DNA of 47,088 nucleotides from positions 1-47,088 of IMG/VR virus record IMGVR_UViG_3300014613_000035. One strand, 5' to 3'. Shown here piece after piece: positions 1 to 47,088 of this stretch; within the stretch, counting starts at the first letter, position 1; each line of letters opens with the position of its first letter. The DNA is from a virus (taxonomy: Duplodnaviria; Caudoviricetes). The notes under the pieces were generated by a model. It was not told where the DNA came from. It was given only the letters and a program-made list of their open reading frames with translations, and made no database searches. The translations under genes and the position numbers were made by a program.

Positions 1-89
1 ACAAGGCGGGGGAACAGAGGCAGAGGGGGCGAGGGGGATTGATGGAGGGAGGGGGGGGGTGGGGTCGCGACACGCCCTAGTAGCTCAGC

Positions 90-128
<39 letters not shown>

Positions 129-130
129 TA

Positions 131-1132
131 TTGCGGCAACGTGCTAACTCATTTAGAAAATCAGTAACTCCCGAACGTGTAGGCCGTTGGCCCGCGAACC
201 TGATTTTGGACGGATCTCAAGAAGTCCTCGATTTGTTTCCAGAGAACGCCGGTAGTAATAGCACAACGCCTGGGACTGGAAAGAAAGGCATGTTTGGAAA
301 AAGGCCTAGCAATATAAGCCATGACAAAAATAGAGGTTCCGCCGCTCGGTTTTTTAAACAAATAAAAATTGAAAATGAATGTTCTCTCTGTTATAATTCT
401 TTGCGCGAAGAACAGAAACAAGGAGAATCATGCAAAAATACATTTGTGAACATTGCGGAAAAATATTCGAAAACTATCCGAGTAATAAAAGAAAGTATTG
501 CTCGCTTGAATGTGGAGGACTCGCACGTCGAAAAACTCGTCCTTTATGTGAAGTATGCAGCAAACCTGTGCGACACATGCGCAATCGATATTGTTCAAAA
601 TCTTGTAGCAATATCGGAAGTCCAAAAGGATGCGCGAAACCCTCTGGAATCACGAGTTATTCGGGACTTTATTACAAATTACAGAAACTGTATCCTAATC
701 CAGAACCTTGCCAGTTATGTGGAAGTAATGGACAACATAGACACCACCCCGATTACGAAAAGCCTTTTGAGATTGTTTGGCTTTGTGCTTCCTGTCATCA
801 ACGAATCCATCCAAAGAATAAAAAAGTCCGAACCAGAAAGATTCAAATACCAAGCTAAAGCCTCCAAGAAGGAGCGCAGGGAAGGCAACAAGCATCCTAC
901 AGTCAAGCCCATAAAGTTAATGGAGTACCTAGTGCGACTAGTGACACCTCCTGGCGGGGTTGTACTTGATCATTTCATGGGTTCTGGCACAACATGTTGT
1001 GCTTGTGTTAACTTAGATTTTTCATTTGTAGGTATAGAACAGGAACTAGACTCTTTTCAGATAGCGCAAGGACGAATTGCGAAAGCAATTGAAGATAAAA
1101 AGGAAGAGAAGGAAAGTAAAACTGAAATATGA
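131..1132 (+). CDS. DNA N4/N6 methyltransferase, C-terminal part (5' end lost in low-quality poly-G sequence)
   Basis: GRWPANLILDGS, SAARFF, AKASKKER..NKHPTVKPIKLMEYLVRLVTPPGGVVLDHFMGSGTT (SAM-binding FxGxG) are typical of phage beta-class MTases; about 160 extra codons lie between RFF and KYQAKAS. Confidence 0.85.
   Translation: MRQRANSFRKSVTPERVGRWPANLILDGSQEVLDLFPENAGSNSTTPGTGKKGMFGKRPSNISHDKNRGSAARFFKQIKIENECSLCYNSLREEQKQGESCKNTFVNIAEKYSKTIRVIKESIARLNVEDSHVEKLVLYVKYAANLCDTCAIDIVQNLVAISEVQKDARNPLESRVIRDFITNYRNCILIQNLASYVEVMDNIDTTPITKSLLRLFGFVLPVINESIQRIKKSEPERFKYQAKASKKERREGNKHPTVKPIKLMEYLVRLVTPPGGVVLDHFMGSGTTCCACVNLDFSFVGIEQELDSFQIAQGRIAKAIEDKKEEKESKTEI
430..858 (+). CDS. Zn-finger/HNH endonuclease nested out of frame within the methyltransferase
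   Basis: Own RBS (aggag at 421); CxxC/YCS repeats, then CQLC..HRHHPDYEKPFEIVWLCASCHQRIH HNH-type motif. Confidence 0.8.
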   Translation: MQKYICEHCGKIFENYPSNKRKYCSLECGGLARRKTRPLCEVCSKPVRHMRNRYCSKSCSNIGSPKGCAKPSGITSYSGLYYKLQKLYPNPEPCQLCGSNGQHRHHPDYEKPFEIVWLCASCHQRIHPKNKKVRTRKIQIPS

Positions 1133-1380
1133 TAAAATTAAACAGGGACGCAGTAGGCCGTAGAATTCGGCTCTTGCAGTCCGAAAATTGGGCTGCTGCT
1201 GTTAGGCCGAAGAATAAGACTGGCAGAGTCAAAGGCTGGATAACTGGCACACTTCAATTTAAGTCCTCTAAAAGTATGTATCATGTGGTATTTGATAATC
1301 AACCTTCCTGGCGAGAAGGCTTTATTTACGGAATTGGAGGAGAGGGGCACGAATCAAAGTTGTTTGATTTTATTGATTAA
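1129..1380 (+). CDS. hypothetical protein
   Basis: ATGA overlap with the MTase stop; 83 aa ORF. Confidence 0.65.
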   Translation: MIKLNRDAVGRRIRLLQSENWAAAVRPKNKTGRVKGWITGTLQFKSSKSMYHVVFDNQPSWREGFIYGIGGEGHESKLFDFID

Positions 1381-1413
1381 TTAGACTTTTTTCATTTATT
1401 TATGCTGAGTATA

Positions 1414-1442
1414 TTGACAGGTGCTTGAGTAGAGGTTATATT
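1414..1442 (+). promoter_or_regulatory. sigma70-type promoter
   Basis: TTGACA (1414-1419), 17 nt spacer, TATATT (1437-1442), AT-rich upstream. Confidence 0.75.
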
Positions 1443-1450
1443 CTTAGATA

Positions 1451-1536
1451 GGCGATGCGAGACAACAAGAATTTCGGAAATGCCTAATCGGTAGTCTCGG
1501 CCAAAAGAGGTGGTTCGACTCCACTCGTTGCCTCCA
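1451..1536 (+). ncRNA. tRNA-like RNA (acceptor stem, T-arm and CCA; non-canonical body)
   Basis: GGCGATG (1451-1457) pairs with CGTTGCC (1526-1532), discriminator T, CCA 1534-1536; T-arm GGTGG-TTCGACT-CCACT; no canonical D or anticodon arm. Confidence 0.65.
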
Positions 1537-1572
1537 TTGAAGCGGCGATTAAGGTTAAAAAGGGAGTTGATT

Positions 1573-1980
1573 ATGGAATTATCTGAATTACAAGCGTTAC
1601 TTGGTCGGCTAGGCGGCGGCATGACTTCAGGTCCCTGGGAAGCTATCCAAGCTACTAATGGTGACTGGCAGCTTGTGAAGGCTGTTAATCGTACTCCAGT
1701 TCTGATGTCGGAAGCTAATGCTCGATTTATTGTTGAGTTTCGAAACATTTTTGATGAGCTGGGAGAGATGGCAGAAACATCATATTCGAGGGAAGAGTAC
1801 GATGCTTTGAGCAAGGAGATGGAAGAGTCTGATGAGAAGGTAGGCAAGCTTGAGGAGTTGTTAGACGATTCAAAGACAGAGTGTGAAGAACTCCAAGAGG
1901 AGATTGAGGAGTTGAAAGAGCAAGCAGTAGGCCGTAGAATTCGGCTCTTGCAATTGGAAGGAGAAACTGATGAAAATTGA
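1573..1980 (+). CDS. hypothetical coiled-coil protein
   Basis: RBS agggag before ATG 1573; TSGPW motif then acidic heptads. Confidence 0.7.
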   Translation: MELSELQALLGRLGGGMTSGPWEAIQATNGDWQLVKAVNRTPVLMSEANARFIVEFRNIFDELGEMAETSYSREEYDALSKEMEESDEKVGKLEELLDDSKTECEELQEEIEELKEQAVGRRIRLLQLEGETDEN

Positions 1981-2266
1981 AGAATATTGTGAGAAGAAAA
2001 GAGAGATAGAGAATCGTGCTAAAAAAGAGATTAAACGATTAGCTTGTGAATACGCTTTATCTAAAGATAACAATAGCATCCAGGTTGGAGACATGGTTAC
2101 AGATCATATAGGAACTATTAAAGTCACTAGCATAAAAGTGTATCTTGATTTTAATAGACCTTCATGTATCTATAGAGGTCTTCAGTATACCAAACAAGGT
2201 AAACCTTTTAAAAGTGGTGAAGAACGTGATGTTTATCAATCTAATATCAAGCAAAGTAATTTATAG
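1970..2266 (+). CDS. hypothetical protein
   Basis: RBS ggaga, overlaps previous stop. Confidence 0.7.
   Translation: MKIEEYCEKKREIENRAKKEIKRLACEYALSKDNNSIQVGDMVTDHIGTIKVTSIKVYLDFNRPSCIYRGLQYTKQGKPFKSGEERDVYQSNIKQSNL
2255..2265 (+). promoter_or_regulatory. recurrent motif AGTAATTTATA (putative phage promoter), copy 1 of 5
   Basis: Identical 11-mer also at 8124, 30529, 32751 and 43621, each shortly upstream of a gene start. Confidence 0.55.
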
Positions 2267-2276
2267 GTGAGGATTA

Positions 2277-2672
2277 ATGAGTTATGGTAAGGCACAATTA
2301 GAAGTGGATAAGTACTATCATATTCGTGGGCATGCTCGTGGCACTGGTTGGACTGAAATCATTGATGCGGTCAATCTGCTAATTGATTTTAAATATGATG
2401 TTGGTTTGATTGTGCTATCTCCATTGCACCCTATGCACAATACCTTAAAACAGGCACGCTCCAAACCATGTGCGCCAGTTATCAATATCGACGGAAAGCC
2501 AGTGTACAAAGGGATGGAATCCAGAACTTGGCAAGTGTTCGATATGGTGTTCACTTCACATAAGGTTCAAGAATTGAAATTAGGAGCATCAGGAAAGCCT
2601 GGTGCTTGGTTTGTTGAATTCGATGACGTGAGTTGTGTGGAAATACCCCCACCCAAGGAGACAGACAAATGA
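2277..2672 (+). CDS. hypothetical protein
   Basis: RBS gaggat, 131 aa ORF. Confidence 0.7.
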   Translation: MSYGKAQLEVDKYYHIRGHARGTGWTEIIDAVNLLIDFKYDVGLIVLSPLHPMHNTLKQARSKPCAPVINIDGKPVYKGMESRTWQVFDMVFTSHKVQELKLGASGKPGAWFVEFDDVSCVEIPPPKETDK

Positions 2673-2881
2673 GTAAGAAAAGATGTCCTAAATGTGGGGA
2701 AATACTATCTCTCCATCAATCACACTTAGAGATGGAAAACAGACGTCTAGAGCAAGCCAATGAACGACTAAAAACACAAGTAAGAGAATTGAGTGAGAAA
2801 ATTGAACCAATGCAAAGGGCTATTGACGATTTAGTGAATGGCCGGGCCACGTGGTACGCAGGGGGACACAATGAAGATTGA
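2669..2881 (+). CDS. small Zn-ribbon/coiled-coil protein
   Basis: aaggag RBS, ATGA overlap; KRCPKCGE. Confidence 0.65.
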   Translation: MSKKRCPKCGEILSLHQSHLEMENRRLEQANERLKTQVRELSEKIEPMQRAIDDLVNGRATWYAGGHNED

Positions 2882-3227
2882 GCCGAAATACAAAGACGGT
2901 GAGCCATTATGCACCCATGGCTGCCCCGCGTGTTTTGATGACTTTCCTAATTGGTGGAAATGTAGGATTAAACAATCTGAAGTTGACGAGGGTGAACCAT
3001 GCATCCCCGCTTTACGTAGAGACCGCGATCAAGCCACAAAGGAGCGCGATGAAGCCCTAACCCGTGAGAAGGCGCTGCAAAGGGAAATCTGCACTGCAAA
3101 GGCAGAGCTTATTTTTTGCGACGCAATGATCCCGCGTGACAGGGCTATATTTATAACCAAACAGCGCGGCTGGGATTGCTACGACACCCCAGTCAAGGAG
3201 TCTGGGTTGTGTTCAGGGAACCACTAA
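2871..3227 (+). CDS. hypothetical Cys-rich protein, paralog of 10273..10647
   Basis: Shared DGEPxC, CIPxLRxxRD and KQRGWD motifs. Confidence 0.7.
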   Translation: MKIEPKYKDGEPLCTHGCPACFDDFPNWWKCRIKQSEVDEGEPCIPALRRDRDQATKERDEALTREKALQREICTAKAELIFCDAMIPRDRAIFITKQRGWDCYDTPVKESGLCSGNH

Positions 3228-3264
3228 GGATTTCTTATACGTTGAACAAGAAAGTAGGTAAAAA

Positions 3265-3546
3265 ATGATGAAAGCAAAAAAAGTAGAGGTAATCGAGGTT
3301 GACGGCGAGGGCTTAGTATCACTGCTAAATCAGCGCGTGTTGCTAATGTGCGCCAACTATTTCTACGAGGGGATATTGGACGGCGTGAATGACACGTGCT
3401 GCCTTTTATCCGATGCGGGCATTGTGTATGCCACCGGCCCTTGGACTGAAAAATCGTGGTCCGATAGGCAGCAACTACCTAGTGATCATTATGTGATGCT
3501 ACAATCCATTGAATCATTTTGTCTGTCCCCCTCGATGGTGCTCTAA
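3265..3546 (+). CDS. hypothetical phage protein (small beta-barrel-like)
   Basis: EGLVSLLNQRVLLMCANYFYEGILDGVND..GIVYATGPW; preceded by the junction motif. Confidence 0.7.
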   Translation: MMKAKKVEVIEVDGEGLVSLLNQRVLLMCANYFYEGILDGVNDTCCLLSDAGIVYATGPWTEKSWSDRQQLPSDHYVMLQSIESFCLSPSMVL

Positions 3547-3686
3547 TGTTGCGCGGCAAGAAACAAAAACATCGGTCACGGTCAGGGTTATGGTCAGGGT
3601 CACGGTCAGGGTCACGGTCAGGGTCAGGGTCACGGTCAGGGTCATGGTCACGGCCAGGGTCAGGGTCAGGGTCATGGTCAGGCTAA
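3546..3686 (+). CDS. 46-aa Ser/Gly/Arg/Trp dipeptide-repeat protein (not in ORF track)
   Basis: TAATG coupling with the previous gene; MLRGKKQKHRSRSGLWSGSRSG...SWSG encoded by GGTCAN hexamers. Confidence 0.6.
   Translation: MLRGKKQKHRSRSGLWSGSRSGSRSGSGSRSGSWSRPGSGSGSWSG
3574..3682 (+). repeat. hexamer tandem repeat (GGTCAN)n
   Basis: About 18 imperfect copies of ggtcac/ggtcag/ggtcat. Confidence 0.9.
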
Positions 3687-3706
3687 CCAGGAAAGCAGGT
3701 AGGGGA

Positions 3707-4423
3707 ATGACAATTGATTGGATGAACCCAAGTGATGACATTCTAGAGGCTCGGCGCATTGGCTATGAGGAGGGAATAAATGCAAATGATAGTGATAGGA
3801 TGACATTTCAAGAGTACATGAATGAACTGAGGGAATTGATTGTTTTGGCCAGAGGGGAAAAGCCTGATGATGATAGTATTTCTTTTGAGAGTTTAAAAGA
3901 AGATATTGAACAACTACGCAGAGACTATGAAGACGAGATAAAATCCTATCGACTACAAGCCAACGAAGTTGAGAAACAGAAAAGGAAAGCGGAGCAACAA
4001 AATCACGATGACTATTACACGATAGCAAATCTCGAAGCCGAGCTATCGGCGGCGCGGGGGGAGATTGAGCGGTTGAAAACAAGTAGGGCGGCCATTGCCG
4101 ATGAGCAAGTAATTTTGCGAAAAGAACTGGATGAAGCCCAGAGGCATTGGGATAAGTCTAACCGACAAGTCGAGCCACTCAAGGCCGAAAACCTGCAATT
4201 AAAACTAGAGATAGCAGCGGGGCGAACAAAGGACGATAAGCTTGAAAAAGAAAACGAGCGGTTGAAATCAGAACGTTTGGATTTTGAAAACCGTGAGGGT
4301 GCAATCTGCCCCGAAGATGTTGGATTTGAAGAGTATATTAAAACGCTCAAAAAGCAGGTTGAGGAGTTGGAATTGGAGGTTGCAACAATCAAGTGTAGCA
4401 ATAGTCGACTGGGGTATGTTTAG
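3707..4423 (+). CDS. coiled-coil protein
   Basis: Start reassigned to ATG 3707 after gaaagcaggtagggga; long heptad repeats, LEAELSAARGEIERLK module. Confidence 0.7.
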   Translation: MTIDWMNPSDDILEARRIGYEEGINANDSDRMTFQEYMNELRELIVLARGEKPDDDSISFESLKEDIEQLRRDYEDEIKSYRLQANEVEKQKRKAEQQNHDDYYTIANLEAELSAARGEIERLKTSRAAIADEQVILRKELDEAQRHWDKSNRQVEPLKAENLQLKLEIAAGRTKDDKLEKENERLKSERLDFENREGAICPEDVGFEEYIKTLKKQVEELELEVATIKCSNSRLGYV

Positions 4424-4461
4424 TGGGCGAAAGATGACTAATCAAGAAAGCAGGTGGTTTA

Positions 4462-4656
4462 ATGAATCGAAAATTTCATGTTCGCGGGATTTGTTTTGTT
4501 CCGACCGAATGCATGATGGAAATCGAGGCCAGATCTGAAAGTGAGGCAGTGACTAAGGCATTGGAGGCCAGGTGGCAAAATCACATTGATTCACATAGCG
4601 GCGACAATAGCGCGGCTTTCGACTGGAATCCAATTGCAGAGGAAATAAGGGGATGA
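4462..4656 (+). CDS. hypothetical protein
   Basis: Junction motif 16 nt upstream of ATG. Confidence 0.6.
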   Translation: MNRKFHVRGICFVPTECMMEIEARSESEAVTKALEARWQNHIDSHSGDNSAAFDWNPIAEEIRG

Positions 4657-4739
4657 GTGAAGATTTAATAGTATTTCTAGTTACGCATCTACCGATACTT
4701 ATCTTTGTAATAATTTTCGGCAGACAAATGGTGAACTAA
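4653..4739 (+). CDS. 28-aa hydrophobic peptide (not in ORF track)
   Basis: ATGA overlap; MSEDLIVFLVTHLPILIFVIIFGRQMVN fills the gap between neighbours. Confidence 0.4.
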   Translation: MSEDLIVFLVTHLPILIFVIIFGRQMVN

Positions 4740-4759
4740 CAAAGAAAGCAGGCAGGGGA

Positions 4760-5191
4760 ATGAGTGAATGTATTGAATGCGGCCAGCCGCTGAGTGCCAC
4801 GAGCATCAGGTGTTACGACTGTCAAACCACAGCGATTATAAAAACGCCGACTGTGCACACGTATTGTTCTGAGTGCAAAGCCCTCGAATCCCGCGCACTG
4901 GAGGCTGAAAAGCGAAGTAAGGAATACGCGGCGGAGTGCGATAGGTATATCGGTGAACTGGAATCTCTCGAAGCCGAGCTATCAGCGGCAAGGGAAGAAA
5001 ACGATACACTGGTAAAAGAGAATGCCGGACTAAAGGGTGGACTAATAGTAGTTGAGGCCGAAAACGAGCACCTCAAAGCACTCGTTGAGGAAATACTAGT
5101 CGAGAACGTGGGGTGTACCGAGTTGCGGGATTTGTACCGCAGAAAAATGATTAGCAACAAAGAGACTAAAAGAAAGCAGGCAGGGGAATGA
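4760..5191 (+). CDS. Zn-ribbon plus coiled-coil protein, paralog of 5424..5813
   Basis: CIECG..RCYDCQT..HTYCSECKALE nearly identical between the two. Confidence 0.75.
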   Translation: MSECIECGQPLSATSIRCYDCQTTAIIKTPTVHTYCSECKALESRALEAEKRSKEYAAECDRYIGELESLEAELSAAREENDTLVKENAGLKGGLIVVEAENEHLKALVEEILVENVGCTELRDLYRRKMISNKETKRKQAGE

Positions 5192-5427
5192 GTGAGCCTA
5201 TAGAGTGTCCCTTTAAATCGTTAGAAACGGCGGTAGCCTGTCATGTTAGGGACTGGTCAGCAGATCATAGGGATGCATGGATATGGGGCATTGTTTGCGG
5301 TTGGGATGAGGCTAGTTTAAAAGAACTCACGCAACAATACAAATGGACCCCGGAAACTGTTGCAAGGCTTAAACGGCTAAGAAGCGAATACAAGAGATTA
5401 ACCCAAGGAAAGCAGGTAGAGAGATGA
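5188..5427 (+). CDS. hypothetical protein
   Basis: RDWS..RDAWIWGIVCGWD motif; ATGA-coupled. Confidence 0.7.
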   Translation: MSEPIECPFKSLETAVACHVRDWSADHRDAWIWGIVCGWDEASLKELTQQYKWTPETVARLKRLRSEYKRLTQGKQVER

Positions 5428-5813
5428 GTAACTGTATCGAATGTGGAAAACCATTAGATGCCTCGAGTATGAGGTGTTATGACTGCCAAACTGCTATAAT
5501 CACAAAAACGCCGACTATGCACACATATTGTTCTGAATGTAAAGCTCTTGAAGCCCGCGCCCTTAAAGCCGAGAAGCGAAGCAAAGAATACGCTGCGGAA
5601 TGCGACAGGTATATTGCCGATCTTGAAGCCCTCGAAGCCGAGCTAAAGGCGGCGCGGGGGGAAGTAGAGCGGTTGAAATGCTGCGGGAATTGTTGGAAAT
5701 ATCCAGCGGCAAATGATGAGTGTGTTTGTGAGCATTATGGCGGCGCGGCTGGCCATGATACTGAGCGTAACGATGAATGCTGGGAGCAACGGAAAGATCA
5801 AGAAAGCAGGTAG
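5424..5813 (+). CDS. Zn-ribbon plus coiled-coil protein, paralog of 4760..5191
   Basis: Shared N-terminal ~78 aa, different Cys-rich C-terminus (LKCCGNC). Confidence 0.75.
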   Translation: MSNCIECGKPLDASSMRCYDCQTAIITKTPTMHTYCSECKALEARALKAEKRSKEYAAECDRYIADLEALEAELKAARGEVERLKCCGNCWKYPAANDECVCEHYGGAAGHDTERNDECWEQRKDQESR

Positions 5814-5819
5814 GGAAAA

Positions 5820-6053
5820 ATGGCAGCGATAGATAAAATTTATGGTACCAACGAGCAATATGATGAGTTTTTGACGTGGGCAAAATCGCATCGTCCCAGC
5901 ATCATTAATCGTTTTTATCCAAAAAATGGATACCCTCCACAGGATAGGCCGATCACAAACTTATCAGAAGAGGACGATGTGTGGTTGTTGAATAACTGCA
6001 ATATTGATTGGGTGGTTGAACGAATCAGGGAACAATACGGAGTAGAGAAATGA
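5820..6053 (+). CDS. hypothetical protein
   Basis: MAAIDKIYG...; junction motif upstream. Confidence 0.7.
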   Translation: MAAIDKIYGTNEQYDEFLTWAKSHRPSIINRFYPKNGYPPQDRPITNLSEEDDVWLLNNCNIDWVVERIREQYGVEK

Positions 6054-6259
6054 GTGAAACAACATTTGAAATAAAAAAGGATGGTAAAACACTGGTACAT
6101 ATTCCACTGTGGAATTTTCCCGAAAATGCACAGATGCGAGAATGCTACGAAACGGAAAACGAAATAGTTATACTTGGCGAGCCATTAGATGATGATCACG
6201 ACTGTGATTTGATGGGATGTTCTACCTGTTTTCACGTGCGTTACCGATTCCCCAGGTAA
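6050..6259 (+). CDS. hypothetical protein
   Basis: ATGA overlap; HDCDLMGC. Confidence 0.65.
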   Translation: MSETTFEIKKDGKTLVHIPLWNFPENAQMRECYETENEIVILGEPLDDDHDCDLMGCSTCFHVRYRFPR

Positions 6260-6362
6260 CCCCAAGGAGTGATTTATATTAAATAAAAGATTAATACTCC
6301 TCCTAATTTAACAAACCCACTATTTATCTCGTGTTATAATTCCTTCAAATCAGGAGGATACT

Positions 6363-6962
6363 ATGAAAAAACCTATTCGACGTTTTATAACTTATCTATG
6401 GACTTTACCGTGGGACATCCTTACATGGCTCTCAGTGTTGTTTATATGGCTCTGTTGGGGCACAAAGCTCCATTGGCTAGAAGGCTTATGGTGTGAGTTT
6501 AAGCCAAATTCCTGGCCGACTAGGACGTGGTACAGAGTTAGGGATGAGCATGGACTCCACATCATAAATCCTGTCGAGCTGCAGCCTATCTTAGGCAGGT
6601 GGTTGACATGGGGAGGCACTGCCATAGGCCACGGAGGATTCTATGGTCCTGGGAGGTCTGGAGGTCCCGGAGTAGATACAATAGTAGAGGAGCATGAACA
6701 TATTCATCCAGAGCAGATGGAAGTATCTATGCTTTATGGATTTATTGTTCAGTTATCATTTGTTATTATATTTTTAGCTAGAGGTATGGAACCTTTTTGG
6801 GTATTACATACAACGTTTTGGACTATAAGCTGGATGTTAATATATAGTTTAAGTGCATTTCAAGCATATCTTCGTGGGGAGGAGAATGCTTATTTAGGAA
6901 ACATCTTTGAAGAATCCGCTTATGCTCAGACTACTTCATGTGAAGATAAAGAAGAAAAATAA
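6363..6962 (+). CDS. membrane protein with HExxH motif (possible metallopeptidase)
   Basis: aggagg RBS; hydrophobic segments; HEHIH and FEESAY. Confidence 0.55.
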   Translation: MKKPIRRFITYLWTLPWDILTWLSVLFIWLCWGTKLHWLEGLWCEFKPNSWPTRTWYRVRDEHGLHIINPVELQPILGRWLTWGGTAIGHGGFYGPGRSGGPGVDTIVEEHEHIHPEQMEVSMLYGFIVQLSFVIIFLARGMEPFWVLHTTFWTISWMLIYSLSAFQAYLRGEENAYLGNIFEESAYAQTTSCEDKEEK

Positions 6963-6985
6963 GTCTTCCAGGTATATTAGATGTA

Positions 6986-7093
6986 GGTCCAAGTGTTTGT
7001 AGGTTTCAACACTTTAACCAACGGTAGGAATGCCGTACAAAGCGCGTGGAGTTTGCCATGTTCATCGAAAACTGCTCTATAAACACTTGGACC
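6986..7093 (+). ncRNA. putative structured small RNA
   Basis: 17-bp closing stem ggtccaagtgtttgtag/ctataaacacttggacc enclosing smaller hairpins; TATATT at 6973-6978. Confidence 0.45.
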
Positions 7094-7123
7094 CTTTATT
7101 AAAAGGGGAAAGGAGTATTTAAA

Positions 7124-7492
7124 ATGTATAATTGGATAGATGAAAAATGGAGTTGGTATAAATCTCTTCCGTGGTACTGGAAAGTACTAGCTGGAGTACT
7201 AGGGCTCGGGATTATACTTTTGCTAGTGTTATCTCTAATAGGAAGGAAGCCGCAGATAGATTCTTCGGAGTCTGATGAAGCTCACAATGATCTGGTAGAT
7301 CATATGGTGGAGGAGAAGGTTAAAATAGAGGAGGATCTCAAGAAGGAGATAGAAGAATCCAAGGAGAAAATAGCAGAAATTATCAAGAAGGAGCACAAGA
7401 CAGACGAGGAAGCTGCTAAGATTAATGAGAAGATAAACAAAGCTACTTCTGCTGAGGAGGTTAGAGAAATACTGAAAGGACTTAGCAAATGA
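7124..7492 (+). CDS. N-terminal TM plus coiled-coil protein (spanin-like candidate)
   Basis: One TM helix then a charged coiled coil; coupled to the next gene. Confidence 0.5.
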   Translation: MYNWIDEKWSWYKSLPWYWKVLAGVLGLGIILLLVLSLIGRKPQIDSSESDEAHNDLVDHMVEEKVKIEEDLKKEIEESKEKIAEIIKKEHKTDEEAAKINEKINKATSAEEVREILKGLSK

Positions 7493-7947
7493 AACCTTTT
7501 ATATTTATGCTAGCAATCTTCAGCCTGGTCTTTCTATGTCCATTTCAGTCTGTATATGCCGAGGAGAAGATCCCGATGCCAGAAGGCATTGACTACGAAG
7601 TTAATGGCCAGCAGGGTATTTTCTTTACTCTTGAGGAGTATAAACAAATAGCTTTGGTTTATAATGCTTATGTTAATAATCTGGATAAGATTCAGTTTAT
7701 TAACACTAAGTATGAGCTGATGCTGGATATAGAGAAGAACTATGACTTGAGAGTTAAGAACTGCCAGAGCCATATAAGTATTTTAGAATACGATTTGGAT
7801 TTCCAGAAAGCTAGAGTAAAAGAACTTCGGAGTACGATTAAATCTATAAATAGAAATAGCAAGCTGCAGGCAATACTCCACTGGTCGCTCATTGGCATCC
7901 TGGCTGCTGCCGACTTAGTGCTCGTCGTTCACGATTCGACGGACTAG
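7489..7947 (+). CDS. exported/membrane coiled-coil protein (spanin-like candidate)
   Basis: Signal peptide, coiled coil, C-terminal hydrophobic helix. Confidence 0.5.
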   Translation: MKPFIFMLAIFSLVFLCPFQSVYAEEKIPMPEGIDYEVNGQQGIFFTLEEYKQIALVYNAYVNNLDKIQFINTKYELMLDIEKNYDLRVKNCQSHISILEYDLDFQKARVKELRSTIKSINRNSKLQAILHWSLIGILAAADLVLVVHDSTD

Positions 7948-7950
7948 GGC

Positions 7951-8115
7951 ATGTCTGAGGCACTCACAGATAGTCTCCAGAGTATTTACCAGAACTTAGA
8001 GTTTGCAGTTGAAGGTATCGTATCAGGTAAGTGTAAATCTGAAGGTGTTGTATACCTCGAAGAGGCTATGGAAGAGCTGTCTAAGATTATAATTAATCTA
8101 AAAGCCGACAAATAA
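7951..8115 (+). CDS. 54-aa hypothetical protein (not in ORF track)
   Basis: MSEALTDSLQSIYQNLEF...KADK fills the intergenic gap. Confidence 0.5.
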   Translation: MSEALTDSLQSIYQNLEFAVEGIVSGKCKSEGVVYLEEAMEELSKIIINLKADK

Positions 8116-8148
8116 GTCTATCCAGTAATTTATACTCAGAGGTGAGTT

Positions 8149-8376
8149 ATGTCTGAAGACAAATTGACACATGATATAGAATTAGTTCTGGAGGGAGAAA
8201 ATATAAATCTTCCTGTTGGCAGTGGGTTTTACCCTTCGGAGGCTGAGGAGCCTTATTTTGTAGTTCGTAGTCGTAGTTGTTCTCAATCTATAGCATTTCC
8301 TTTGTCTCAGTTGGTAGCTGCTGTGGAGGAACGAGGTCTGGGGATTTCAATTCAATTGAAGAAGGTTGTAGAATGA
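8149..8376 (+). CDS. hypothetical protein
   Basis: gaggtg RBS, preceded by AGTAATTTATA. Confidence 0.65.
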   Translation: MSEDKLTHDIELVLEGENINLPVGSGFYPSEAEEPYFVVRSRSCSQSIAFPLSQLVAAVEERGLGISIQLKKVVE

Positions 8377-8528
8377 CGTACTTAAAAATAAAGTGTGATC
8401 AATGCAATGGTGATAAAATTAACTATATTCCTGGAGCTATTCAAGGGGTGGTTTTAGTTTTTACATGCCCAGCATGTGGTGGAAAAGGGTATCAGGTTTT
8501 AAAGTTCAAAAAGGTGGGGGAAGAATGA
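8373..8528 (+). CDS. small DnaJ-like Zn-finger protein
   Basis: CDQCNG...CPACGGKG; ATGA overlaps on both sides. Confidence 0.6.
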   Translation: MTYLKIKCDQCNGDKINYIPGAIQGVVLVFTCPACGGKGYQVLKFKKVGEE

Positions 8529-9277
8529 GTGATCTAAAAATAAAAGTTTCGCCAGGACCAGAATTTATAGAAGAGATATGGGAAGACGGTATTTTCGTAG
8601 CTAGGACATATTATTATTATTTCAATGCTCAAGAATGGCCTCACACGGTTATTGATTTTGAATTTTCTAGTGACCTTGGGGTAGTTAATGTTACGGTTGA
8701 GGGTACGCTTTTTCAAGATCCAAGATACGATCATACAGATTGTCCATATACTGATGTAACGAACGAAATATTTGGAAAACCTCAGTTTGTAAATGTGGGT
8801 ACGTTAAATGACGAGGCAGAAAAACTGTCGATTTTTAGATATACAAGGATAAAGGTTGTTGTTGATACTGGTGGTGAAGATATTGTTGTTGGAAAAATAC
8901 ATTACAAAGGATTGCCAACTGGGTTACCTAAAGCTTTAAAGAGGATTGAAGAGTTAGAGCAAGCACTTCTCTTTTATGCAGATCCTGAAACTTATTTTGC
9001 CATGTCATTTATGGTGCTTTCCGATGTATTAAATGGAGATACTGGTGATGCAAAGGTAGGAATAGTTGTAGATCCTCCTTGCGGAGAGTTTATTAATGAT
9101 GTTTCATTATGTGATAATCGTTTTCGGCCTGGTAAATTAGCTAGGAAGACAATGGGCATAGGTTGTTATATTCTTAATAACCCAGGTAACGTCTTCCCCA
9201 CGTCTAAAGACGGGGGCTTTCTCCAGCGAGAGGCTGACGTTCCAGCCCGACAGAAAGGATATTTAACGCAGCGTTAA
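8525..9277 (+). CDS. two-domain hypothetical protein; C-terminus altered by IS insertion
   Basis: N-domain resembles 24462..24899; the last ~30 codons read into the IS right end. Confidence 0.6.
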   Translation: MSDLKIKVSPGPEFIEEIWEDGIFVARTYYYYFNAQEWPHTVIDFEFSSDLGVVNVTVEGTLFQDPRYDHTDCPYTDVTNEIFGKPQFVNVGTLNDEAEKLSIFRYTRIKVVVDTGGEDIVVGKIHYKGLPTGLPKALKRIEELEQALLFYADPETYFAMSFMVLSDVLNGDTGDAKVGIVVDPPCGEFINDVSLCDNRFRPGKLARKTMGIGCYILNNPGNVFPTSKDGGFLQREADVPARQKGYLTQR

Positions 9278-9652
9278 CATCACGATCATGCAAAACACCG
9301 CAATCACATATCCACTGTCTTATTCCAAGCATTTTTCGACCGCAAGGCCGCTGTTCACTGGTACGAGACCCGCAAACAAAACATGTTTGGGTAGTCCATG
9401 CTTCGTTGACGACAAGAAACGTTGCATTGACTCGGTATTTGTACGTAGCAATCATAATTTTAAAAGCGCTCTCCAAACCACGTTTGAACCCGCAAAGGCT
9501 GTGGCCGGGGAGCATAATTTTCAAAGTTGCTTTGTTTATGCGGGTTCAAAGCTTCAAGCTGAATATCCCATTGATGCAACCAGTTGTCAACAAGAAAGGA
9601 GCGGCGATTCATCCCCATGGATAAATCCAGGGGTATCCTCGCCTGAAATTTG
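9186..9652 (-). mobile_element. non-autonomous IS200/IS605-family element with internally deleted tnpB
   Basis: Left end nearly identical to 29903-29976; subterminal hairpins at both ends; right end TTAC; flanking TTCAT. Confidence 0.85.
9204..9455 (-). pseudogene. tnpB: tnpB remnant (N-terminal MIATYKYRV joined to Zn finger and RuvC-III)
   Basis: VNEAWTTQTCFVCG..WICDCGVLHDRDVNAALNIL; RuvC-I/II and the REC/WED region are missing. Confidence 0.8.
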
Positions 9653-9871
9653 ATGAATAATAAAATAAAGTGTTATCCCATAACAGGACATTCATCATGT
9701 AAACACGGGTTATATAAAACTGGTTGTACAGCCTGTGATGGTACAGGGATACAAAAGGTACCTTATGGCAGCATACCAGGACAAATAACAACAGGTGTTT
9801 GTGGATGGTGTCATGGTGCTGGGTATCGATGGGAGCCAATAGAGAAAGAAGGGAACACCCCCAAGGAGTAG
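9653..9871 (+). CDS. small Zn-finger protein
   Basis: CTACDGTG...CGWCHGAG; ATG 9653 abuts the IS left end. Confidence 0.65.
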   Translation: MNNKIKCYPITGHSSCKHGLYKTGCTACDGTGIQKVPYGSIPGQITTGVCGWCHGAGYRWEPIEKEGNTPKE

Positions 9872-9875
9872 AGAA

Positions 9876-10283
9876 ATGAAAGCATCACAATTAAGAGATA
9901 TGGCAGCAAATGGATCTGCCCAAAGATCTGCTGATAATTGGGCAACAATTACAAGTAAAAATGGTAAAGAACAAAGGATGGAACTGGATGATATTGTTGA
10001 TGATTGGGCAGTATTGTGTAGGCAAAATGCCGCCCTTGAAGCAGAAGCTAAACGATATAGGATGCACATAACTGAAAAGCGTTATGTCAATGCATGTCCA
10101 GATAATGAACTACCCATAAGGATTTTAGAAGCTCATCTTGATTATTCAGAAGTATCAGATAACCTTGAAGGTTTAGAGCCAACTAATTGGGTATGTAAAG
10201 AGATGAATGAAGCTCAAAAGAAGAGAAATGAAATATTGGAAAGTGTAATAGGGCATTTGAAGGGATGGAGAGATGAACGATAA
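9876..10283 (+). CDS. hypothetical protein
   Basis: aaggag RBS. Confidence 0.7.
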   Translation: MKASQLRDMAANGSAQRSADNWATITSKNGKEQRMELDDIVDDWAVLCRQNAALEAEAKRYRMHITEKRYVNACPDNELPIRILEAHLDYSEVSDNLEGLEPTNWVCKEMNEAQKKRNEILESVIGHLKGWRDER

Positions 10284-10647
10284 AATTAATCCTCGAATAG
10301 TGGATGGTGAGCCTGTGTGTAACAGTGAATGTTATAGGTATCATGATAACCCTCCTTGCTGGGTTAACACAGTACATAGTAGACATGCAATTTGCATCCC
10401 TGGCCTACGCCAACAGCGTGATGAAGCTCTAGAGCAAGTTAAGCTAGAAATAAAGGGTCGTGATTCAGCAATTCACCATGGTATCAATCTAGAGGAGCAC
10501 CTCGACGCGGCCAGGAGGGAGTTGTGTGAATTAGAAAGTAGTTTTTTACAACACCCTAAACCTGATATGTCATCTAAAGAAATAGCTAAACAGCGTGGTT
10601 GGGACTACCTATTTGAAAGCGAAGATAATGACAGTAGATCTAAATAA
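10273..10647 (+). CDS. hypothetical Cys-rich protein, paralog of 2871..3227
   Basis: DGEPVC, CIPGLRQQRDEA, KQRGWD. Confidence 0.7.
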   Translation: MNDKINPRIVDGEPVCNSECYRYHDNPPCWVNTVHSRHAICIPGLRQQRDEALEQVKLEIKGRDSAIHHGINLEEHLDAARRELCELESSFLQHPKPDMSSKEIAKQRGWDYLFESEDNDSRSK

Positions 10648-11413
10648 CAGATGCAAGATATGTAACCTTATTAAAGTTGACCAAAAACTTTGGGTCGAGG
10701 TTCACAATAAAGTTATTGATGAAGGTGTTTCACATTCTGTAGTATGCAGGTGGTTGAATACCCGAGCGGATATGTTGAATGCCAGTAAGCCCGATTCTTT
10801 AACGAAGTTCAACAATGCTAACTTCACCAATCACTTCAAGAACCATATATCGGATTTAGATATGATGACATCAGAGCTAAAGAAGTATGTCTCTTCGAGA
10901 CCTCGGGAGACAATAGCTTTTGATGAGACGCAGAAAGCTCTGGCGGATTCGATAGCCCAAATATCTCGAAGGAACAGTTACGCCAAGATAGGTGATATGA
11001 TCGATATGATGGAGGAGAATCTTGATTTTTATAGTACTAGTATTAGAGAGAAACGGGATAAGGATATAGAGAAAGGCAAAACTCCACAAGTAAATACTGT
11101 AGAGATAGAGAATTATAGTAAGTTCGTGTCTGATCTGATCTCTGCCAAGCAAAATCTTTTGAAACTTAAGAATACTGAACAAACTACTATGATGGCTGTG
11201 GAAGCTGCTGTAGAATCTATAATTGAGGGTATAGCGGTTAGAGTAATTAACGTTGCTGATGAGGTAAAGAATATCCTAGAGGCTGAGATGAGCGAGCAGA
11301 CATCTTTACCCAAGCAGGTGTCTCAGACAATAAAGGCCAGGTTTAGTGGAGAGATGAGAGGGCTCGTGAAAGAAGCTATGGATCTGGTTAAGACTAATTA
11401 TGGGGTGAAATAA
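10628..11413 (+). CDS. putative terminase small subunit
   Basis: N-terminal CKIC...HFKNH helical DNA-binding-like domain and coiled coil, upstream of the large terminase (inference). Confidence 0.5.
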   Translation: MTVDLNNRCKICNLIKVDQKLWVEVHNKVIDEGVSHSVVCRWLNTRADMLNASKPDSLTKFNNANFTNHFKNHISDLDMMTSELKKYVSSRPRETIAFDETQKALADSIAQISRRNSYAKIGDMIDMMEENLDFYSTSIREKRDKDIEKGKTPQVNTVEIENYSKFVSDLISAKQNLLKLKNTEQTTMMAVEAAVESIIEGIAVRVINVADEVKNILEAEMSEQTSLPKQVSQTIKARFSGEMRGLVKEAMDLVKTNYGVK

Positions 11414-11607
11414 TGCCAAAATATGTATATCCTGAAAAAGAACCTAAGATTGAGAAAGTAGTAGCCGAGCTGGTAATAACTGAGCGCGAAGCTGCTGAGT
11501 TGTTGGGTGTAGACCATAAGGAAGTTTATTTCAGGGTGGTACATGAGCTAACAATAGAGAGACCTCCGTGGGCAGTTGTGAGGCTCCAGGCAATTAAGAG
11601 AGGATAA
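11413..11607 (+). CDS. hypothetical protein
   Basis: TAATG coupling. Confidence 0.6.
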   Translation: MPKYVYPEKEPKIEKVVAELVITEREAAELLGVDHKEVYFRVVHELTIERPPWAVVRLQAIKRG

Positions 11608-11608
11608 A

Positions 11609-11890
11609 GTGATGTCAGTTTTAAAAACATTTGCTATGGATAGGCTTCTCAGGAATGAGCAGGGTCTTGCAGCAGGTCGAGCAGTCCTGGCTAAAGACTA
11701 TGAGCCCGATCATGATATAGCTATTGCTGTCCTGGAGGTATTCAAGGGGATTCCTGCAACAGTGAAGAACTCAATCTTCTATGTAGATGGAACTAAATAT
11801 AAGGTGCCTGCTGATCTTCCAGATGTTAAGATAACTATGAGTAGAGGTAAATTGTTGTTAAACAATTTTTATCTGGTTAAGGTTGATTAA
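11609..11890 (+). CDS. hypothetical protein
   Basis: gaggat RBS. Confidence 0.6.
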   Translation: MMSVLKTFAMDRLLRNEQGLAAGRAVLAKDYEPDHDIAIAVLEVFKGIPATVKNSIFYVDGTKYKVPADLPDVKITMSRGKLLLNNFYLVKVD

Positions 11891-12168
11891 TGGATAAGAC
11901 TAAAGCAATGAAGCTTCAAAAGTGGTTTTTCCGATATGGAATAACTAAAGCACAGATAACACTTATGGAGTTTTATAGATTCAGCTCCGATGTGGAGAAA
12001 AGATATGTTTGGCAAATATTCATTGAGTCTATAAATAAAATTTACAAGAAGGGTTACAAGGATGGTTTTGAGAAAGGTAAAGATTTACAATTAAAGAGAT
12101 GTTCTCGTACTCATATACCTAATCCTATTTTGAATTATTTAGAAGAGTTTAATGTCAGACAAGATTAA
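11890..12168 (+). CDS. hypothetical protein
   Basis: TAATG coupling. Confidence 0.55.
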   Translation: MDKTKAMKLQKWFFRYGITKAQITLMEFYRFSSDVEKRYVWQIFIESINKIYKKGYKDGFEKGKDLQLKRCSRTHIPNPILNYLEEFNVRQD

Positions 12169-14434
12169 ACCTAATCCTATCTATTTTTCTGATGAACCTG
12201 TCATAGAAGTAGTAGGGGAGAACGGTTTAGATTCCAGAATAGATTCTATTTTATCTCGGTTAGGTGCAGATGCAGTCAGTAGCGATAAAGAGTTCCAGTA
12301 TCTCAGTAAGCCAGCTCCTAACATTATAGAATGGGTAACTAGTGTTGAATACTGGAACGTTCCTTCTACATTTCAGTATTGGGGTCAATATCAGATTCTT
12401 CGAGATTTCTTTAACTTAAGATGTAGGGTTTGTAATTCCCAACATCCAGATAAGGTTGATTGTTGGGGTAAATCCAGAGCATATCTGGAGTCCGAGGTCC
12501 TCTTAGTTTGGAGTTCAGAGTATCAAGATTTTGTATGTCCCAAGTGTGGGACGACTATGCAGGAATTCATTAGTGACGGTATTGTTATACCTTATAACGA
12601 ATTGGTAACAATCATCGGGATGCGTGGAGGTAAGTCCTACACAGGTGCTCATATAGGTGGGTATCTTGAGCATGTAGCTATTACTTTAGGTATCGAGAAA
12701 CCTGGAGCATTGCAAAGGAGGCTCGCTCAGGAGAAGTCCGAGACATTTGAAATTAACTTTGTAGCATCCACCGAGAAGCAGGCGAAGAAAACTATTTACG
12801 CCAAGTTCAGGCAGATGCGTAGGAATTCTCCTTATATAAATCGTTATATGAATTGGATTAAGCGTAAGGAGCGGGCGCAGGTAGGTGTAGAAGATCCTTG
12901 GAGGTATGCTGTAACAGAAGAAGAAATTTCAGATGGTTATCTACAATTAAGGTTAAACAAGCTGTCTTCTGATTCGGCGGGTATCGCTGGAGCTACCAGG
13001 TTAGGTGCTTTTCTCGATGAGTGGGCAAGGTTAATAGATACCGAGGGTACGAGATCTGCACAAGAGTTACATAGAGTTTTGAATGCTGGTCTGAAGACTA
13101 TTAGAACAGCGGCAATGCTGGACCTAACTATTCCATTCTTTTTAGGTTCTTTAATTGGTATTACTTCGGCGGTGGCTGCTGATGATCCTGCTATGCAGAC
13201 CTATGAGAAGGCTAAGAGGGGGATTCTAAAAAAGACGTATGCTGTAAAGAAAGCTACCTGGGAGTTTAACCCATTTCAACCTCGAAGTGCATTTGATGAG
13301 GAGTTCGAGCGAGATGCTGTAGCTGCGGACAGAGACTTCGGGTCCAATCCTCCAGCGGCTGCTACACCATTTATTGAGGATAAGCTCAGGTTCTGGAAGG
13401 CTATTGACTGGGAGAAGAGGCCAATAGCTACGTTTATAAACACTTACCCAACTGATCCTACTGGAAGGGAATATGTAGGAGTAGATTTAGGTCATTGCAA
13501 GTTAGACGCGGTTAATTCTCATTATATATTTGGTGATGCTGGGTCATCATTTGATACATTCTCGCTGGCGTGCGGGCATGCAAGATGGGTTTCTATTGGA
13601 GATCTCGAAGGTGGGTTAGGTGGTGATGGTTCTATACTTGATACATCTGGAAGGATTATGCCGATGAATGTAGAGGGGGTTATTTGGCCTGAGGAGATAG
13701 GGACATTTGTTAGGCCGGATAGAGGTGCTGATGCTGAATTTTTAGATAGAATGCATCATGAACGTGTAAGGATGTTGAGGTATGGAAGTGCAACGCCGAT
13801 TAGCGGGAGACCTTATGAGCATAAAGATGAGGTTTTATGTACGGAAGTAGACTTTTGTGTACGGATCATTCCAGAAGAAGGTAGGAATATCTGGTTTGAT
13901 TCTATAATTAACATTATAGAAAAGCTTCATAGGCAGATAAAAATTGGTACGGTCTGCTTTGATAGGTGGAATTCTGTATCTACAATCCAGCAGATAAGAA
14001 GTATGGGTATCCATTCTTATGAAGTAACCTTGAAGATAGACGATTTCTTGAAATTTCGGGATATGGTTTATAACGGCAGAGTATTTATGCTACCTCCAGA
14101 GGATGATGATTTGGTTAATGTGGATGAAGATGGGAGTCTTCATATGGGCGTACCACAAGAGCATATGTCCGGTCACGGGGTTGCTTTAGTTGAAATGATG
14201 AAATTGAGTCGAAGTCCAGATCTCAAACGGGTTTATAATATGCATAAAGGTAAAGTTAGAGGTAGGGACAGTGATGATATTGCCCGATGTGTTATTGGGC
14301 TTCATCATATAATTCAGGGTAGTATAGTTGATGCGATGGCAGATCAAAAAAAGAAAAAGAATGTTCGAAGAAGGCTTGCAGCTAATGAAAATCCTATGTC
14401 AGGGAACATTTATAGGGGGCGAGGTCAGTCTTAA
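12152..14434 (+). CDS. terL: terminase large subunit
   Basis: Walker A GMRGGKS, Walker B AFLDEW, coupling motif ITSA, nuclease acidic motifs IFGDAG, CFDRWNS, DSDDIA. Confidence 0.9.
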   Translation: MSDKIKPNPIYFSDEPVIEVVGENGLDSRIDSILSRLGADAVSSDKEFQYLSKPAPNIIEWVTSVEYWNVPSTFQYWGQYQILRDFFNLRCRVCNSQHPDKVDCWGKSRAYLESEVLLVWSSEYQDFVCPKCGTTMQEFISDGIVIPYNELVTIIGMRGGKSYTGAHIGGYLEHVAITLGIEKPGALQRRLAQEKSETFEINFVASTEKQAKKTIYAKFRQMRRNSPYINRYMNWIKRKERAQVGVEDPWRYAVTEEEISDGYLQLRLNKLSSDSAGIAGATRLGAFLDEWARLIDTEGTRSAQELHRVLNAGLKTIRTAAMLDLTIPFFLGSLIGITSAVAADDPAMQTYEKAKRGILKKTYAVKKATWEFNPFQPRSAFDEEFERDAVAADRDFGSNPPAAATPFIEDKLRFWKAIDWEKRPIATFINTYPTDPTGREYVGVDLGHCKLDAVNSHYIFGDAGSSFDTFSLACGHARWVSIGDLEGGLGGDGSILDTSGRIMPMNVEGVIWPEEIGTFVRPDRGADAEFLDRMHHERVRMLRYGSATPISGRPYEHKDEVLCTEVDFCVRIIPEEGRNIWFDSIINIIEKLHRQIKIGTVCFDRWNSVSTIQQIRSMGIHSYEVTLKIDDFLKFRDMVYNGRVFMLPPEDDDLVNVDEDGSLHMGVPQEHMSGHGVALVEMMKLSRSPDLKRVYNMHKGKVRGRDSDDIARCVIGLHHIIQGSIVDAMADQKKKKNVRRRLAANENPMSGNIYRGRGQS

Positions 14435-14595
14435 TGGTTAAGAAAAAAAGAATCAAAGATCCTATAATTATTGATAAAAAGGTCAAAATTCCTATAGAAG
14501 TTCTTAATAAAACCCCAGAATGTTATGGAGATAAGGATGATTGCTGTCGAGAAGAGCTTTGTGGAGAGTGGTTCGAATCCTGCAAAAAACATTAA
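14434..14595 (+). CDS. 53-aa Cys-rich protein (not in ORF track)
   Basis: TAATG coupling; PECYGDKDDCCREELCGEWFESC. Confidence 0.5.
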   Translation: MVKKKRIKDPIIIDKKVKIPIEVLNKTPECYGDKDDCCREELCGEWFESCKKH

Positions 14596-14663
14596 TAGTT
14601 AAAGATTCCTACATTCATGCGTTTAAAATCAATTACTAGTATTAGAGTAGAAGGGATAACTGT

Positions 14664-15968
14664 ATGATAACGCTAACCGATGCCATTGAACGTGCTAAAT
14701 TGTCCGCTGATGAAGGCGGCATTCTAAGTCAGACTTTTTACAATATGCTTATGAATCAAATTGATGAGAAGGATGTGCATCCTTTGACAATGGCTTTGGT
14801 AGAGAATGGAATAATGGTTCGGACGAGTTCTTTAACTAGAGGGGCTATAGCGGCTCGCAGGAGGGCTCTTTACTGGGATGTGGACGAGAATGCTACTCCG
14901 TATGTAGAAGACGAAGCAGCAGTAGCGGAGATGTTCCCTGAAGAGATTCCAGAGGACATGTCCGAAGTTCGAGAAGTACTAGAGAATGCTGGGATAGCTG
15001 TTTCTCCAGATGGTACTGTATCTTTTTATAAGACTAACATTCCAGGGATATACACAGATAAACTTCCACAAGCTTTACCTTTATCGACGGCTATAAGCTT
15101 ATGGGAGCAGAAGTTAGAGATAGCAGATGGTGAGAAGGCCCGAGTAAAGAATATTCAGGATTCTCTTGCTAGACTTAAGGCTCAAGTTGATGAGAGAGTC
15201 AGGACAGGCAAGTCTCCTAAAATTTCAGAGATAGGAGCTTCTCTAACTGAATTGGAGGAGTACGGTTTCGATCCAAGATCTAGATCTGAAATAACCAAAG
15301 GAATTAGTGGTGTTATAGAGAATGTTTTTGAGACAGTTATGGGTAATAACTGGATGGGTGCTGTTACAGCAATCGATGAGGCCCAAGAAGTACTGAATGA
15401 GTATATAAGTGGGCAGGATTCTGATTATAATAATGATTTATATGTTTGGGATGCTTTGGATAAGTTAGTGCAGCTCCAGGAATCTGATCCTGCAGCCTTC
15501 GAGAAATCCGTTGGAGGTTTAGGTGGTTTAGCCGCTAGGTTATATGCAGCATTTATAAAGAATGCTCAAGAAGCTTCTGCAACTTTGTTACTGGATCTCA
15601 ATCTTGGGGAGTTTACCGAATTTGCAAGAGGTCTTGCAGAAGAGTTTAATGTTAATGAATCTCCTGATGAGTTTGTAGATTCGCTTGTTAATAATGAATA
15701 TGAATGGATGGCTGGTGCAATTCCTAATTTGCTGGAGACTGGGTTACTGCCAGGTGTATCCAATATCGAGATAGAGTTTAATGATAGTGATAATTATGGT
15801 GCTTTCGAAGATGAATTAGGAGGATCTATTCCTTCTGGAGATTCTGATGAGCGTGGATCGATACCATTAGAAATGGAACCTGATGAAGTGGGTACGTTAT
15901 TTGATGTTATTAAGGATTATGTAAGAAGTATAGTAGCAGAAGATAAAGAGCGGGGATACCTGGAATAG
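14664..15968 (+). CDS. acidic hypothetical protein (possible internal head protein)
   Basis: 434 aa, D/E-rich blocks separated by short basic linkers. Confidence 0.65.
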   Translation: MITLTDAIERAKLSADEGGILSQTFYNMLMNQIDEKDVHPLTMALVENGIMVRTSSLTRGAIAARRRALYWDVDENATPYVEDEAAVAEMFPEEIPEDMSEVREVLENAGIAVSPDGTVSFYKTNIPGIYTDKLPQALPLSTAISLWEQKLEIADGEKARVKNIQDSLARLKAQVDERVRTGKSPKISEIGASLTELEEYGFDPRSRSEITKGISGVIENVFETVMGNNWMGAVTAIDEAQEVLNEYISGQDSDYNNDLYVWDALDKLVQLQESDPAAFEKSVGGLGGLAARLYAAFIKNAQEASATLLLDLNLGEFTEFARGLAEEFNVNESPDEFVDSLVNNEYEWMAGAIPNLLETGLLPGVSNIEIEFNDSDNYGAFEDELGGSIPSGDSDERGSIPLEMEPDEVGTLFDVIKDYVRSIVAEDKERGYLE

Positions 15969-15970
15969 TT

Positions 15971-16579
15971 ATGCATAATTCTTTTCATAGAGTTGCTGCT
16001 GATATTAATCTTTATGTGTATGTAGGGACTGGTTTTATCCAGGAGGCCATTGTTGATTTGGTTTCTGCGAAAGGCGAAACTTATAATGAGTCATTAGCAG
16101 ATCAGGTTCTAGAAGAAGCCTTGATGTACAGGGACGTTCTAGAAAGCCAGATAGTTCAAGAGGGTTGGGCAGATGCTGCTGCCATTGAATTTACTCAATC
16201 ATATGATATTAGCGGAACAATTGAGTATGAAGGTGAAGATACTCCTCTAGATGGAGGGGAGATAGCTGAGCTTGAGCAGATCGTCGAAGACTGGCTATCT
16301 CCATTTATCGACGAAGCAATTGATGTAGCTGGTGTAGAGGAGTTGATCTGGATTCCTGTAGATAGTAGCAATGTTAAAGCTTTCGCCTACGATCAAGACA
16401 ATCGCTTCTTTTATGTTGAGTTTTTACCTTCTGGAAGAGGTGCATTTTCTGAGGGATCTGTTTATGTATACCACGGTGTAGAACCTGAGGTATATAGTCA
16501 GGCTCTTCAAGCGCCTTCGGCTGGAAAGTTCGTGTGGCAATTCTTGAGAGATCGCTATGATTACGACAGGTTAAGTTAG
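15971..16579 (+). CDS. acidic N-domain plus KTSC domain protein
   Basis: PVDSSNVKAFAYD..YVEF..VYVYHGVEPEVY..APSAGKF..RDRY. Confidence 0.8.
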   Translation: MHNSFHRVAADINLYVYVGTGFIQEAIVDLVSAKGETYNESLADQVLEEALMYRDVLESQIVQEGWADAAAIEFTQSYDISGTIEYEGEDTPLDGGEIAELEQIVEDWLSPFIDEAIDVAGVEELIWIPVDSSNVKAFAYDQDNRFFYVEFLPSGRGAFSEGSVYVYHGVEPEVYSQALQAPSAGKFVWQFLRDRYDYDRLS

Positions 16580-17902
16580 ATGGCAGAGTCTAGTAAAATA
16601 TGTCCTAAATGTAGCAAGGCCAAAAGTCGTGTTGATTTTTCTAAAAATAAGTCTAAGAAAGATGGGTTGAGTGATTGGTGTAAGGTGTGCAGTAGCGAAT
16701 ACTCTGGGGAGTATCGTGATAAAAATAAAGATAGTTTGGCTACTAAAAGTAAAGAGTACCGTGAAAAGAATAAGGAGATTTTAGCTAAAAAAGATAAAGA
16801 GCGCAATAAGAGAGATGCTAAAAAGATAGCAGCTAGAAAAAAGATATATAATGAAAAGAATAGGGAGATAATTGCAGTTAAAAGAAGAGAAGCTTATTTA
16901 AAACGAAAAAGTATGCGTATTAAACGTATGCCAATTCGATTTCCTGGTATTAAATTTTGTACTAACTGTAAAGAAGAAAAGACTCCTGAAGATTTTCATA
17001 ATGATAAAAACACCAAGGATGGTAAGTGCTCTATCTGTGCTGAATGTAATAAAAAGCGTTCAAACGCTTACCATCTTAAAAATCGAGTGATAAGACCTCA
17101 GCCAATAAGATTTGCAGATATTAAATTTTGTCCAAAGTGTAAAGAAGAAAAATCTGAAGGGAAATTTGGAACAACCAAAAAAGGTAAGTTACGTTCTTGG
17201 TGTAATTCTTGTTTAGCGGAAGATGCTCGAATTCGAAGAGCTAATGATATTAGACCTAAAAAAGAATATCTTCCTCGGATGGAAGGCAGTAAAGAATGTT
17301 CTAAGTGTGCTATAAATAAAGAGATTACACTATTTCATGTAAATAAAAGTGCTACAGATGGAAGATGCTCACAATGTATTGAGTGTGTTAAGGAGTATGG
17401 TTCTGAGTATAGTGAGAAAAATAGGGAAAAAATTAGAAGAAGATCTGCAGAATGGTATGAAAATAATTTAGATTATGTTTTAGTTAGACAAAGAGAAAAA
17501 TATCATAATGATCCAGAGTTTAAGCTGAGTATTACTCTGAGACATATTACTTCTAGAGTAGCTAACGGCCAGAAAGCAGGTTCCTTTGTGGAGGATTTAG
17601 GTTGCTCTATTTCAGAATGTAGAATGTATCTAGAATTTCAATTCTACGCCAATTCGGAAACTGGCGAGGAGATGATTTGGGATAATCAAGGTAAAGGTAA
17701 AGGAAGCTGGCAGATCCACCATATTAAACCTTTAGCTTTTTTTGACTTAACAATTAGAGAACAATTCTTAGAGGCAGCTCACTATACGAATTTAAAACCT
17801 TTATGGCATAAAGACCATGTTAAAGAGCATTATAGGTTACGCTCTTTAGCCATAATACGAAAGACAGCATACAACCAAGACCAATCTTATATATTTTACT
17901 AG
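16580..17902 (+). CDS. HNH homing endonuclease with four Zn-finger repeats
   Basis: Repeated KxCxxC..KDG..CxxC; LGCS..WDN.G..WQIHHIKP..FDL..HYTNLKPLW. Confidence 0.8.
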   Translation: MAESSKICPKCSKAKSRVDFSKNKSKKDGLSDWCKVCSSEYSGEYRDKNKDSLATKSKEYREKNKEILAKKDKERNKRDAKKIAARKKIYNEKNREIIAVKRREAYLKRKSMRIKRMPIRFPGIKFCTNCKEEKTPEDFHNDKNTKDGKCSICAECNKKRSNAYHLKNRVIRPQPIRFADIKFCPKCKEEKSEGKFGTTKKGKLRSWCNSCLAEDARIRRANDIRPKKEYLPRMEGSKECSKCAINKEITLFHVNKSATDGRCSQCIECVKEYGSEYSEKNREKIRRRSAEWYENNLDYVLVRQREKYHNDPEFKLSITLRHITSRVANGQKAGSFVEDLGCSISECRMYLEFQFYANSETGEEMIWDNQGKGKGSWQIHHIKPLAFFDLTIREQFLEAAHYTNLKPLWHKDHVKEHYRLRSLAIIRKTAYNQDQSYIFY

Positions 17903-17911
17903 GAGAATTCA

Positions 17912-18160
17912 ATGATTGCTGTAGAAAAATTCATAGCAGTTACTAGTAGTAATATTGATGCAATAGCTTTCGATGAAGAGAATTCTGATTTATATGTTTC
18001 TTTTCTAAATAAGAAAACAGGTTCGAGTACTCTTTATAAATATGCAAATGTAACTCAAGAAGTATTTGAAGAGTTGCGAGATGCTGATTCAAAAGGAAAG
18101 TTTATACATTCCCGAATCAAGGGTAGGTATGAATATAATAGAGTAGAAATAGAAGAATAA
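17912..18160 (+). CDS. KTSC domain protein
   Basis: VTSSNIDAIAFDE..LYVSF..YKYANV..ADSKGKF..IKGRY. Confidence 0.85.
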   Translation: MIAVEKFIAVTSSNIDAIAFDEENSDLYVSFLNKKTGSSTLYKYANVTQEVFEELRDADSKGKFIHSRIKGRYEYNRVEIEE

Positions 18161-18202
18161 CTTGTTCATGTTGGTTTCTCTACTATTACATTTACATTGT
18201 TG

Positions 18203-18256
18203 TCTTGTAAGGTAACGCCGCTATCTTGCAAGGTTGCACGATTATCATGCAAGGTT
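18203..18256 (+). repeat. three direct repeats TC(T/A)TG(T/C)AAGGT at 21-bp spacing
   Basis: Copies start at 18203, 18224 and 18245 in intergenic DNA. Confidence 0.6.
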
Positions 18257-18457
18257 CCATGTATGTCTTCCTCGGAGGATGGAGACCCTGAAATTCGGTA
18301 TGAGCATCCTCATTATAACCTTTTATTTACACTTTAGGGCGCATATAAACCTAAGCTCCTTTAGAAGACCAAATATTTCTTGTGTTATATTAATCCAGAA
18401 GATTGAGACTGTAAAAACAATTGGGTCGCCCAATTTGAAAGAAAAATGGAGTAAATA

Positions 18458-19480
18458 ATGGCCGCAACATCAATTGTAGTAACAAACGCCACTTCCAATA
18501 ACCTCTCGCTAGTTGGAGACAATGGTAAACCTCGTGTCGATATTAGTCATGTCGGAGGTGCTAATTACGAAAGTATCCTGATGACTGATGTAGAGGGAAA
18601 TATTCTTCTATGTGATACACTGTCTTCCTGGATTACATCTGGTAAAATCGTAGTAACCCGAGGTGGAGTAACTGTAACTGCTGCTCAGATGACAGCATTT
18701 AAGTCTCCTATGACTGCTGATATTTATGATCACGATCTGGATGATATATCTGATAAGGCCGAGCAGTTGGATTTTGTGGATGCGACTACCGTATTGGCGG
18801 CGGTTACTCCTTATACTGTTTTAGCTACTGATGATGTTATTGATGCTAATGTTACAACGGGTGTACTTAATCTCGTATTTCCTTCGGCGGCGGATTACGA
18901 CGGTCGTATAATAACTGTTCAAGATGTAGCAGGACTTGCGGCTACGAATAACATTACAATTACTCCAGATGGTGCTGAAACAATTGATGGTGTAGCTGCT
19001 CCTCTTGTATTGGATCGAGGTAATACTCAGATTAGTCTGAGATCTGATGGTGTGAGTAACTGGTACACAGATACTGCAAATGTTAGAGAGTTGTTTGCTG
19101 CTAGTGGCGCTACTGCATCTGGTAGAGCTATCATTGCTGCTGATGTTAAGGCTGTTGCTGAGACTAATGGAGCCGTTTCTGGTGTTGCTGGGCAGGATTT
19201 TGCACCTGAATCTATCACTGTTCACATGACTGCGTTTGGTGCAGCTCTTAATGGTAACTGTGAAATCACAGTTGGTACTACCACTCCTGGCGGTACAGAA
19301 ATTCTGGGTGTTACTGCACTCACTGGGTTGGATGCGCTAAATGAAACTTACAGGATTGCACTTACGGGCGCATTTCCTACAATTGCAGGTAATGCAACTT
19401 TGTATGTAAACGTAACAACGGCTGATACTGGTGCAGGTACTGGTACAGTTAATGTAATTATTGAAGGAAAACTTCTATAA
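18458..19480 (+). CDS. virion structural protein (decoration/fibre-like)
   Basis: A/T/G/V-rich; ITVQDVAG..NNITITPDGAETIDG module; C-domain paralogous to the next two genes. Confidence 0.6.
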   Translation: MAATSIVVTNATSNNLSLVGDNGKPRVDISHVGGANYESILMTDVEGNILLCDTLSSWITSGKIVVTRGGVTVTAAQMTAFKSPMTADIYDHDLDDISDKAEQLDFVDATTVLAAVTPYTVLATDDVIDANVTTGVLNLVFPSAADYDGRIITVQDVAGLAATNNITITPDGAETIDGVAAPLVLDRGNTQISLRSDGVSNWYTDTANVRELFAASGATASGRAIIAADVKAVAETNGAVSGVAGQDFAPESITVHMTAFGAALNGNCEITVGTTTPGGTEILGVTALTGLDALNETYRIALTGAFPTIAGNATLYVNVTTADTGAGTGTVNVIIEGKLL

Positions 19481-19505
19481 ATAGGTAGAAGAAGGAGTAT
19501 GAAAA

Positions 19506-19997
19506 ATGACTATTAGACTGAGCCCAACGAAGGTACTTACTGGAGTAGAAGGAATTGCACTCACTACCCACCGTACCAGTGTAGGTACTGATCATGCTAA
19601 TTTGGCTGCAAAGCCGCGTGTTGTAGTAGCTGGATGTGAAGTTGAGACTCTCAACAATGAGCAATCCACAGCTATCGGCGGAAGTGCTGCAAACGAGTTT
19701 GTTCCTATAGCACTAATCTTCCATATGGAAGCTGTTGGTGTAGGTGCGGCTGCTAATGGTGACGTTGTGGTTACAGTTGGCATCACCACAGGTGGTACTG
19801 AGATTTTGGGTGTTACTACCCTAACCAATCTCATAGCTCTGAATACTCGATTTGTAGTAGCTTTGACAGGATTGACAGCCACTATTCCAGCTGACTCTAC
19901 AATTTATTGTAAGGTTACCACGGCTGATACTACGGCTGGTGCTGGCCACCTACTGGACTGCTACTTGATTGGTGAAACGTTTGTAAGTGGTACCTAA
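19506..19997 (+). CDS. virion structural protein, tandem paralog A
   Basis: 163 aa, colinear with 20040..20531. Confidence 0.65.
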   Translation: MTIRLSPTKVLTGVEGIALTTHRTSVGTDHANLAAKPRVVVAGCEVETLNNEQSTAIGGSAANEFVPIALIFHMEAVGVGAAANGDVVVTVGITTGGTEILGVTTLTNLIALNTRFVVALTGLTATIPADSTIYCKVTTADTTAGAGHLLDCYLIGETFVSGT

Positions 19998-20039
19998 GAT
20001 AACGAAGGTCGGTGTAAATAGAAAGGTAGGTGGTTTAAT

Positions 20040-20531
20040 ATGAGTATCAAGCTTAGTCCAGCTAAAACTCTTACTGGTGTTGAGGCAGTCGCGCTTACCA
20101 CTCACCGTACCAGTGTAGGTGTTGATCATACTAACTTGGCTGTGATGCCTCGTGTTTTAGTACCAGGGCTTACAATCAATATATTGAATCATGAGCTAAG
20201 TACAGCTATAGGTTTGAGTGCTGGGAGTGAATTTGTTCCAAGGATAGCTATTGCTCATATGGAAGCTATTAGTGGAGCAGGTGCAACTGGTGATACTCAG
20301 ATTACGATTGGCACCTCTGCTGCTGGTACGCAAATTCTTACTGCTACTGCATTGACTGGTTTGATTGCGTTGAACAGCCACTTTATAATAGCTCTTGGTA
20401 CTGCAGTGACTGCTACGTTGACTGCCGATTCAACAATTTATTGTAAGGTTACTACTAAGGATACTTCTGCTGGTGCTGGGCATCTTCTTGATGTTTATAT
20501 TCTTGGTGAAGTATTTGTGAGTGGGACCTAA
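20040..20531 (+). CDS. virion structural protein, tandem paralog B
   Basis: LTTHRTSVG, ADSTIYCKVTT and AGAGHLLD shared with paralog A. Confidence 0.65.
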   Translation: MSIKLSPAKTLTGVEAVALTTHRTSVGVDHTNLAVMPRVLVPGLTINILNHELSTAIGLSAGSEFVPRIAIAHMEAISGAGATGDTQITIGTSAAGTQILTATALTGLIALNSHFIIALGTAVTATLTADSTIYCKVTTKDTSAGAGHLLDVYILGEVFVSGT

Positions 20532-20579
20532 ATAATACCACTCTGATCTTCCCGCTCTTTAAAATCTCTACAAAGTGAC

Positions 20580-21560
20580 ATGTTATACTCCATCGTGGAG
20601 ATATGTAATATGTTGAATCTCATAATTGAAGATAATAGGTTGAATGGTGCTGTACGAGGTCTTCCTTTAGTTAAGGAATGTACTAAGTGTGGGGAATGTA
20701 AAGCTATTGATGAATTTTATAAGGCGAAGAATGGGAAGTATGGAAAACTATCTATGTGTAAAGAGTGCTACTCTAAGGATAACAAACGATATATTGCCGA
20801 GAATAATAATCCCAGAAAAACTGAGGGAACTAAAGTTTGTACTAAATGTGGTGGGGAGAAAGATGTAAGTGAGTTTTCTTCTCGTAAGAGAAATAAGGAT
20901 GGTCTTCTCGAAAAATGTAAAGCTTGTTGTGCTGAATATAATAAAGAAAAGAAAGAACGATCTGTTTTAGTTACTGAAGGAATTAAAGCTTGTTCTAGAT
21001 GCGGAAAAGAAAAGTCAGTATTGGAATTTGGAAAATTATCGACAAGTTCTGATGGTTTAAATTATTGGTGTAAAGAATGTGAGAATAAACGAAAGAAAGT
21101 ACAGCGTACTAAACACCGTGTTAAACATTTGAATTATGCTAAGATGCATAGAGCTGAAATATGGGCAAATGAAAACAAAAGAAGGAAAACTGATATTACC
21201 TATAAACTGGCTTGTAGTCTTAGAACAAGGACTAATCTTGCAGTAAAGAAGGGCTGGAAGTCTGGTTCTGCAGTCCGAGATTTAGGATGCTCAATTGAAT
21301 TCTTTAAGGAGTACTTAGAATCTCAATTTACTGAAGGTATGACTTGGGATAATTGGGGTCGGGGTCATGGTTGTTGGAATATAGATCATATAATTCCGTT
21401 AGTTTCTTTTGATTTAACAATAAGAGAACAATTCCTAGAAGCAGCCCATTATACCAATATGCAGCCTTTATGGTTTGAAGATAATATGTCTAAAGGTAGT
21501 AAACTAGATTGGATTAGAAGTACTCAGCATGATGAAGTCCAAGACTATATATTTTATTAA
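20580..21560 (+). CDS. HNH homing endonuclease with three Zn-finger repeats (start may be 20609)
   Basis: KECTKC/KVCTKC/KACSRC; LGCS..GMTWDNWG..WNIDHIIP..HYTNMQPLW..DN..KG. Confidence 0.85.
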   Translation: MLYSIVEICNMLNLIIEDNRLNGAVRGLPLVKECTKCGECKAIDEFYKAKNGKYGKLSMCKECYSKDNKRYIAENNNPRKTEGTKVCTKCGGEKDVSEFSSRKRNKDGLLEKCKACCAEYNKEKKERSVLVTEGIKACSRCGKEKSVLEFGKLSTSSDGLNYWCKECENKRKKVQRTKHRVKHLNYAKMHRAEIWANENKRRKTDITYKLACSLRTRTNLAVKKGWKSGSAVRDLGCSIEFFKEYLESQFTEGMTWDNWGRGHGCWNIDHIIPLVSFDLTIREQFLEAAHYTNMQPLWFEDNMSKGSKLDWIRSTQHDEVQDYIFY

Positions 21561-21575
21561 AGATAGGAGTTAGCT

Positions 21576-22271
21576 ATGCCTTTATGGACCTCAGTATTTC
21601 CAGCAGCACTCGATACATTCACTGCTGGCCCACAAATAGACGGCGTAGACACCGTTTGGGCGAATAATGTTAACCAACCTGCCGCTTCCATCGAAGCTAT
21701 CGAAACAAAATTAGGTGTAACTGGTGGAAATACCACAGGTGTAGGTGGATATTCGTTTCAAGCAGCGGGTAAGGCAGCTTTCCCAGGTGCTGGAGGTGAT
21801 CCTACGTTATGGGTTGATAACTCCATGGGTCCTGGATTTATATTAACGTATACAGATGAGCTTGGAACAGACTGGCCGATCAATTCTTTATCCAATATCG
21901 GTGTTGGATATACTGTGGCCGATCCTGCAATTGCAGTTGGAGATCTAGTAGGTATTGATCCTGCTGGTGCTGCAGATGATGTAGTTAGAGCTGATGCCAA
22001 TGCTGGTACTGTATATCAAATGCATGGAGTTGTTATCGGCATTTATGGTGCTGGGGTTCTATGCGATATTTTATATTGTGGAGAGATTCAGAATGCAGCT
22101 TGGACTGGTTTGTTTACTCAGGGAATGCCAGTATATCTAGGAACTAAGGGAGTCAACAGCGGGCTTGCTGCTGCACCTCCTGGAGGTATTGGATCTATTC
22201 AACAGGAAATTGGATTTTTTAGAAATACCGATACGTTGGTTGTGAGACCTACATTGGTATCTACAATATAG
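21576..22271 (+). CDS. virion structural protein (cement/fibre-base-like)
   Basis: N-terminal FPAALD..AIETKLG; C-terminal VGDLVGI..RADA..GMPVYL beta domain. Confidence 0.55.
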   Translation: MPLWTSVFPAALDTFTAGPQIDGVDTVWANNVNQPAASIEAIETKLGVTGGNTTGVGGYSFQAAGKAAFPGAGGDPTLWVDNSMGPGFILTYTDELGTDWPINSLSNIGVGYTVADPAIAVGDLVGIDPAGAADDVVRADANAGTVYQMHGVVIGIYGAGVLCDILYCGEIQNAAWTGLFTQGMPVYLGTKGVNSGLAAAPPGGIGSIQQEIGFFRNTDTLVVRPTLVSTI

Positions 22272-22280
22272 GAGCGTTTT

Positions 22281-24455
22281 ATGGCTGATTTATTTCCCAT
22301 TGTACGACCTGCGGCATCTGGAGGAGCTAGAAATCTAGATGAAAATGCTGATACCTTATTAGCAGGAACTCTAGATCGTACTACTGCTGGAGTTCTTAGA
22401 GTTGGTACATCTGTTGCTACTACTGTAGGAATAGGTAGTGCTACATGTTTAGTTGATATTGATGCATCTTCTGTTACGCTAGATTCTGCTGGGAGTATTT
22501 CAATTGATGGTGTTGGAGCTTCTAATCTTACAATAGATACTGGAAATTTAACTATAAACACCACTACGAGTGGAAATATAAGCTTAGACTCTATAGGTAA
22601 TATAGAGTCTAATGCAGACGGCACTAATATTGTTCACGGTGCTGGAGTTACAATTATCTCAGATGGTGGAATTTTAAATATCACTGGCGACGGCGCTGCC
22701 GATATAAACTTTAGTAATGTTGGTGGAGAAATAGATGTTGATGCCGATATTCTGACAATAGATACAACTGCTGGCATCACAATGGATGCAACTCAGGATA
22801 TATCTTTAGATGCTGCATGGGCTTCAAATTTTTCTGTTACTGGAGCTAGCTTAACTCTTTCTACAATTACAAGCGGATCTCTTATTCTGACGGGTGCTGG
22901 TCTTGTTGATATAAATGCAGGTGCTAATCTAGATATAGACGTAACAGGCAATTTCACCATGGACTCCACTGGAACCTTTTCAGTGGATGGTGTTGGTGCA
23001 AGTAATGTTACTACCAGCACTGGAGATTTAACAGTATCAACAATAGTCAGTGGATCTCTAATATTAACAGGAATTGCTTTAGTTGATATAAATGCAGGAG
23101 CAAATCTAGATATAGATGTTACTGGAAGTACAACAATAGATTCAACAACAAATATTTCATTGGATGCAGCTACTGCTTCCAATTTCACTGTATCGGGTGC
23201 TACAGCGGATCTTACGTTAGGTGCCAGGGGAACAACAATAACCCTAAATGAGCTTGGACAAACCAGCTATAGTGGTTCTGCAACATCTATTATAGGTGCT
23301 CTTAATGAGAATGCAGCAGCAATTGCTAATACTACTTTAGATGTAGCTTATAATAATTCTGCCGGTGCTTCTTTAGTAACCGTTGATGTTGGAGACCTTA
23401 CATTTTCACCAACAAATGCATTTTCGTTTATTGTTGATTTAGCTGCAATTACTGGAACTGCTGATGGTTTCTTTATCACAGACGGGACCGACAACTTCAA
23501 CCTGATTCATAAGGGTGTAAACGATTTAGACCTGGATGCAGACCTTGGTGAATTTAATATTGCTGCTGCCAGTGCTTCGTTGATAACTGTGGCTGGTGCC
23601 AATCTTTCTTTTACCACCACTGGCAGTGGAAATATAATTGTTAATGCAGTTGATACTTTAGATATTGATGCTGGCGCGGCATCTACGGTAGATATTCTGG
23701 ATGCGTTGACCATCAACACTGCTGGTCAAACAGACATTATTACCAGTAAAAATGGAATCACAATACAAGCCACAAGTGCAACTGCTGGTCAAATAATTAT
23801 TACTACTGCATCTGAAGACATTCTTATACAGACCACTGGGGCAGTTGCTCCGAACGGCGCTCCTGGCGATTCTGTTTTTATCACTTCCGATCATGGTAAA
23901 GTAGACATTGATGGTAATGTTTCAGTTTTGATTGATTCAGCAGGTCTTATTTCAATTGATGCAGTAACTACAATTGATTGGTCAGGGACGAATGCTTCAT
24001 TGACGACTGCAGGCGCTCTTGCGATTGCGAGTGATTTTACCCTGACTGGCGGTGGTACGATTGGCACCACCGCTGCTGGCAATCTAACCCTGGCTCCACA
24101 TACTACCGGGCTTATTGTTTGTAGCAATGATACCGACATGAACGGCGACTTCTTACAGACAGTAGCAGCAACCGTGACTTCGGCAACCTATACAGTTCTT
24201 ACAGGAGACGCAACGGTATTTATAAATTACGCTGGAGCAGTGACAATCACAGTTCCATCAGCATTGATAGCCAAAACAGGCTGGACGTGTTTATTCAAGG
24301 ATATTTCTTTAAATGCATCGGTTCATAATATCAGCATTGTAACAGCGGGTGCCGAAGAAATCGAAGGCGAGACCGATGCCCTGATAGATGTAGATGGAGC
24401 GGTATTGGAATTGAGATCTGATGGAACTGACCTTTGGGACATCACTAGGAGGTAG
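22281..24455 (+). CDS. long beta-repeat fibre/spike protein
   Basis: 724 aa T/A/G/I/D-rich with internal ~60-aa repeats (SGSLILTG..LVDINAGANLDIDVTG twice); C-terminal module shared with 18458. Confidence 0.65.
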   Translation: MADLFPIVRPAASGGARNLDENADTLLAGTLDRTTAGVLRVGTSVATTVGIGSATCLVDIDASSVTLDSAGSISIDGVGASNLTIDTGNLTINTTTSGNISLDSIGNIESNADGTNIVHGAGVTIISDGGILNITGDGAADINFSNVGGEIDVDADILTIDTTAGITMDATQDISLDAAWASNFSVTGASLTLSTITSGSLILTGAGLVDINAGANLDIDVTGNFTMDSTGTFSVDGVGASNVTTSTGDLTVSTIVSGSLILTGIALVDINAGANLDIDVTGSTTIDSTTNISLDAATASNFTVSGATADLTLGARGTTITLNELGQTSYSGSATSIIGALNENAAAIANTTLDVAYNNSAGASLVTVDVGDLTFSPTNAFSFIVDLAAITGTADGFFITDGTDNFNLIHKGVNDLDLDADLGEFNIAAASASLITVAGANLSFTTTGSGNIIVNAVDTLDIDAGAASTVDILDALTINTAGQTDIITSKNGITIQATSATAGQIIITTASEDILIQTTGAVAPNGAPGDSVFITSDHGKVDIDGNVSVLIDSAGLISIDAVTTIDWSGTNASLTTAGALAIASDFTLTGGGTIGTTAAGNLTLAPHTTGLIVCSNDTDMNGDFLQTVAATVTSATYTVLTGDATVFINYAGAVTITVPSALIAKTGWTCLFKDISLNASVHNISIVTAGAEEIEGETDALIDVDGAVLELRSDGTDLWDITRR

Positions 24456-24461
24456 TAAAAA

Positions 24462-24899
24462 ATGAGTACATATAAAATAGGCGCTGGTTATGATTCAGGA
24501 CTCGATGCACTCAGGGTCATCAATGTGCAGTCTATAGCCGATCAGTACATAGGGGAAATACTAGTTGAGGTAGTCAATGGAGTTGATAATACATACTACT
24601 ACTATGTAGATATGGATACATTCCGTTCATCTGGATACCAACTCATTCTCAGTGGTGGGTCTGGAACCTGCACTGTGACCATTGAAGCTACTTGGGAACG
24701 TGATGAACTTCCTGCTAGCTGCACTTATGCGGACGTGACTTTTGACATTACCGGAGCCACCACAATTACCGCTAGTGATGCTGTGGCTGACAATGCAAAC
24801 AAGGTGGCGACTGCAAAATATGTTCGGTTTAAAGTTGTTGCTTCCACTGGTGGAGCCAATGACGCCGACTGGACGATTTATGCCGGTCGTTTGTACTAG
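24462..24899 (+). CDS. virion structural protein (beta-sandwich-like)
   Basis: TVTIEAT..YADVT..KYVRFKVV. Confidence 0.55.
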   Translation: MSTYKIGAGYDSGLDALRVINVQSIADQYIGEILVEVVNGVDNTYYYYVDMDTFRSSGYQLILSGGSGTCTVTIEATWERDELPASCTYADVTFDITGATTITASDAVADNANKVATAKYVRFKVVASTGGANDADWTIYAGRLY

Positions 24900-24905
24900 G
24901 AGGTT

Positions 24906-25247
24906 ATGATGTTTTGTAGTTCAGATAAATTTTTTTATCTAGGCAACATTGGTGAAGATTTGGCAAGTGCAAATGATATGGCTTCCCCTACGGCCAACTA
25001 CTGTGTGGTTACTGGGTCAACTCAGATTAATACCATGGCAACAACCAATATCACGATAGGGACGTTTATTGCTTTACAATTCAAAGCTGCTGTTACCGTG
25101 AAACGTGTTACTGCTGGGGCTGGGGCACAATTTGATCTTGGGGCAACTGGGGATTTTGCGGCCCAAGTTGGAGATACCTTGTTTGTTGTTTACGATGGTA
25201 CATACTGGAGAGAAATATCCAGAACAGTTATTTATGTGGTCGCCTAA
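24906..25247 (+). CDS. fibre-associated protein
   Basis: GDTLFVVYDGTYWREISR terminal motif. Confidence 0.55.
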   Translation: MMFCSSDKFFYLGNIGEDLASANDMASPTANYCVVTGSTQINTMATTNITIGTFIALQFKAAVTVKRVTAGAGAQFDLGATGDFAAQVGDTLFVVYDGTYWREISRTVIYVVA

Positions 25248-25264
25248 TTGAAGGAGTAGAAACA

Positions 25265-25588
25265 ATGGCATGGAAAGATGAAGCACCAATATTAGCAGGG
25301 GCTGGAATTACTAAGAAGCAATTGGAAGCACTCTTTGAGAATATTCCAAAACCCAAGGAGCCCAAGCCAGAACCAGTGATAACAGGGACTAAAATAAACA
25401 AGGTTCTAAACGGCTTTTTTGTTGAAGGTATTGAAGCGGCTGGTGGAGAAATGAAGCTGGCTCAAAAGAGTAAGCTAAAGATTGCTCAACTCAAGGCGAT
25501 TATGAAAGAGGTTGGCGCGTACAAGGCGATGTGGGACGCAATCAACAACCCCCCAGAAGAGCCAGGGGAGCCCGAGGAGCCCGCGTAG
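25265..25588 (+). CDS. hypothetical protein
   Basis: aaggag RBS. Confidence 0.6.
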   Translation: MAWKDEAPILAGAGITKKQLEALFENIPKPKEPKPEPVITGTKINKVLNGFFVEGIEAAGGEMKLAQKSKLKIAQLKAIMKEVGAYKAMWDAINNPPEEPGEPEEPA

Positions 25589-26902
25589 ATGGGAACCCTG
25601 ATACGACATTCTACCCCCGCTGAGAGATTCTGCAAGTGCTCGCTTGCCCTTGGGTTCGATAGCTCCGAAGACGTAGCAAGGGCTAGTGGAGTCATCTCAG
25701 GTACTCCCACTATTGCCGGTGGCTTGGCAACTCTCAATGGAACTACTGGCTACATCACATATGCCTTGACCGGCAATGAATTCAACAGTGCTGAGATTAG
25801 TATTGTGATCGAGTTCTGGCCGGATTTTGATACAGATGAAAATGTTGCAAGGATGTTGTTTGATAGCACTACAAGTAATAGATATTTATGTTATAAACAA
25901 ACAAACGCTAATAGTAATGTGCTTACTATTTTTCTTGGAAATATCCTAATAGCTTCAATTGCAGAAGCAACTTATTCGCCATTTTGGTTGGTTGGACAAA
26001 GAAATGTTTTACAAATTAGCGGAACATCTACTGATACTTCTGCATGGTTGAATGGAAATCTGATACTTGACGCCGATGCAACTGCTTGGACTGCGAAAAC
26101 CCCTGTTACTTTTTATATAGGATCAGAACACAATACGTTTAAGAGATTCGACGGCAAAATAGGCCCCATCAAAGTGTTCAAGGGACTTCTTACTGCTCAA
26201 GATGCTTTAAATTTTTACAACAAAAATACGTATGCGTATCGTGAAAATTATGCTTTCCATCTTCCAATGCGTGCGCAAGAGCATGACCCGACGAATACAC
26301 AAACTTTGGATATACAAAATTCCAACCATGGAGCATTTGGAGCAGGCGCAGCGGAGCCAACGAAAAATAGTGGTAGAGGTTACTATTACGATGGTGGCGA
26401 TTATCTCTTAATCGCCGATAGTGTAGATTTACGAATACGAACAAATGATTTTGCAATAGGCGTGCTATTTAAACGAACTACAGCGGGCACAAACAAGGCT
26501 CTAATCGCCAAGGGTGCTGCTGGTGCTGGCCAATGGGAGTTAGAATTCGGCAATCCATCTTCTGAAATACGATTCTTTGAAGACGGTGGTTTGATAAATC
26601 TCTCATGGGACCAAGGCGATGATTCATTTTGGGATGGAAGATATCATACTGTTATCGTATCGAGAATTGACGCTGTAATCTCTATGTATATCGACGGTTA
26701 TCTACGAGCTTCTTCGGCTGGGGTGGGTACTGTTGATATGGATGCCACAGACGATATTTCGATAGGAGCGGCCACCGAGGGTTCATCCAATTGGTTTACT
26801 GGAGATATTTTGGATGTAATATTTTTACCCAGTGAAGGCATGACGGCACTTAGGGCAGCGGACCTTCACATTCGTACAATGAAATCGATTAACCAGGTGT
26901 AA
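25589..26902 (+). CDS. LamG/concanavalin-A-like domain protein (two domains)
   Basis: FYIGS..FDGKIGPIKVF; DGRYHTV..MYIDG..ISIGA..FTGDILDV. Confidence 0.75.
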   Translation: MGTLIRHSTPAERFCKCSLALGFDSSEDVARASGVISGTPTIAGGLATLNGTTGYITYALTGNEFNSAEISIVIEFWPDFDTDENVARMLFDSTTSNRYLCYKQTNANSNVLTIFLGNILIASIAEATYSPFWLVGQRNVLQISGTSTDTSAWLNGNLILDADATAWTAKTPVTFYIGSEHNTFKRFDGKIGPIKVFKGLLTAQDALNFYNKNTYAYRENYAFHLPMRAQEHDPTNTQTLDIQNSNHGAFGAGAAEPTKNSGRGYYYDGGDYLLIADSVDLRIRTNDFAIGVLFKRTTAGTNKALIAKGAAGAGQWELEFGNPSSEIRFFEDGGLINLSWDQGDDSFWDGRYHTVIVSRIDAVISMYIDGYLRASSAGVGTVDMDATDDISIGAATEGSSNWFTGDILDVIFLPSEGMTALRAADLHIRTMKSINQV

Positions 26903-26904
26903 CC

Positions 26905-27519
26905 ATGCATGCCATTATCAAAAAGCTGAGAATAGAGGGCGCGCTGGTTGGGCATTGGGACTTTCGGCTAGGACATCTCCTGGACATATCGGGCAATGGC
27001 AACCACGGGGTTGGTACGGACATTTATTGGACGAATGCTGGGGTTAGGTTTCCTGGGACAACAAGCAAAATCACGGTGGCGGATAGCGCGGAGTTGCAAT
27101 TGACCACGGGGGCATTGGTTGTTTTTAGTTCTATTCCTTTTACAGCCAAGGGAACTGCTAGAATAATTTGCAAAAGAGATGCTGGTGGGACTAATTATGA
27201 TTTTAATTATAATACAACAACGATAAATATCTATGATGGTTCAAATGAACGTACACGAACAGCTAATTTTACTGGCAAAAATCTAGTAGGAATTAATATG
27301 CCAACTGCTGGTGGCACCTGCGAGGGATTTCTAGATAATATCAGCAATGGAAACTATAGCAGCACAAGTACTTTCACGGCCAATGATGCACCTTTAATAT
27401 TGGGGAACTATTATAACGGCTCATTACAGTTTGATAATAATGCTTCAGCATTTCTCATATTCAACAGAATCCTTACAGCCACAGAATGGTCCCAACTCTA
27501 CGGGGAGTTATCACAATGA
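26905..27519 (+). CDS. LamG-like domain protein
   Basis: LVGHWDF..DISGNGNHG..LILGN..FNRILTATE. Confidence 0.75.
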   Translation: MHAIIKKLRIEGALVGHWDFRLGHLLDISGNGNHGVGTDIYWTNAGVRFPGTTSKITVADSAELQLTTGALVVFSSIPFTAKGTARIICKRDAGGTNYDFNYNTTTINIYDGSNERTRTANFTGKNLVGINMPTAGGTCEGFLDNISNGNYSSTSTFTANDAPLILGNYYNGSLQFDNNASAFLIFNRILTATEWSQLYGELSQ

Positions 27520-28709
27520 GCAAAGCATACACAATCTCCAATGCTCATCTCCATGTAGACCCTAGCGAGTCTGGTCTAGTTGGTGGATGGAACATGAGAC
27601 CCCAAGGGGGGCAAATAATTGACCTGTCACCCAAGGGGAACGATGGAACGATACACGGGGCACGATACGAGAAAACCCCCCTTGGTGATGCCCTGGTGTT
27701 CGATGGGGTGGATGATTATGTGGACATAGGGAATACTGGACAGACTGTAAAGGCGGTTTCATTTTGGCTCAAGGCCAGTTCAACAACCGAGGACATTATT
27801 GATTTGGACGGTGGTACACACACAATAGAAGTAAATGCCGGAACAATAACAGCTACAGGTTTCGACACCCCAACAATTTACACAAACGCTGTTGTCAGTT
27901 CAGCTTTGTCCGCAAATTTATGGCATTTCATAGCTATAACAACAGCCACTGGATTTGTTGCCCGTGATTTGGACATTGGTAGAGAAACAACTTACTTGGA
28001 TGCCAAAATGGTTGGCTTTAGAACACATTCCGATGAAAAAGCCTTGCCCTGGGTAACCCGCGAATACCAAAAAGGTCGCACTGCTCTTTTCAAAACCGAT
28101 TGGGGAGTAACTGAGAGTATCGCAGCGGTGGCCAGTGGCCCGCTTGAAGGGTCTCCTTTTATCGTCAACAGTGGAACCTTCAAAATCTCCATGGATACTA
28201 TCAACGGTGAGACTGTCAAAGCTATTGAGTGTGTTACCGGTGGTATCTGCTACGTGCCTACAAGTTACTTTCAACAGACTCCCACCGAGGCGGCTTTTGG
28301 GACTTGGGAGTTCTGGATAAATAAGGCGGCGGCTAGTAGTCTGAAAATATATTTCATTGATGCTACAACAGGGGCCGGAACTGGATATTATTTTGATTTT
28401 GCAGCTGATGAATCAATGGAGATTTATGAAGTTGGAGTTGGGTCCAAGTTTAAAACAGCTGTCAGTTATGCAGCGGCAAGTACTTGGCACAAGCTAAATA
28501 TATTCAGAACACCAGCCGGGGTTTGCTCGGCTTATTTAAACAATACGTTGATAGTGAAGAGCACTGGAGACAATCCGTTTACCGACATAACAACAACCAC
28601 TTCAAAATACATCGTGTTTGATTTGGATGCAGGCGATCTCATCGCATACGCGGACCCCAAGGGCAAACACAACATTGTGAAGAAGTTGTTGACAACTCCC
28701 CACGGCTAA
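27516..28709 (+). CDS. LamG-like domain protein; last codons supplied by the IS right end
   Basis: GLVGGWNM..DLSPKGNDGTIHGA..ALVFDGVDDYVDIG; ATGA overlap at 27516. Confidence 0.75.
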   Translation: MSKAYTISNAHLHVDPSESGLVGGWNMRPQGGQIIDLSPKGNDGTIHGARYEKTPLGDALVFDGVDDYVDIGNTGQTVKAVSFWLKASSTTEDIIDLDGGTHTIEVNAGTITATGFDTPTIYTNAVVSSALSANLWHFIAITTATGFVARDLDIGRETTYLDAKMVGFRTHSDEKALPWVTREYQKGRTALFKTDWGVTESIAAVASGPLEGSPFIVNSGTFKISMDTINGETVKAIECVTGGICYVPTSYFQQTPTEAAFGTWEFWINKAAASSLKIYFIDATTGAGTGYYFDFAADESMEIYEVGVGSKFKTAVSYAAASTWHKLNIFRTPAGVCSAYLNNTLIVKSTGDNPFTDITTTTSKYIVFDLDAGDLIAYADPKGKHNIVKKLLTTPHG

Positions 28710-29976
28710 AGTCGGGGGATTCCTAATTCACGGAGAACAGGGAGACAACATCGAAATGCTATCGCTGCTTACATTCTCTCCAAAGGCTGAAACCGCCAGC
28801 CCGGCGGCCAAGACGTTGATCGCCGCATTTCGATCTCTGTCATGTAAAGCGTTACACTTTGGACACGTCCAAGATCGAATATCAAGTGGCAACCCATCGA
28901 CTATGTGTCCACAACTTGAGCAACGTTTACTAGATGGGAAGTATGTGTCTATTCTGACAAATGTTCTTCCCGCCCAGGATGCTTTATACTCCAACTGGCG
29001 AACGAACTCGCCCCAACTGGCATCAGCAATGCACTTGCTCAATTTAGGATTGCGGATCATGTTCTTTACTTTCAGGGATTCAGCGCAAACAACTTGGTTC
29101 TCGTTGATTAGCTTGCGAGACAACTTGTGTAAATTATCCAACCGACAATCGGAGATTTTCGCATGAACACGCGCAACCTTCAGCCTTGCCTTGTCTCGAT
29201 TTCGACTTCCAAGTTTTTTCTTGGCGAGTCGTCTTTGAGCTTTGGCAAGTTTGGCAGCGTATTTCTTAGTATAGCGAGGATTGCCAGTCTTGAAGCCTTT
29301 GTCAGTAACGAACAAATCATGAATGCCCAAGTCAATTCCAACTATGGAATTAACAACGGGCAATGTTTTTGGTTCAAATTCACAAAGACACGAAACGAAA
29401 TACCGTCCCGCTGGATCTTTGGAAATAGTGATCGTGGACGGATGCGAGGGAAGATCGTGACTCCAACGAACGTTCAAAGGAGTCTTGGACTTCGCCATGT
29501 ACAAACGACCGTCAATATATTTGAATCCACTGCGAGTAAACTCAGCAGATTGGTGATCTGTTTTCTTCTTAAAGGTAGGGTATCTTGTACGCCCTTCAAA
29601 GAAGTTTTTAAAAGCTGTTTGTTGGTGACGTATGGATTGTTGCAAGGCAATAGAAGATACGTCATTCAGCCACAAATATTCAGGAAGTTTTTTAATGGCC
29701 GTGAGTTCGGCGCTGGCTTCCACGTACCCGATTTTTTCTTGGGTCTCGTAAAAGGCATCACAGCGCCAACGAAGAATCGAGTTGTATACGAACCGAACAC
29801 AACCGAACGTTTGAGCAAGCAATTGAGTCTGTTCACTCGTTGGGTAGAATCGGTATTTGTATGCTCGCTTATTCATGCCTTACATTATTTCATAGATTTT
29901 GTAAGTTGTCAACAAGAAAGGAGAGCGGCGATTCATTCCCATGGATAAATCCAGGGGTATCCTCGCCTGAAATTCG
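28689..29976 (-). mobile_element. IS200/IS605-family tnpB-only (IS1341-like) element
   Basis: Left-end hairpin cccctggatttatccatggg preceded by GATA; right-end hairpin ending TCAA preceded by GAAT; flanking TTCAT; no tnpA. Confidence 0.9.
28728..29876 (-). CDS. tnpB: RNA-guided nuclease TnpB
   Basis: MNKRAYKYRFYP; RuvC GIDLG / VCAESL / DRDRNAAIN all intact; CSSC..CPKC Zn finger; TTGACA promoter element inside the left end. Confidence 0.95.
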   Translation of the reverse strand: MNKRAYKYRFYPTSEQTQLLAQTFGCVRFVYNSILRWRCDAFYETQEKIGYVEASAELTAIKKLPEYLWLNDVSSIALQQSIRHQQTAFKNFFEGRTRYPTFKKKTDHQSAEFTRSGFKYIDGRLYMAKSKTPLNVRWSHDLPSHPSTITISKDPAGRYFVSCLCEFEPKTLPVVNSIVGIDLGIHDLFVTDKGFKTGNPRYTKKYAAKLAKAQRRLAKKKLGSRNRDKARLKVARVHAKISDCRLDNLHKLSRKLINENQVVCAESLKVKNMIRNPKLSKCIADASWGEFVRQLEYKASWAGRTFVRIDTYFPSSKRCSSCGHIVDGLPLDIRSWTCPKCNALHDRDRNAAINVLAAGLAVSAFGENVSSDSISMLSPCSP

Positions 29977-30510
29977 ATGAATAGTCTATCTTCACCTCCA
30001 ACTAGCAAATCCAGTTCAACTACTATTGAAATTAAGAATCTCAAGGAACAAGTTAACAAAAAAGCTGATGAGATCTGGACTAAAGATATGCTGAATATAC
30101 ATAGGGAAAGAATAGATGAAACTAAGGAAATTGCTTTAAATGTTAAGAATAAGTTTGATAACAGGCATTGCCTACAACAGGAGACAATAAGAGAGATGAG
30201 AAAAACAATACAAAGTATGAAAAATATAAAGTTCCTGGCGAGTCTTTCTTTTTTGATCATCATAGGTGGTGGGTTATTTCAGTTCTTTTCGTTGAAGAAT
30301 ACAGCGGATAATAATCAAAAAGCTGTGGTAACTGTTCAAGAATCTGTAAAGAAAATCGAAGTTGATGTTAAAAATGTTACTAATGCAGTAGAATCTCATA
30401 TTGAGAATAGTAAGAAGACTAAAACTGAAGAAGAAGAGAAAAGGCAGGAGCTATTGGAGGATATTTCGCAGGTAGTTAAAGTAGAGATTAAAAGGTCTCG
30501 TAGGATTTGA
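29977..30510 (+). CDS. single-TM coiled-coil protein
   Basis: Central hydrophobic helix flanked by coiled coils. Confidence 0.6.
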   Translation: MNSLSSPPTSKSSSTTIEIKNLKEQVNKKADEIWTKDMLNIHRERIDETKEIALNVKNKFDNRHCLQQETIREMRKTIQSMKNIKFLASLSFLIIIGGGLFQFFSLKNTADNNQKAVVTVQESVKKIEVDVKNVTNAVESHIENSKKTKTEEEEKRQELLEDISQVVKVEIKRSRRI

Positions 30511-30579
30511 TGATAGTTTTTCGTTTAAAGTAATTTATACTTGATGAGAAGTAACTATTATTAACAGAAAGGAAAGAAA

Positions 30580-30903
30580 ATGAAAATTGAATTTTTGACT
30601 CAGCTTATGGATTTGGATGGAGTAACTCCCCTATTAGTGAATGATACGAAAGAATTCGTAACAATGAGGAAAGCTTGTACCGTTGCGTTAAATGCTATGG
30701 ACCAGAATAAACCTCCGACTCCACAGGACAGGTACAAGCGGGGAAAGTTGGCTGAAAAAATAACTACTAATGATACACTAGACTTGAGTGTAGATGAGCT
30801 AAAAATGTTGAAGGACTTAATTGGGGCGGTATGGGGTCCTACTGTAGTTCTAAGGGCTTGGGATATATTAGATCCTCCCAGTGTTGAAGAACCGAAAAAC
30901 TAA
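30580..30903 (+). CDS. hypothetical protein
   Basis: RBS aaggaaag; AGTAATTTATA upstream. Confidence 0.7.
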   Translation: MKIEFLTQLMDLDGVTPLLVNDTKEFVTMRKACTVALNAMDQNKPPTPQDRYKRGKLAEKITTNDTLDLSVDELKMLKDLIGAVWGPTVVLRAWDILDPPSVEEPKN

Positions 30904-30932
30904 ACAATTTGTAGCAGATACGGTGGTAAATA

Positions 30933-32747
30933 ATGGCTGATGAATCTGATAAACTGGCAAATCAAATAAAAGAAACTCGGAAGAAGCTGAGTGCTTCCGA
31001 ACCTAGATTATTTACGCCAAATTCTAGCTCTATGAGGAGGCAGGCTATTTCTGATGTACTCCCAGAAGGTTCTTCATTAGCAGTACCCTTTGGAGGAGGC
31101 AGGAGATCCGCCAATTCATTTTTCGGCGGAAGTATGCCGGAAGGTTCTTCATTATCAGGGGGTTCTGGGAATTCTATGTATCATGCTCAGCGTCCTATTA
31201 TGCCAGAATTTGACAGCCCCGATAGAGAACAATACCCCCGAGATAGACAAAAAGCGAACTTCTACTGGAGGTTATTTCACAAGTACGATCCGATATTTGG
31301 CAATGCTATCGATATGTTCGCCGAGATGATTGTCAGTGATTTTGATATAGTTGTTAAAGGAGATGATTCTCAAACGATTAAGCAAACTTTGGAGTACATG
31401 TGCGACGAAGTTAATTTAATTGAAGTCATTAAGTATATAATAAAAGAATATCTGGTGATAGGTGAATGTATTCCTCAAAATTTCTTCTCTGAGGAAAAAG
31501 GTATCTGGACCTATACAGGATTCCATAACCCAGATTTCATAGAGATTAAAGACACTCCTATTATCAAGATGGACCCTATTATTAACTTTGTTCCCGATGA
31601 ATCTCTTCGGGCAATGTTAACGGATGGAACTCCTGAATCTATGGAACTCCGTCAAAAGCTCCCGAATCAGTTTGTTTCTAAGGTTATTTCCAGACAGAAG
31701 ATTAAATTATCTCCAGTCAATTGCTCTTTTATTGCCAGGAAGCTCCACCCTTATGATATTAGGGGTACTTCATTGGCTAGTAGGCTTTGGCGTATCTGGG
31801 TGGTTGAGGATGCCTCATACGCCTCGACAATAGCTACGTATAGACGTGCGGCGAGCCCCTTGAAGGTTGTTAAGCTCGGCGATCCTGCATCAGGTTGGAT
31901 TCCCGATCCTTCGCAGGAGGCAAAGTTATTGCAGCTTCTGGCTCAAGCGGAAATGGACCCGCAAGCTTTCCTCGTCTGGAATTACGGGATTAGCTACGAA
32001 GCATGGGGGAGTTCAGAGCGGGCTGTAAACATCAAAAATGACCATGACACTATAGAAAAAGTCAAACTTTCAGCCCTTGGGTTGTCAAAATCTTTTATGT
32101 CCGGCGAAGTATCGTTTGCGTCTGCCAAGAGCGGTTTACAGGTTTTTTTGAGGAGATTATTGTCGCTCAGGCAGTATCTAGATTCTACTTGGATTTCTCC
32201 CAAATTCTTTAGGCCAATTTCTGAAATGAATGATTGGAAAAGGGCTAAACCAAGTGAAGTTGCACATAATTATAGAATAAAGAGAACTGCTCAACAGGAT
32301 TTAGTAGAAGATGAGACTCGTATCATTATGCCCGAGTTAATCTGGAAAAACAAACTCGATCCTAAGTTGGATGAAGCTATGCTTTCGGCACTCAAACAAT
32401 TAGAAGGATTTGGTTTCAAGGTTAGTAAGGGTACTATCGGAGGTGCTGTGAGTTTGGATTGGAAGGAAGAGCTTGAGGCTCACTTGAAGGAATTCAAAGA
32501 AGAAAAAGATATAAAAGATGGGTTACTAGGTAAGACTCTTACAGAAGAATATGATGAGAAGAATCAACCTGCTGGTGCTAAGCCTCCTGGGGGTCCTGGG
32601 GCGGGCGCTAAGCCGCCTGGAGCAGATAAGAAGCCTGGTGGCAAGCCTTCAGATCCAGCGGCTATAGGGAGTAATGCGCCTAATACTACACTAGATGATA
32701 GTATTGAAGGTCCAGGAGAAGGTGGTCCTCCTGTAGAGATAGAGTGA
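30933..32747 (+). CDS. portal protein
   Basis: 604 aa; YDPIFGNAIDMFAE, EYLVIGE, RGTSL, ALGLSKSFMSGEVSFASA; Pro/Gly C-terminal tail; upstream of protease and capsid. Confidence 0.8.
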   Translation: MADESDKLANQIKETRKKLSASEPRLFTPNSSSMRRQAISDVLPEGSSLAVPFGGGRRSANSFFGGSMPEGSSLSGGSGNSMYHAQRPIMPEFDSPDREQYPRDRQKANFYWRLFHKYDPIFGNAIDMFAEMIVSDFDIVVKGDDSQTIKQTLEYMCDEVNLIEVIKYIIKEYLVIGECIPQNFFSEEKGIWTYTGFHNPDFIEIKDTPIIKMDPIINFVPDESLRAMLTDGTPESMELRQKLPNQFVSKVISRQKIKLSPVNCSFIARKLHPYDIRGTSLASRLWRIWVVEDASYASTIATYRRAASPLKVVKLGDPASGWIPDPSQEAKLLQLLAQAEMDPQAFLVWNYGISYEAWGSSERAVNIKNDHDTIEKVKLSALGLSKSFMSGEVSFASAKSGLQVFLRRLLSLRQYLDSTWISPKFFRPISEMNDWKRAKPSEVAHNYRIKRTAQQDLVEDETRIIMPELIWKNKLDPKLDEAMLSALKQLEGFGFKVSKGTIGGAVSLDWKEELEAHLKEFKEEKDIKDGLLGKTLTEEYDEKNQPAGAKPPGGPGAGAKPPGADKKPGGKPSDPAAIGSNAPNTTLDDSIEGPGEGGPPVEIE

Positions 32748-32782
32748 AAAAGTAATTTATAGTTAAGGAATGAGATGATTTA

Positions 32783-33805
32783 ATGGATGAAGCAGAACGA
32801 TTGTTGGACGAGATAAGTAGAGAAACTGAAAATGCAGGGACTGATTTTTTTGTTGGTGCAGGTAGCAGTAGGTTAGCTCAAAATTACAAGGTTCCTGAAT
32901 CATACGCCGATCAGCTTATGGAGAAATCTGATGGAGTAGAGATACCTATTCAGGATGATCTAGCGACATTTGAAGTAGAGAAGATAGAGATCACTAGCGA
33001 TGAGACCTACAGGATTTTATTTCTCAGCGGTAAAAAGAAAGCTTATAACCTCTTCGATTATTTGAGTATTAAGTCTATGCATATGGGCGGTGCTCCTCGA
33101 AAAGAGGAGGATCTAATTCTAAACGAGGATGATTTCCAGGTTATAGAAGAGTTGAAAATTCTTACTAAAGACTATTTCGCCGTTTATAGTTTGGCGATTA
33201 TGTATACCTATCTGGAGATGGGTATAGGTGAAGTACAGTTTAAGCAAAAGGATAACTGTCCTTTGTGTAAGGCGCTGGATGGGTCTATATCTGATTTGTA
33301 TAATACTATAAATTTGGTGTGTGCTGGGAATGGAGTTACTCACAGATACTGTGATTGTGAATTTCTGCCAGTTATCCGTAGAGAACAATCCTACGGGGTT
33401 TTGGACAGTAAGCTGAATACTACTCTGGAGGATGATAAAAACATTATTAATCTTCCTGTGGAGATGAAAGACAAACTACTTAGGCACGTAGAGAGTCTTC
33501 CTAATGATATTATAGAGTTCTTAAATATCCGAGAGTACATGGCCAATAACAATGTTGATGATTCTTCGGGTACTGTAGTTATAGAGGACGAAGAGGATAT
33601 TCTCTTTGTACATAATAGTTATGTAGGTAATTTAGGCCCTGTTGATTTCCTGGAGGCTTTTAGGAGAGATGAGAAGCATCTTTCTAAAGTAGATTTGAGC
33701 GAGTTGAGGGGTAGAGAAGTGCTCTATTACAAAGGTAAGAAGGTAGTAGAGCTTAATGGAAAATATTGGAGTCCTGATAGCGGGGAAGAGGTTAAGGACA
33801 TTTAG
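32783..33805 (+). CDS. MuF-like head morphogenesis protein
   Basis: CPLCKALDG...THRYCDC motif directly after the portal. Confidence 0.6.
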   Translation: MDEAERLLDEISRETENAGTDFFVGAGSSRLAQNYKVPESYADQLMEKSDGVEIPIQDDLATFEVEKIEITSDETYRILFLSGKKKAYNLFDYLSIKSMHMGGAPRKEEDLILNEDDFQVIEELKILTKDYFAVYSLAIMYTYLEMGIGEVQFKQKDNCPLCKALDGSISDLYNTINLVCAGNGVTHRYCDCEFLPVIRREQSYGVLDSKLNTTLEDDKNIINLPVEMKDKLLRHVESLPNDIIEFLNIREYMANNNVDDSSGTVVIEDEEDILFVHNSYVGNLGPVDFLEAFRRDEKHLSKVDLSELRGREVLYYKGKKVVELNGKYWSPDSGEEVKDI

Positions 33806-33807
33806 TT

Positions 33808-34008
33808 ATGAGCAGAGGACAAAATAAAGAGCGTTTGGGTTTTTGTGCAGTTTGTAATAAGGTTAAGCATGTTATAACTTTTAGGGGTATGAAGGTTTGC
33901 ACAGAATGTTTGTTGCGGGAGGCCAATCCTCCTACGGTTGATGAGTTTATCTATGACAATAGAAGCGAGAGTGATTATAGTCTTTCAGCAACATATCATT
34001 TTGAGTAG
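33808..34008 (+). CDS. small Zn-ribbon protein
   Basis: CAVC..CTEC. Confidence 0.6.
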   Translation: MSRGQNKERLGFCAVCNKVKHVITFRGMKVCTECLLREANPPTVDEFIYDNRSESDYSLSATYHFE

Positions 34009-34022
34009 AAGGAGAACAAAAA

Positions 34023-34145
34023 ATGTCATTTAAAAAATCTGGTGAAGCAGAAATGATTGGTAAGCCCATTGAAATCGAAAAGGATAAATCTAAAGATAAG
34101 AAGGATGCTAAGAAAAGTCTGAAGAAAGACGAAAAATCAAAGTGA
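34023..34145 (+). CDS. 40-aa Lys-rich peptide (not in ORF track)
   Basis: aaggag RBS; MSFKKSGEAEMIGKP...; GTGA overlap with the next gene. Confidence 0.55.
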   Translation: MSFKKSGEAEMIGKPIEIEKDKSKDKKDAKKSLKKDEKSK

Positions 34146-34462
34146 AATATTTTGTATTAAACGAGGGTGAAGCTCCTGTCGCCATTATCTTTTCTGATTC
34201 CTTTCACGAGGAGTTCTACATTCGATCCAAGGTTGAATCGCTATCTATAATCTTCGATGCTATTCGCAAACGAGATAGTATAAAATTGATTAAAGGTGCT
34301 AAGAATGTAGTTGCTAAGTTGAATGACGCTATGTGTAGTGTAGAAGTGCAGGTTAAGGCTATCATCGATGAAATTTGCAGTAGTGAGAGATGGCATTTAG
34401 GTGCTACAGGTGAGGCAGAATCGGAAGATTCTGTTATTTCTCAGTACATTAGCCAGGGTTAA
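34142..34462 (+). CDS. hypothetical protein
   Basis: GTG start coupled to the previous stop. Confidence 0.55.
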   Translation: MKYFVLNEGEAPVAIIFSDSFHEEFYIRSKVESLSIIFDAIRKRDSIKLIKGAKNVVAKLNDAMCSVEVQVKAIIDEICSSERWHLGATGEAESEDSVISQYISQG

Positions 34463-34598
34463 TTTAGTAGTTTCAATTCCTCAGATCGATCATTTTTTCA
34501 AGATTTATTTAACTTAAAAAACCCTAAAGTATAGTTGTAACTTTAATCCTCCTACTAAACTTATGTTTAATAATATAGATAAGCTTTGGTAGAGGTGT

Positions 34599-35528
34599 AT
34601 GTATAATATGTCATTTAGAAAAATTGCAAATTCAGAAATTCTCGGGGTCTCATACAAAGGGAACTGGAGAAAATCTGCTAGTAAAAAGTTTGCTTCTTTT
34701 TATATGGATGATGATGGGTTGGCAATAAACATAGAAGCAGCTCTAGATACTGTAGCTGATGTATATGCCATATCCAGAGATCCTAGTGATTATCTTTTAA
34801 TACCCACGAGAGCTAATTCAGCTAATAGACCTAATGATAATTTAGATGGGTGGACTTCCGAGGAGCTTCTGGAATTCGATCCACATATTGGCCGCAGGCG
34901 ATATTCTACTTATAACTTGAAACCGCATTATGTTAATCATCAAGCAGAGAATCCTAAGTTATCGAGAGGTGTTATTCTCGATTCTCACTACAACAACTTA
35001 AATGATGCCAGTGATGAGCTTCAGGAAACTTTTTTTAATGTAACAGGTAGAGAAATAGCTAAAGATGAATTTGTAGAGACTTTAATTGGTGTTGATACCA
35101 CCAAGGACCCAATTCTTGCTGAAGCTTATAGAAATGGGTCTACCAGATTATTCAGTATGGGTTGTGACGTAGAAGCTACCATGTGTAGTATTCCTGAGTG
35201 TGGAAAAGTGGCTACTACTGTATGGCAATTCTGCGATCATATAAAAAATAAACATGCTAGACGTCCAGTGGACTGCGAAGACGGTAATACAAGGGTTGCT
35301 CATGAGTGGTGTTTAGGCACTATTTTTGCTGAGGAATCTGTTGTTGATGTACCTGCAGACAAGGACGCTAGTATACAAGAGAACATTCTGAGTGTTTCTG
35401 AGATGGTGAATGGGCCGAATAGGCTCACAGCCAATCAGATCGAGGAGATAGTATCATTTGTAGCTAAGTATCCGAAGCAAATACCAGATTCTTTAGCTGC
35501 TGTTATAAATGAAGCTATTTCCCGTTAG
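34599..35528 (+). CDS. putative prohead maturation protease
   Basis: NDNLDGW, YVNH..SRGVILDS, FSMGC..CSI..CG; lies between portal and scaffold/capsid. Confidence 0.7.
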   Translation: MYNMSFRKIANSEILGVSYKGNWRKSASKKFASFYMDDDGLAINIEAALDTVADVYAISRDPSDYLLIPTRANSANRPNDNLDGWTSEELLEFDPHIGRRRYSTYNLKPHYVNHQAENPKLSRGVILDSHYNNLNDASDELQETFFNVTGREIAKDEFVETLIGVDTTKDPILAEAYRNGSTRLFSMGCDVEATMCSIPECGKVATTVWQFCDHIKNKHARRPVDCEDGNTRVAHEWCLGTIFAEESVVDVPADKDASIQENILSVSEMVNGPNRLTANQIEEIVSFVAKYPKQIPDSLAAVINEAISR

Positions 35529-35538
35529 GAGAAAACAA

Positions 35539-37542
35539 ATGGGTATGGATAACAAAATCAAGCTGTTTCAAACTGCAAAGAAAATCTGTGAGCGAGGTGA
35601 CATAAGTCTTAGTGCTGCCGATCAAAGGCGCATTGAGAATGAAACCAAAGAATTGCTTAGGAAGTCCATGTCCTATCGAGCGGCATCGGGTACTTCTAAG
35701 GGATTCAAGAGAGTTCTTTTCAGGTTAGGAAAAGCCAAGAATGCGGCAGAAGCTTTTAAAGTTGTTGCCCGTTATCTTGCGGCTGAAGAGATGTTGAATG
35801 TAGATATTTCAGACATCTTGGAAGAAGTTGAAGAAGCCGTTGAAGATATTGGAGAATCCTTGGAGCAGGCTGAAGAGGTACTCGGCGGTGGAGATAAAGG
35901 TAAAGAAAAAGACGAAGACAAAGGTAAAGGTAAAGGTAAAGATAAACCCAAACCAGAGAAGGAAGATGATGACGAGGATGAAGATGATGATGAGCTTGAT
36001 TTTGAGGATGGTCCACCTAAGAAGAATTCACCCCAAGAAGAGAGTGGAGATGTTCCTCCTCAATTCCAGATTGATAAAGCCAAAGAAGCTGTTGTGCGTT
36101 TAGCTCAAGAGTTCGATAAGAGCATGGATATGACCACGGATAAAGGTCCAGGCATGGGTAAAGGTCCAGGTAAAGGTCCAGGAATGGGTAAGGGTCCCGG
36201 CAAAGATAAAGAAAAGGGTCCAGGCATGGGTCAAGGTCCCGATAAAGAAAAAGGCTTCCCTGGTAAGAAACCTACGAAGCTAAAAGATATTAATGATAAG
36301 GACAAGGGAGAAGAGAAAATAACTGAAGACGAGATGGGGATTGAAAAAGGTCCTTCTACTGGAGGTGTTCTAGCCAGAGTAAAGGTTAGTATAACTCCAG
36401 ACAAGAACATTGTTGCTAGTTATGCTAATCAACCTTTGTTCTTGGCAATTCCCAATGCTGCAGTTAAGAAGAATCCCGAGAAGCTCCGAAGAGCGGCTAA
36501 TAAGGTTCTTGGTTTAGTTATTTACGACGGTCCCAAAGTTGCGGCTGCAAAATGCGGCGTGAAGCTCATGGCTGGAGTAGATGAAGATATACTCTTAGAT
36601 TCTCAGGCAGAAGTACCTGCTAATAAAGAAAATGTTACTGATAATGCTGAGACTGTCACCAGAGAAGAACAACCTGGAGATCCCAATACAGCTTTGGAAG
36701 AGAACGATACTGATAATGCTGACAAACCTGATAAGGTTACAGCGATCAGGAAGCGCCTAGAGCGGAAGAGAAGGGCTCAGCGTCGAAGGAGATCTGGAGA
36801 CACCATTCTCGATGATAACGAGGATCTTTCTGTAGCTACACCTGCTGCGAATCCAAATTCCTTGGATGTCACAGACGGTAGCGACACGGATACGGATACA
36901 AATTATTCTAAACCTTCAGATATGCTAGATGGTGGTGAAACTGACATTAAGAGTGTTGAAGCTAACTACAAAAAGCTTTATGCCAACAGAGCCAAGAAGG
37001 AAGCAGCCGAGAAAACTAAAAAGTTTGTAAATAGGTTTGCTCGTTGTATGAAGATTGCTGCCAAGAGAATGGCACTCAATCACGATGACAATCCCATGAA
37101 GGCTGCTGCGTTGGATATTCTAACTGCTGATAATGTTCGTTTTTCGGACGGTGAGCGTTTTGCTCCAATGGATTCCGTAACGGCCAAGGAAATAGTAGAG
37201 CTGATTGCTGCCGAGAGTCATGATAATTTCATTAGCCATTTGATGGAGAGAACTTCCAAATTGATGAACAAGAGTGAAGCATATCTGGAAGATGTAGAAG
37301 CCGATATGGAAACTCAAGTTCCCCGAGATGTAGAAGTCGAAGGTGAGTGTGGTGCTCCTCCTAAGAAAAGTAGGAAATCGGCCAAGCTTCGGGCAGCGGC
37401 TAGTGAAGGAAACTTTAACTTCAATCCCAATTTTGTAGGATCTGTGAAACCCAAAGAGCCGGTTAATCTTATCAGGGATGCCATGGGTAGTACCAAGATA
37501 GGTCAGAGGACTGCTAGGTTAAAAGCTGCAGCAGGAAGGTAA
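35539..37542 (+). CDS. putative scaffold / prohead core protein
   Basis: aggag RBS before ATG 35539; alternating acidic and basic low-complexity blocks, GPGMGK repeats. Confidence 0.6.
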   Translation: MGMDNKIKLFQTAKKICERGDISLSAADQRRIENETKELLRKSMSYRAASGTSKGFKRVLFRLGKAKNAAEAFKVVARYLAAEEMLNVDISDILEEVEEAVEDIGESLEQAEEVLGGGDKGKEKDEDKGKGKGKDKPKPEKEDDDEDEDDDELDFEDGPPKKNSPQEESGDVPPQFQIDKAKEAVVRLAQEFDKSMDMTTDKGPGMGKGPGKGPGMGKGPGKDKEKGPGMGQGPDKEKGFPGKKPTKLKDINDKDKGEEKITEDEMGIEKGPSTGGVLARVKVSITPDKNIVASYANQPLFLAIPNAAVKKNPEKLRRAANKVLGLVIYDGPKVAAAKCGVKLMAGVDEDILLDSQAEVPANKENVTDNAETVTREEQPGDPNTALEENDTDNADKPDKVTAIRKRLERKRRAQRRRRSGDTILDDNEDLSVATPAANPNSLDVTDGSDTDTDTNYSKPSDMLDGGETDIKSVEANYKKLYANRAKKEAAEKTKKFVNRFARCMKIAAKRMALNHDDNPMKAAALDILTADNVRFSDGERFAPMDSVTAKEIVELIAAESHDNFISHLMERTSKLMNKSEAYLEDVEADMETQVPRDVEVEGECGAPPKKSRKSAKLRAAASEGNFNFNPNFVGSVKPKEPVNLIRDAMGSTKIGQRTARLKAAAGR

Positions 37543-37547
37543 TTGAA

Positions 37548-38312
37548 TTGACCGATGTTCGCTTAGAATCGTTCCAATCTAGTGTTTATCACCATGGGAT
37601 AGATCTAACTAGATCCCAGATAAAGAATGCTCTTGGAATGTATGTAGCGGATGTTACTGCAATTTTTAGATCTGGAATGTTAGTACAACTCAATAATGAG
37701 CAGAAAATCATTATTTGTGATGGTACTGTTCCATTTGGGTTCTCGAAGTATAATAAGACGAATATTACATACGCTGCTGTAACAGATGAATACCTTCAAT
37801 TAAATGGGGTTATTTCTACTAATCTACTGCATCCTAGTTTGTTGAATCCTTCTTTCGGAGCAGGTGTAAGGGTAGGGCTTGCTCCAACAGGTATTGCATA
37901 TACTGAGGGATCTGATTATACCGTTAATTATAATAACGGACAGATAACCAGGACACCGACCAGCATCATTCCCGATGGTGGTCGTGTTTATGTTAATTAT
38001 CAATACCAGATGACAAATCTTGAGCTTGAACAAGAAGGGCTCAATTATTGGAATCAGGTAAATGATGTAAGTGTCAGAAATAATAGAGTGTCAGTTGTAA
38101 ATGACTGGTCTCTCATATTCACTACTGCGTATGATCCATCTCAAACCTACCAAGTTAATGATATTCTGGTAGCTGGTAATGTTGCAGATGGTTTAAGTGG
38201 TTTGGTAACAAAAGGTGCCAAGGGTACCGCATTCATAGGGAGGGTTTTTCAACCTCCCACATCCTCGGACCCATATCTTGGGGTTCGTTATGTAGGAGGC
38301 ATGATCAATTGA
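37548..38312 (+). CDS. capsid decoration-like protein, paralog 1
   Basis: TTG start; colinear with 38418..39191 (GIDLTRSQIK, DWSLIFTTAYD, DPYLGV). Confidence 0.65.
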   Translation: MTDVRLESFQSSVYHHGIDLTRSQIKNALGMYVADVTAIFRSGMLVQLNNEQKIIICDGTVPFGFSKYNKTNITYAAVTDEYLQLNGVISTNLLHPSLLNPSFGAGVRVGLAPTGIAYTEGSDYTVNYNNGQITRTPTSIIPDGGRVYVNYQYQMTNLELEQEGLNYWNQVNDVSVRNNRVSVVNDWSLIFTTAYDPSQTYQVNDILVAGNVADGLSGLVTKGAKGTAFIGRVFQPPTSSDPYLGVRYVGGMIN

Positions 38313-38417
38313 TAAAAAATTGGGTACTGTCGAACCCCTTACGGTTTTCGCAAACTAACGTCTTTTCGATCTTCGACAGCGGTGTAGGATCGAGAAAAAA
38401 GGAACAGGAGGCCTAAT

Positions 38418-39191
38418 ATGGCAATTCAAAACATGGAAGCCTTCAGAGTAAGTCCTTACGCAACCGGACTCGATCTGAATCGCTCCCAAATCAAGGTGGC
38501 GCTTGGCAACTACATAGTTGACGAGACAACCCCCACAACGATTTATGCTGGTATGATTGTCCAACAGAATGTTGGCAACCAGCTAATCGAAGTTTGTACT
38601 GGTGCAATACCTTTTGGTTTTGCTAAGTACAATCGCGCTACTGCAGTAAGAGGTGTAGTGGTAGGTGAGTATGTACGAGTGTACACTGGTGTTGCTGCTC
38701 AGTTGAGTCATACCAATATCTGGGCACCTAATGCCAATGATGGTGTAAGGGTAGCGGCAGCACTCACAGGTGCAGCATATACGTTGACCACAGATTATAC
38801 TATTCAATCTGCTGCTGGTACAATTACTAATGCTGGTGTTGGTATTGCAGACGGTGCATATGTTTATGTTAATTATACATATACACTAAGTACTGCTGAA
38901 CTTGCTCTGCATGGTAGTAATTTCTGGAACTCTCAGGATGATGCACAGTATCAAGCTGGCCGATTCACTGTTGTTACAGATTGGGCAACTCTTTTCACTA
39001 CAGCTTACGATACAGCCGGTACCTATACTGTAGGTATGCAACTTTATGCTGGTCGTACAGCAAAAAACAAGTCTGGTTATGTATGTGCTGACAACACGGA
39101 GGGCCTTGCATATCTCGGTCGTTGTTTCCAAATTCCAACTGCAAACGATCCTTACCTCGGCGTGAAATTCGTCGGTGGTATGGTAGCATAA
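38418..39191 (+). CDS. capsid decoration-like protein, paralog 2
   Basis: Strong RBS aggagg; immediately upstream of the major capsid gene. Confidence 0.7.
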   Translation: MAIQNMEAFRVSPYATGLDLNRSQIKVALGNYIVDETTPTTIYAGMIVQQNVGNQLIEVCTGAIPFGFAKYNRATAVRGVVVGEYVRVYTGVAAQLSHTNIWAPNANDGVRVAAALTGAAYTLTTDYTIQSAAGTITNAGVGIADGAYVYVNYTYTLSTAELALHGSNFWNSQDDAQYQAGRFTVVTDWATLFTTAYDTAGTYTVGMQLYAGRTAKNKSGYVCADNTEGLAYLGRCFQIPTANDPYLGVKFVGGMVA

Positions 39192-39202
39192 GGAGGATGA
39201 CG

Positions 39203-40477
39203 ATGAAAACTAGAAATCCTTATAGAAGACTGTCTGAGAATCGTCGTCCTGTTTCCGGTAAATCCGCGAAACGAGGATCGGCTACGAGAACAGCTCGGAA
39301 GCAAGATGTTCGAGCTAAAATTGCACAAAAACGTCGAATGGCAGCTAGATCTCCAAGTAGGTTTACTGATAGGAGAGATGAGCGTCTATTCGAGGGCAAC
39401 GGGAACTTCAATCCTCAAAGGTATTCCCATCCTGGAAGGGATGAAATCAGGAATGCCACTAAGACCAGTCGTAGAATGTTCGACAAAACTGGTCAGATCA
39501 ATGCCCAAGACAACAAAGATGCGCTGACTCAGATTAGTCATCTGCTCAATCAAGTGACTAAGAAGAATGCTGACAAGCTTTCTTTCCATAATGTTGATGA
39601 TGGGTCCGATAAGATCAACAAAGAAGCTCGCAGAGACATTCTCGCTGCAGCTCTAACAGATCCCAGTGGTGCTGGCTGGCACATGGTTGGACAAGAGCTT
39701 GCTCTTCCAATCAAGGCTATCCTGGACTATGAAGGATTCGCAAGGAAGTTCTACAGAGTGCGTCAGCTAGGCCAAGCCGAGCTTTTCCGTATTCCTGTAG
39801 ACATCCGTTCGGTTGCTTATGTAATCGGTCAAGATGGTCAGACTCCAGAAGCTAGGATCAAATCAAAGTGGATCACTCCTACTGAGTTCAAAGTCGCTAG
39901 TTTCCCCACTGTTGATATTCATGACATCTATCTGTTGAACTTTGATGTTCTCGATAGAGCCCAAGACACTGCTCGCCAAGAAATCGAATTGCAAGAAGAT
40001 AAAGCGGGTATTGCTGCTCTCGATGCTGCTTCTACTGCTATCAATACTGCGACTACGTTCGCCAGTCTCGGCATCGGCGCATTCGAGGATGTACGTTATC
40101 AGGTAGAGCGCCACCGTTTGATGGTGGAGAACTTCCTGATCAATCGTGCTGAGTTGTCTGACATCGTGAAGACCATGAGTACTGCTGTTGATCCCGTAAC
40201 CGAGCGCGAATTGATTCTCGCGGGTTATATCGGAACCATTTTGAATTCCCAAATTCTGACCGCCGCTGGAACCGGCGTCGAAGAGGTCATTCCAGCTGGA
40301 ACATTCTACGCTGTAACTGGCGCAGATTACCTAGGAGAGATGGGGATTCGTATGGATCTTCAGAGCGAGCCGTACAATCGTTATGCAATGGGAGAAACCG
40401 TAAAAGGTTGGGCGTTTGTGGAAATAATTGGATTTGGTTTGGTAAACGCCCGTTCCTGCTCTAAAGGTTCGAAGTAA
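39203..40477 (+). CDS. major capsid protein with Arg-rich N-terminal propeptide
   Basis: aggagg RBS; PIKAILDYEGFARK, FDVLDRAQDTARQEIELQED, typical of HK97-fold capsids of large phages; synteny. Confidence 0.85.
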   Translation: MKTRNPYRRLSENRRPVSGKSAKRGSATRTARKQDVRAKIAQKRRMAARSPSRFTDRRDERLFEGNGNFNPQRYSHPGRDEIRNATKTSRRMFDKTGQINAQDNKDALTQISHLLNQVTKKNADKLSFHNVDDGSDKINKEARRDILAAALTDPSGAGWHMVGQELALPIKAILDYEGFARKFYRVRQLGQAELFRIPVDIRSVAYVIGQDGQTPEARIKSKWITPTEFKVASFPTVDIHDIYLLNFDVLDRAQDTARQEIELQEDKAGIAALDAASTAINTATTFASLGIGAFEDVRYQVERHRLMVENFLINRAELSDIVKTMSTAVDPVTERELILAGYIGTILNSQILTAAGTGVEEVIPAGTFYAVTGADYLGEMGIRMDLQSEPYNRYAMGETVKGWAFVEIIGFGLVNARSCSKGSK

Positions 40478-40489
40478 GTTCGGTTCGTG

Positions 40490-40517
40490 TTGACAACGGT
40501 TTTTGATGTGCTATACT
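40490..40517 (+). promoter_or_regulatory. sigma70-type promoter with extended -10
   Basis: TTGACA 40490-40495, 16 nt spacer, TG-n-TATACT 40512-40517. Confidence 0.65.
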
Positions 40518-40579
40518 TCCTCTAGTAGATAATTTTCTGTCTACTAGAGGAAATTACCCTAAGTCAAATAGACTTAGGA
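40517..40579 (+). terminator. two hairpins after the capsid gene (terminator or leader structure)
   Basis: 15-bp stem ttcctctagtagata/tgtctactagaggaa and cctaagtc/gacttagg; no clear U-tract. Confidence 0.4.
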
Positions 40580-40628
40580 GCCCTGATTGTGAGGATCAGT
40601 GAAATCTAACTTCCCATCAAATAATGCT

Positions 40629-40802
40629 ATGAATGACATCTTGGTATATCTTATTAAGAGGTGTTCTGCTTGTAAGATTGAAAAAACTTTAAATGGTTTT
40701 TATAAGAGTAAGAATGGTAAGTACGGTGTTACGCATCAATGCAAACAATGCATGAAAGAGTATCAAAGTTTGTATTCAAAATTCCAATTAATATTGCAGT
40801 AG
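40629..40802 (+). pseudogene. truncated Zn-finger remnant of the HNH family seen at 16580 and 20580
   Basis: KRCSACKIEK..FYKSKNGKYG..CKQC matches the first finger of 20580; no nuclease domain. Confidence 0.6.
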
Positions 40803-40832
40803 GTTATGTATCTAATGGAGGGTAAGAATAAA

Positions 40833-41015
40833 ATGATAGTTTGTGATCGGTGTTCGGACGTTGTAGAGGGTAAAGTTTCGAAAGCAAAATTGGAGTTAAC
40901 AGTTTCAAAGATTAGAAACTACAAACCTTTAGAGATGGATTTGTGTGAGAAGTGTATTGAAGAGCTTTGGAGTGCTCCGGGTATGGAAGATTACGATAAT
41001 ATCAGGGAGGGCTAA
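40833..41015 (+). CDS. small Zn-ribbon protein, duplicate A
   Basis: MIVCDRC..MDLCEKC; ggaggg RBS. Confidence 0.6.
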   Translation: MIVCDRCSDVVEGKVSKAKLELTVSKIRNYKPLEMDLCEKCIEELWSAPGMEDYDNIREG

Positions 41016-41016
41016 A

Positions 41017-41430
41017 ATGATTAAAAGAGTTTTACATTGGTTGCGATGTTGGATCACATGGTTTCCCCACAATCCTAAGCATTTTAGGCTCTCAATAACT
41101 GATCTTATAAATATAACTTTTCCGTCAATGGGGGCAAGTTGTGAGCCGTGGGATTCTACATTCACCATGGATGATCTCAATGAGGCTTATGAACTAATTA
41201 AGCCAACAATAGAGCGAAGGGAAAAGCTCGTAAAAGAAGTATTAAAGCATCCTCTAGGCCGAATGCATTTGGAAATGGTGGGTATAAATGTACCAATGGA
41301 ACTTCCAGAGTTAGTTATGCCAGTACCAAAGCAAAAGTTTTCTAATTTTGTAACATGTTATCAATATCCGTTCTTTGTTCTCAATAATGAGAAAATGGAA
41401 GATGGTGGGTATTATTATGGTGGAGCTTGA
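41017..41430 (+). CDS. hypothetical protein between the repeats
   Basis: gggagg RBS before ATG 41017 (MIKRVLHW). Confidence 0.6.
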   Translation: MIKRVLHWLRCWITWFPHNPKHFRLSITDLINITFPSMGASCEPWDSTFTMDDLNEAYELIKPTIERREKLVKEVLKHPLGRMHLEMVGINVPMELPELVMPVPKQKFSNFVTCYQYPFFVLNNEKMEDGGYYYGGA

Positions 41431-41444
41431 GAGTGAGGTCTAAA

Positions 41445-41684
41445 ATGATAGTATGTGATTGGTGTTCGGACGTTGTAGAGGGTAAAGTTTCGAAAGCAAA
41501 ATTGGAGTTAACAGTTTCAAAGATTAGAAACTACAAACCTTTAGAGATGGATTTGTGTGAGAAGTGTATTGAAGGTTTAATGATGTATTTGAATGATCTC
41601 TGTGATGCTCCAAAATCTTCGGAGTTTGTAAAGCATGCTAAGGCAGTGCAGGAGAGGAGGAGTAATGAATACTCGAAACAATAA
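41445..41684 (+). CDS. small Zn-ribbon protein, duplicate B
   Basis: MIVCDWC..MDLCEKC; gaggt RBS. Confidence 0.6.
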   Translation: MIVCDWCSDVVEGKVSKAKLELTVSKIRNYKPLEMDLCEKCIEGLMMYLNDLCDAPKSSEFVKHAKAVQERRSNEYSKQ

Positions 41685-41952
41685 TTTTATTGAATGGTGG
41701 TATAGTAAAGAAGATGTAGGTCTTCTTGTACCTTGTTCAGAAATTGGTGAAAAATTTGAGTACTATACATTCTCTATTGATAGGGAAAAAGGAAAACTTA
41801 AAATAGATGATAATTGTAATGGACTTGAAGCTGTTAAGAAGGCACTAGATAGGATTTTAGATGAAAATCCAGAAGAAATACGAAGATTATTTCATTCTAT
41901 AATTGACCATGTAGATTTAACAGATCAGCATAAGGGAGAAAATAATGTCTAA
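41665..41952 (+). CDS. hypothetical protein
   Basis: gaggagg RBS before MNTRNN. Confidence 0.6.
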   Translation: MNTRNNNFIEWWYSKEDVGLLVPCSEIGEKFEYYTFSIDREKGKLKIDDNCNGLEAVKKALDRILDENPEEIRRLFHSIIDHVDLTDQHKGENNV

Positions 41953-42145
41953 TATATCGAAGATTGATACACTTCCAAGTGGTGCAAGTTTAGAAAGACT
42001 TCCTACATGTGATTTTTGTAAGAAACCTGTAAATTTATGTGGTTCTTTACGTCCATCTGAATTTGAGATGTTAGATGGTATTAAAAAAGTAAAATCTTGG
42101 ATTTGTGAATCCTGCATTTCTGAGAAATGGGAATCGAAAAGTTAG
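41945..42145 (+). CDS. small Zn-ribbon protein
   Basis: CDFC..ICESC. Confidence 0.6.
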   Translation: MSNISKIDTLPSGASLERLPTCDFCKKPVNLCGSLRPSEFEMLDGIKKVKSWICESCISEKWESKS

Positions 42146-42153
42146 TTTGACAA

Positions 42154-43038
42154 ATGAAGGATGTGGACACACTTCCAGAAAGGATTGCAGTTTTGAATAA
42201 AGATAATAAATTCATTTCGTACACACATCCTGCCCGTATACGTAAAATGTTGAAAAAAAAGAGAGCAGAAGTGTTCTCAACAGACCCGTTTACAGTAAAA
42301 CTAGTAGACGGAGGAGGAGACAAGGTTATGAAACCTATGATCACGAATTTCACTAAGTATTTTAGTGGAGAAGAGAGGGACGTTTATGTCCAAAACCTTT
42401 CTAACAATCAGGTATCGATTCAATTTGAAGTGGGTCCTGGCAGATATGAGTCTGTTTTGGTGCCGAAGACCAGAAGGCCGCTCAATTTGACCCAGCATAT
42501 TCCTTTCGAGGCTATCAAGAGGAGTACTGATATTAGGAAGCTTGTTAACAGGAGACCTCCTGCATTGCAATTGATGACTGAGGCCGAATATACCAAATTT
42601 TATGAGGATTTGGCTACGGCTATGAAAACCAGTGTAGAGGAGGAGATTACAAAATCCTTGGAGCTTCAGGCACAATTGATGGATCGGCGGATTCCTGTAG
42701 CTAAGACTGAGGCAGAGAAGCCTAAGACTATCGACCAGATCGAGCAAGAGAGATCGGAAAATCCCGAGGAAGCTGCTGAAGCTCAACCACTTCCTCAAGT
42801 AGTTGGTTTATGTGCCCGAGTAGGGGTGGATATATCTCCAAGTGATAAGCTCAAAGCTGGCGAAATGATGGCTGAATTAGAGGGTATGGAAGGTGAGTTG
42901 AGATCTACTGATTATGAGTATTTAACTTCCATGGGTCACTATAGGGTTATTAAAAAGTGGGCTTCTGCGCGAATGGTTGGTGAAGCTTCTTCAGAAGAAG
43001 AGGGTGAAGAGGGTGAAGGTGAGACTATAGAAGAATAA
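42154..43038 (+). CDS. phage protein with N-terminal RRXRR/PLMP-like segment; possible internal start at 42328
   Basis: VLNKDNKFISYTHPARIRKMLKKKRAEVFSTDPFTVKL; internal ggaggagg before MKPMITNF. Confidence 0.65.
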   Translation: MKDVDTLPERIAVLNKDNKFISYTHPARIRKMLKKKRAEVFSTDPFTVKLVDGGGDKVMKPMITNFTKYFSGEERDVYVQNLSNNQVSIQFEVGPGRYESVLVPKTRRPLNLTQHIPFEAIKRSTDIRKLVNRRPPALQLMTEAEYTKFYEDLATAMKTSVEEEITKSLELQAQLMDRRIPVAKTEAEKPKTIDQIEQERSENPEEAAEAQPLPQVVGLCARVGVDISPSDKLKAGEMMAELEGMEGELRSTDYEYLTSMGHYRVIKKWASARMVGEASSEEEGEEGEGETIEE

Positions 43039-43157
43039 ACTATAACTCAAATCGTCTTTTAATCTTTTAAAGTTATCTTTCTTTTACGTTCCCTAACTGT
43101 ATTATTGTTATACTCAACTTTGTAGAATTGTATTTTCTATTAGGAAAGGTATGAAAT

Positions 43158-43622
43158 ATGGGACAACCTAGAATAACTGAAAGAATAGTAACTTTAACGG
43201 CTGCTGGTGGTGCAGCACCTGCTTTAAGATGCTGGGATGCTTCTGTTGGTGAACCAATAAAAAATTTAGCTGTAACCATTTCTAGTAGAGGTGAAACTTG
43301 GGCTGCAGGTAATCTTACTTGGCAAATTTTTTATGGAGGTTACTGGTTAGTGGGTGAACCTTTTGTTATAGGTTCTACTCATGCGGGTGGAGTAAGCCAA
43401 GGTACTGCGGCTATTGCTGGTGGTGCTATTGTTCAGGAAGAAATATACACTGATGCTGGTCCTTTTTTACCTAATAGGATTATTCAACATCCGAGTGGAG
43501 ATGGAGCACTTGCTAGAGGAATGAATGGAGTTCCTATTGTATGTTTATTAACTAATGCTAAGGCAGTTGCATTAACAGTTTATATAACTTTTCAATCTGA
43601 GACAGTTGCTGACTTTAGATAG
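43158..43622 (+). CDS. putative structural protein
   Basis: G/A/T-rich beta-type composition, late-gene context. Confidence 0.5.
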   Translation: MGQPRITERIVTLTAAGGAAPALRCWDASVGEPIKNLAVTISSRGETWAAGNLTWQIFYGGYWLVGEPFVIGSTHAGGVSQGTAAIAGGAIVQEEIYTDAGPFLPNRIIQHPSGDGALARGMNGVPIVCLLTNAKAVALTVYITFQSETVADFR

Positions 43623-43654
43623 TAATTTATAAACCAGGAGTAGAGGTAAATAAA

Positions 43655-43972
43655 ATGAAACTAGGCATCTCAGACAAAGGTTTTAGAAGAATATCTCAAG
43701 AGATGGCAGATGGTACTTCAGGTGAAAGAGAATTACTTAATAGTGCTGTGGAATCACTTAAACAAGAAGATATTCTAGTAACTATGAGTGAAGTAGAATA
43801 TCTTATAGATATGCTTAATAACACTCCCAGTGGTGAGAGGGCGGTTAGTATGTTTTTACGAACTGATTCTGAGTGGCGTTTAAACGCAGATGAGGTTACG
43901 AAAGTTTTAGATATATTAAGTCCTGCTGCACATGAAATGTTAGATTACGATTTTGCAAGAAGTCAGGAGTGA
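43655..43972 (+). CDS. acidic protein with shared N-terminal leader
   Basis: MKLGISDKGFRRISQ. Confidence 0.7.
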   Translation: MKLGISDKGFRRISQEMADGTSGERELLNSAVESLKQEDILVTMSEVEYLIDMLNNTPSGERAVSMFLRTDSEWRLNADEVTKVLDILSPAAHEMLDYDFARSQE

Positions 43973-43975
43973 GTT

Positions 43976-44296
43976 ATGGGAAGCATTTTTGAAGCAATAA
44001 TAACACCAGGCATGGCAGGATTAGCTGCTGCTGCAATAGCGATTATGTTCTTTATAGGGAAGATTCCTTATAAGGGTGGTAAAGTTAATGGGACAAAGCT
44101 CTGGAAAAATTGGGGTGAATTCCTCCTGGTGGCTTTGTGTATTGGCGGAGCATTTACTCCTGGTGTATCGGACATACCTGTATCTAAGTTCGGGGCGATC
44201 ATAATTTTTGGTATGATTTCTGCTCTTGTGGCTCATCTTGGCAGAAAAATTCTGAAGCCTATAATTTTGGCTAAACTCGAAGGAAAGGAAGAATAA
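43976..44296 (+). CDS. three-TM membrane protein (holin-like)
   Basis: Three hydrophobic helices, charged C-terminus, 106 aa. Confidence 0.5.
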   Translation: MGSIFEAIITPGMAGLAAAAIAIMFFIGKIPYKGGKVNGTKLWKNWGEFLLVALCIGGAFTPGVSDIPVSKFGAIIIFGMISALVAHLGRKILKPIILAKLEGKEE

Positions 44297-44297
44297 A

Positions 44298-44951
44298 ATG
44301 AAATTCAAAGGCATATCAGATCAAGGTTTTAGTAGATTGGCTAAGGTTATTAAAGGTCAAGGTATGGGTGAATATGATGAAATAGGAGATCTACAAAGGG
44401 GTATTTCTCAAGTAGGGTTATATTATGACTTTGCGGATGATTCTGCAGCTACAAATATTCTAGCTGATCATTTTGCCGATCCTGAGAATTGGGTTATTAT
44501 GGAAGGTGGCGGTAAATGGGGTGAATCTCTCATGGATAAGATTAATATGGAGGCCATTAGGGGTACAATGACACCTTATGAGAGTAAATCTCTGCCAAAT
44601 GGCGATATTGCTTATAAGGCATCTGATGGTAATGGTGAATTAAATGCAGCAGGAGTTCAACTTCAAGATATAGTTGCTGCTCTTGCCGATTATCCTCTTC
44701 TTGATGATGAAGCATACTCAAATGCTCAGATGGATCAAGCTTTAGATAGTATTGAGTCAAATGGTTGGGGTCTAGTAGATGAGGCTAAAGCTCCTGAGAA
44801 TTGGCCCAATGAGGTGTGGACTTGGTTATGGGAAAATAATCAGATGGCTTTAGAGGGCAATAATCAAGGTGAAATTGATGTTGAGGAGAAAGATATCAAA
44901 GAAGCTCTTCAAGAGCTTGGATGGCTAATGGCCGAGGAAGAGGAGTACTAA
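44298..44951 (+). CDS. acidic protein with shared N-terminal leader
   Basis: MKFKGISDQGFSRLAK; ALADYPLLDDEAYS. Confidence 0.7.
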   Translation: MKFKGISDQGFSRLAKVIKGQGMGEYDEIGDLQRGISQVGLYYDFADDSAATNILADHFADPENWVIMEGGGKWGESLMDKINMEAIRGTMTPYESKSLPNGDIAYKASDGNGELNAAGVQLQDIVAALADYPLLDDEAYSNAQMDQALDSIESNGWGLVDEAKAPENWPNEVWTWLWENNQMALEGNNQGEIDVEEKDIKEALQELGWLMAEEEEY

Positions 44952-44952
44952 G

Positions 44953-45720
44953 ATGAGAGTCTCAGGAATTTCCAATAAGGGTTTTAGTAGGATTGCTCAA
45001 AGGGTAAGCAAGACTGCTGGTACAGAACCTCGTGTGTATGTGGGAACTTACGGAAAATATAACTCTGGAAGTATTGATGGAGCTTGGCTAGATTTGAGTG
45101 ATTATTCAAGTTTAGAAGAGTTCTACGAGGCTGCTAGAGAGCTTCATAAGGATGAAGAAGATCCTGAGTTTATGTTCCAGGATCACGAAGGTATTCCTGA
45201 AGGTATGATTAGTGAATCTCATATAGATCCTGCATTCTTTGATTTCTTGGCGCAGACTTCTGATTGGGATGATGAGCAAAGAGAAGCCTTCGATATTTTC
45301 ATGGAGTATATGTGGTCTGGAAGTGGTGAGCCTGATGATGTTACCAATGCTCTTACTGCGTTTGAAGATTCCTATCGAGGAGTCTATAATAGTATGGAAG
45401 ATTATGCTCTTGAGTTTGTAGAGGATATGGGAGGTCCTGAGAATATAAGTAATCCTGAATTTTATTTTGATTATGAGCAATTCGGAAGAGATTTGGGCTT
45501 TGATGGTTATTACGAGGAAGAGGGTAGTGTTTATGATCAAGATGGAGAAGAAACTGGGTATAGTACTATAGAAGAGATGATCGATAGCTGGATGGATGAT
45601 GGTGTAATTGCTGGTGAAACTATGTCTCGTTATTTTGATTATGAGAAATTTGGGAGAGATCTCGAATTAGGTGGCGATATGTATTTTAGAAATGGCCATG
45701 TTTTCGATAATAATTATTAG
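44953..45720 (+). CDS. ardA: ArdA-family anti-restriction protein with shared N-terminal leader
   Basis: VYVGTYGKYNSGSIDGAWLDL..DEEDPEFMFQDHEGIP; FEDSYRGVY; YFDYExFGRDL twice. Confidence 0.9.
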   Translation: MRVSGISNKGFSRIAQRVSKTAGTEPRVYVGTYGKYNSGSIDGAWLDLSDYSSLEEFYEAARELHKDEEDPEFMFQDHEGIPEGMISESHIDPAFFDFLAQTSDWDDEQREAFDIFMEYMWSGSGEPDDVTNALTAFEDSYRGVYNSMEDYALEFVEDMGGPENISNPEFYFDYEQFGRDLGFDGYYEEEGSVYDQDGEETGYSTIEEMIDSWMDDGVIAGETMSRYFDYEKFGRDLELGGDMYFRNGHVFDNNY

Positions 45721-45749
45721 AACTCTAATCCTTTAAGGAGGAAATAAAT

Positions 45750-46001
45750 ATGAGACTCAAAGGAATTTCAAAACAAGCTTTAGGCAGGATTGCTAGATCC
45801 GTTAAGGGTCAAGAAGAGGACAAAGTTTTTGAGCCCGCAGGTCATCCTTGGGATATGGCTGATAAACTTAGAGAAGTTCTAGGTGATGAGCAGTTTATTA
45901 ATGAGCTTCTAAAGGCTATGAGCCACGAGGAGGCTGTAGAGAATCTTCAGTTTATAGCACAAAACTGGGATATTTCGTTAAGCGATAGAGAAGAGTACTA
46001 G
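45750..46001 (+). CDS. acidic protein with shared N-terminal leader
   Basis: MRLKGISKQALGRIAR. Confidence 0.7.
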   Translation: MRLKGISKQALGRIARSVKGQEEDKVFEPAGHPWDMADKLREVLGDEQFINELLKAMSHEEAVENLQFIAQNWDISLSDREEY

Positions 46002-46027
46002 TCTCTTTATAAGAGAGGAGTAGAGTA

Positions 46028-46414
46028 ATGTCTACAGCAACGACAACTGGAACAATAGTTTTTCCTGCATCTCCTGCAGGTTCAAATCAAACAATTCCCA
46101 TAGGAGCGCCAGATATAACGGCAGCTTCTACTACAGGAGCAACACTTACGTATACAGAAGGTGGTGCAAAAACATTAACTGTTACACAAGCTGCAGGTAT
46201 AATTATAGTATCTTTCGATACTATTGCATCTGCCGATATTCTGTATGTAGGAACGGATGAAGCTCTTAGTGTTGTAATTGATGGTAGCGCTACGGCTATT
46301 GAGCTGGCTGCTGGTGGATTTATCATGATTCAACTAGGTTCTATAGCATCAATGACTGTTGCTGCTTCTACTATCAATACGGCAACAGTTCTCGTAGCAA
46401 TTCTGGGAGCATAG
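46028..46414 (+). CDS. putative structural protein
   Basis: A/T/I/G-rich 128 aa. Confidence 0.5.
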   Translation: MSTATTTGTIVFPASPAGSNQTIPIGAPDITAASTTGATLTYTEGGAKTLTVTQAAGIIIVSFDTIASADILYVGTDEALSVVIDGSATAIELAAGGFIMIQLGSIASMTVAASTINTATVLVAILGA

Positions 46415-46430
46415 GATCTGAGGTGTTTTT

Positions 46431-47088
46431 ATGGCAGTAATTCGAGCAGGATTAGAGGAGCCTTCAGTAGCTCAAATGATCGAGCTGGTTCGGCTTGATT
46501 CAAAGAGGTTTATTGATATTACTTTTCAAGATTCTGAGGGTGCTGCTATTGATATTGATGAAGGTGAAATTGGAGGATTGCCTACTGGAGAATTAGATCT
46601 TGAGATTACTGATATGGACGGCACTTCTATATTTAGTGAAGCATACTGGCCGAATTCAAATCCTATATCCAGGAGAATAAAGAAATCTGCTACTGGAAAG
46701 TATTATGTAAATCTAGGTACTGAAACTGGAGAAACAGATACTGCCGGAACTTATTTGGCAAACTGGCATTTAAGACAGAATATTTCTACTGAGAATATTT
46801 ATGCTACTCAAGTTCTGGAGATAGTTTCTCCTAGAACTTTGAGTTTACTTCCGAAAATACGTTTTTTGGTAGACAAAGTGGTCAAACCTAATCTTCCTTC
46901 TGAGATGTGTTTTCTGGGGTATACAGACGGTCAATTAATAATTGGGCTCCAATTAGGTTTGCATTTTTTGAATGAGTACCAACCTTATCCCTGCTGGGCA
47001 TCTATTGATGATTACGACATCACGAAGTACAGCCACGTTCTCATCAAGGCTGCAATGTATCAGATATTGACTTCGCAAGGAATTTTTG
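46431..47088 (+). CDS. putative head-tail connector/neck protein (truncated by window end)
   Basis: gaggtg RBS; open to the window end; beta N-domain then helical RFLVDK..GYTDGQL..FLNEYQP. Confidence 0.45.
   Translation, partial: MAVIRAGLEEPSVAQMIELVRLDSKRFIDITFQDSEGAAIDIDEGEIGGLPTGELDLEITDMDGTSIFSEAYWPNSNPISRRIKKSATGKYYVNLGTETGETDTAGTYLANWHLRQNISTENIYATQVLEIVSPRTLSLLPKIRFLVDKVVKPNLPSEMCFLGYTDGQLIIGLQLGLHFLNEYQPYPCWASIDDYDITKYSHVLIKAAMYQILTSQGIF

Follow-up and report, generated by a model that had tools for sequence, protein, structure and literature searches.

A widespread family of probable splicing-free homing elements: an HNH-type nuclease gene nested out of frame in an open methyltransferase gene of a phage contig

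Hidden out-of-frame insertions of HNH endonuclease genes in the DNA methylases of actinophages have been described by Gosselin et al. (2023, PMC9957025). The ShiLan domain, which was aligned from 10 phages by Arsenault, Gosselin and Gogarten (2025, PMC11855218), is an out-of-frame HNH insertion in a methylase with an open frame, with no signs of splicing and no ribosome binding site (RBS). Leaderless initiation was proposed for the ShiLan nuclease, which begins with a GTG 18 nt into the insertion and ends with a stop within its last four bases (PMC11855218). The 2025 paper left open the removal of the insert and the translation of the hidden nuclease, and in its available portions reported neither a test for selection on host-frame residues nor a CxxC pair (PMC11855218). 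Within the literature surveyed, such inserts were described only by three papers of the Gogarten group, the supplements of which might list the family analyzed here. The out-of-frame layout itself is no longer surprising; it was published in 2025, and the family presented here appears to be a separate and widespread one with another site and another nuclease.

Other mobile nucleases provide partial parallels. For T4 I-TevI and segB and for Aeh1 mobE, internal promoters are combined with hairpins that hide the RBS in longer transcripts; the T4-type nucleases are intron-encoded, free-standing or host-splitting and are read from T4 middle or late promoters (PMC2988022). Aeh1 mobE in nrdA and T4 mobA in gene 60 resemble the present locus as HNH genes in a host gene without an intron core, but they split the host into separate coding regions, whereas the host frame analyzed here is continuous (PMC2988022). 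Inteins with an out-of-frame endonuclease also share an endonuclease in frame 3 and an open host frame with this locus; they differ in having splicing domains that remove the insert, none of which were found here.

The DNA analyzed, referred to as the window, is a single 47 kb phage contig (47,088 nucleotides at its full length) with terminase, portal, protease and major head genes. Frame +2 of the window has no stop between 2 and 1132; it codes for the second half of an N6/N4 methyltransferase, in which SAARFFKQ is followed by PERFKYQAKASKKER, then HPTVKP and then DHFMGSG; the product matches Pfam N6_N4_Mtase (PF01555) with an E value of 2.9e-20. Beta-class identity (DPPY before FxGxG and a beta-class fold) was established on the full-length homolog L011, with a predicted fold like those of M.BceJIV, CcrM and RsrI, the window being without the N-terminal half. 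Bases 1-126 are G-rich, with a 35-G run at 92-126, and this contig start is probably a sequencing or assembly artefact. The features of the locus are as follows.

128-355, plus strand: 5' part of the methyltransferase (GRWPANL to SAARFF), beta-class N6/N4; gene start and DPPY lie off the contig
356-847, plus strand: dual-coded insert of 164 codons without a stop in the methyltransferase frame, with the common RFF/Y allele as reference
359-838, plus strand: alternative limits of the dual-coded insert, 160 codons, if the empty allele was RFF-KRFK-Y
369-397, plus strand: predicted sigma-70 promoter of the nuclease, TTGAAA - 17 nt - TG.TATAAT (11/12, extended -10)
376-434, plus strand: predicted RNA hairpin pairing the nuclease RBS (z = -2.33)
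380-391, plus strand: host-frame CxxC no. 1 (CSLC), upstream of the nuclease ORF, in 51/73 copies
421-426, plus strand: Shine-Dalgarno AGGAGA of the nuclease
430-858, plus strand: nuclease ORF, ATG start, 142 aa, in frame +1 of the window and frame 3 relative to the methyltransferase
569-580, plus strand: host-frame CxxC no. 2 (CDTC), written over nuclease V47-R48-H49-M50-R51
707-766, plus strand: host-frame Leu118 and Leu137, maintained through CCT codons at nuclease Pro93 and Pro112
848-1132, plus strand: 3' part of the methyltransferase (YQAKASKKER, HPTVKP, SAM-binding FMGSG), from the frame +2 translation, Pfam and PHROG

Several further features were noted in the window. A second strong sigma-70-like promoter (1414-1442, plus strand; TTGACA-17-TATATT) follows a terminator-like stem at 1303-1319, and a direct repeat of about 29 nt (gcagtaggccgtagaattcggctcttgca) occurs in two downstream ORFs, at 1150-1178 and about 1925-1953. 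Free-standing ORFs at 16580-17902 and 20580-21560 (plus strand) match PHROG endonuclease VII/endonuclease families. An IS605 OrfB/TnpB-type gene at 28728-29876 (minus strand) runs opposite to the phage genes and is overlapped by a 261-codon plus-strand ORF (29163-29948) without a family match. The terminase large subunit (12152-14434, plus strand) is unusually long at 760 aa and has no Pfam match at E 1e-4, and an ArdA anti-restriction protein is encoded at 44953-45720 (plus strand).

The preliminary description of this DNA, made from the sequence alone, had proposed an HNH gene nested out of frame in a methyltransferase gene that stays open, and this layout is confirmed, with the nuclease at 430-858 inside the open frame 2-1132. 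The same description took the nuclease for a complete Zn-finger/HNH ORF with its own RBS; the AGGAGA sequence, the zinc modules and the PHROG matches bear this out, but the stop codon lies outside the insert and the canonical Asn is lacking. The protein comprises two N-terminal Cys4 modules and a CxxC-HRHHPDY-WLCxxCHxxxH HNH-type domain, matches PHROG 1271 'HNH endonuclease' (E 4.6e-14) and PHROG 2340 'endonuclease' (E 3.4e-12), and has atlas neighbours that carry PF01844/PF13392. The 142-aa sequence gave no match to the Pfam HNH model, and a PDB sequence search with the nuclease profile returned nothing below E 0.3. The HNH motif has a canonical Asn between its His motifs; here that region reads HHPDYxKPxxIVWLC without the Asn, and position 112 is P in 66/73 copies. 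The invariance of HRHHxDY and WLCxxCH is partly a product of the search patterns used. The nuclease ATG lies 74 nt into the insert, and the stop codon (856-858) is in host sequence, 8 nt past the insert; in homologous copies, too, the stop is usually supplied by the host codons directly downstream.

The insert sits between SAARFF and YQAKAS of the methyltransferase. In the commonest insert-free form, ASRFF is directly joined to YCAKASK.ER, and one insert-free allele (L228) reads RFFKRFKYQAKASKKER, which is the two junctions of the window joined exactly. Among 120 insert-free proteins, 74 are without a spacer, 10 have a four-residue loop, RFF-KRFK/PVFK-YQAK (RFF-xxF(K/R)-Y type), and 34 were not parsed by the pattern, nearly all of them having none by eye. 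This alignment to insertion-free homologs, a check put forward in the preliminary description, fixed the boundaries with two choices that depend on the empty allele; the earlier statement that the motif is split by about 160 codons holds in that the insert is real, with its exact limits being 356-847 (164 codons) or 359-838 (160 codons). The first residue of the insert is K, F, M or Y, its end is FL, LI or FI, and the next residue is Y or F. Codons recur at the two ends (TTT AAA at 353-358, TTC AAA at 842-847); a target-site duplication as the source of the repeated RF motif was considered and set aside because insert-free RFF-xxF(K/R)-YQ alleles exist. Both boundary motifs were found in 74/79 nuclease cluster representatives and in 119/145 proteins from a host-frame search. 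Nuclease-free alleles with a loop of 14 residues (L204:664-1947) or of four residues (L228:3-812) represent either targets or scars of loss.

Compared with ShiLan, the locus shares the methyltransferase family (N-terminal part of L011 against ShiLan gp65, E 1.5e-51) and the repetition of a host motif at the insert end; it also shares the open host frame with the nuclease in frame 3, the patchy distribution and the lack of intron or intein signs. The two differ in their site, with ShiLan inserted at ALKP.YEP and gp65 being empty at the window's site (RFF-PVFR-Y), and in their nucleases, of which only a zinc module aligns. A host-frame profile of the window family had no match to the ShiLan insert. 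The ShiLan nuclease is described as having a GTG start and no RBS, whereas the window nuclease has an ATG, an RBS, a predicted promoter and a hairpin, and the ShiLan alignment comprises 10 phages against 79 clusters at 90% identity for the window family in the fetched loci. As judged from these comparisons, the window element works like a ShiLan-type hidden HNH element, but lies outside the ShiLan sequence family. ORF87 of Staphylococcus phage K has a similar HHPDYxKP...WLCxxCH nuclease-like domain (50% over 40 columns; HHalign probability 97.5 over the same number), but is carried by a predicted group I intron and is not dual-coded. Two proteins of the phage K polymerase introns have been named I-KsaII and I-KsaIII (PMC5618024), and from gene order ORF87 would correspond to I-KsaII.

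Related inserts were observed at other positions of the same methyltransferase family. A different nuclease (L216:1089-1514, plus strand; Pfam HNH_3, E 1.1e-18) is nested in frame 3 at a third site, between KASRKER and HPTQKP, with the host frame open and with CxC and CxxC at the two insert ends. A contig-end fragment (L234:1-150, plus strand) looks like a frame-3 insert that ends before H.TVKP, again with an open host frame. In L223 (1-940), an intein-like insert recognized by eye precedes SGFPK, which is where ShiLan gp65 carries its intein; the nuclease site is empty.

A profile built from 13 nuclease sequences yielded 164 loci, to which 3 loci obtained earlier were added; of the resulting 168 sequences including the window, 167 have a nuclease match and 130 score at least 100 bits, a set that includes duplicates and the window's own contig. 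Methyltransferase sequence lies beside the nuclease in 130/130 of these close homologs and on both sides in 108. The homolog search used the nuclease frame and therefore did not select for an open host frame. The preliminary description had suggested examining stop avoidance across homologous inserts, with routine stops as the contrary outcome; the methyltransferase frame is stop-free across the nuclease match in 129/130, the exception (L033) being frameshifted. Of 34 weaker, free-standing matches without methyltransferase, 29 contain stops in the corresponding frame, the matched stretches being shorter. The 130 homologs form 79 clusters at 90% identity, of which 74 have both boundaries (L039, L119, L130, L137 and L161 being without both). 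Across 73 de-replicated inserts of 115-212 codons, 0 host-frame stops were seen against 227 expected; the frameshifted L033 (the 74th copy, with 2 stops) was excluded from this count. For the window copy alone, 2.8 stops are expected when the nuclease protein is kept constant and synonymous codons follow the codon usage of the window, and P(0) is 0.03, making its own open frame unlikely only to a mild degree. Two copies, L146 and L166, have a broken nuclease frame together with an open host frame.

The host-frame translation search, a profile-free search of 50% representatives, gave 145 clusters at 50% identity. The host-frame insert queried against viral contigs found no relative. Among close annotated phages, none with the element was found, and one unannotated record covered 89% of the nuclease. 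Four named phages with matches reaching the insert region have methyltransferase ORFs of 216-374 codons, and the methyltransferases of two of these, when translated, have no long insert at the SxRFF-Y site. Six loci (L021, L034, L042, L046, L047 and L167) carry short inserts of 115-123 codons with an open host frame, without the first zinc module of the nuclease and without either host-frame CxxC. In L049/L002 (the same contig), a truncated relic was seen: all that remains is the nuclease's 3' end and a 3' portion of the methyltransferase, lying next to unrelated genes.

Selection on the host-frame protein was assessed with synonymous nuclease codons that are unable to create host-frame stops. 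Nuclease Pro93 is CCT in 64/67 copies and Pro112 in 65/66, each giving a host-frame Leu, and Pro46 is CCT in 45/51. On the tree, 3 changes occurred at Pro93 and 1 at Pro112 versus 13-21 at four other Pro sites; by contrast, Pro91 prefers CCA (47/70) and Pro107 prefers CCC/CCA, and the single-coded Pro codons of HPTVKP in the same genes are evenly used (26/19/9/7 and 26/15/14/6). The fixation of CCT does not stem from low divergence, since two-fold sites are near saturation. Leu118 falls in a long helix predicted by the insert model. From the fixation of host-frame Leu and Cys codons, translation within the methyltransferase, with selection at the protein level, is the most likely fate of the insert, as opposed to splicing or bypass. 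The preliminary description had offered removal by splicing or ribosomal bypass as an alternative to dual coding; this part finds no support, given that selection acts on the amino acids which the insert encodes in the methyltransferase frame.

The two host-frame CxxC motifs tend to occur together. Both are present in 51 of 73 copies, with neither in 18, the second only in 4 and the first only in 0; in 119 proteins the corresponding numbers are 82, 17, 20 and 0. Val47 of the nuclease is GTG, which gives a host-frame Cys, in 51/51 copies with CxxC no. 1, compared with 4 of the 13 V/I copies without it. Use of GTG47 and ATG50 as internal start codons was also considered and rejected, as it would not explain the link to CxxC no. 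1. The covariation rests on 6-9 changes, for which independent-pair tests gave p values of 0.125-1, never in the wrong direction and not significant (median p 0.25 in the 73-copy set, p 0.5 in the 119 proteins). The codons of CxxC no. 1 are TGT/TGC in ratios of 26/25 and 33/18, and its conservation may be partly at the nucleotide level because it overlaps the predicted promoter and hairpin arm. The simplest reading, and one that we favor somewhat, is that the two CxxC bind a single zinc and would hold the insert together, leaving the enzyme core able to fold. In AlphaFold models of the full protein, the insert has a pLDDT of about 40-58 and the methyltransferase core is mostly above 80; the insert alone is modeled as two long helices (mean pLDDT 63.6, pTM 0.32), with no closed zinc site and with CxxC no. 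2 placed mid-helix. A fold search with this low-confidence model returned generic helical matches (best Z 7.9) and is uninformative on the novelty of the fold.

The predicted nuclease promoter lies in the first 45 bases of the insert. Among homologous insert heads, a strong -10 was found in 34/71 versus 6/69, 1/69 and 0/71 in control stretches, the remaining 37/71 heads having none; three copies were omitted from this survey, and start codons were chosen by a heuristic. In 12 heads an extended -10 lies six bases before the ATG, which fits a leaderless mRNA, and these family members appear to use this mode. In the window, the 5' arm of the predicted hairpin is upstream of the predicted transcription start, so that the hairpin would form only in the long methyltransferase mRNA; the RBS and ATG have predicted unpaired probabilities of 0.16-0.23 in the long and 0.78-0.84 in the short transcript. 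In 23/30 leadered copies, the RBS is more strongly occluded by the native upstream sequence than by shuffled sequence (p 2e-4, the copies not being independent), and singly the hairpin reaches p<=0.05 against shuffles in 9/30. It is rather likely that a separate short transcript, driven by the promoter at 369-397, serves for production of the nuclease, with the hairpin of the long mRNA hiding the nuclease RBS. The T4-type control of I-TevI/II/III, segB and Aeh1 mobE likewise places a promoter just upstream of the nuclease and hides the RBS only in longer transcripts, but the window promoter is sigma-70-like and is itself coding sequence, and its arrangement is only predicted. The preliminary description had been silent on the internal promoter, the RBS hairpin, the host-frame CxxC pair and the 2025 publication (PMC11855218).

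A methyltransferase tree was built from host parts only, with 49 invaded and 50 empty alleles. The invaded/empty state changes 12 times on this tree, at least 9 of these changes being forced by well-supported branches, and shuffled labels need 33 changes; the invaded state is therefore clustered without forming one group. Inserts that are 99-100% identical occur in L010/L111, L015/L134, L107/L109 and L115/L116, with flanks 30-450 nt away that are mostly 43-81% identical, as homing predicts; some of these pairs could be assembly chimeras in part, and the nearest flanks are variable loops. Additionally, in a contig from run X5 covering 235-558, 32 differences from the window were counted, 25 of which are listed at 271-344, upstream of the insert. 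Family-wide, identity is 50% for the nuclease, 52% for the C-terminal and 42% for the N-terminal host part, and the nuclease is not more conserved than the C-terminal host part. By this comparison, the insert appears to move between divergent methyltransferase alleles, with a patchy, disjunct distribution and, in recent transfers, probably less divergence than its host. The stop avoidance, the patchy spread and the identical inserts in divergent flanks combined lend support to the earlier proposal of a homing element in which dual coding protects the host gene.

Alternative explanations were weighed against a splicing-free homing element. Removal at the RNA level by an unrecognized self-splicing or host-assisted intron, with the open frame as a fallback, would be in keeping with the position of phage K ORF87, the nearest named relative of the nuclease domain, inside a joined DNA polymerase gene with introns predicted as group I (PMC5618024). 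Two further points in its favor are a U as the last base of the 5' exon and the recurrence of the RF motif at the 3' boundary. This explanation is nonetheless highly improbable: only 74 nt of the window insert are free of the nuclease ORF, which overruns the 3' boundary here and in most copies, the conserved terminal G is absent (the last base is A in 56/74, or mixed with G in 22/74 at the other boundary), and the selection on host-frame Leu and Cys would make no sense for an insert removed by splicing. The covariance search suggested earlier agrees with the original impression that no group I intron core is present, with only sub-threshold chance matches to Rfam in window 1-2000 at E up to 10 and none at gathering scores in 10 homologous loci. 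Contigs of four DNA runs, of patchy coverage, contained no joint that skips the insert. Removal of the insert from the protein by a Hint-independent, intein-like reaction at the conserved host-frame Cys was judged very improbable, as was a ribosome hop between the RF/K codon sets repeated at the two ends. True inteins with an out-of-frame endonuclease do exist (bioRxiv 10.1101/2025.01.02.630785), but the insert ends here are without the intein residues (N-terminal C/S, C-terminal (H)N, +1 C/S/T), in line with the preliminary description, in which no intein ends were recognized, no Hint family match was obtained in Pfam or PHROG, and the insert model is all-helical, at low confidence. T4 gene 60 is translated by a bypass mechanism, and known ribosome hops span about 50 nt and skip a stop codon; here there is no in-frame stop after the take-off site and the gap would be about 490 nt, unlike the gene 60 bypass. 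The short RFF-xxF(K/R)-Y loop of insert-free alleles (10/120) also means that the repeat need not be a hop signal.

An insert-bearing methyltransferase that is inactive, or a host-frame product with a new job such as binding or restraining the nuclease, would have its open frame kept for that job or for translation of downstream genes. Such a reading would accommodate the poor folding of the insert in models, a few broken loci (L033, L039, L130) and the reported dispensability of the methyltransferase in actinophages (PMC11855218). It is improbable all the same, considering that most invaded genes retain the catalytic and SAM motifs (DPPY in 45/50, FxGSG in 65/71), that the core is mostly above pLDDT 80 with the insert present, and that in L146 and L166 the host frame has persisted although the nuclease is interrupted. 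A chance overlap or an assembly artefact may be given next to no weight: avoidance of about 3 stops per copy suffices (P = 0.03 for the window) and the contig begins with G-rich junk, but 129/130 homologs are open, and a contig of run X2, from a different study, is identical to the window over 297-1500. Overall, we give a probability of about 80% to a splicing-free homing element, the insert of which is read through and not removed.

The nuclease gene occupies one fixed site in a large phage N6/N4 methyltransferase family, a variable loop after SxRFF, in a frame that leaves the host open. By analogy with known homing endonucleases, the nuclease would cut or nick the empty allele, and repair would copy the insert in. 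There is strong reason to expect that the ribosome reads through the insert, giving a methyltransferase enlarged by a domain of about 160 residues, and selection would keep the host frame free of stops along with the helix-building Leu residues and the two CxxC motifs. Whether this second frame amounts to an overprinted 'tolerance domain', a selected, zinc-tied helical hairpin that allows folding of the host enzyme despite the retained insert, is an even question on the present evidence. If true, such a domain would give homing genes a third means of sparing the host gene, in addition to splicing of RNA or of protein, and about 60 bases at the insert head would serve at once as CxxC protein, promoter and RBS-hiding hairpin.

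The window family is large enough for both questions left by ShiLan to be tested from sequence, and the promoter and hairpin present a candidate route to nuclease expression. Nested nucleases of this type are easily missed when annotation takes only the longest ORF. The family also offers a natural series for following how a new protein domain may arise in an alternative frame.

Follow-up and report, generated by a model that had tools for sequence, protein, structure and literature searches.

The window, by which we mean the whole stretch of 47,088 nucleotides that was analysed, carries on its plus strand a head maturation protease gene (34599..35528; phrog_18299, E 2.3e-28) with invariant H114 and S186, a candidate scaffold gene (35509..37542) and the gene for the major capsid protein (39197..40477), which matches phrog_2522 from about residue 94 onwards and has a basic N-terminal extension beginning N-P-Y-R-R-L-S. 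The scaffold assignment is a probable one, drawn from the position of the gene between those for protease and capsid and from the long acidic tracts of its product, which also holds conserved [KR]-x-[AS] sites. Some 3-5.5 kb downstream of the capsid gene lie four genes, all on the plus strand and with ATG starts, whose acidic products share a basic N-terminal tag of 14-22 residues, in agreement with the four leaders reported in the preliminary description. The predicted transcript that bears them begins with a conserved gene of 154 codons (43158..43622, plus strand). The first tagged protein (43655..43972; 105 residues, no family) has its tag in residues 1-14 (43655-43696), ending in R-I-S, and is followed within the array by an untagged hydrophobic protein of 106 residues (43976..44296, plus strand) with no Pfam match; relatives carry a similar-sized gene at this position, and both position and hydrophobicity suggest a holin-like product. 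The second tagged protein (44298..44951; 217 residues, tag in residues 1-15 ending in R-L-A) is mostly helical and has no clear known fold, its model (pLDDT 78) reaching a best Z of 5.3 among 48,161 chains and one match to an uncharacterised phage protein (E 9e-4). Each of its three close homologs carries the tag; in genome G001 a more distant one has, in its place, a tag-like C-terminal stretch (score 13.1). The array continues with a tagged long-form ArdA of 255 residues (44953..45720; tag in residues 1-15 ending in R-I-A, and a second K-T-A at 20-22) and a tagged acidic protein of 83 residues (45750..46001; tag in residues 1-15 ending in R-I-A), whose small body is common to tagged proteins of relatives. 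A possible fifth member, an acidic KTSC-domain protein (15971..16579, plus strand), has only the short core S-F-H-R-V-A; this core ranks 2 of 1039 with the tag matrix, a homolog in genome G004 has a fuller tag, and a late promoter is predicted at 14599, ahead of the operon of the gene.

The tag follows the consensus M-x(1-6)-G-I-S-D-x-G-hydrophobic-[KR]-R-I-A. When each of the four window leaders was scored with a matrix made from the other three, it obtained 18.5-30.5, as against 3.4-6.7 for the best non-leader start that the window's 933 start-anchored ORFs offer under the same leave-one-out matrices. Scanning the leader model over the window and related genomes revealed further tagged proteins, to a total of 69 non-redundant sequences with 57 body families in a clade of large uncultured phages. 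Conservation of the leader at the protein level, proposed earlier from synonymous codon differences within the window, is borne out in this larger set: all six Arg, four Gly, three Ile and four Ala codons occur in the 69 tags, both Ser codon blocks are used, and tag GC3 tracks body GC3 (rho 0.78), while the invariant basic residue and the period of an amphipathic helix (moment 0.63 vs 0.35 in shuffled sequences) are preserved. The description of the four window bodies as mutually unrelated and strongly acidic likewise stands, for they fall in four separate BLASTP families and have a pI of <=4.05-4.37, compared with 10-12 for the tags. Across the 69 proteins the bodies are soluble, with a mean charge of -0.145 per residue and a median length of 122 residues. 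The tag is thus a portable, clade-wide feature, acting at the protein level, of unrelated acidic soluble bodies.

Counted per start, with loci that are partly redundant, tag scores of at least 15 were reached by 38 of 14,137 starts in 33 capsid-gene loci vs 1 of 34,680 in 78 control loci. Four complete relatives have 10, 11, 10 and 7 tagged ORFs, shuffled N-termini yielding 0; all 10 tagged ORFs of one of these genomes (G003) had been held out from the training set. Tagged genes are inserted in the head module of 14 of 18 close relatives, placed by a quick capsid tree intended for orientation. In the remaining 4 close capsid loci no gene is tagged, and genome G005 offers at best one weak case; hence the system appears to be dispensable or to have diverged in part of the clade. 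The tag was not found in the cultured relatives JA11, HyRo, RHph_I42 and Voja-6, and rescanning the complete genomes of JA11, HyRo and Rctr197k turned up no convincing tagged gene, Rctr197k showing one weak, non-terminal match. A profile search of 1.84 billion proteins returned 10 matches, of which 6 were genuine N-terminal tags and the other 4 false positives from leucine-rich repeats, and the motif therefore needs anchoring at a protein terminus. No description of the tag was found in the literature searched, which comprised few subscription papers.

The majority of tagged bodies have no family match or known function. Domains that do occur directly behind the tag are ArdA, DUF7249, DUF5662, GNAT, HAD_SAK_1, phrog_871 and phrog_1915; in some relatives ADP-ribosyltransferase-like motifs were seen by eye, with a single sub-threshold Pfam match (E 0.023). 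ArdA proteins are known mainly from conjugative elements. The protein at 44953 matches the Pfam family PF07275 (E 5.8e-34; 118.4 bits vs a curated cut-off of 27), the PHROG anti-restriction group (E 8.9e-41) and the ORF18 structure (PDB 2W82, E 1.8e-4), and it shares with this family its strong acidity. As the preliminary description had it, the ArdA domain lies directly behind the leader, beginning at residue 28, five residues past K-T-A. The protein differs from most homologs in its length (255 vs about 175 residues), in a second Pfam-matching stretch, in its tag and in the location of its gene in a virion operon. Tag scores of at least 8 occur in 7 of 18 long-form homologs vs none of 101 short forms. 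ArdA inhibits type I restriction-modification, as described in PMC12373910, and the tagged relative is predicted from its family to block type I restriction as a DNA mimic. We found no paper describing a virion-packaged ArdA in the literature searched. The proposal that the three other window proteins are inhibitors too found no backing in a family, fold or Atlas match; for the non-ArdA cargo in general, no convincing match came from Pfam, PHROG or PADLOC and no usable one from the Atlas, and an anti-defence function is supported among the tagged proteins for ArdA only.

The second line of evidence comes from the head proteins themselves. The protease has F-R-K-I-A immediately ahead of its folded domain, and K-[TIV]-[AS] lies within the first 14 residues of 11 of 13 proteases of the clade. 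In ranks taken from a matrix built on tags only (a regular expression written after seeing the head proteins was not relied on), protease N-termini came 3, 7, 22, 45 and 360 of 1039 and capsid N-termini 21, 29 and 124, two capsid genes having been lost to an overlap filter; the N-termini of terminase and neck proteins did not show the tag core by the same ranks. The same core is thus found at the N-termini of protease and capsid protein. Relative to shuffled sequences, and with the caveat that counts over related sequences are not independent, [KR][ILVTMF]A is enriched 2.7x in 17 scaffolds, 5.9x in 22 capsid N-termini, 2.9x in 13 proteases and 10.7x at tag junctions, vs 0.7x in capsid cores, 1.5x in tag bodies (18 vs 12) and 1.1x in all genes. 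The tag is therefore predicted from sequence to end in a [KR]-x-A site that also occurs in the scaffold and at the N-termini of capsid protein and protease, although in the helical domains of the scaffold the conserved [KR]xA could be structural instead. Cleavage near KGQ, KTAG and ISQ had been suggested previously. The latter two are near the right places, whereas KGQ is not favoured: since [KR]-x-A and not [AGS]Q is enriched in these head proteins, a cut is likelier after R-I-A/S or K-T-A. At the tag junctions themselves [AGS]Q is frequent (51 of 69, vs 20.8 shuffled and 9.6 in bodies), and AQ, at 43 vs 3.7 expected, is left unexplained by a simple [KR]xA site; Q may be preferred directly after the cut. 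As the main site, [AGS]Q was discarded, given its lack of enrichment in scaffolds, in capsid N-termini and in proteases. In the G001 homolog with the C-terminal tag, most of the tag would stay attached if the cut came after R-I-A.

With a model of the protease, the top three PDB matches in Foldseek were chains of T4 gp21 (5JBL; E 0.034, probability 0.92), a single weak result with E above 0.001 on which the gp21 assignment is based, and no protease was matched when PDB and Pfam were searched by sequence; the modelled enzyme looks gp21-like. T4 gp21 cuts after Glu. A cut after Glu as in SPN3US was tried here and rejected ([ILV]xE, 1.0x in both scaffolds and tag junctions; [AGS]xE, 1.1x and 1.5x), and the clade tag would hence be an analogue of the T4 capsid-targeting sequence (CTS) and not that sequence itself.

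Ahead of the window array stands a promoter-like element that head genes have as well. This predicted bipartite late promoter (43083..43114, plus strand; TTTA-nn-T-CC-nAC, spacer, TG-n-TATA; score 16.7) lies 75 nt ahead of the gene at 43158 and 572 nt ahead of the first tagged gene, and its type is common to the protease gene and further structural genes in the clade. The matrix that locates it had 18 head-gene sites from other phages as its training set; in G001 and G002 it also picks out tagged genes remote from the head module, with sites 37-50 nt ahead of them, and several outlying tagged genes have such a promoter within 37-61 nt. At a null fraction <=0.10 a promoter score is attained by 8 of 17 tag clusters, four of them via the head-module promoter, and by 4 of 12 outlying clusters. 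No promoter lies within 1.5 kb of the two largest outlying arrays (eight genes in G002, six in G003), whose neighbours are for the most part unannotated and apparently non-structural, and a test for promoters directly upstream was not significant at thresholds of 12-16 (p 0.18-0.49) with gene calls that are crude in high-GC genomes. The array had earlier been placed in the virion module behind the motif AGTAATTTATA. The motif is indeed present (43621..43631, plus strand), and the array does lie near the capsid gene; a role of the motif as promoter of the module found no support. Two of its five exact copies in the window precede genes outside the virion module (2277 and 8149) and its core, GTAATTTATA, is missing from 3 of 4 complete relatives, so that AGTAATTTATA was set aside as a late promoter and is probably not the one shared by head genes.

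Taken together, these observations make it probable that the tag is a head-targeting propeptide, analogous to the T4 CTS and endowed with its own sequence and cut site. Tagged proteins would be made late and drawn into the assembling head by binding of the tag to the prohead core; the phage head protease would then remove the tag at or near the predicted Arg/Lys-x-Ala site, and the trimmed bodies would stay in the head, probably to be injected with the DNA, where cargo other than ArdA may also act against host defences. The modular capsid-targeting tag of the preliminary description thus gains indirect support from the 57 body families, the core at protease and capsid N-termini, the shared promoter and the weak gp21 match; the KGQ cut and the AGTAATTTATA promoter are not supported.

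Several features of the tag would also suit a docking or masking helix that works within the infected cell, on a membrane, on a host or phage machine or on its own acidic body, in proteins that are never packaged. The tag is amphipathic and basic, a C-terminal position seems possible, large arrays lie outside the head module without a late promoter, and ArdA-type proteins usually act early. Nonetheless, the sharing of its core with the N-termini of protease and capsid protein, and not with those of terminase or neck proteins, the head-module location in most close relatives and the head-gene promoters close to outlying tagged genes make this explanation unlikely. Secretion from the host by Sec, Tat or a similar route can be considered on the strength of a basic N-terminal tag with an occasional RR and a small residue at its end, but no signal-like or membrane-like hydrophobic stretch exists in any of the 69 proteins (9-residue hydropathy window >=2.0, first 35 residues), and host export is extremely improbable.

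The shared start might be a DNA or RNA cassette, such as a recombination handle or a translation-initiation element, with an incidental peptide. Identical tags on some adjacent genes, three of them in G002, suggest recent copying; a cassette nonetheless accords poorly with the use of every synonymous codon, with tags that follow the GC3 of their bodies and with the preserved helical period and basic residue, and we regard it as very improbable. A different matter is whether the tag loads the prohead with expendable acidic core filler, to be degraded or left behind, instead of with injected effectors. Many bodies are short and very acidic, most lack a family match, and T4 offers a model in gp67 and gp68, described as degraded core proteins in PMC9958956. 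Against this, the predicted cut motif is barely enriched in the bodies, which therefore do not seem built for digestion, intact ArdA, GNAT, HAD and DUF domains are found among them, and an arms race fits the turnover of 57 families better; filler is accordingly quite unlikely.

Beyond the head-targeting propeptide, a broader proposal can be put forward tentatively, as one that may or may not hold and to which we give slightly less than even credence: that a clade of uncultured phages of 160-190 kb uses one basic helix, at either protein end, and a T4-like protease of Arg/Lys-x-Ala specificity to co-inject a dozen or more fast-changing acidic effectors. The effectors so conceived comprise ArdA, acetyltransferases, phosphatase-like proteins and unknown domains. 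If this were true, the tag alone would identify dozens of new anti-defence families together with a new packaging signal. Having no sequence in common, anti-defence genes are difficult to find, and the tag could act as a barcode for those that are injected. Should it mark head-loaded cargo, 57 unrelated families become available for testing against restriction, BREX, CBASS and CRISPR, with ArdA as a built-in positive control; T4-style protein co-injection would extend to a distant phage lineage, ArdA would be placed inside the virion, and a gp21-like protease would be predicted to have a non-Glu specificity. The surprise, like the ease of a full test, is limited, since T4 and P1 already exemplify the principle and these phages are uncultured.

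A close precedent is the T4 CTS of IPI-III and Alt, removed by gp21, with Ip1-3 as head-targeted internal proteins (PMC7411985, PMC12373910). In these papers and in PMC9958956, which also describes how gp21 cleaves nine N-terminal residues from itself, the CTS is, like the clade tag as proposed here, an N-terminal propeptide of about 10-20 residues on unrelated proteins that include anti-restriction cargo, and a gp21-like protease is here suggested by a weak match. The two differ in sequence, in the predicted [KR]-x-A site and in the basic tag and acidic cargo of the clade, which also has at least 7-11 tagged genes per genome, several arrays, 57 body families and a capsid lineage distant from that of T4; the clade tag is known from sequence alone. 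The Dar proteins of P1 are likewise anti-type-I restriction proteins packaged in the head, as is predicted here, and the 30 residues at the N-terminus of DarB are enough to get a reporter packaged, whereas PMC9024508 describes the Dar proteins as having no common N-terminal consensus; the cargo here is small, with ArdA instead of DarA and DarB. In SPN3US and phiKZ-like phages, whose ejection proteins have cleaved propeptides (AXE motif), a T4-like prohead protease processes many head proteins and the propeptides have been proposed to act as targeting signals, much as is predicted here, but those propeptides, as reported in PMC7411985, span 111-130 residues and end in Glu, in contrast to one conserved helix of 14-22 residues. 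The MuF-fused and polyvalent proteins of Iyer et al. 2017, finally, are predicted to deliver conflict domains through the head, GNAT and ArdA among them (PMC5512222, PMC7824862), by fusion to MuF or portal or as large polyproteins, whereas here a short tag is carried by separate small proteins.

The basic N-terminal leader, or tag, of the form M-x(1-6)-G-I-S-D-x-G-hydrophobic-[KR]-R-I-A is a real feature of the four genes at 43655, 44298, 44953 (ArdA) and 45750, where the preliminary description had placed it. In leave-one-out scoring the four leaders reach 18.5-30.5, against 3.4-6.7 for the best other start (n = 933). The four bodies (the remainder of each protein) are mutually unrelated and acidic, as had been proposed, and the ArdA domain does follow its leader closely, beginning at residue 28. 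The array is interrupted by an untagged hydrophobic gene at 43976. This holin-like gene (43976-44296) is distant from a pair at 7124-7947 that, judging from hydrophobic N-terminus and size, appears spanin-like; in relatives, similar genes follow the holin-like gene in the head module.

The tag is, moreover, clade-wide. The leader-based scan for further cargo that the preliminary description had called for uncovered many more tagged proteins in relatives. Built solely from the window's four leaders, a matrix yields 38 matches scoring at least 15 among 14,137 starts at 33 capsid loci, and one among 34,680 starts at 78 loci fetched through ArdA, both start counts including redundant loci. With a matrix from a 36-row alignment, 10 of 1334, 11 of 1396, 10 of 614 and 7 of 639 ORFs score at least 12 in the complete genomes of four uncultured relatives (G001 to G004, respectively), the third of which gave no row to the training alignment; shuffled N-termini of complete genomes give none at this score. 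After near-duplicate removal, 93 matches leave 69 tagged proteins of 67-451 residues in 57 body families, with a mean body charge of -0.145, and in a second gene set a body charge of -0.10 or lower is seen for 27 of 29 tagged proteins versus 78 of 966 others. The consensus of the 69 runs G (54), I (54), S/T/P, D (41), any residue, G (46), hydrophobic, K/R (41), R (65; K in 4), I/L/V (68) and A (58).

The tag is also modular and its distribution patchy. Known domains begin immediately downstream of it, and it scores at least 8 in 7 of 18 long-form ArdA homologs versus none of 101 short forms. Two database proteins, P0121 and P0122, look like fusions of two tagged genes, with two copies, one of them internal. 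In G001 the homolog of 44298 (locus L116:5100-5822) has no N-terminal tag and ends in a tag-like C-terminal stretch (score 13.1; next-best C-terminus, 8.5). A tagged gene is present at 14 of the 18 capsid loci with at least 63% identity and at least 5 kb downstream, and at none of the six with 61% or less; a further relative genome (G005) shows a single weak case at best, and the tag was not found in the cultured relatives scanned (JA11, HyRo, RHph_I42 and Voja-6). Five long-form ArdA homologs (P0004, P0006, P0007, P0010 and P0011), probably from a sister lineage, bear a variant leader, M-G-L-x-x-x-x-I-K-[KR]-[IL]-A, with an extra [KR]-x-[AS] ahead of the domain in four. In the window, an acidic KTSC-domain protein (15971-16579) has a shortened tag and, like its acidic upstream neighbour (14664-15968), lies downstream of a predicted late promoter; another small gene of KTSC-like type is found at 17912.

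The contig, covered by the window over all its 47,088 bases, is a piece of a large tailed phage genome, with terminase (12152), portal (30933), head maturation protease (34599; phrog_18299) and major capsid protein (39197; phrog_2522) genes. The capsid protein shares 58.6% identity with its counterpart in Virus Rctr197k and 60-78% with those of numerous uncultured relatives, four of them complete (170-192 kb); among the best 40 of 323 matches, cultured Erwinia, Dickeya, Rhizobium, Pseudomonas and Mycobacterium cluster C phages reach at most 28%. Two paralogous genes of about 255 codons (37548-38312 and 38418-39191), possibly duplicated decoration proteins, separate scaffold and capsid genes, at a place where each of G001-G004 yields a single match. 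Directly after the capsid gene comes a conserved gene (42154-43038), found in all four, whose product carries an RRXRR domain (PF14239) at its N-terminus. The portals of G001, G002 and G003 measure 1048-1623 residues versus 604 in the window, with the match fragmented, as would be expected from inteins or other insertions. An IS605-family TnpB (Cas12f1-like) gene is inserted amid the virion genes on the minus strand (28728-29876), and two endonuclease VII/HNH-like genes with repeated zinc-finger stretches (16580-17902 and 20580-21560) are probably homing endonucleases.

Several observations connect the tag with head assembly. Most clade capsid proteins start with N-P-Y-[KR]-[RK]-[IL]-[AS], and K-[TIV]-[AS] occurs within the first 14 residues of 11 of 13 proteases, immediately preceding the first strand of the protease structure model. 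When a five-column tag-only matrix is applied to 1039 untagged genes, five proteases rank 3, 7, 22, 45 and 360, three capsid proteins 21, 29 and 124 (two further capsid genes being dropped by an overlap filter) and terminases 145-938. The motif [KR][ILVTMF]A is enriched 2.7-fold in scaffolds, 5.9-fold in capsid extensions, 2.9-fold in proteases and 10.7-fold at tag junctions, versus 0.7-fold in capsid cores and 1.1-fold genome-wide, ratios that rest on related sequences with non-independent counts. In scaffolds neither Glu-ending motifs nor [AGS]Q are enriched, and their alignments contain four columns where [KR]x[AS] ends in 13-14 of 14 rows. The excess of AQ/GQ at tag junctions is real and only partly explained. 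The core [KR]-x-A occurs in 64 of 69 tags, with a second copy within 14 residues in 19, and we infer that it is the cut site of the head protease. In the latter H114 and S186 are invariant, and the top match of its model, a weak one (E = 0.034), is T4 gp21, which the available part of one source describes as self-activating by cutting nine N-terminal residues, digesting the scaffold and trimming internal proteins (PMC9958956). Scaffolds, including the window's probable one (35509-37542), end in a conserved basic segment of the G-x-T-x-L-G-R-R-L-G-R-L type, a candidate capsid-binding element.

Upstream sequences offer a view of timing. In other phages, a bipartite promoter-like element, TTTA-nn-T-CC-nAC, 6-8 nt, TG-n-TATA, is shared by the 130-base upstream regions of the protease gene and the homolog of the conserved 43158 gene; its matrix uses 18 of 21 sites (two off-register sites and a duplicate were removed). 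Across the clade it precedes structural genes of relatives, among them those for the protease and the probable sheath, suggesting that the phage encodes a sigma factor or activator. In held-out genomes it scores at least 16 for three of four relatives' protease genes (13.7 for the fourth), and below 12 for the window's own; it also precedes, in four of four relatives, a large conserved gene that we take, judging by its length, its location and a sequence motif, to be probably the tail sheath. Window sites scoring at least 16 are 14599, 20558 and 43083 (43083-43114), the last heading the tagged array. The element lies 37-61 nt upstream of several outlying tagged genes. Other results count against such a link: the element was not found at the two largest outlying arrays, the null fraction is 0.10 or less in only 8 of 17 tag clusters (4 of the 12 that lie away from the head module), and a direct promoter test gave no significance at thresholds 12-16. 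The motif AGTAATTTATA, behind which the preliminary description had placed the tagged genes, is a separate element with a perhaps translational role: it has exactly five plus-strand copies (2255, 8124, 30529, 32751 and 43621), four of them 11-23 nt upstream of a start codon, and a one-mismatch variant at 6268. Allowing one mismatch on both strands, there are 7 matches versus 2.1 expected; its core has four copies in G004 and none in G001-G003.

The most likely reading, which we hold to be probable, is that tagged proteins are synthesised late, that the basic tag helix docks on the prohead core, with the acidic scaffold as candidate partner, that the tag is cut at [KR]-x-A during head maturation, and that the acidic bodies are ejected together with the DNA, as packaged DNA would presumably not retain acidic proteins. 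Leader conservation is at the protein level, as originally stated, and a nucleic-acid cassette as the source of the shared start seems very improbable. The tag forms an amphipathic helix without a hydrophobic core; that it is a secretion signal is scarcely credible, and its acting as an intracellular docking or masking helix is rather unlikely. The tagged proteins might instead be degraded filler, which we consider improbable. Among the cargo, ArdA is, from its sequence, the only clear anti-defence assignment: family, fold and Atlas searches assigned none of the other three tagged proteins of the window, and relatives' cargo includes two GNAT acetyltransferases, a HAD_SAK_1 domain, ParB-like domains, DUF5661, DUF5662, DUF7249, phrog_871, phrog_1915 and a single protein weakly matching a McrBC-inhibitor family (E = 2.7e-4). 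That most cargo consists of injected anti-defence proteins stands at somewhat less than an even chance.

A description of the tag was not found in the available portions of the literature (including PMC5512222, PMC7824862, PMC7412058 and PMC13282480), and supplements of jumbo-phage surveys could mention one. As far as the accessible parts of these sources describe them, the capsid-targeting sequence of T4 (PMC7411985, PMC12373910, PMC9958956) and the DarB signal of P1 (PMC9024508) are systems that the tag would resemble in the way it works; by sequence and predicted site it is a member of neither.
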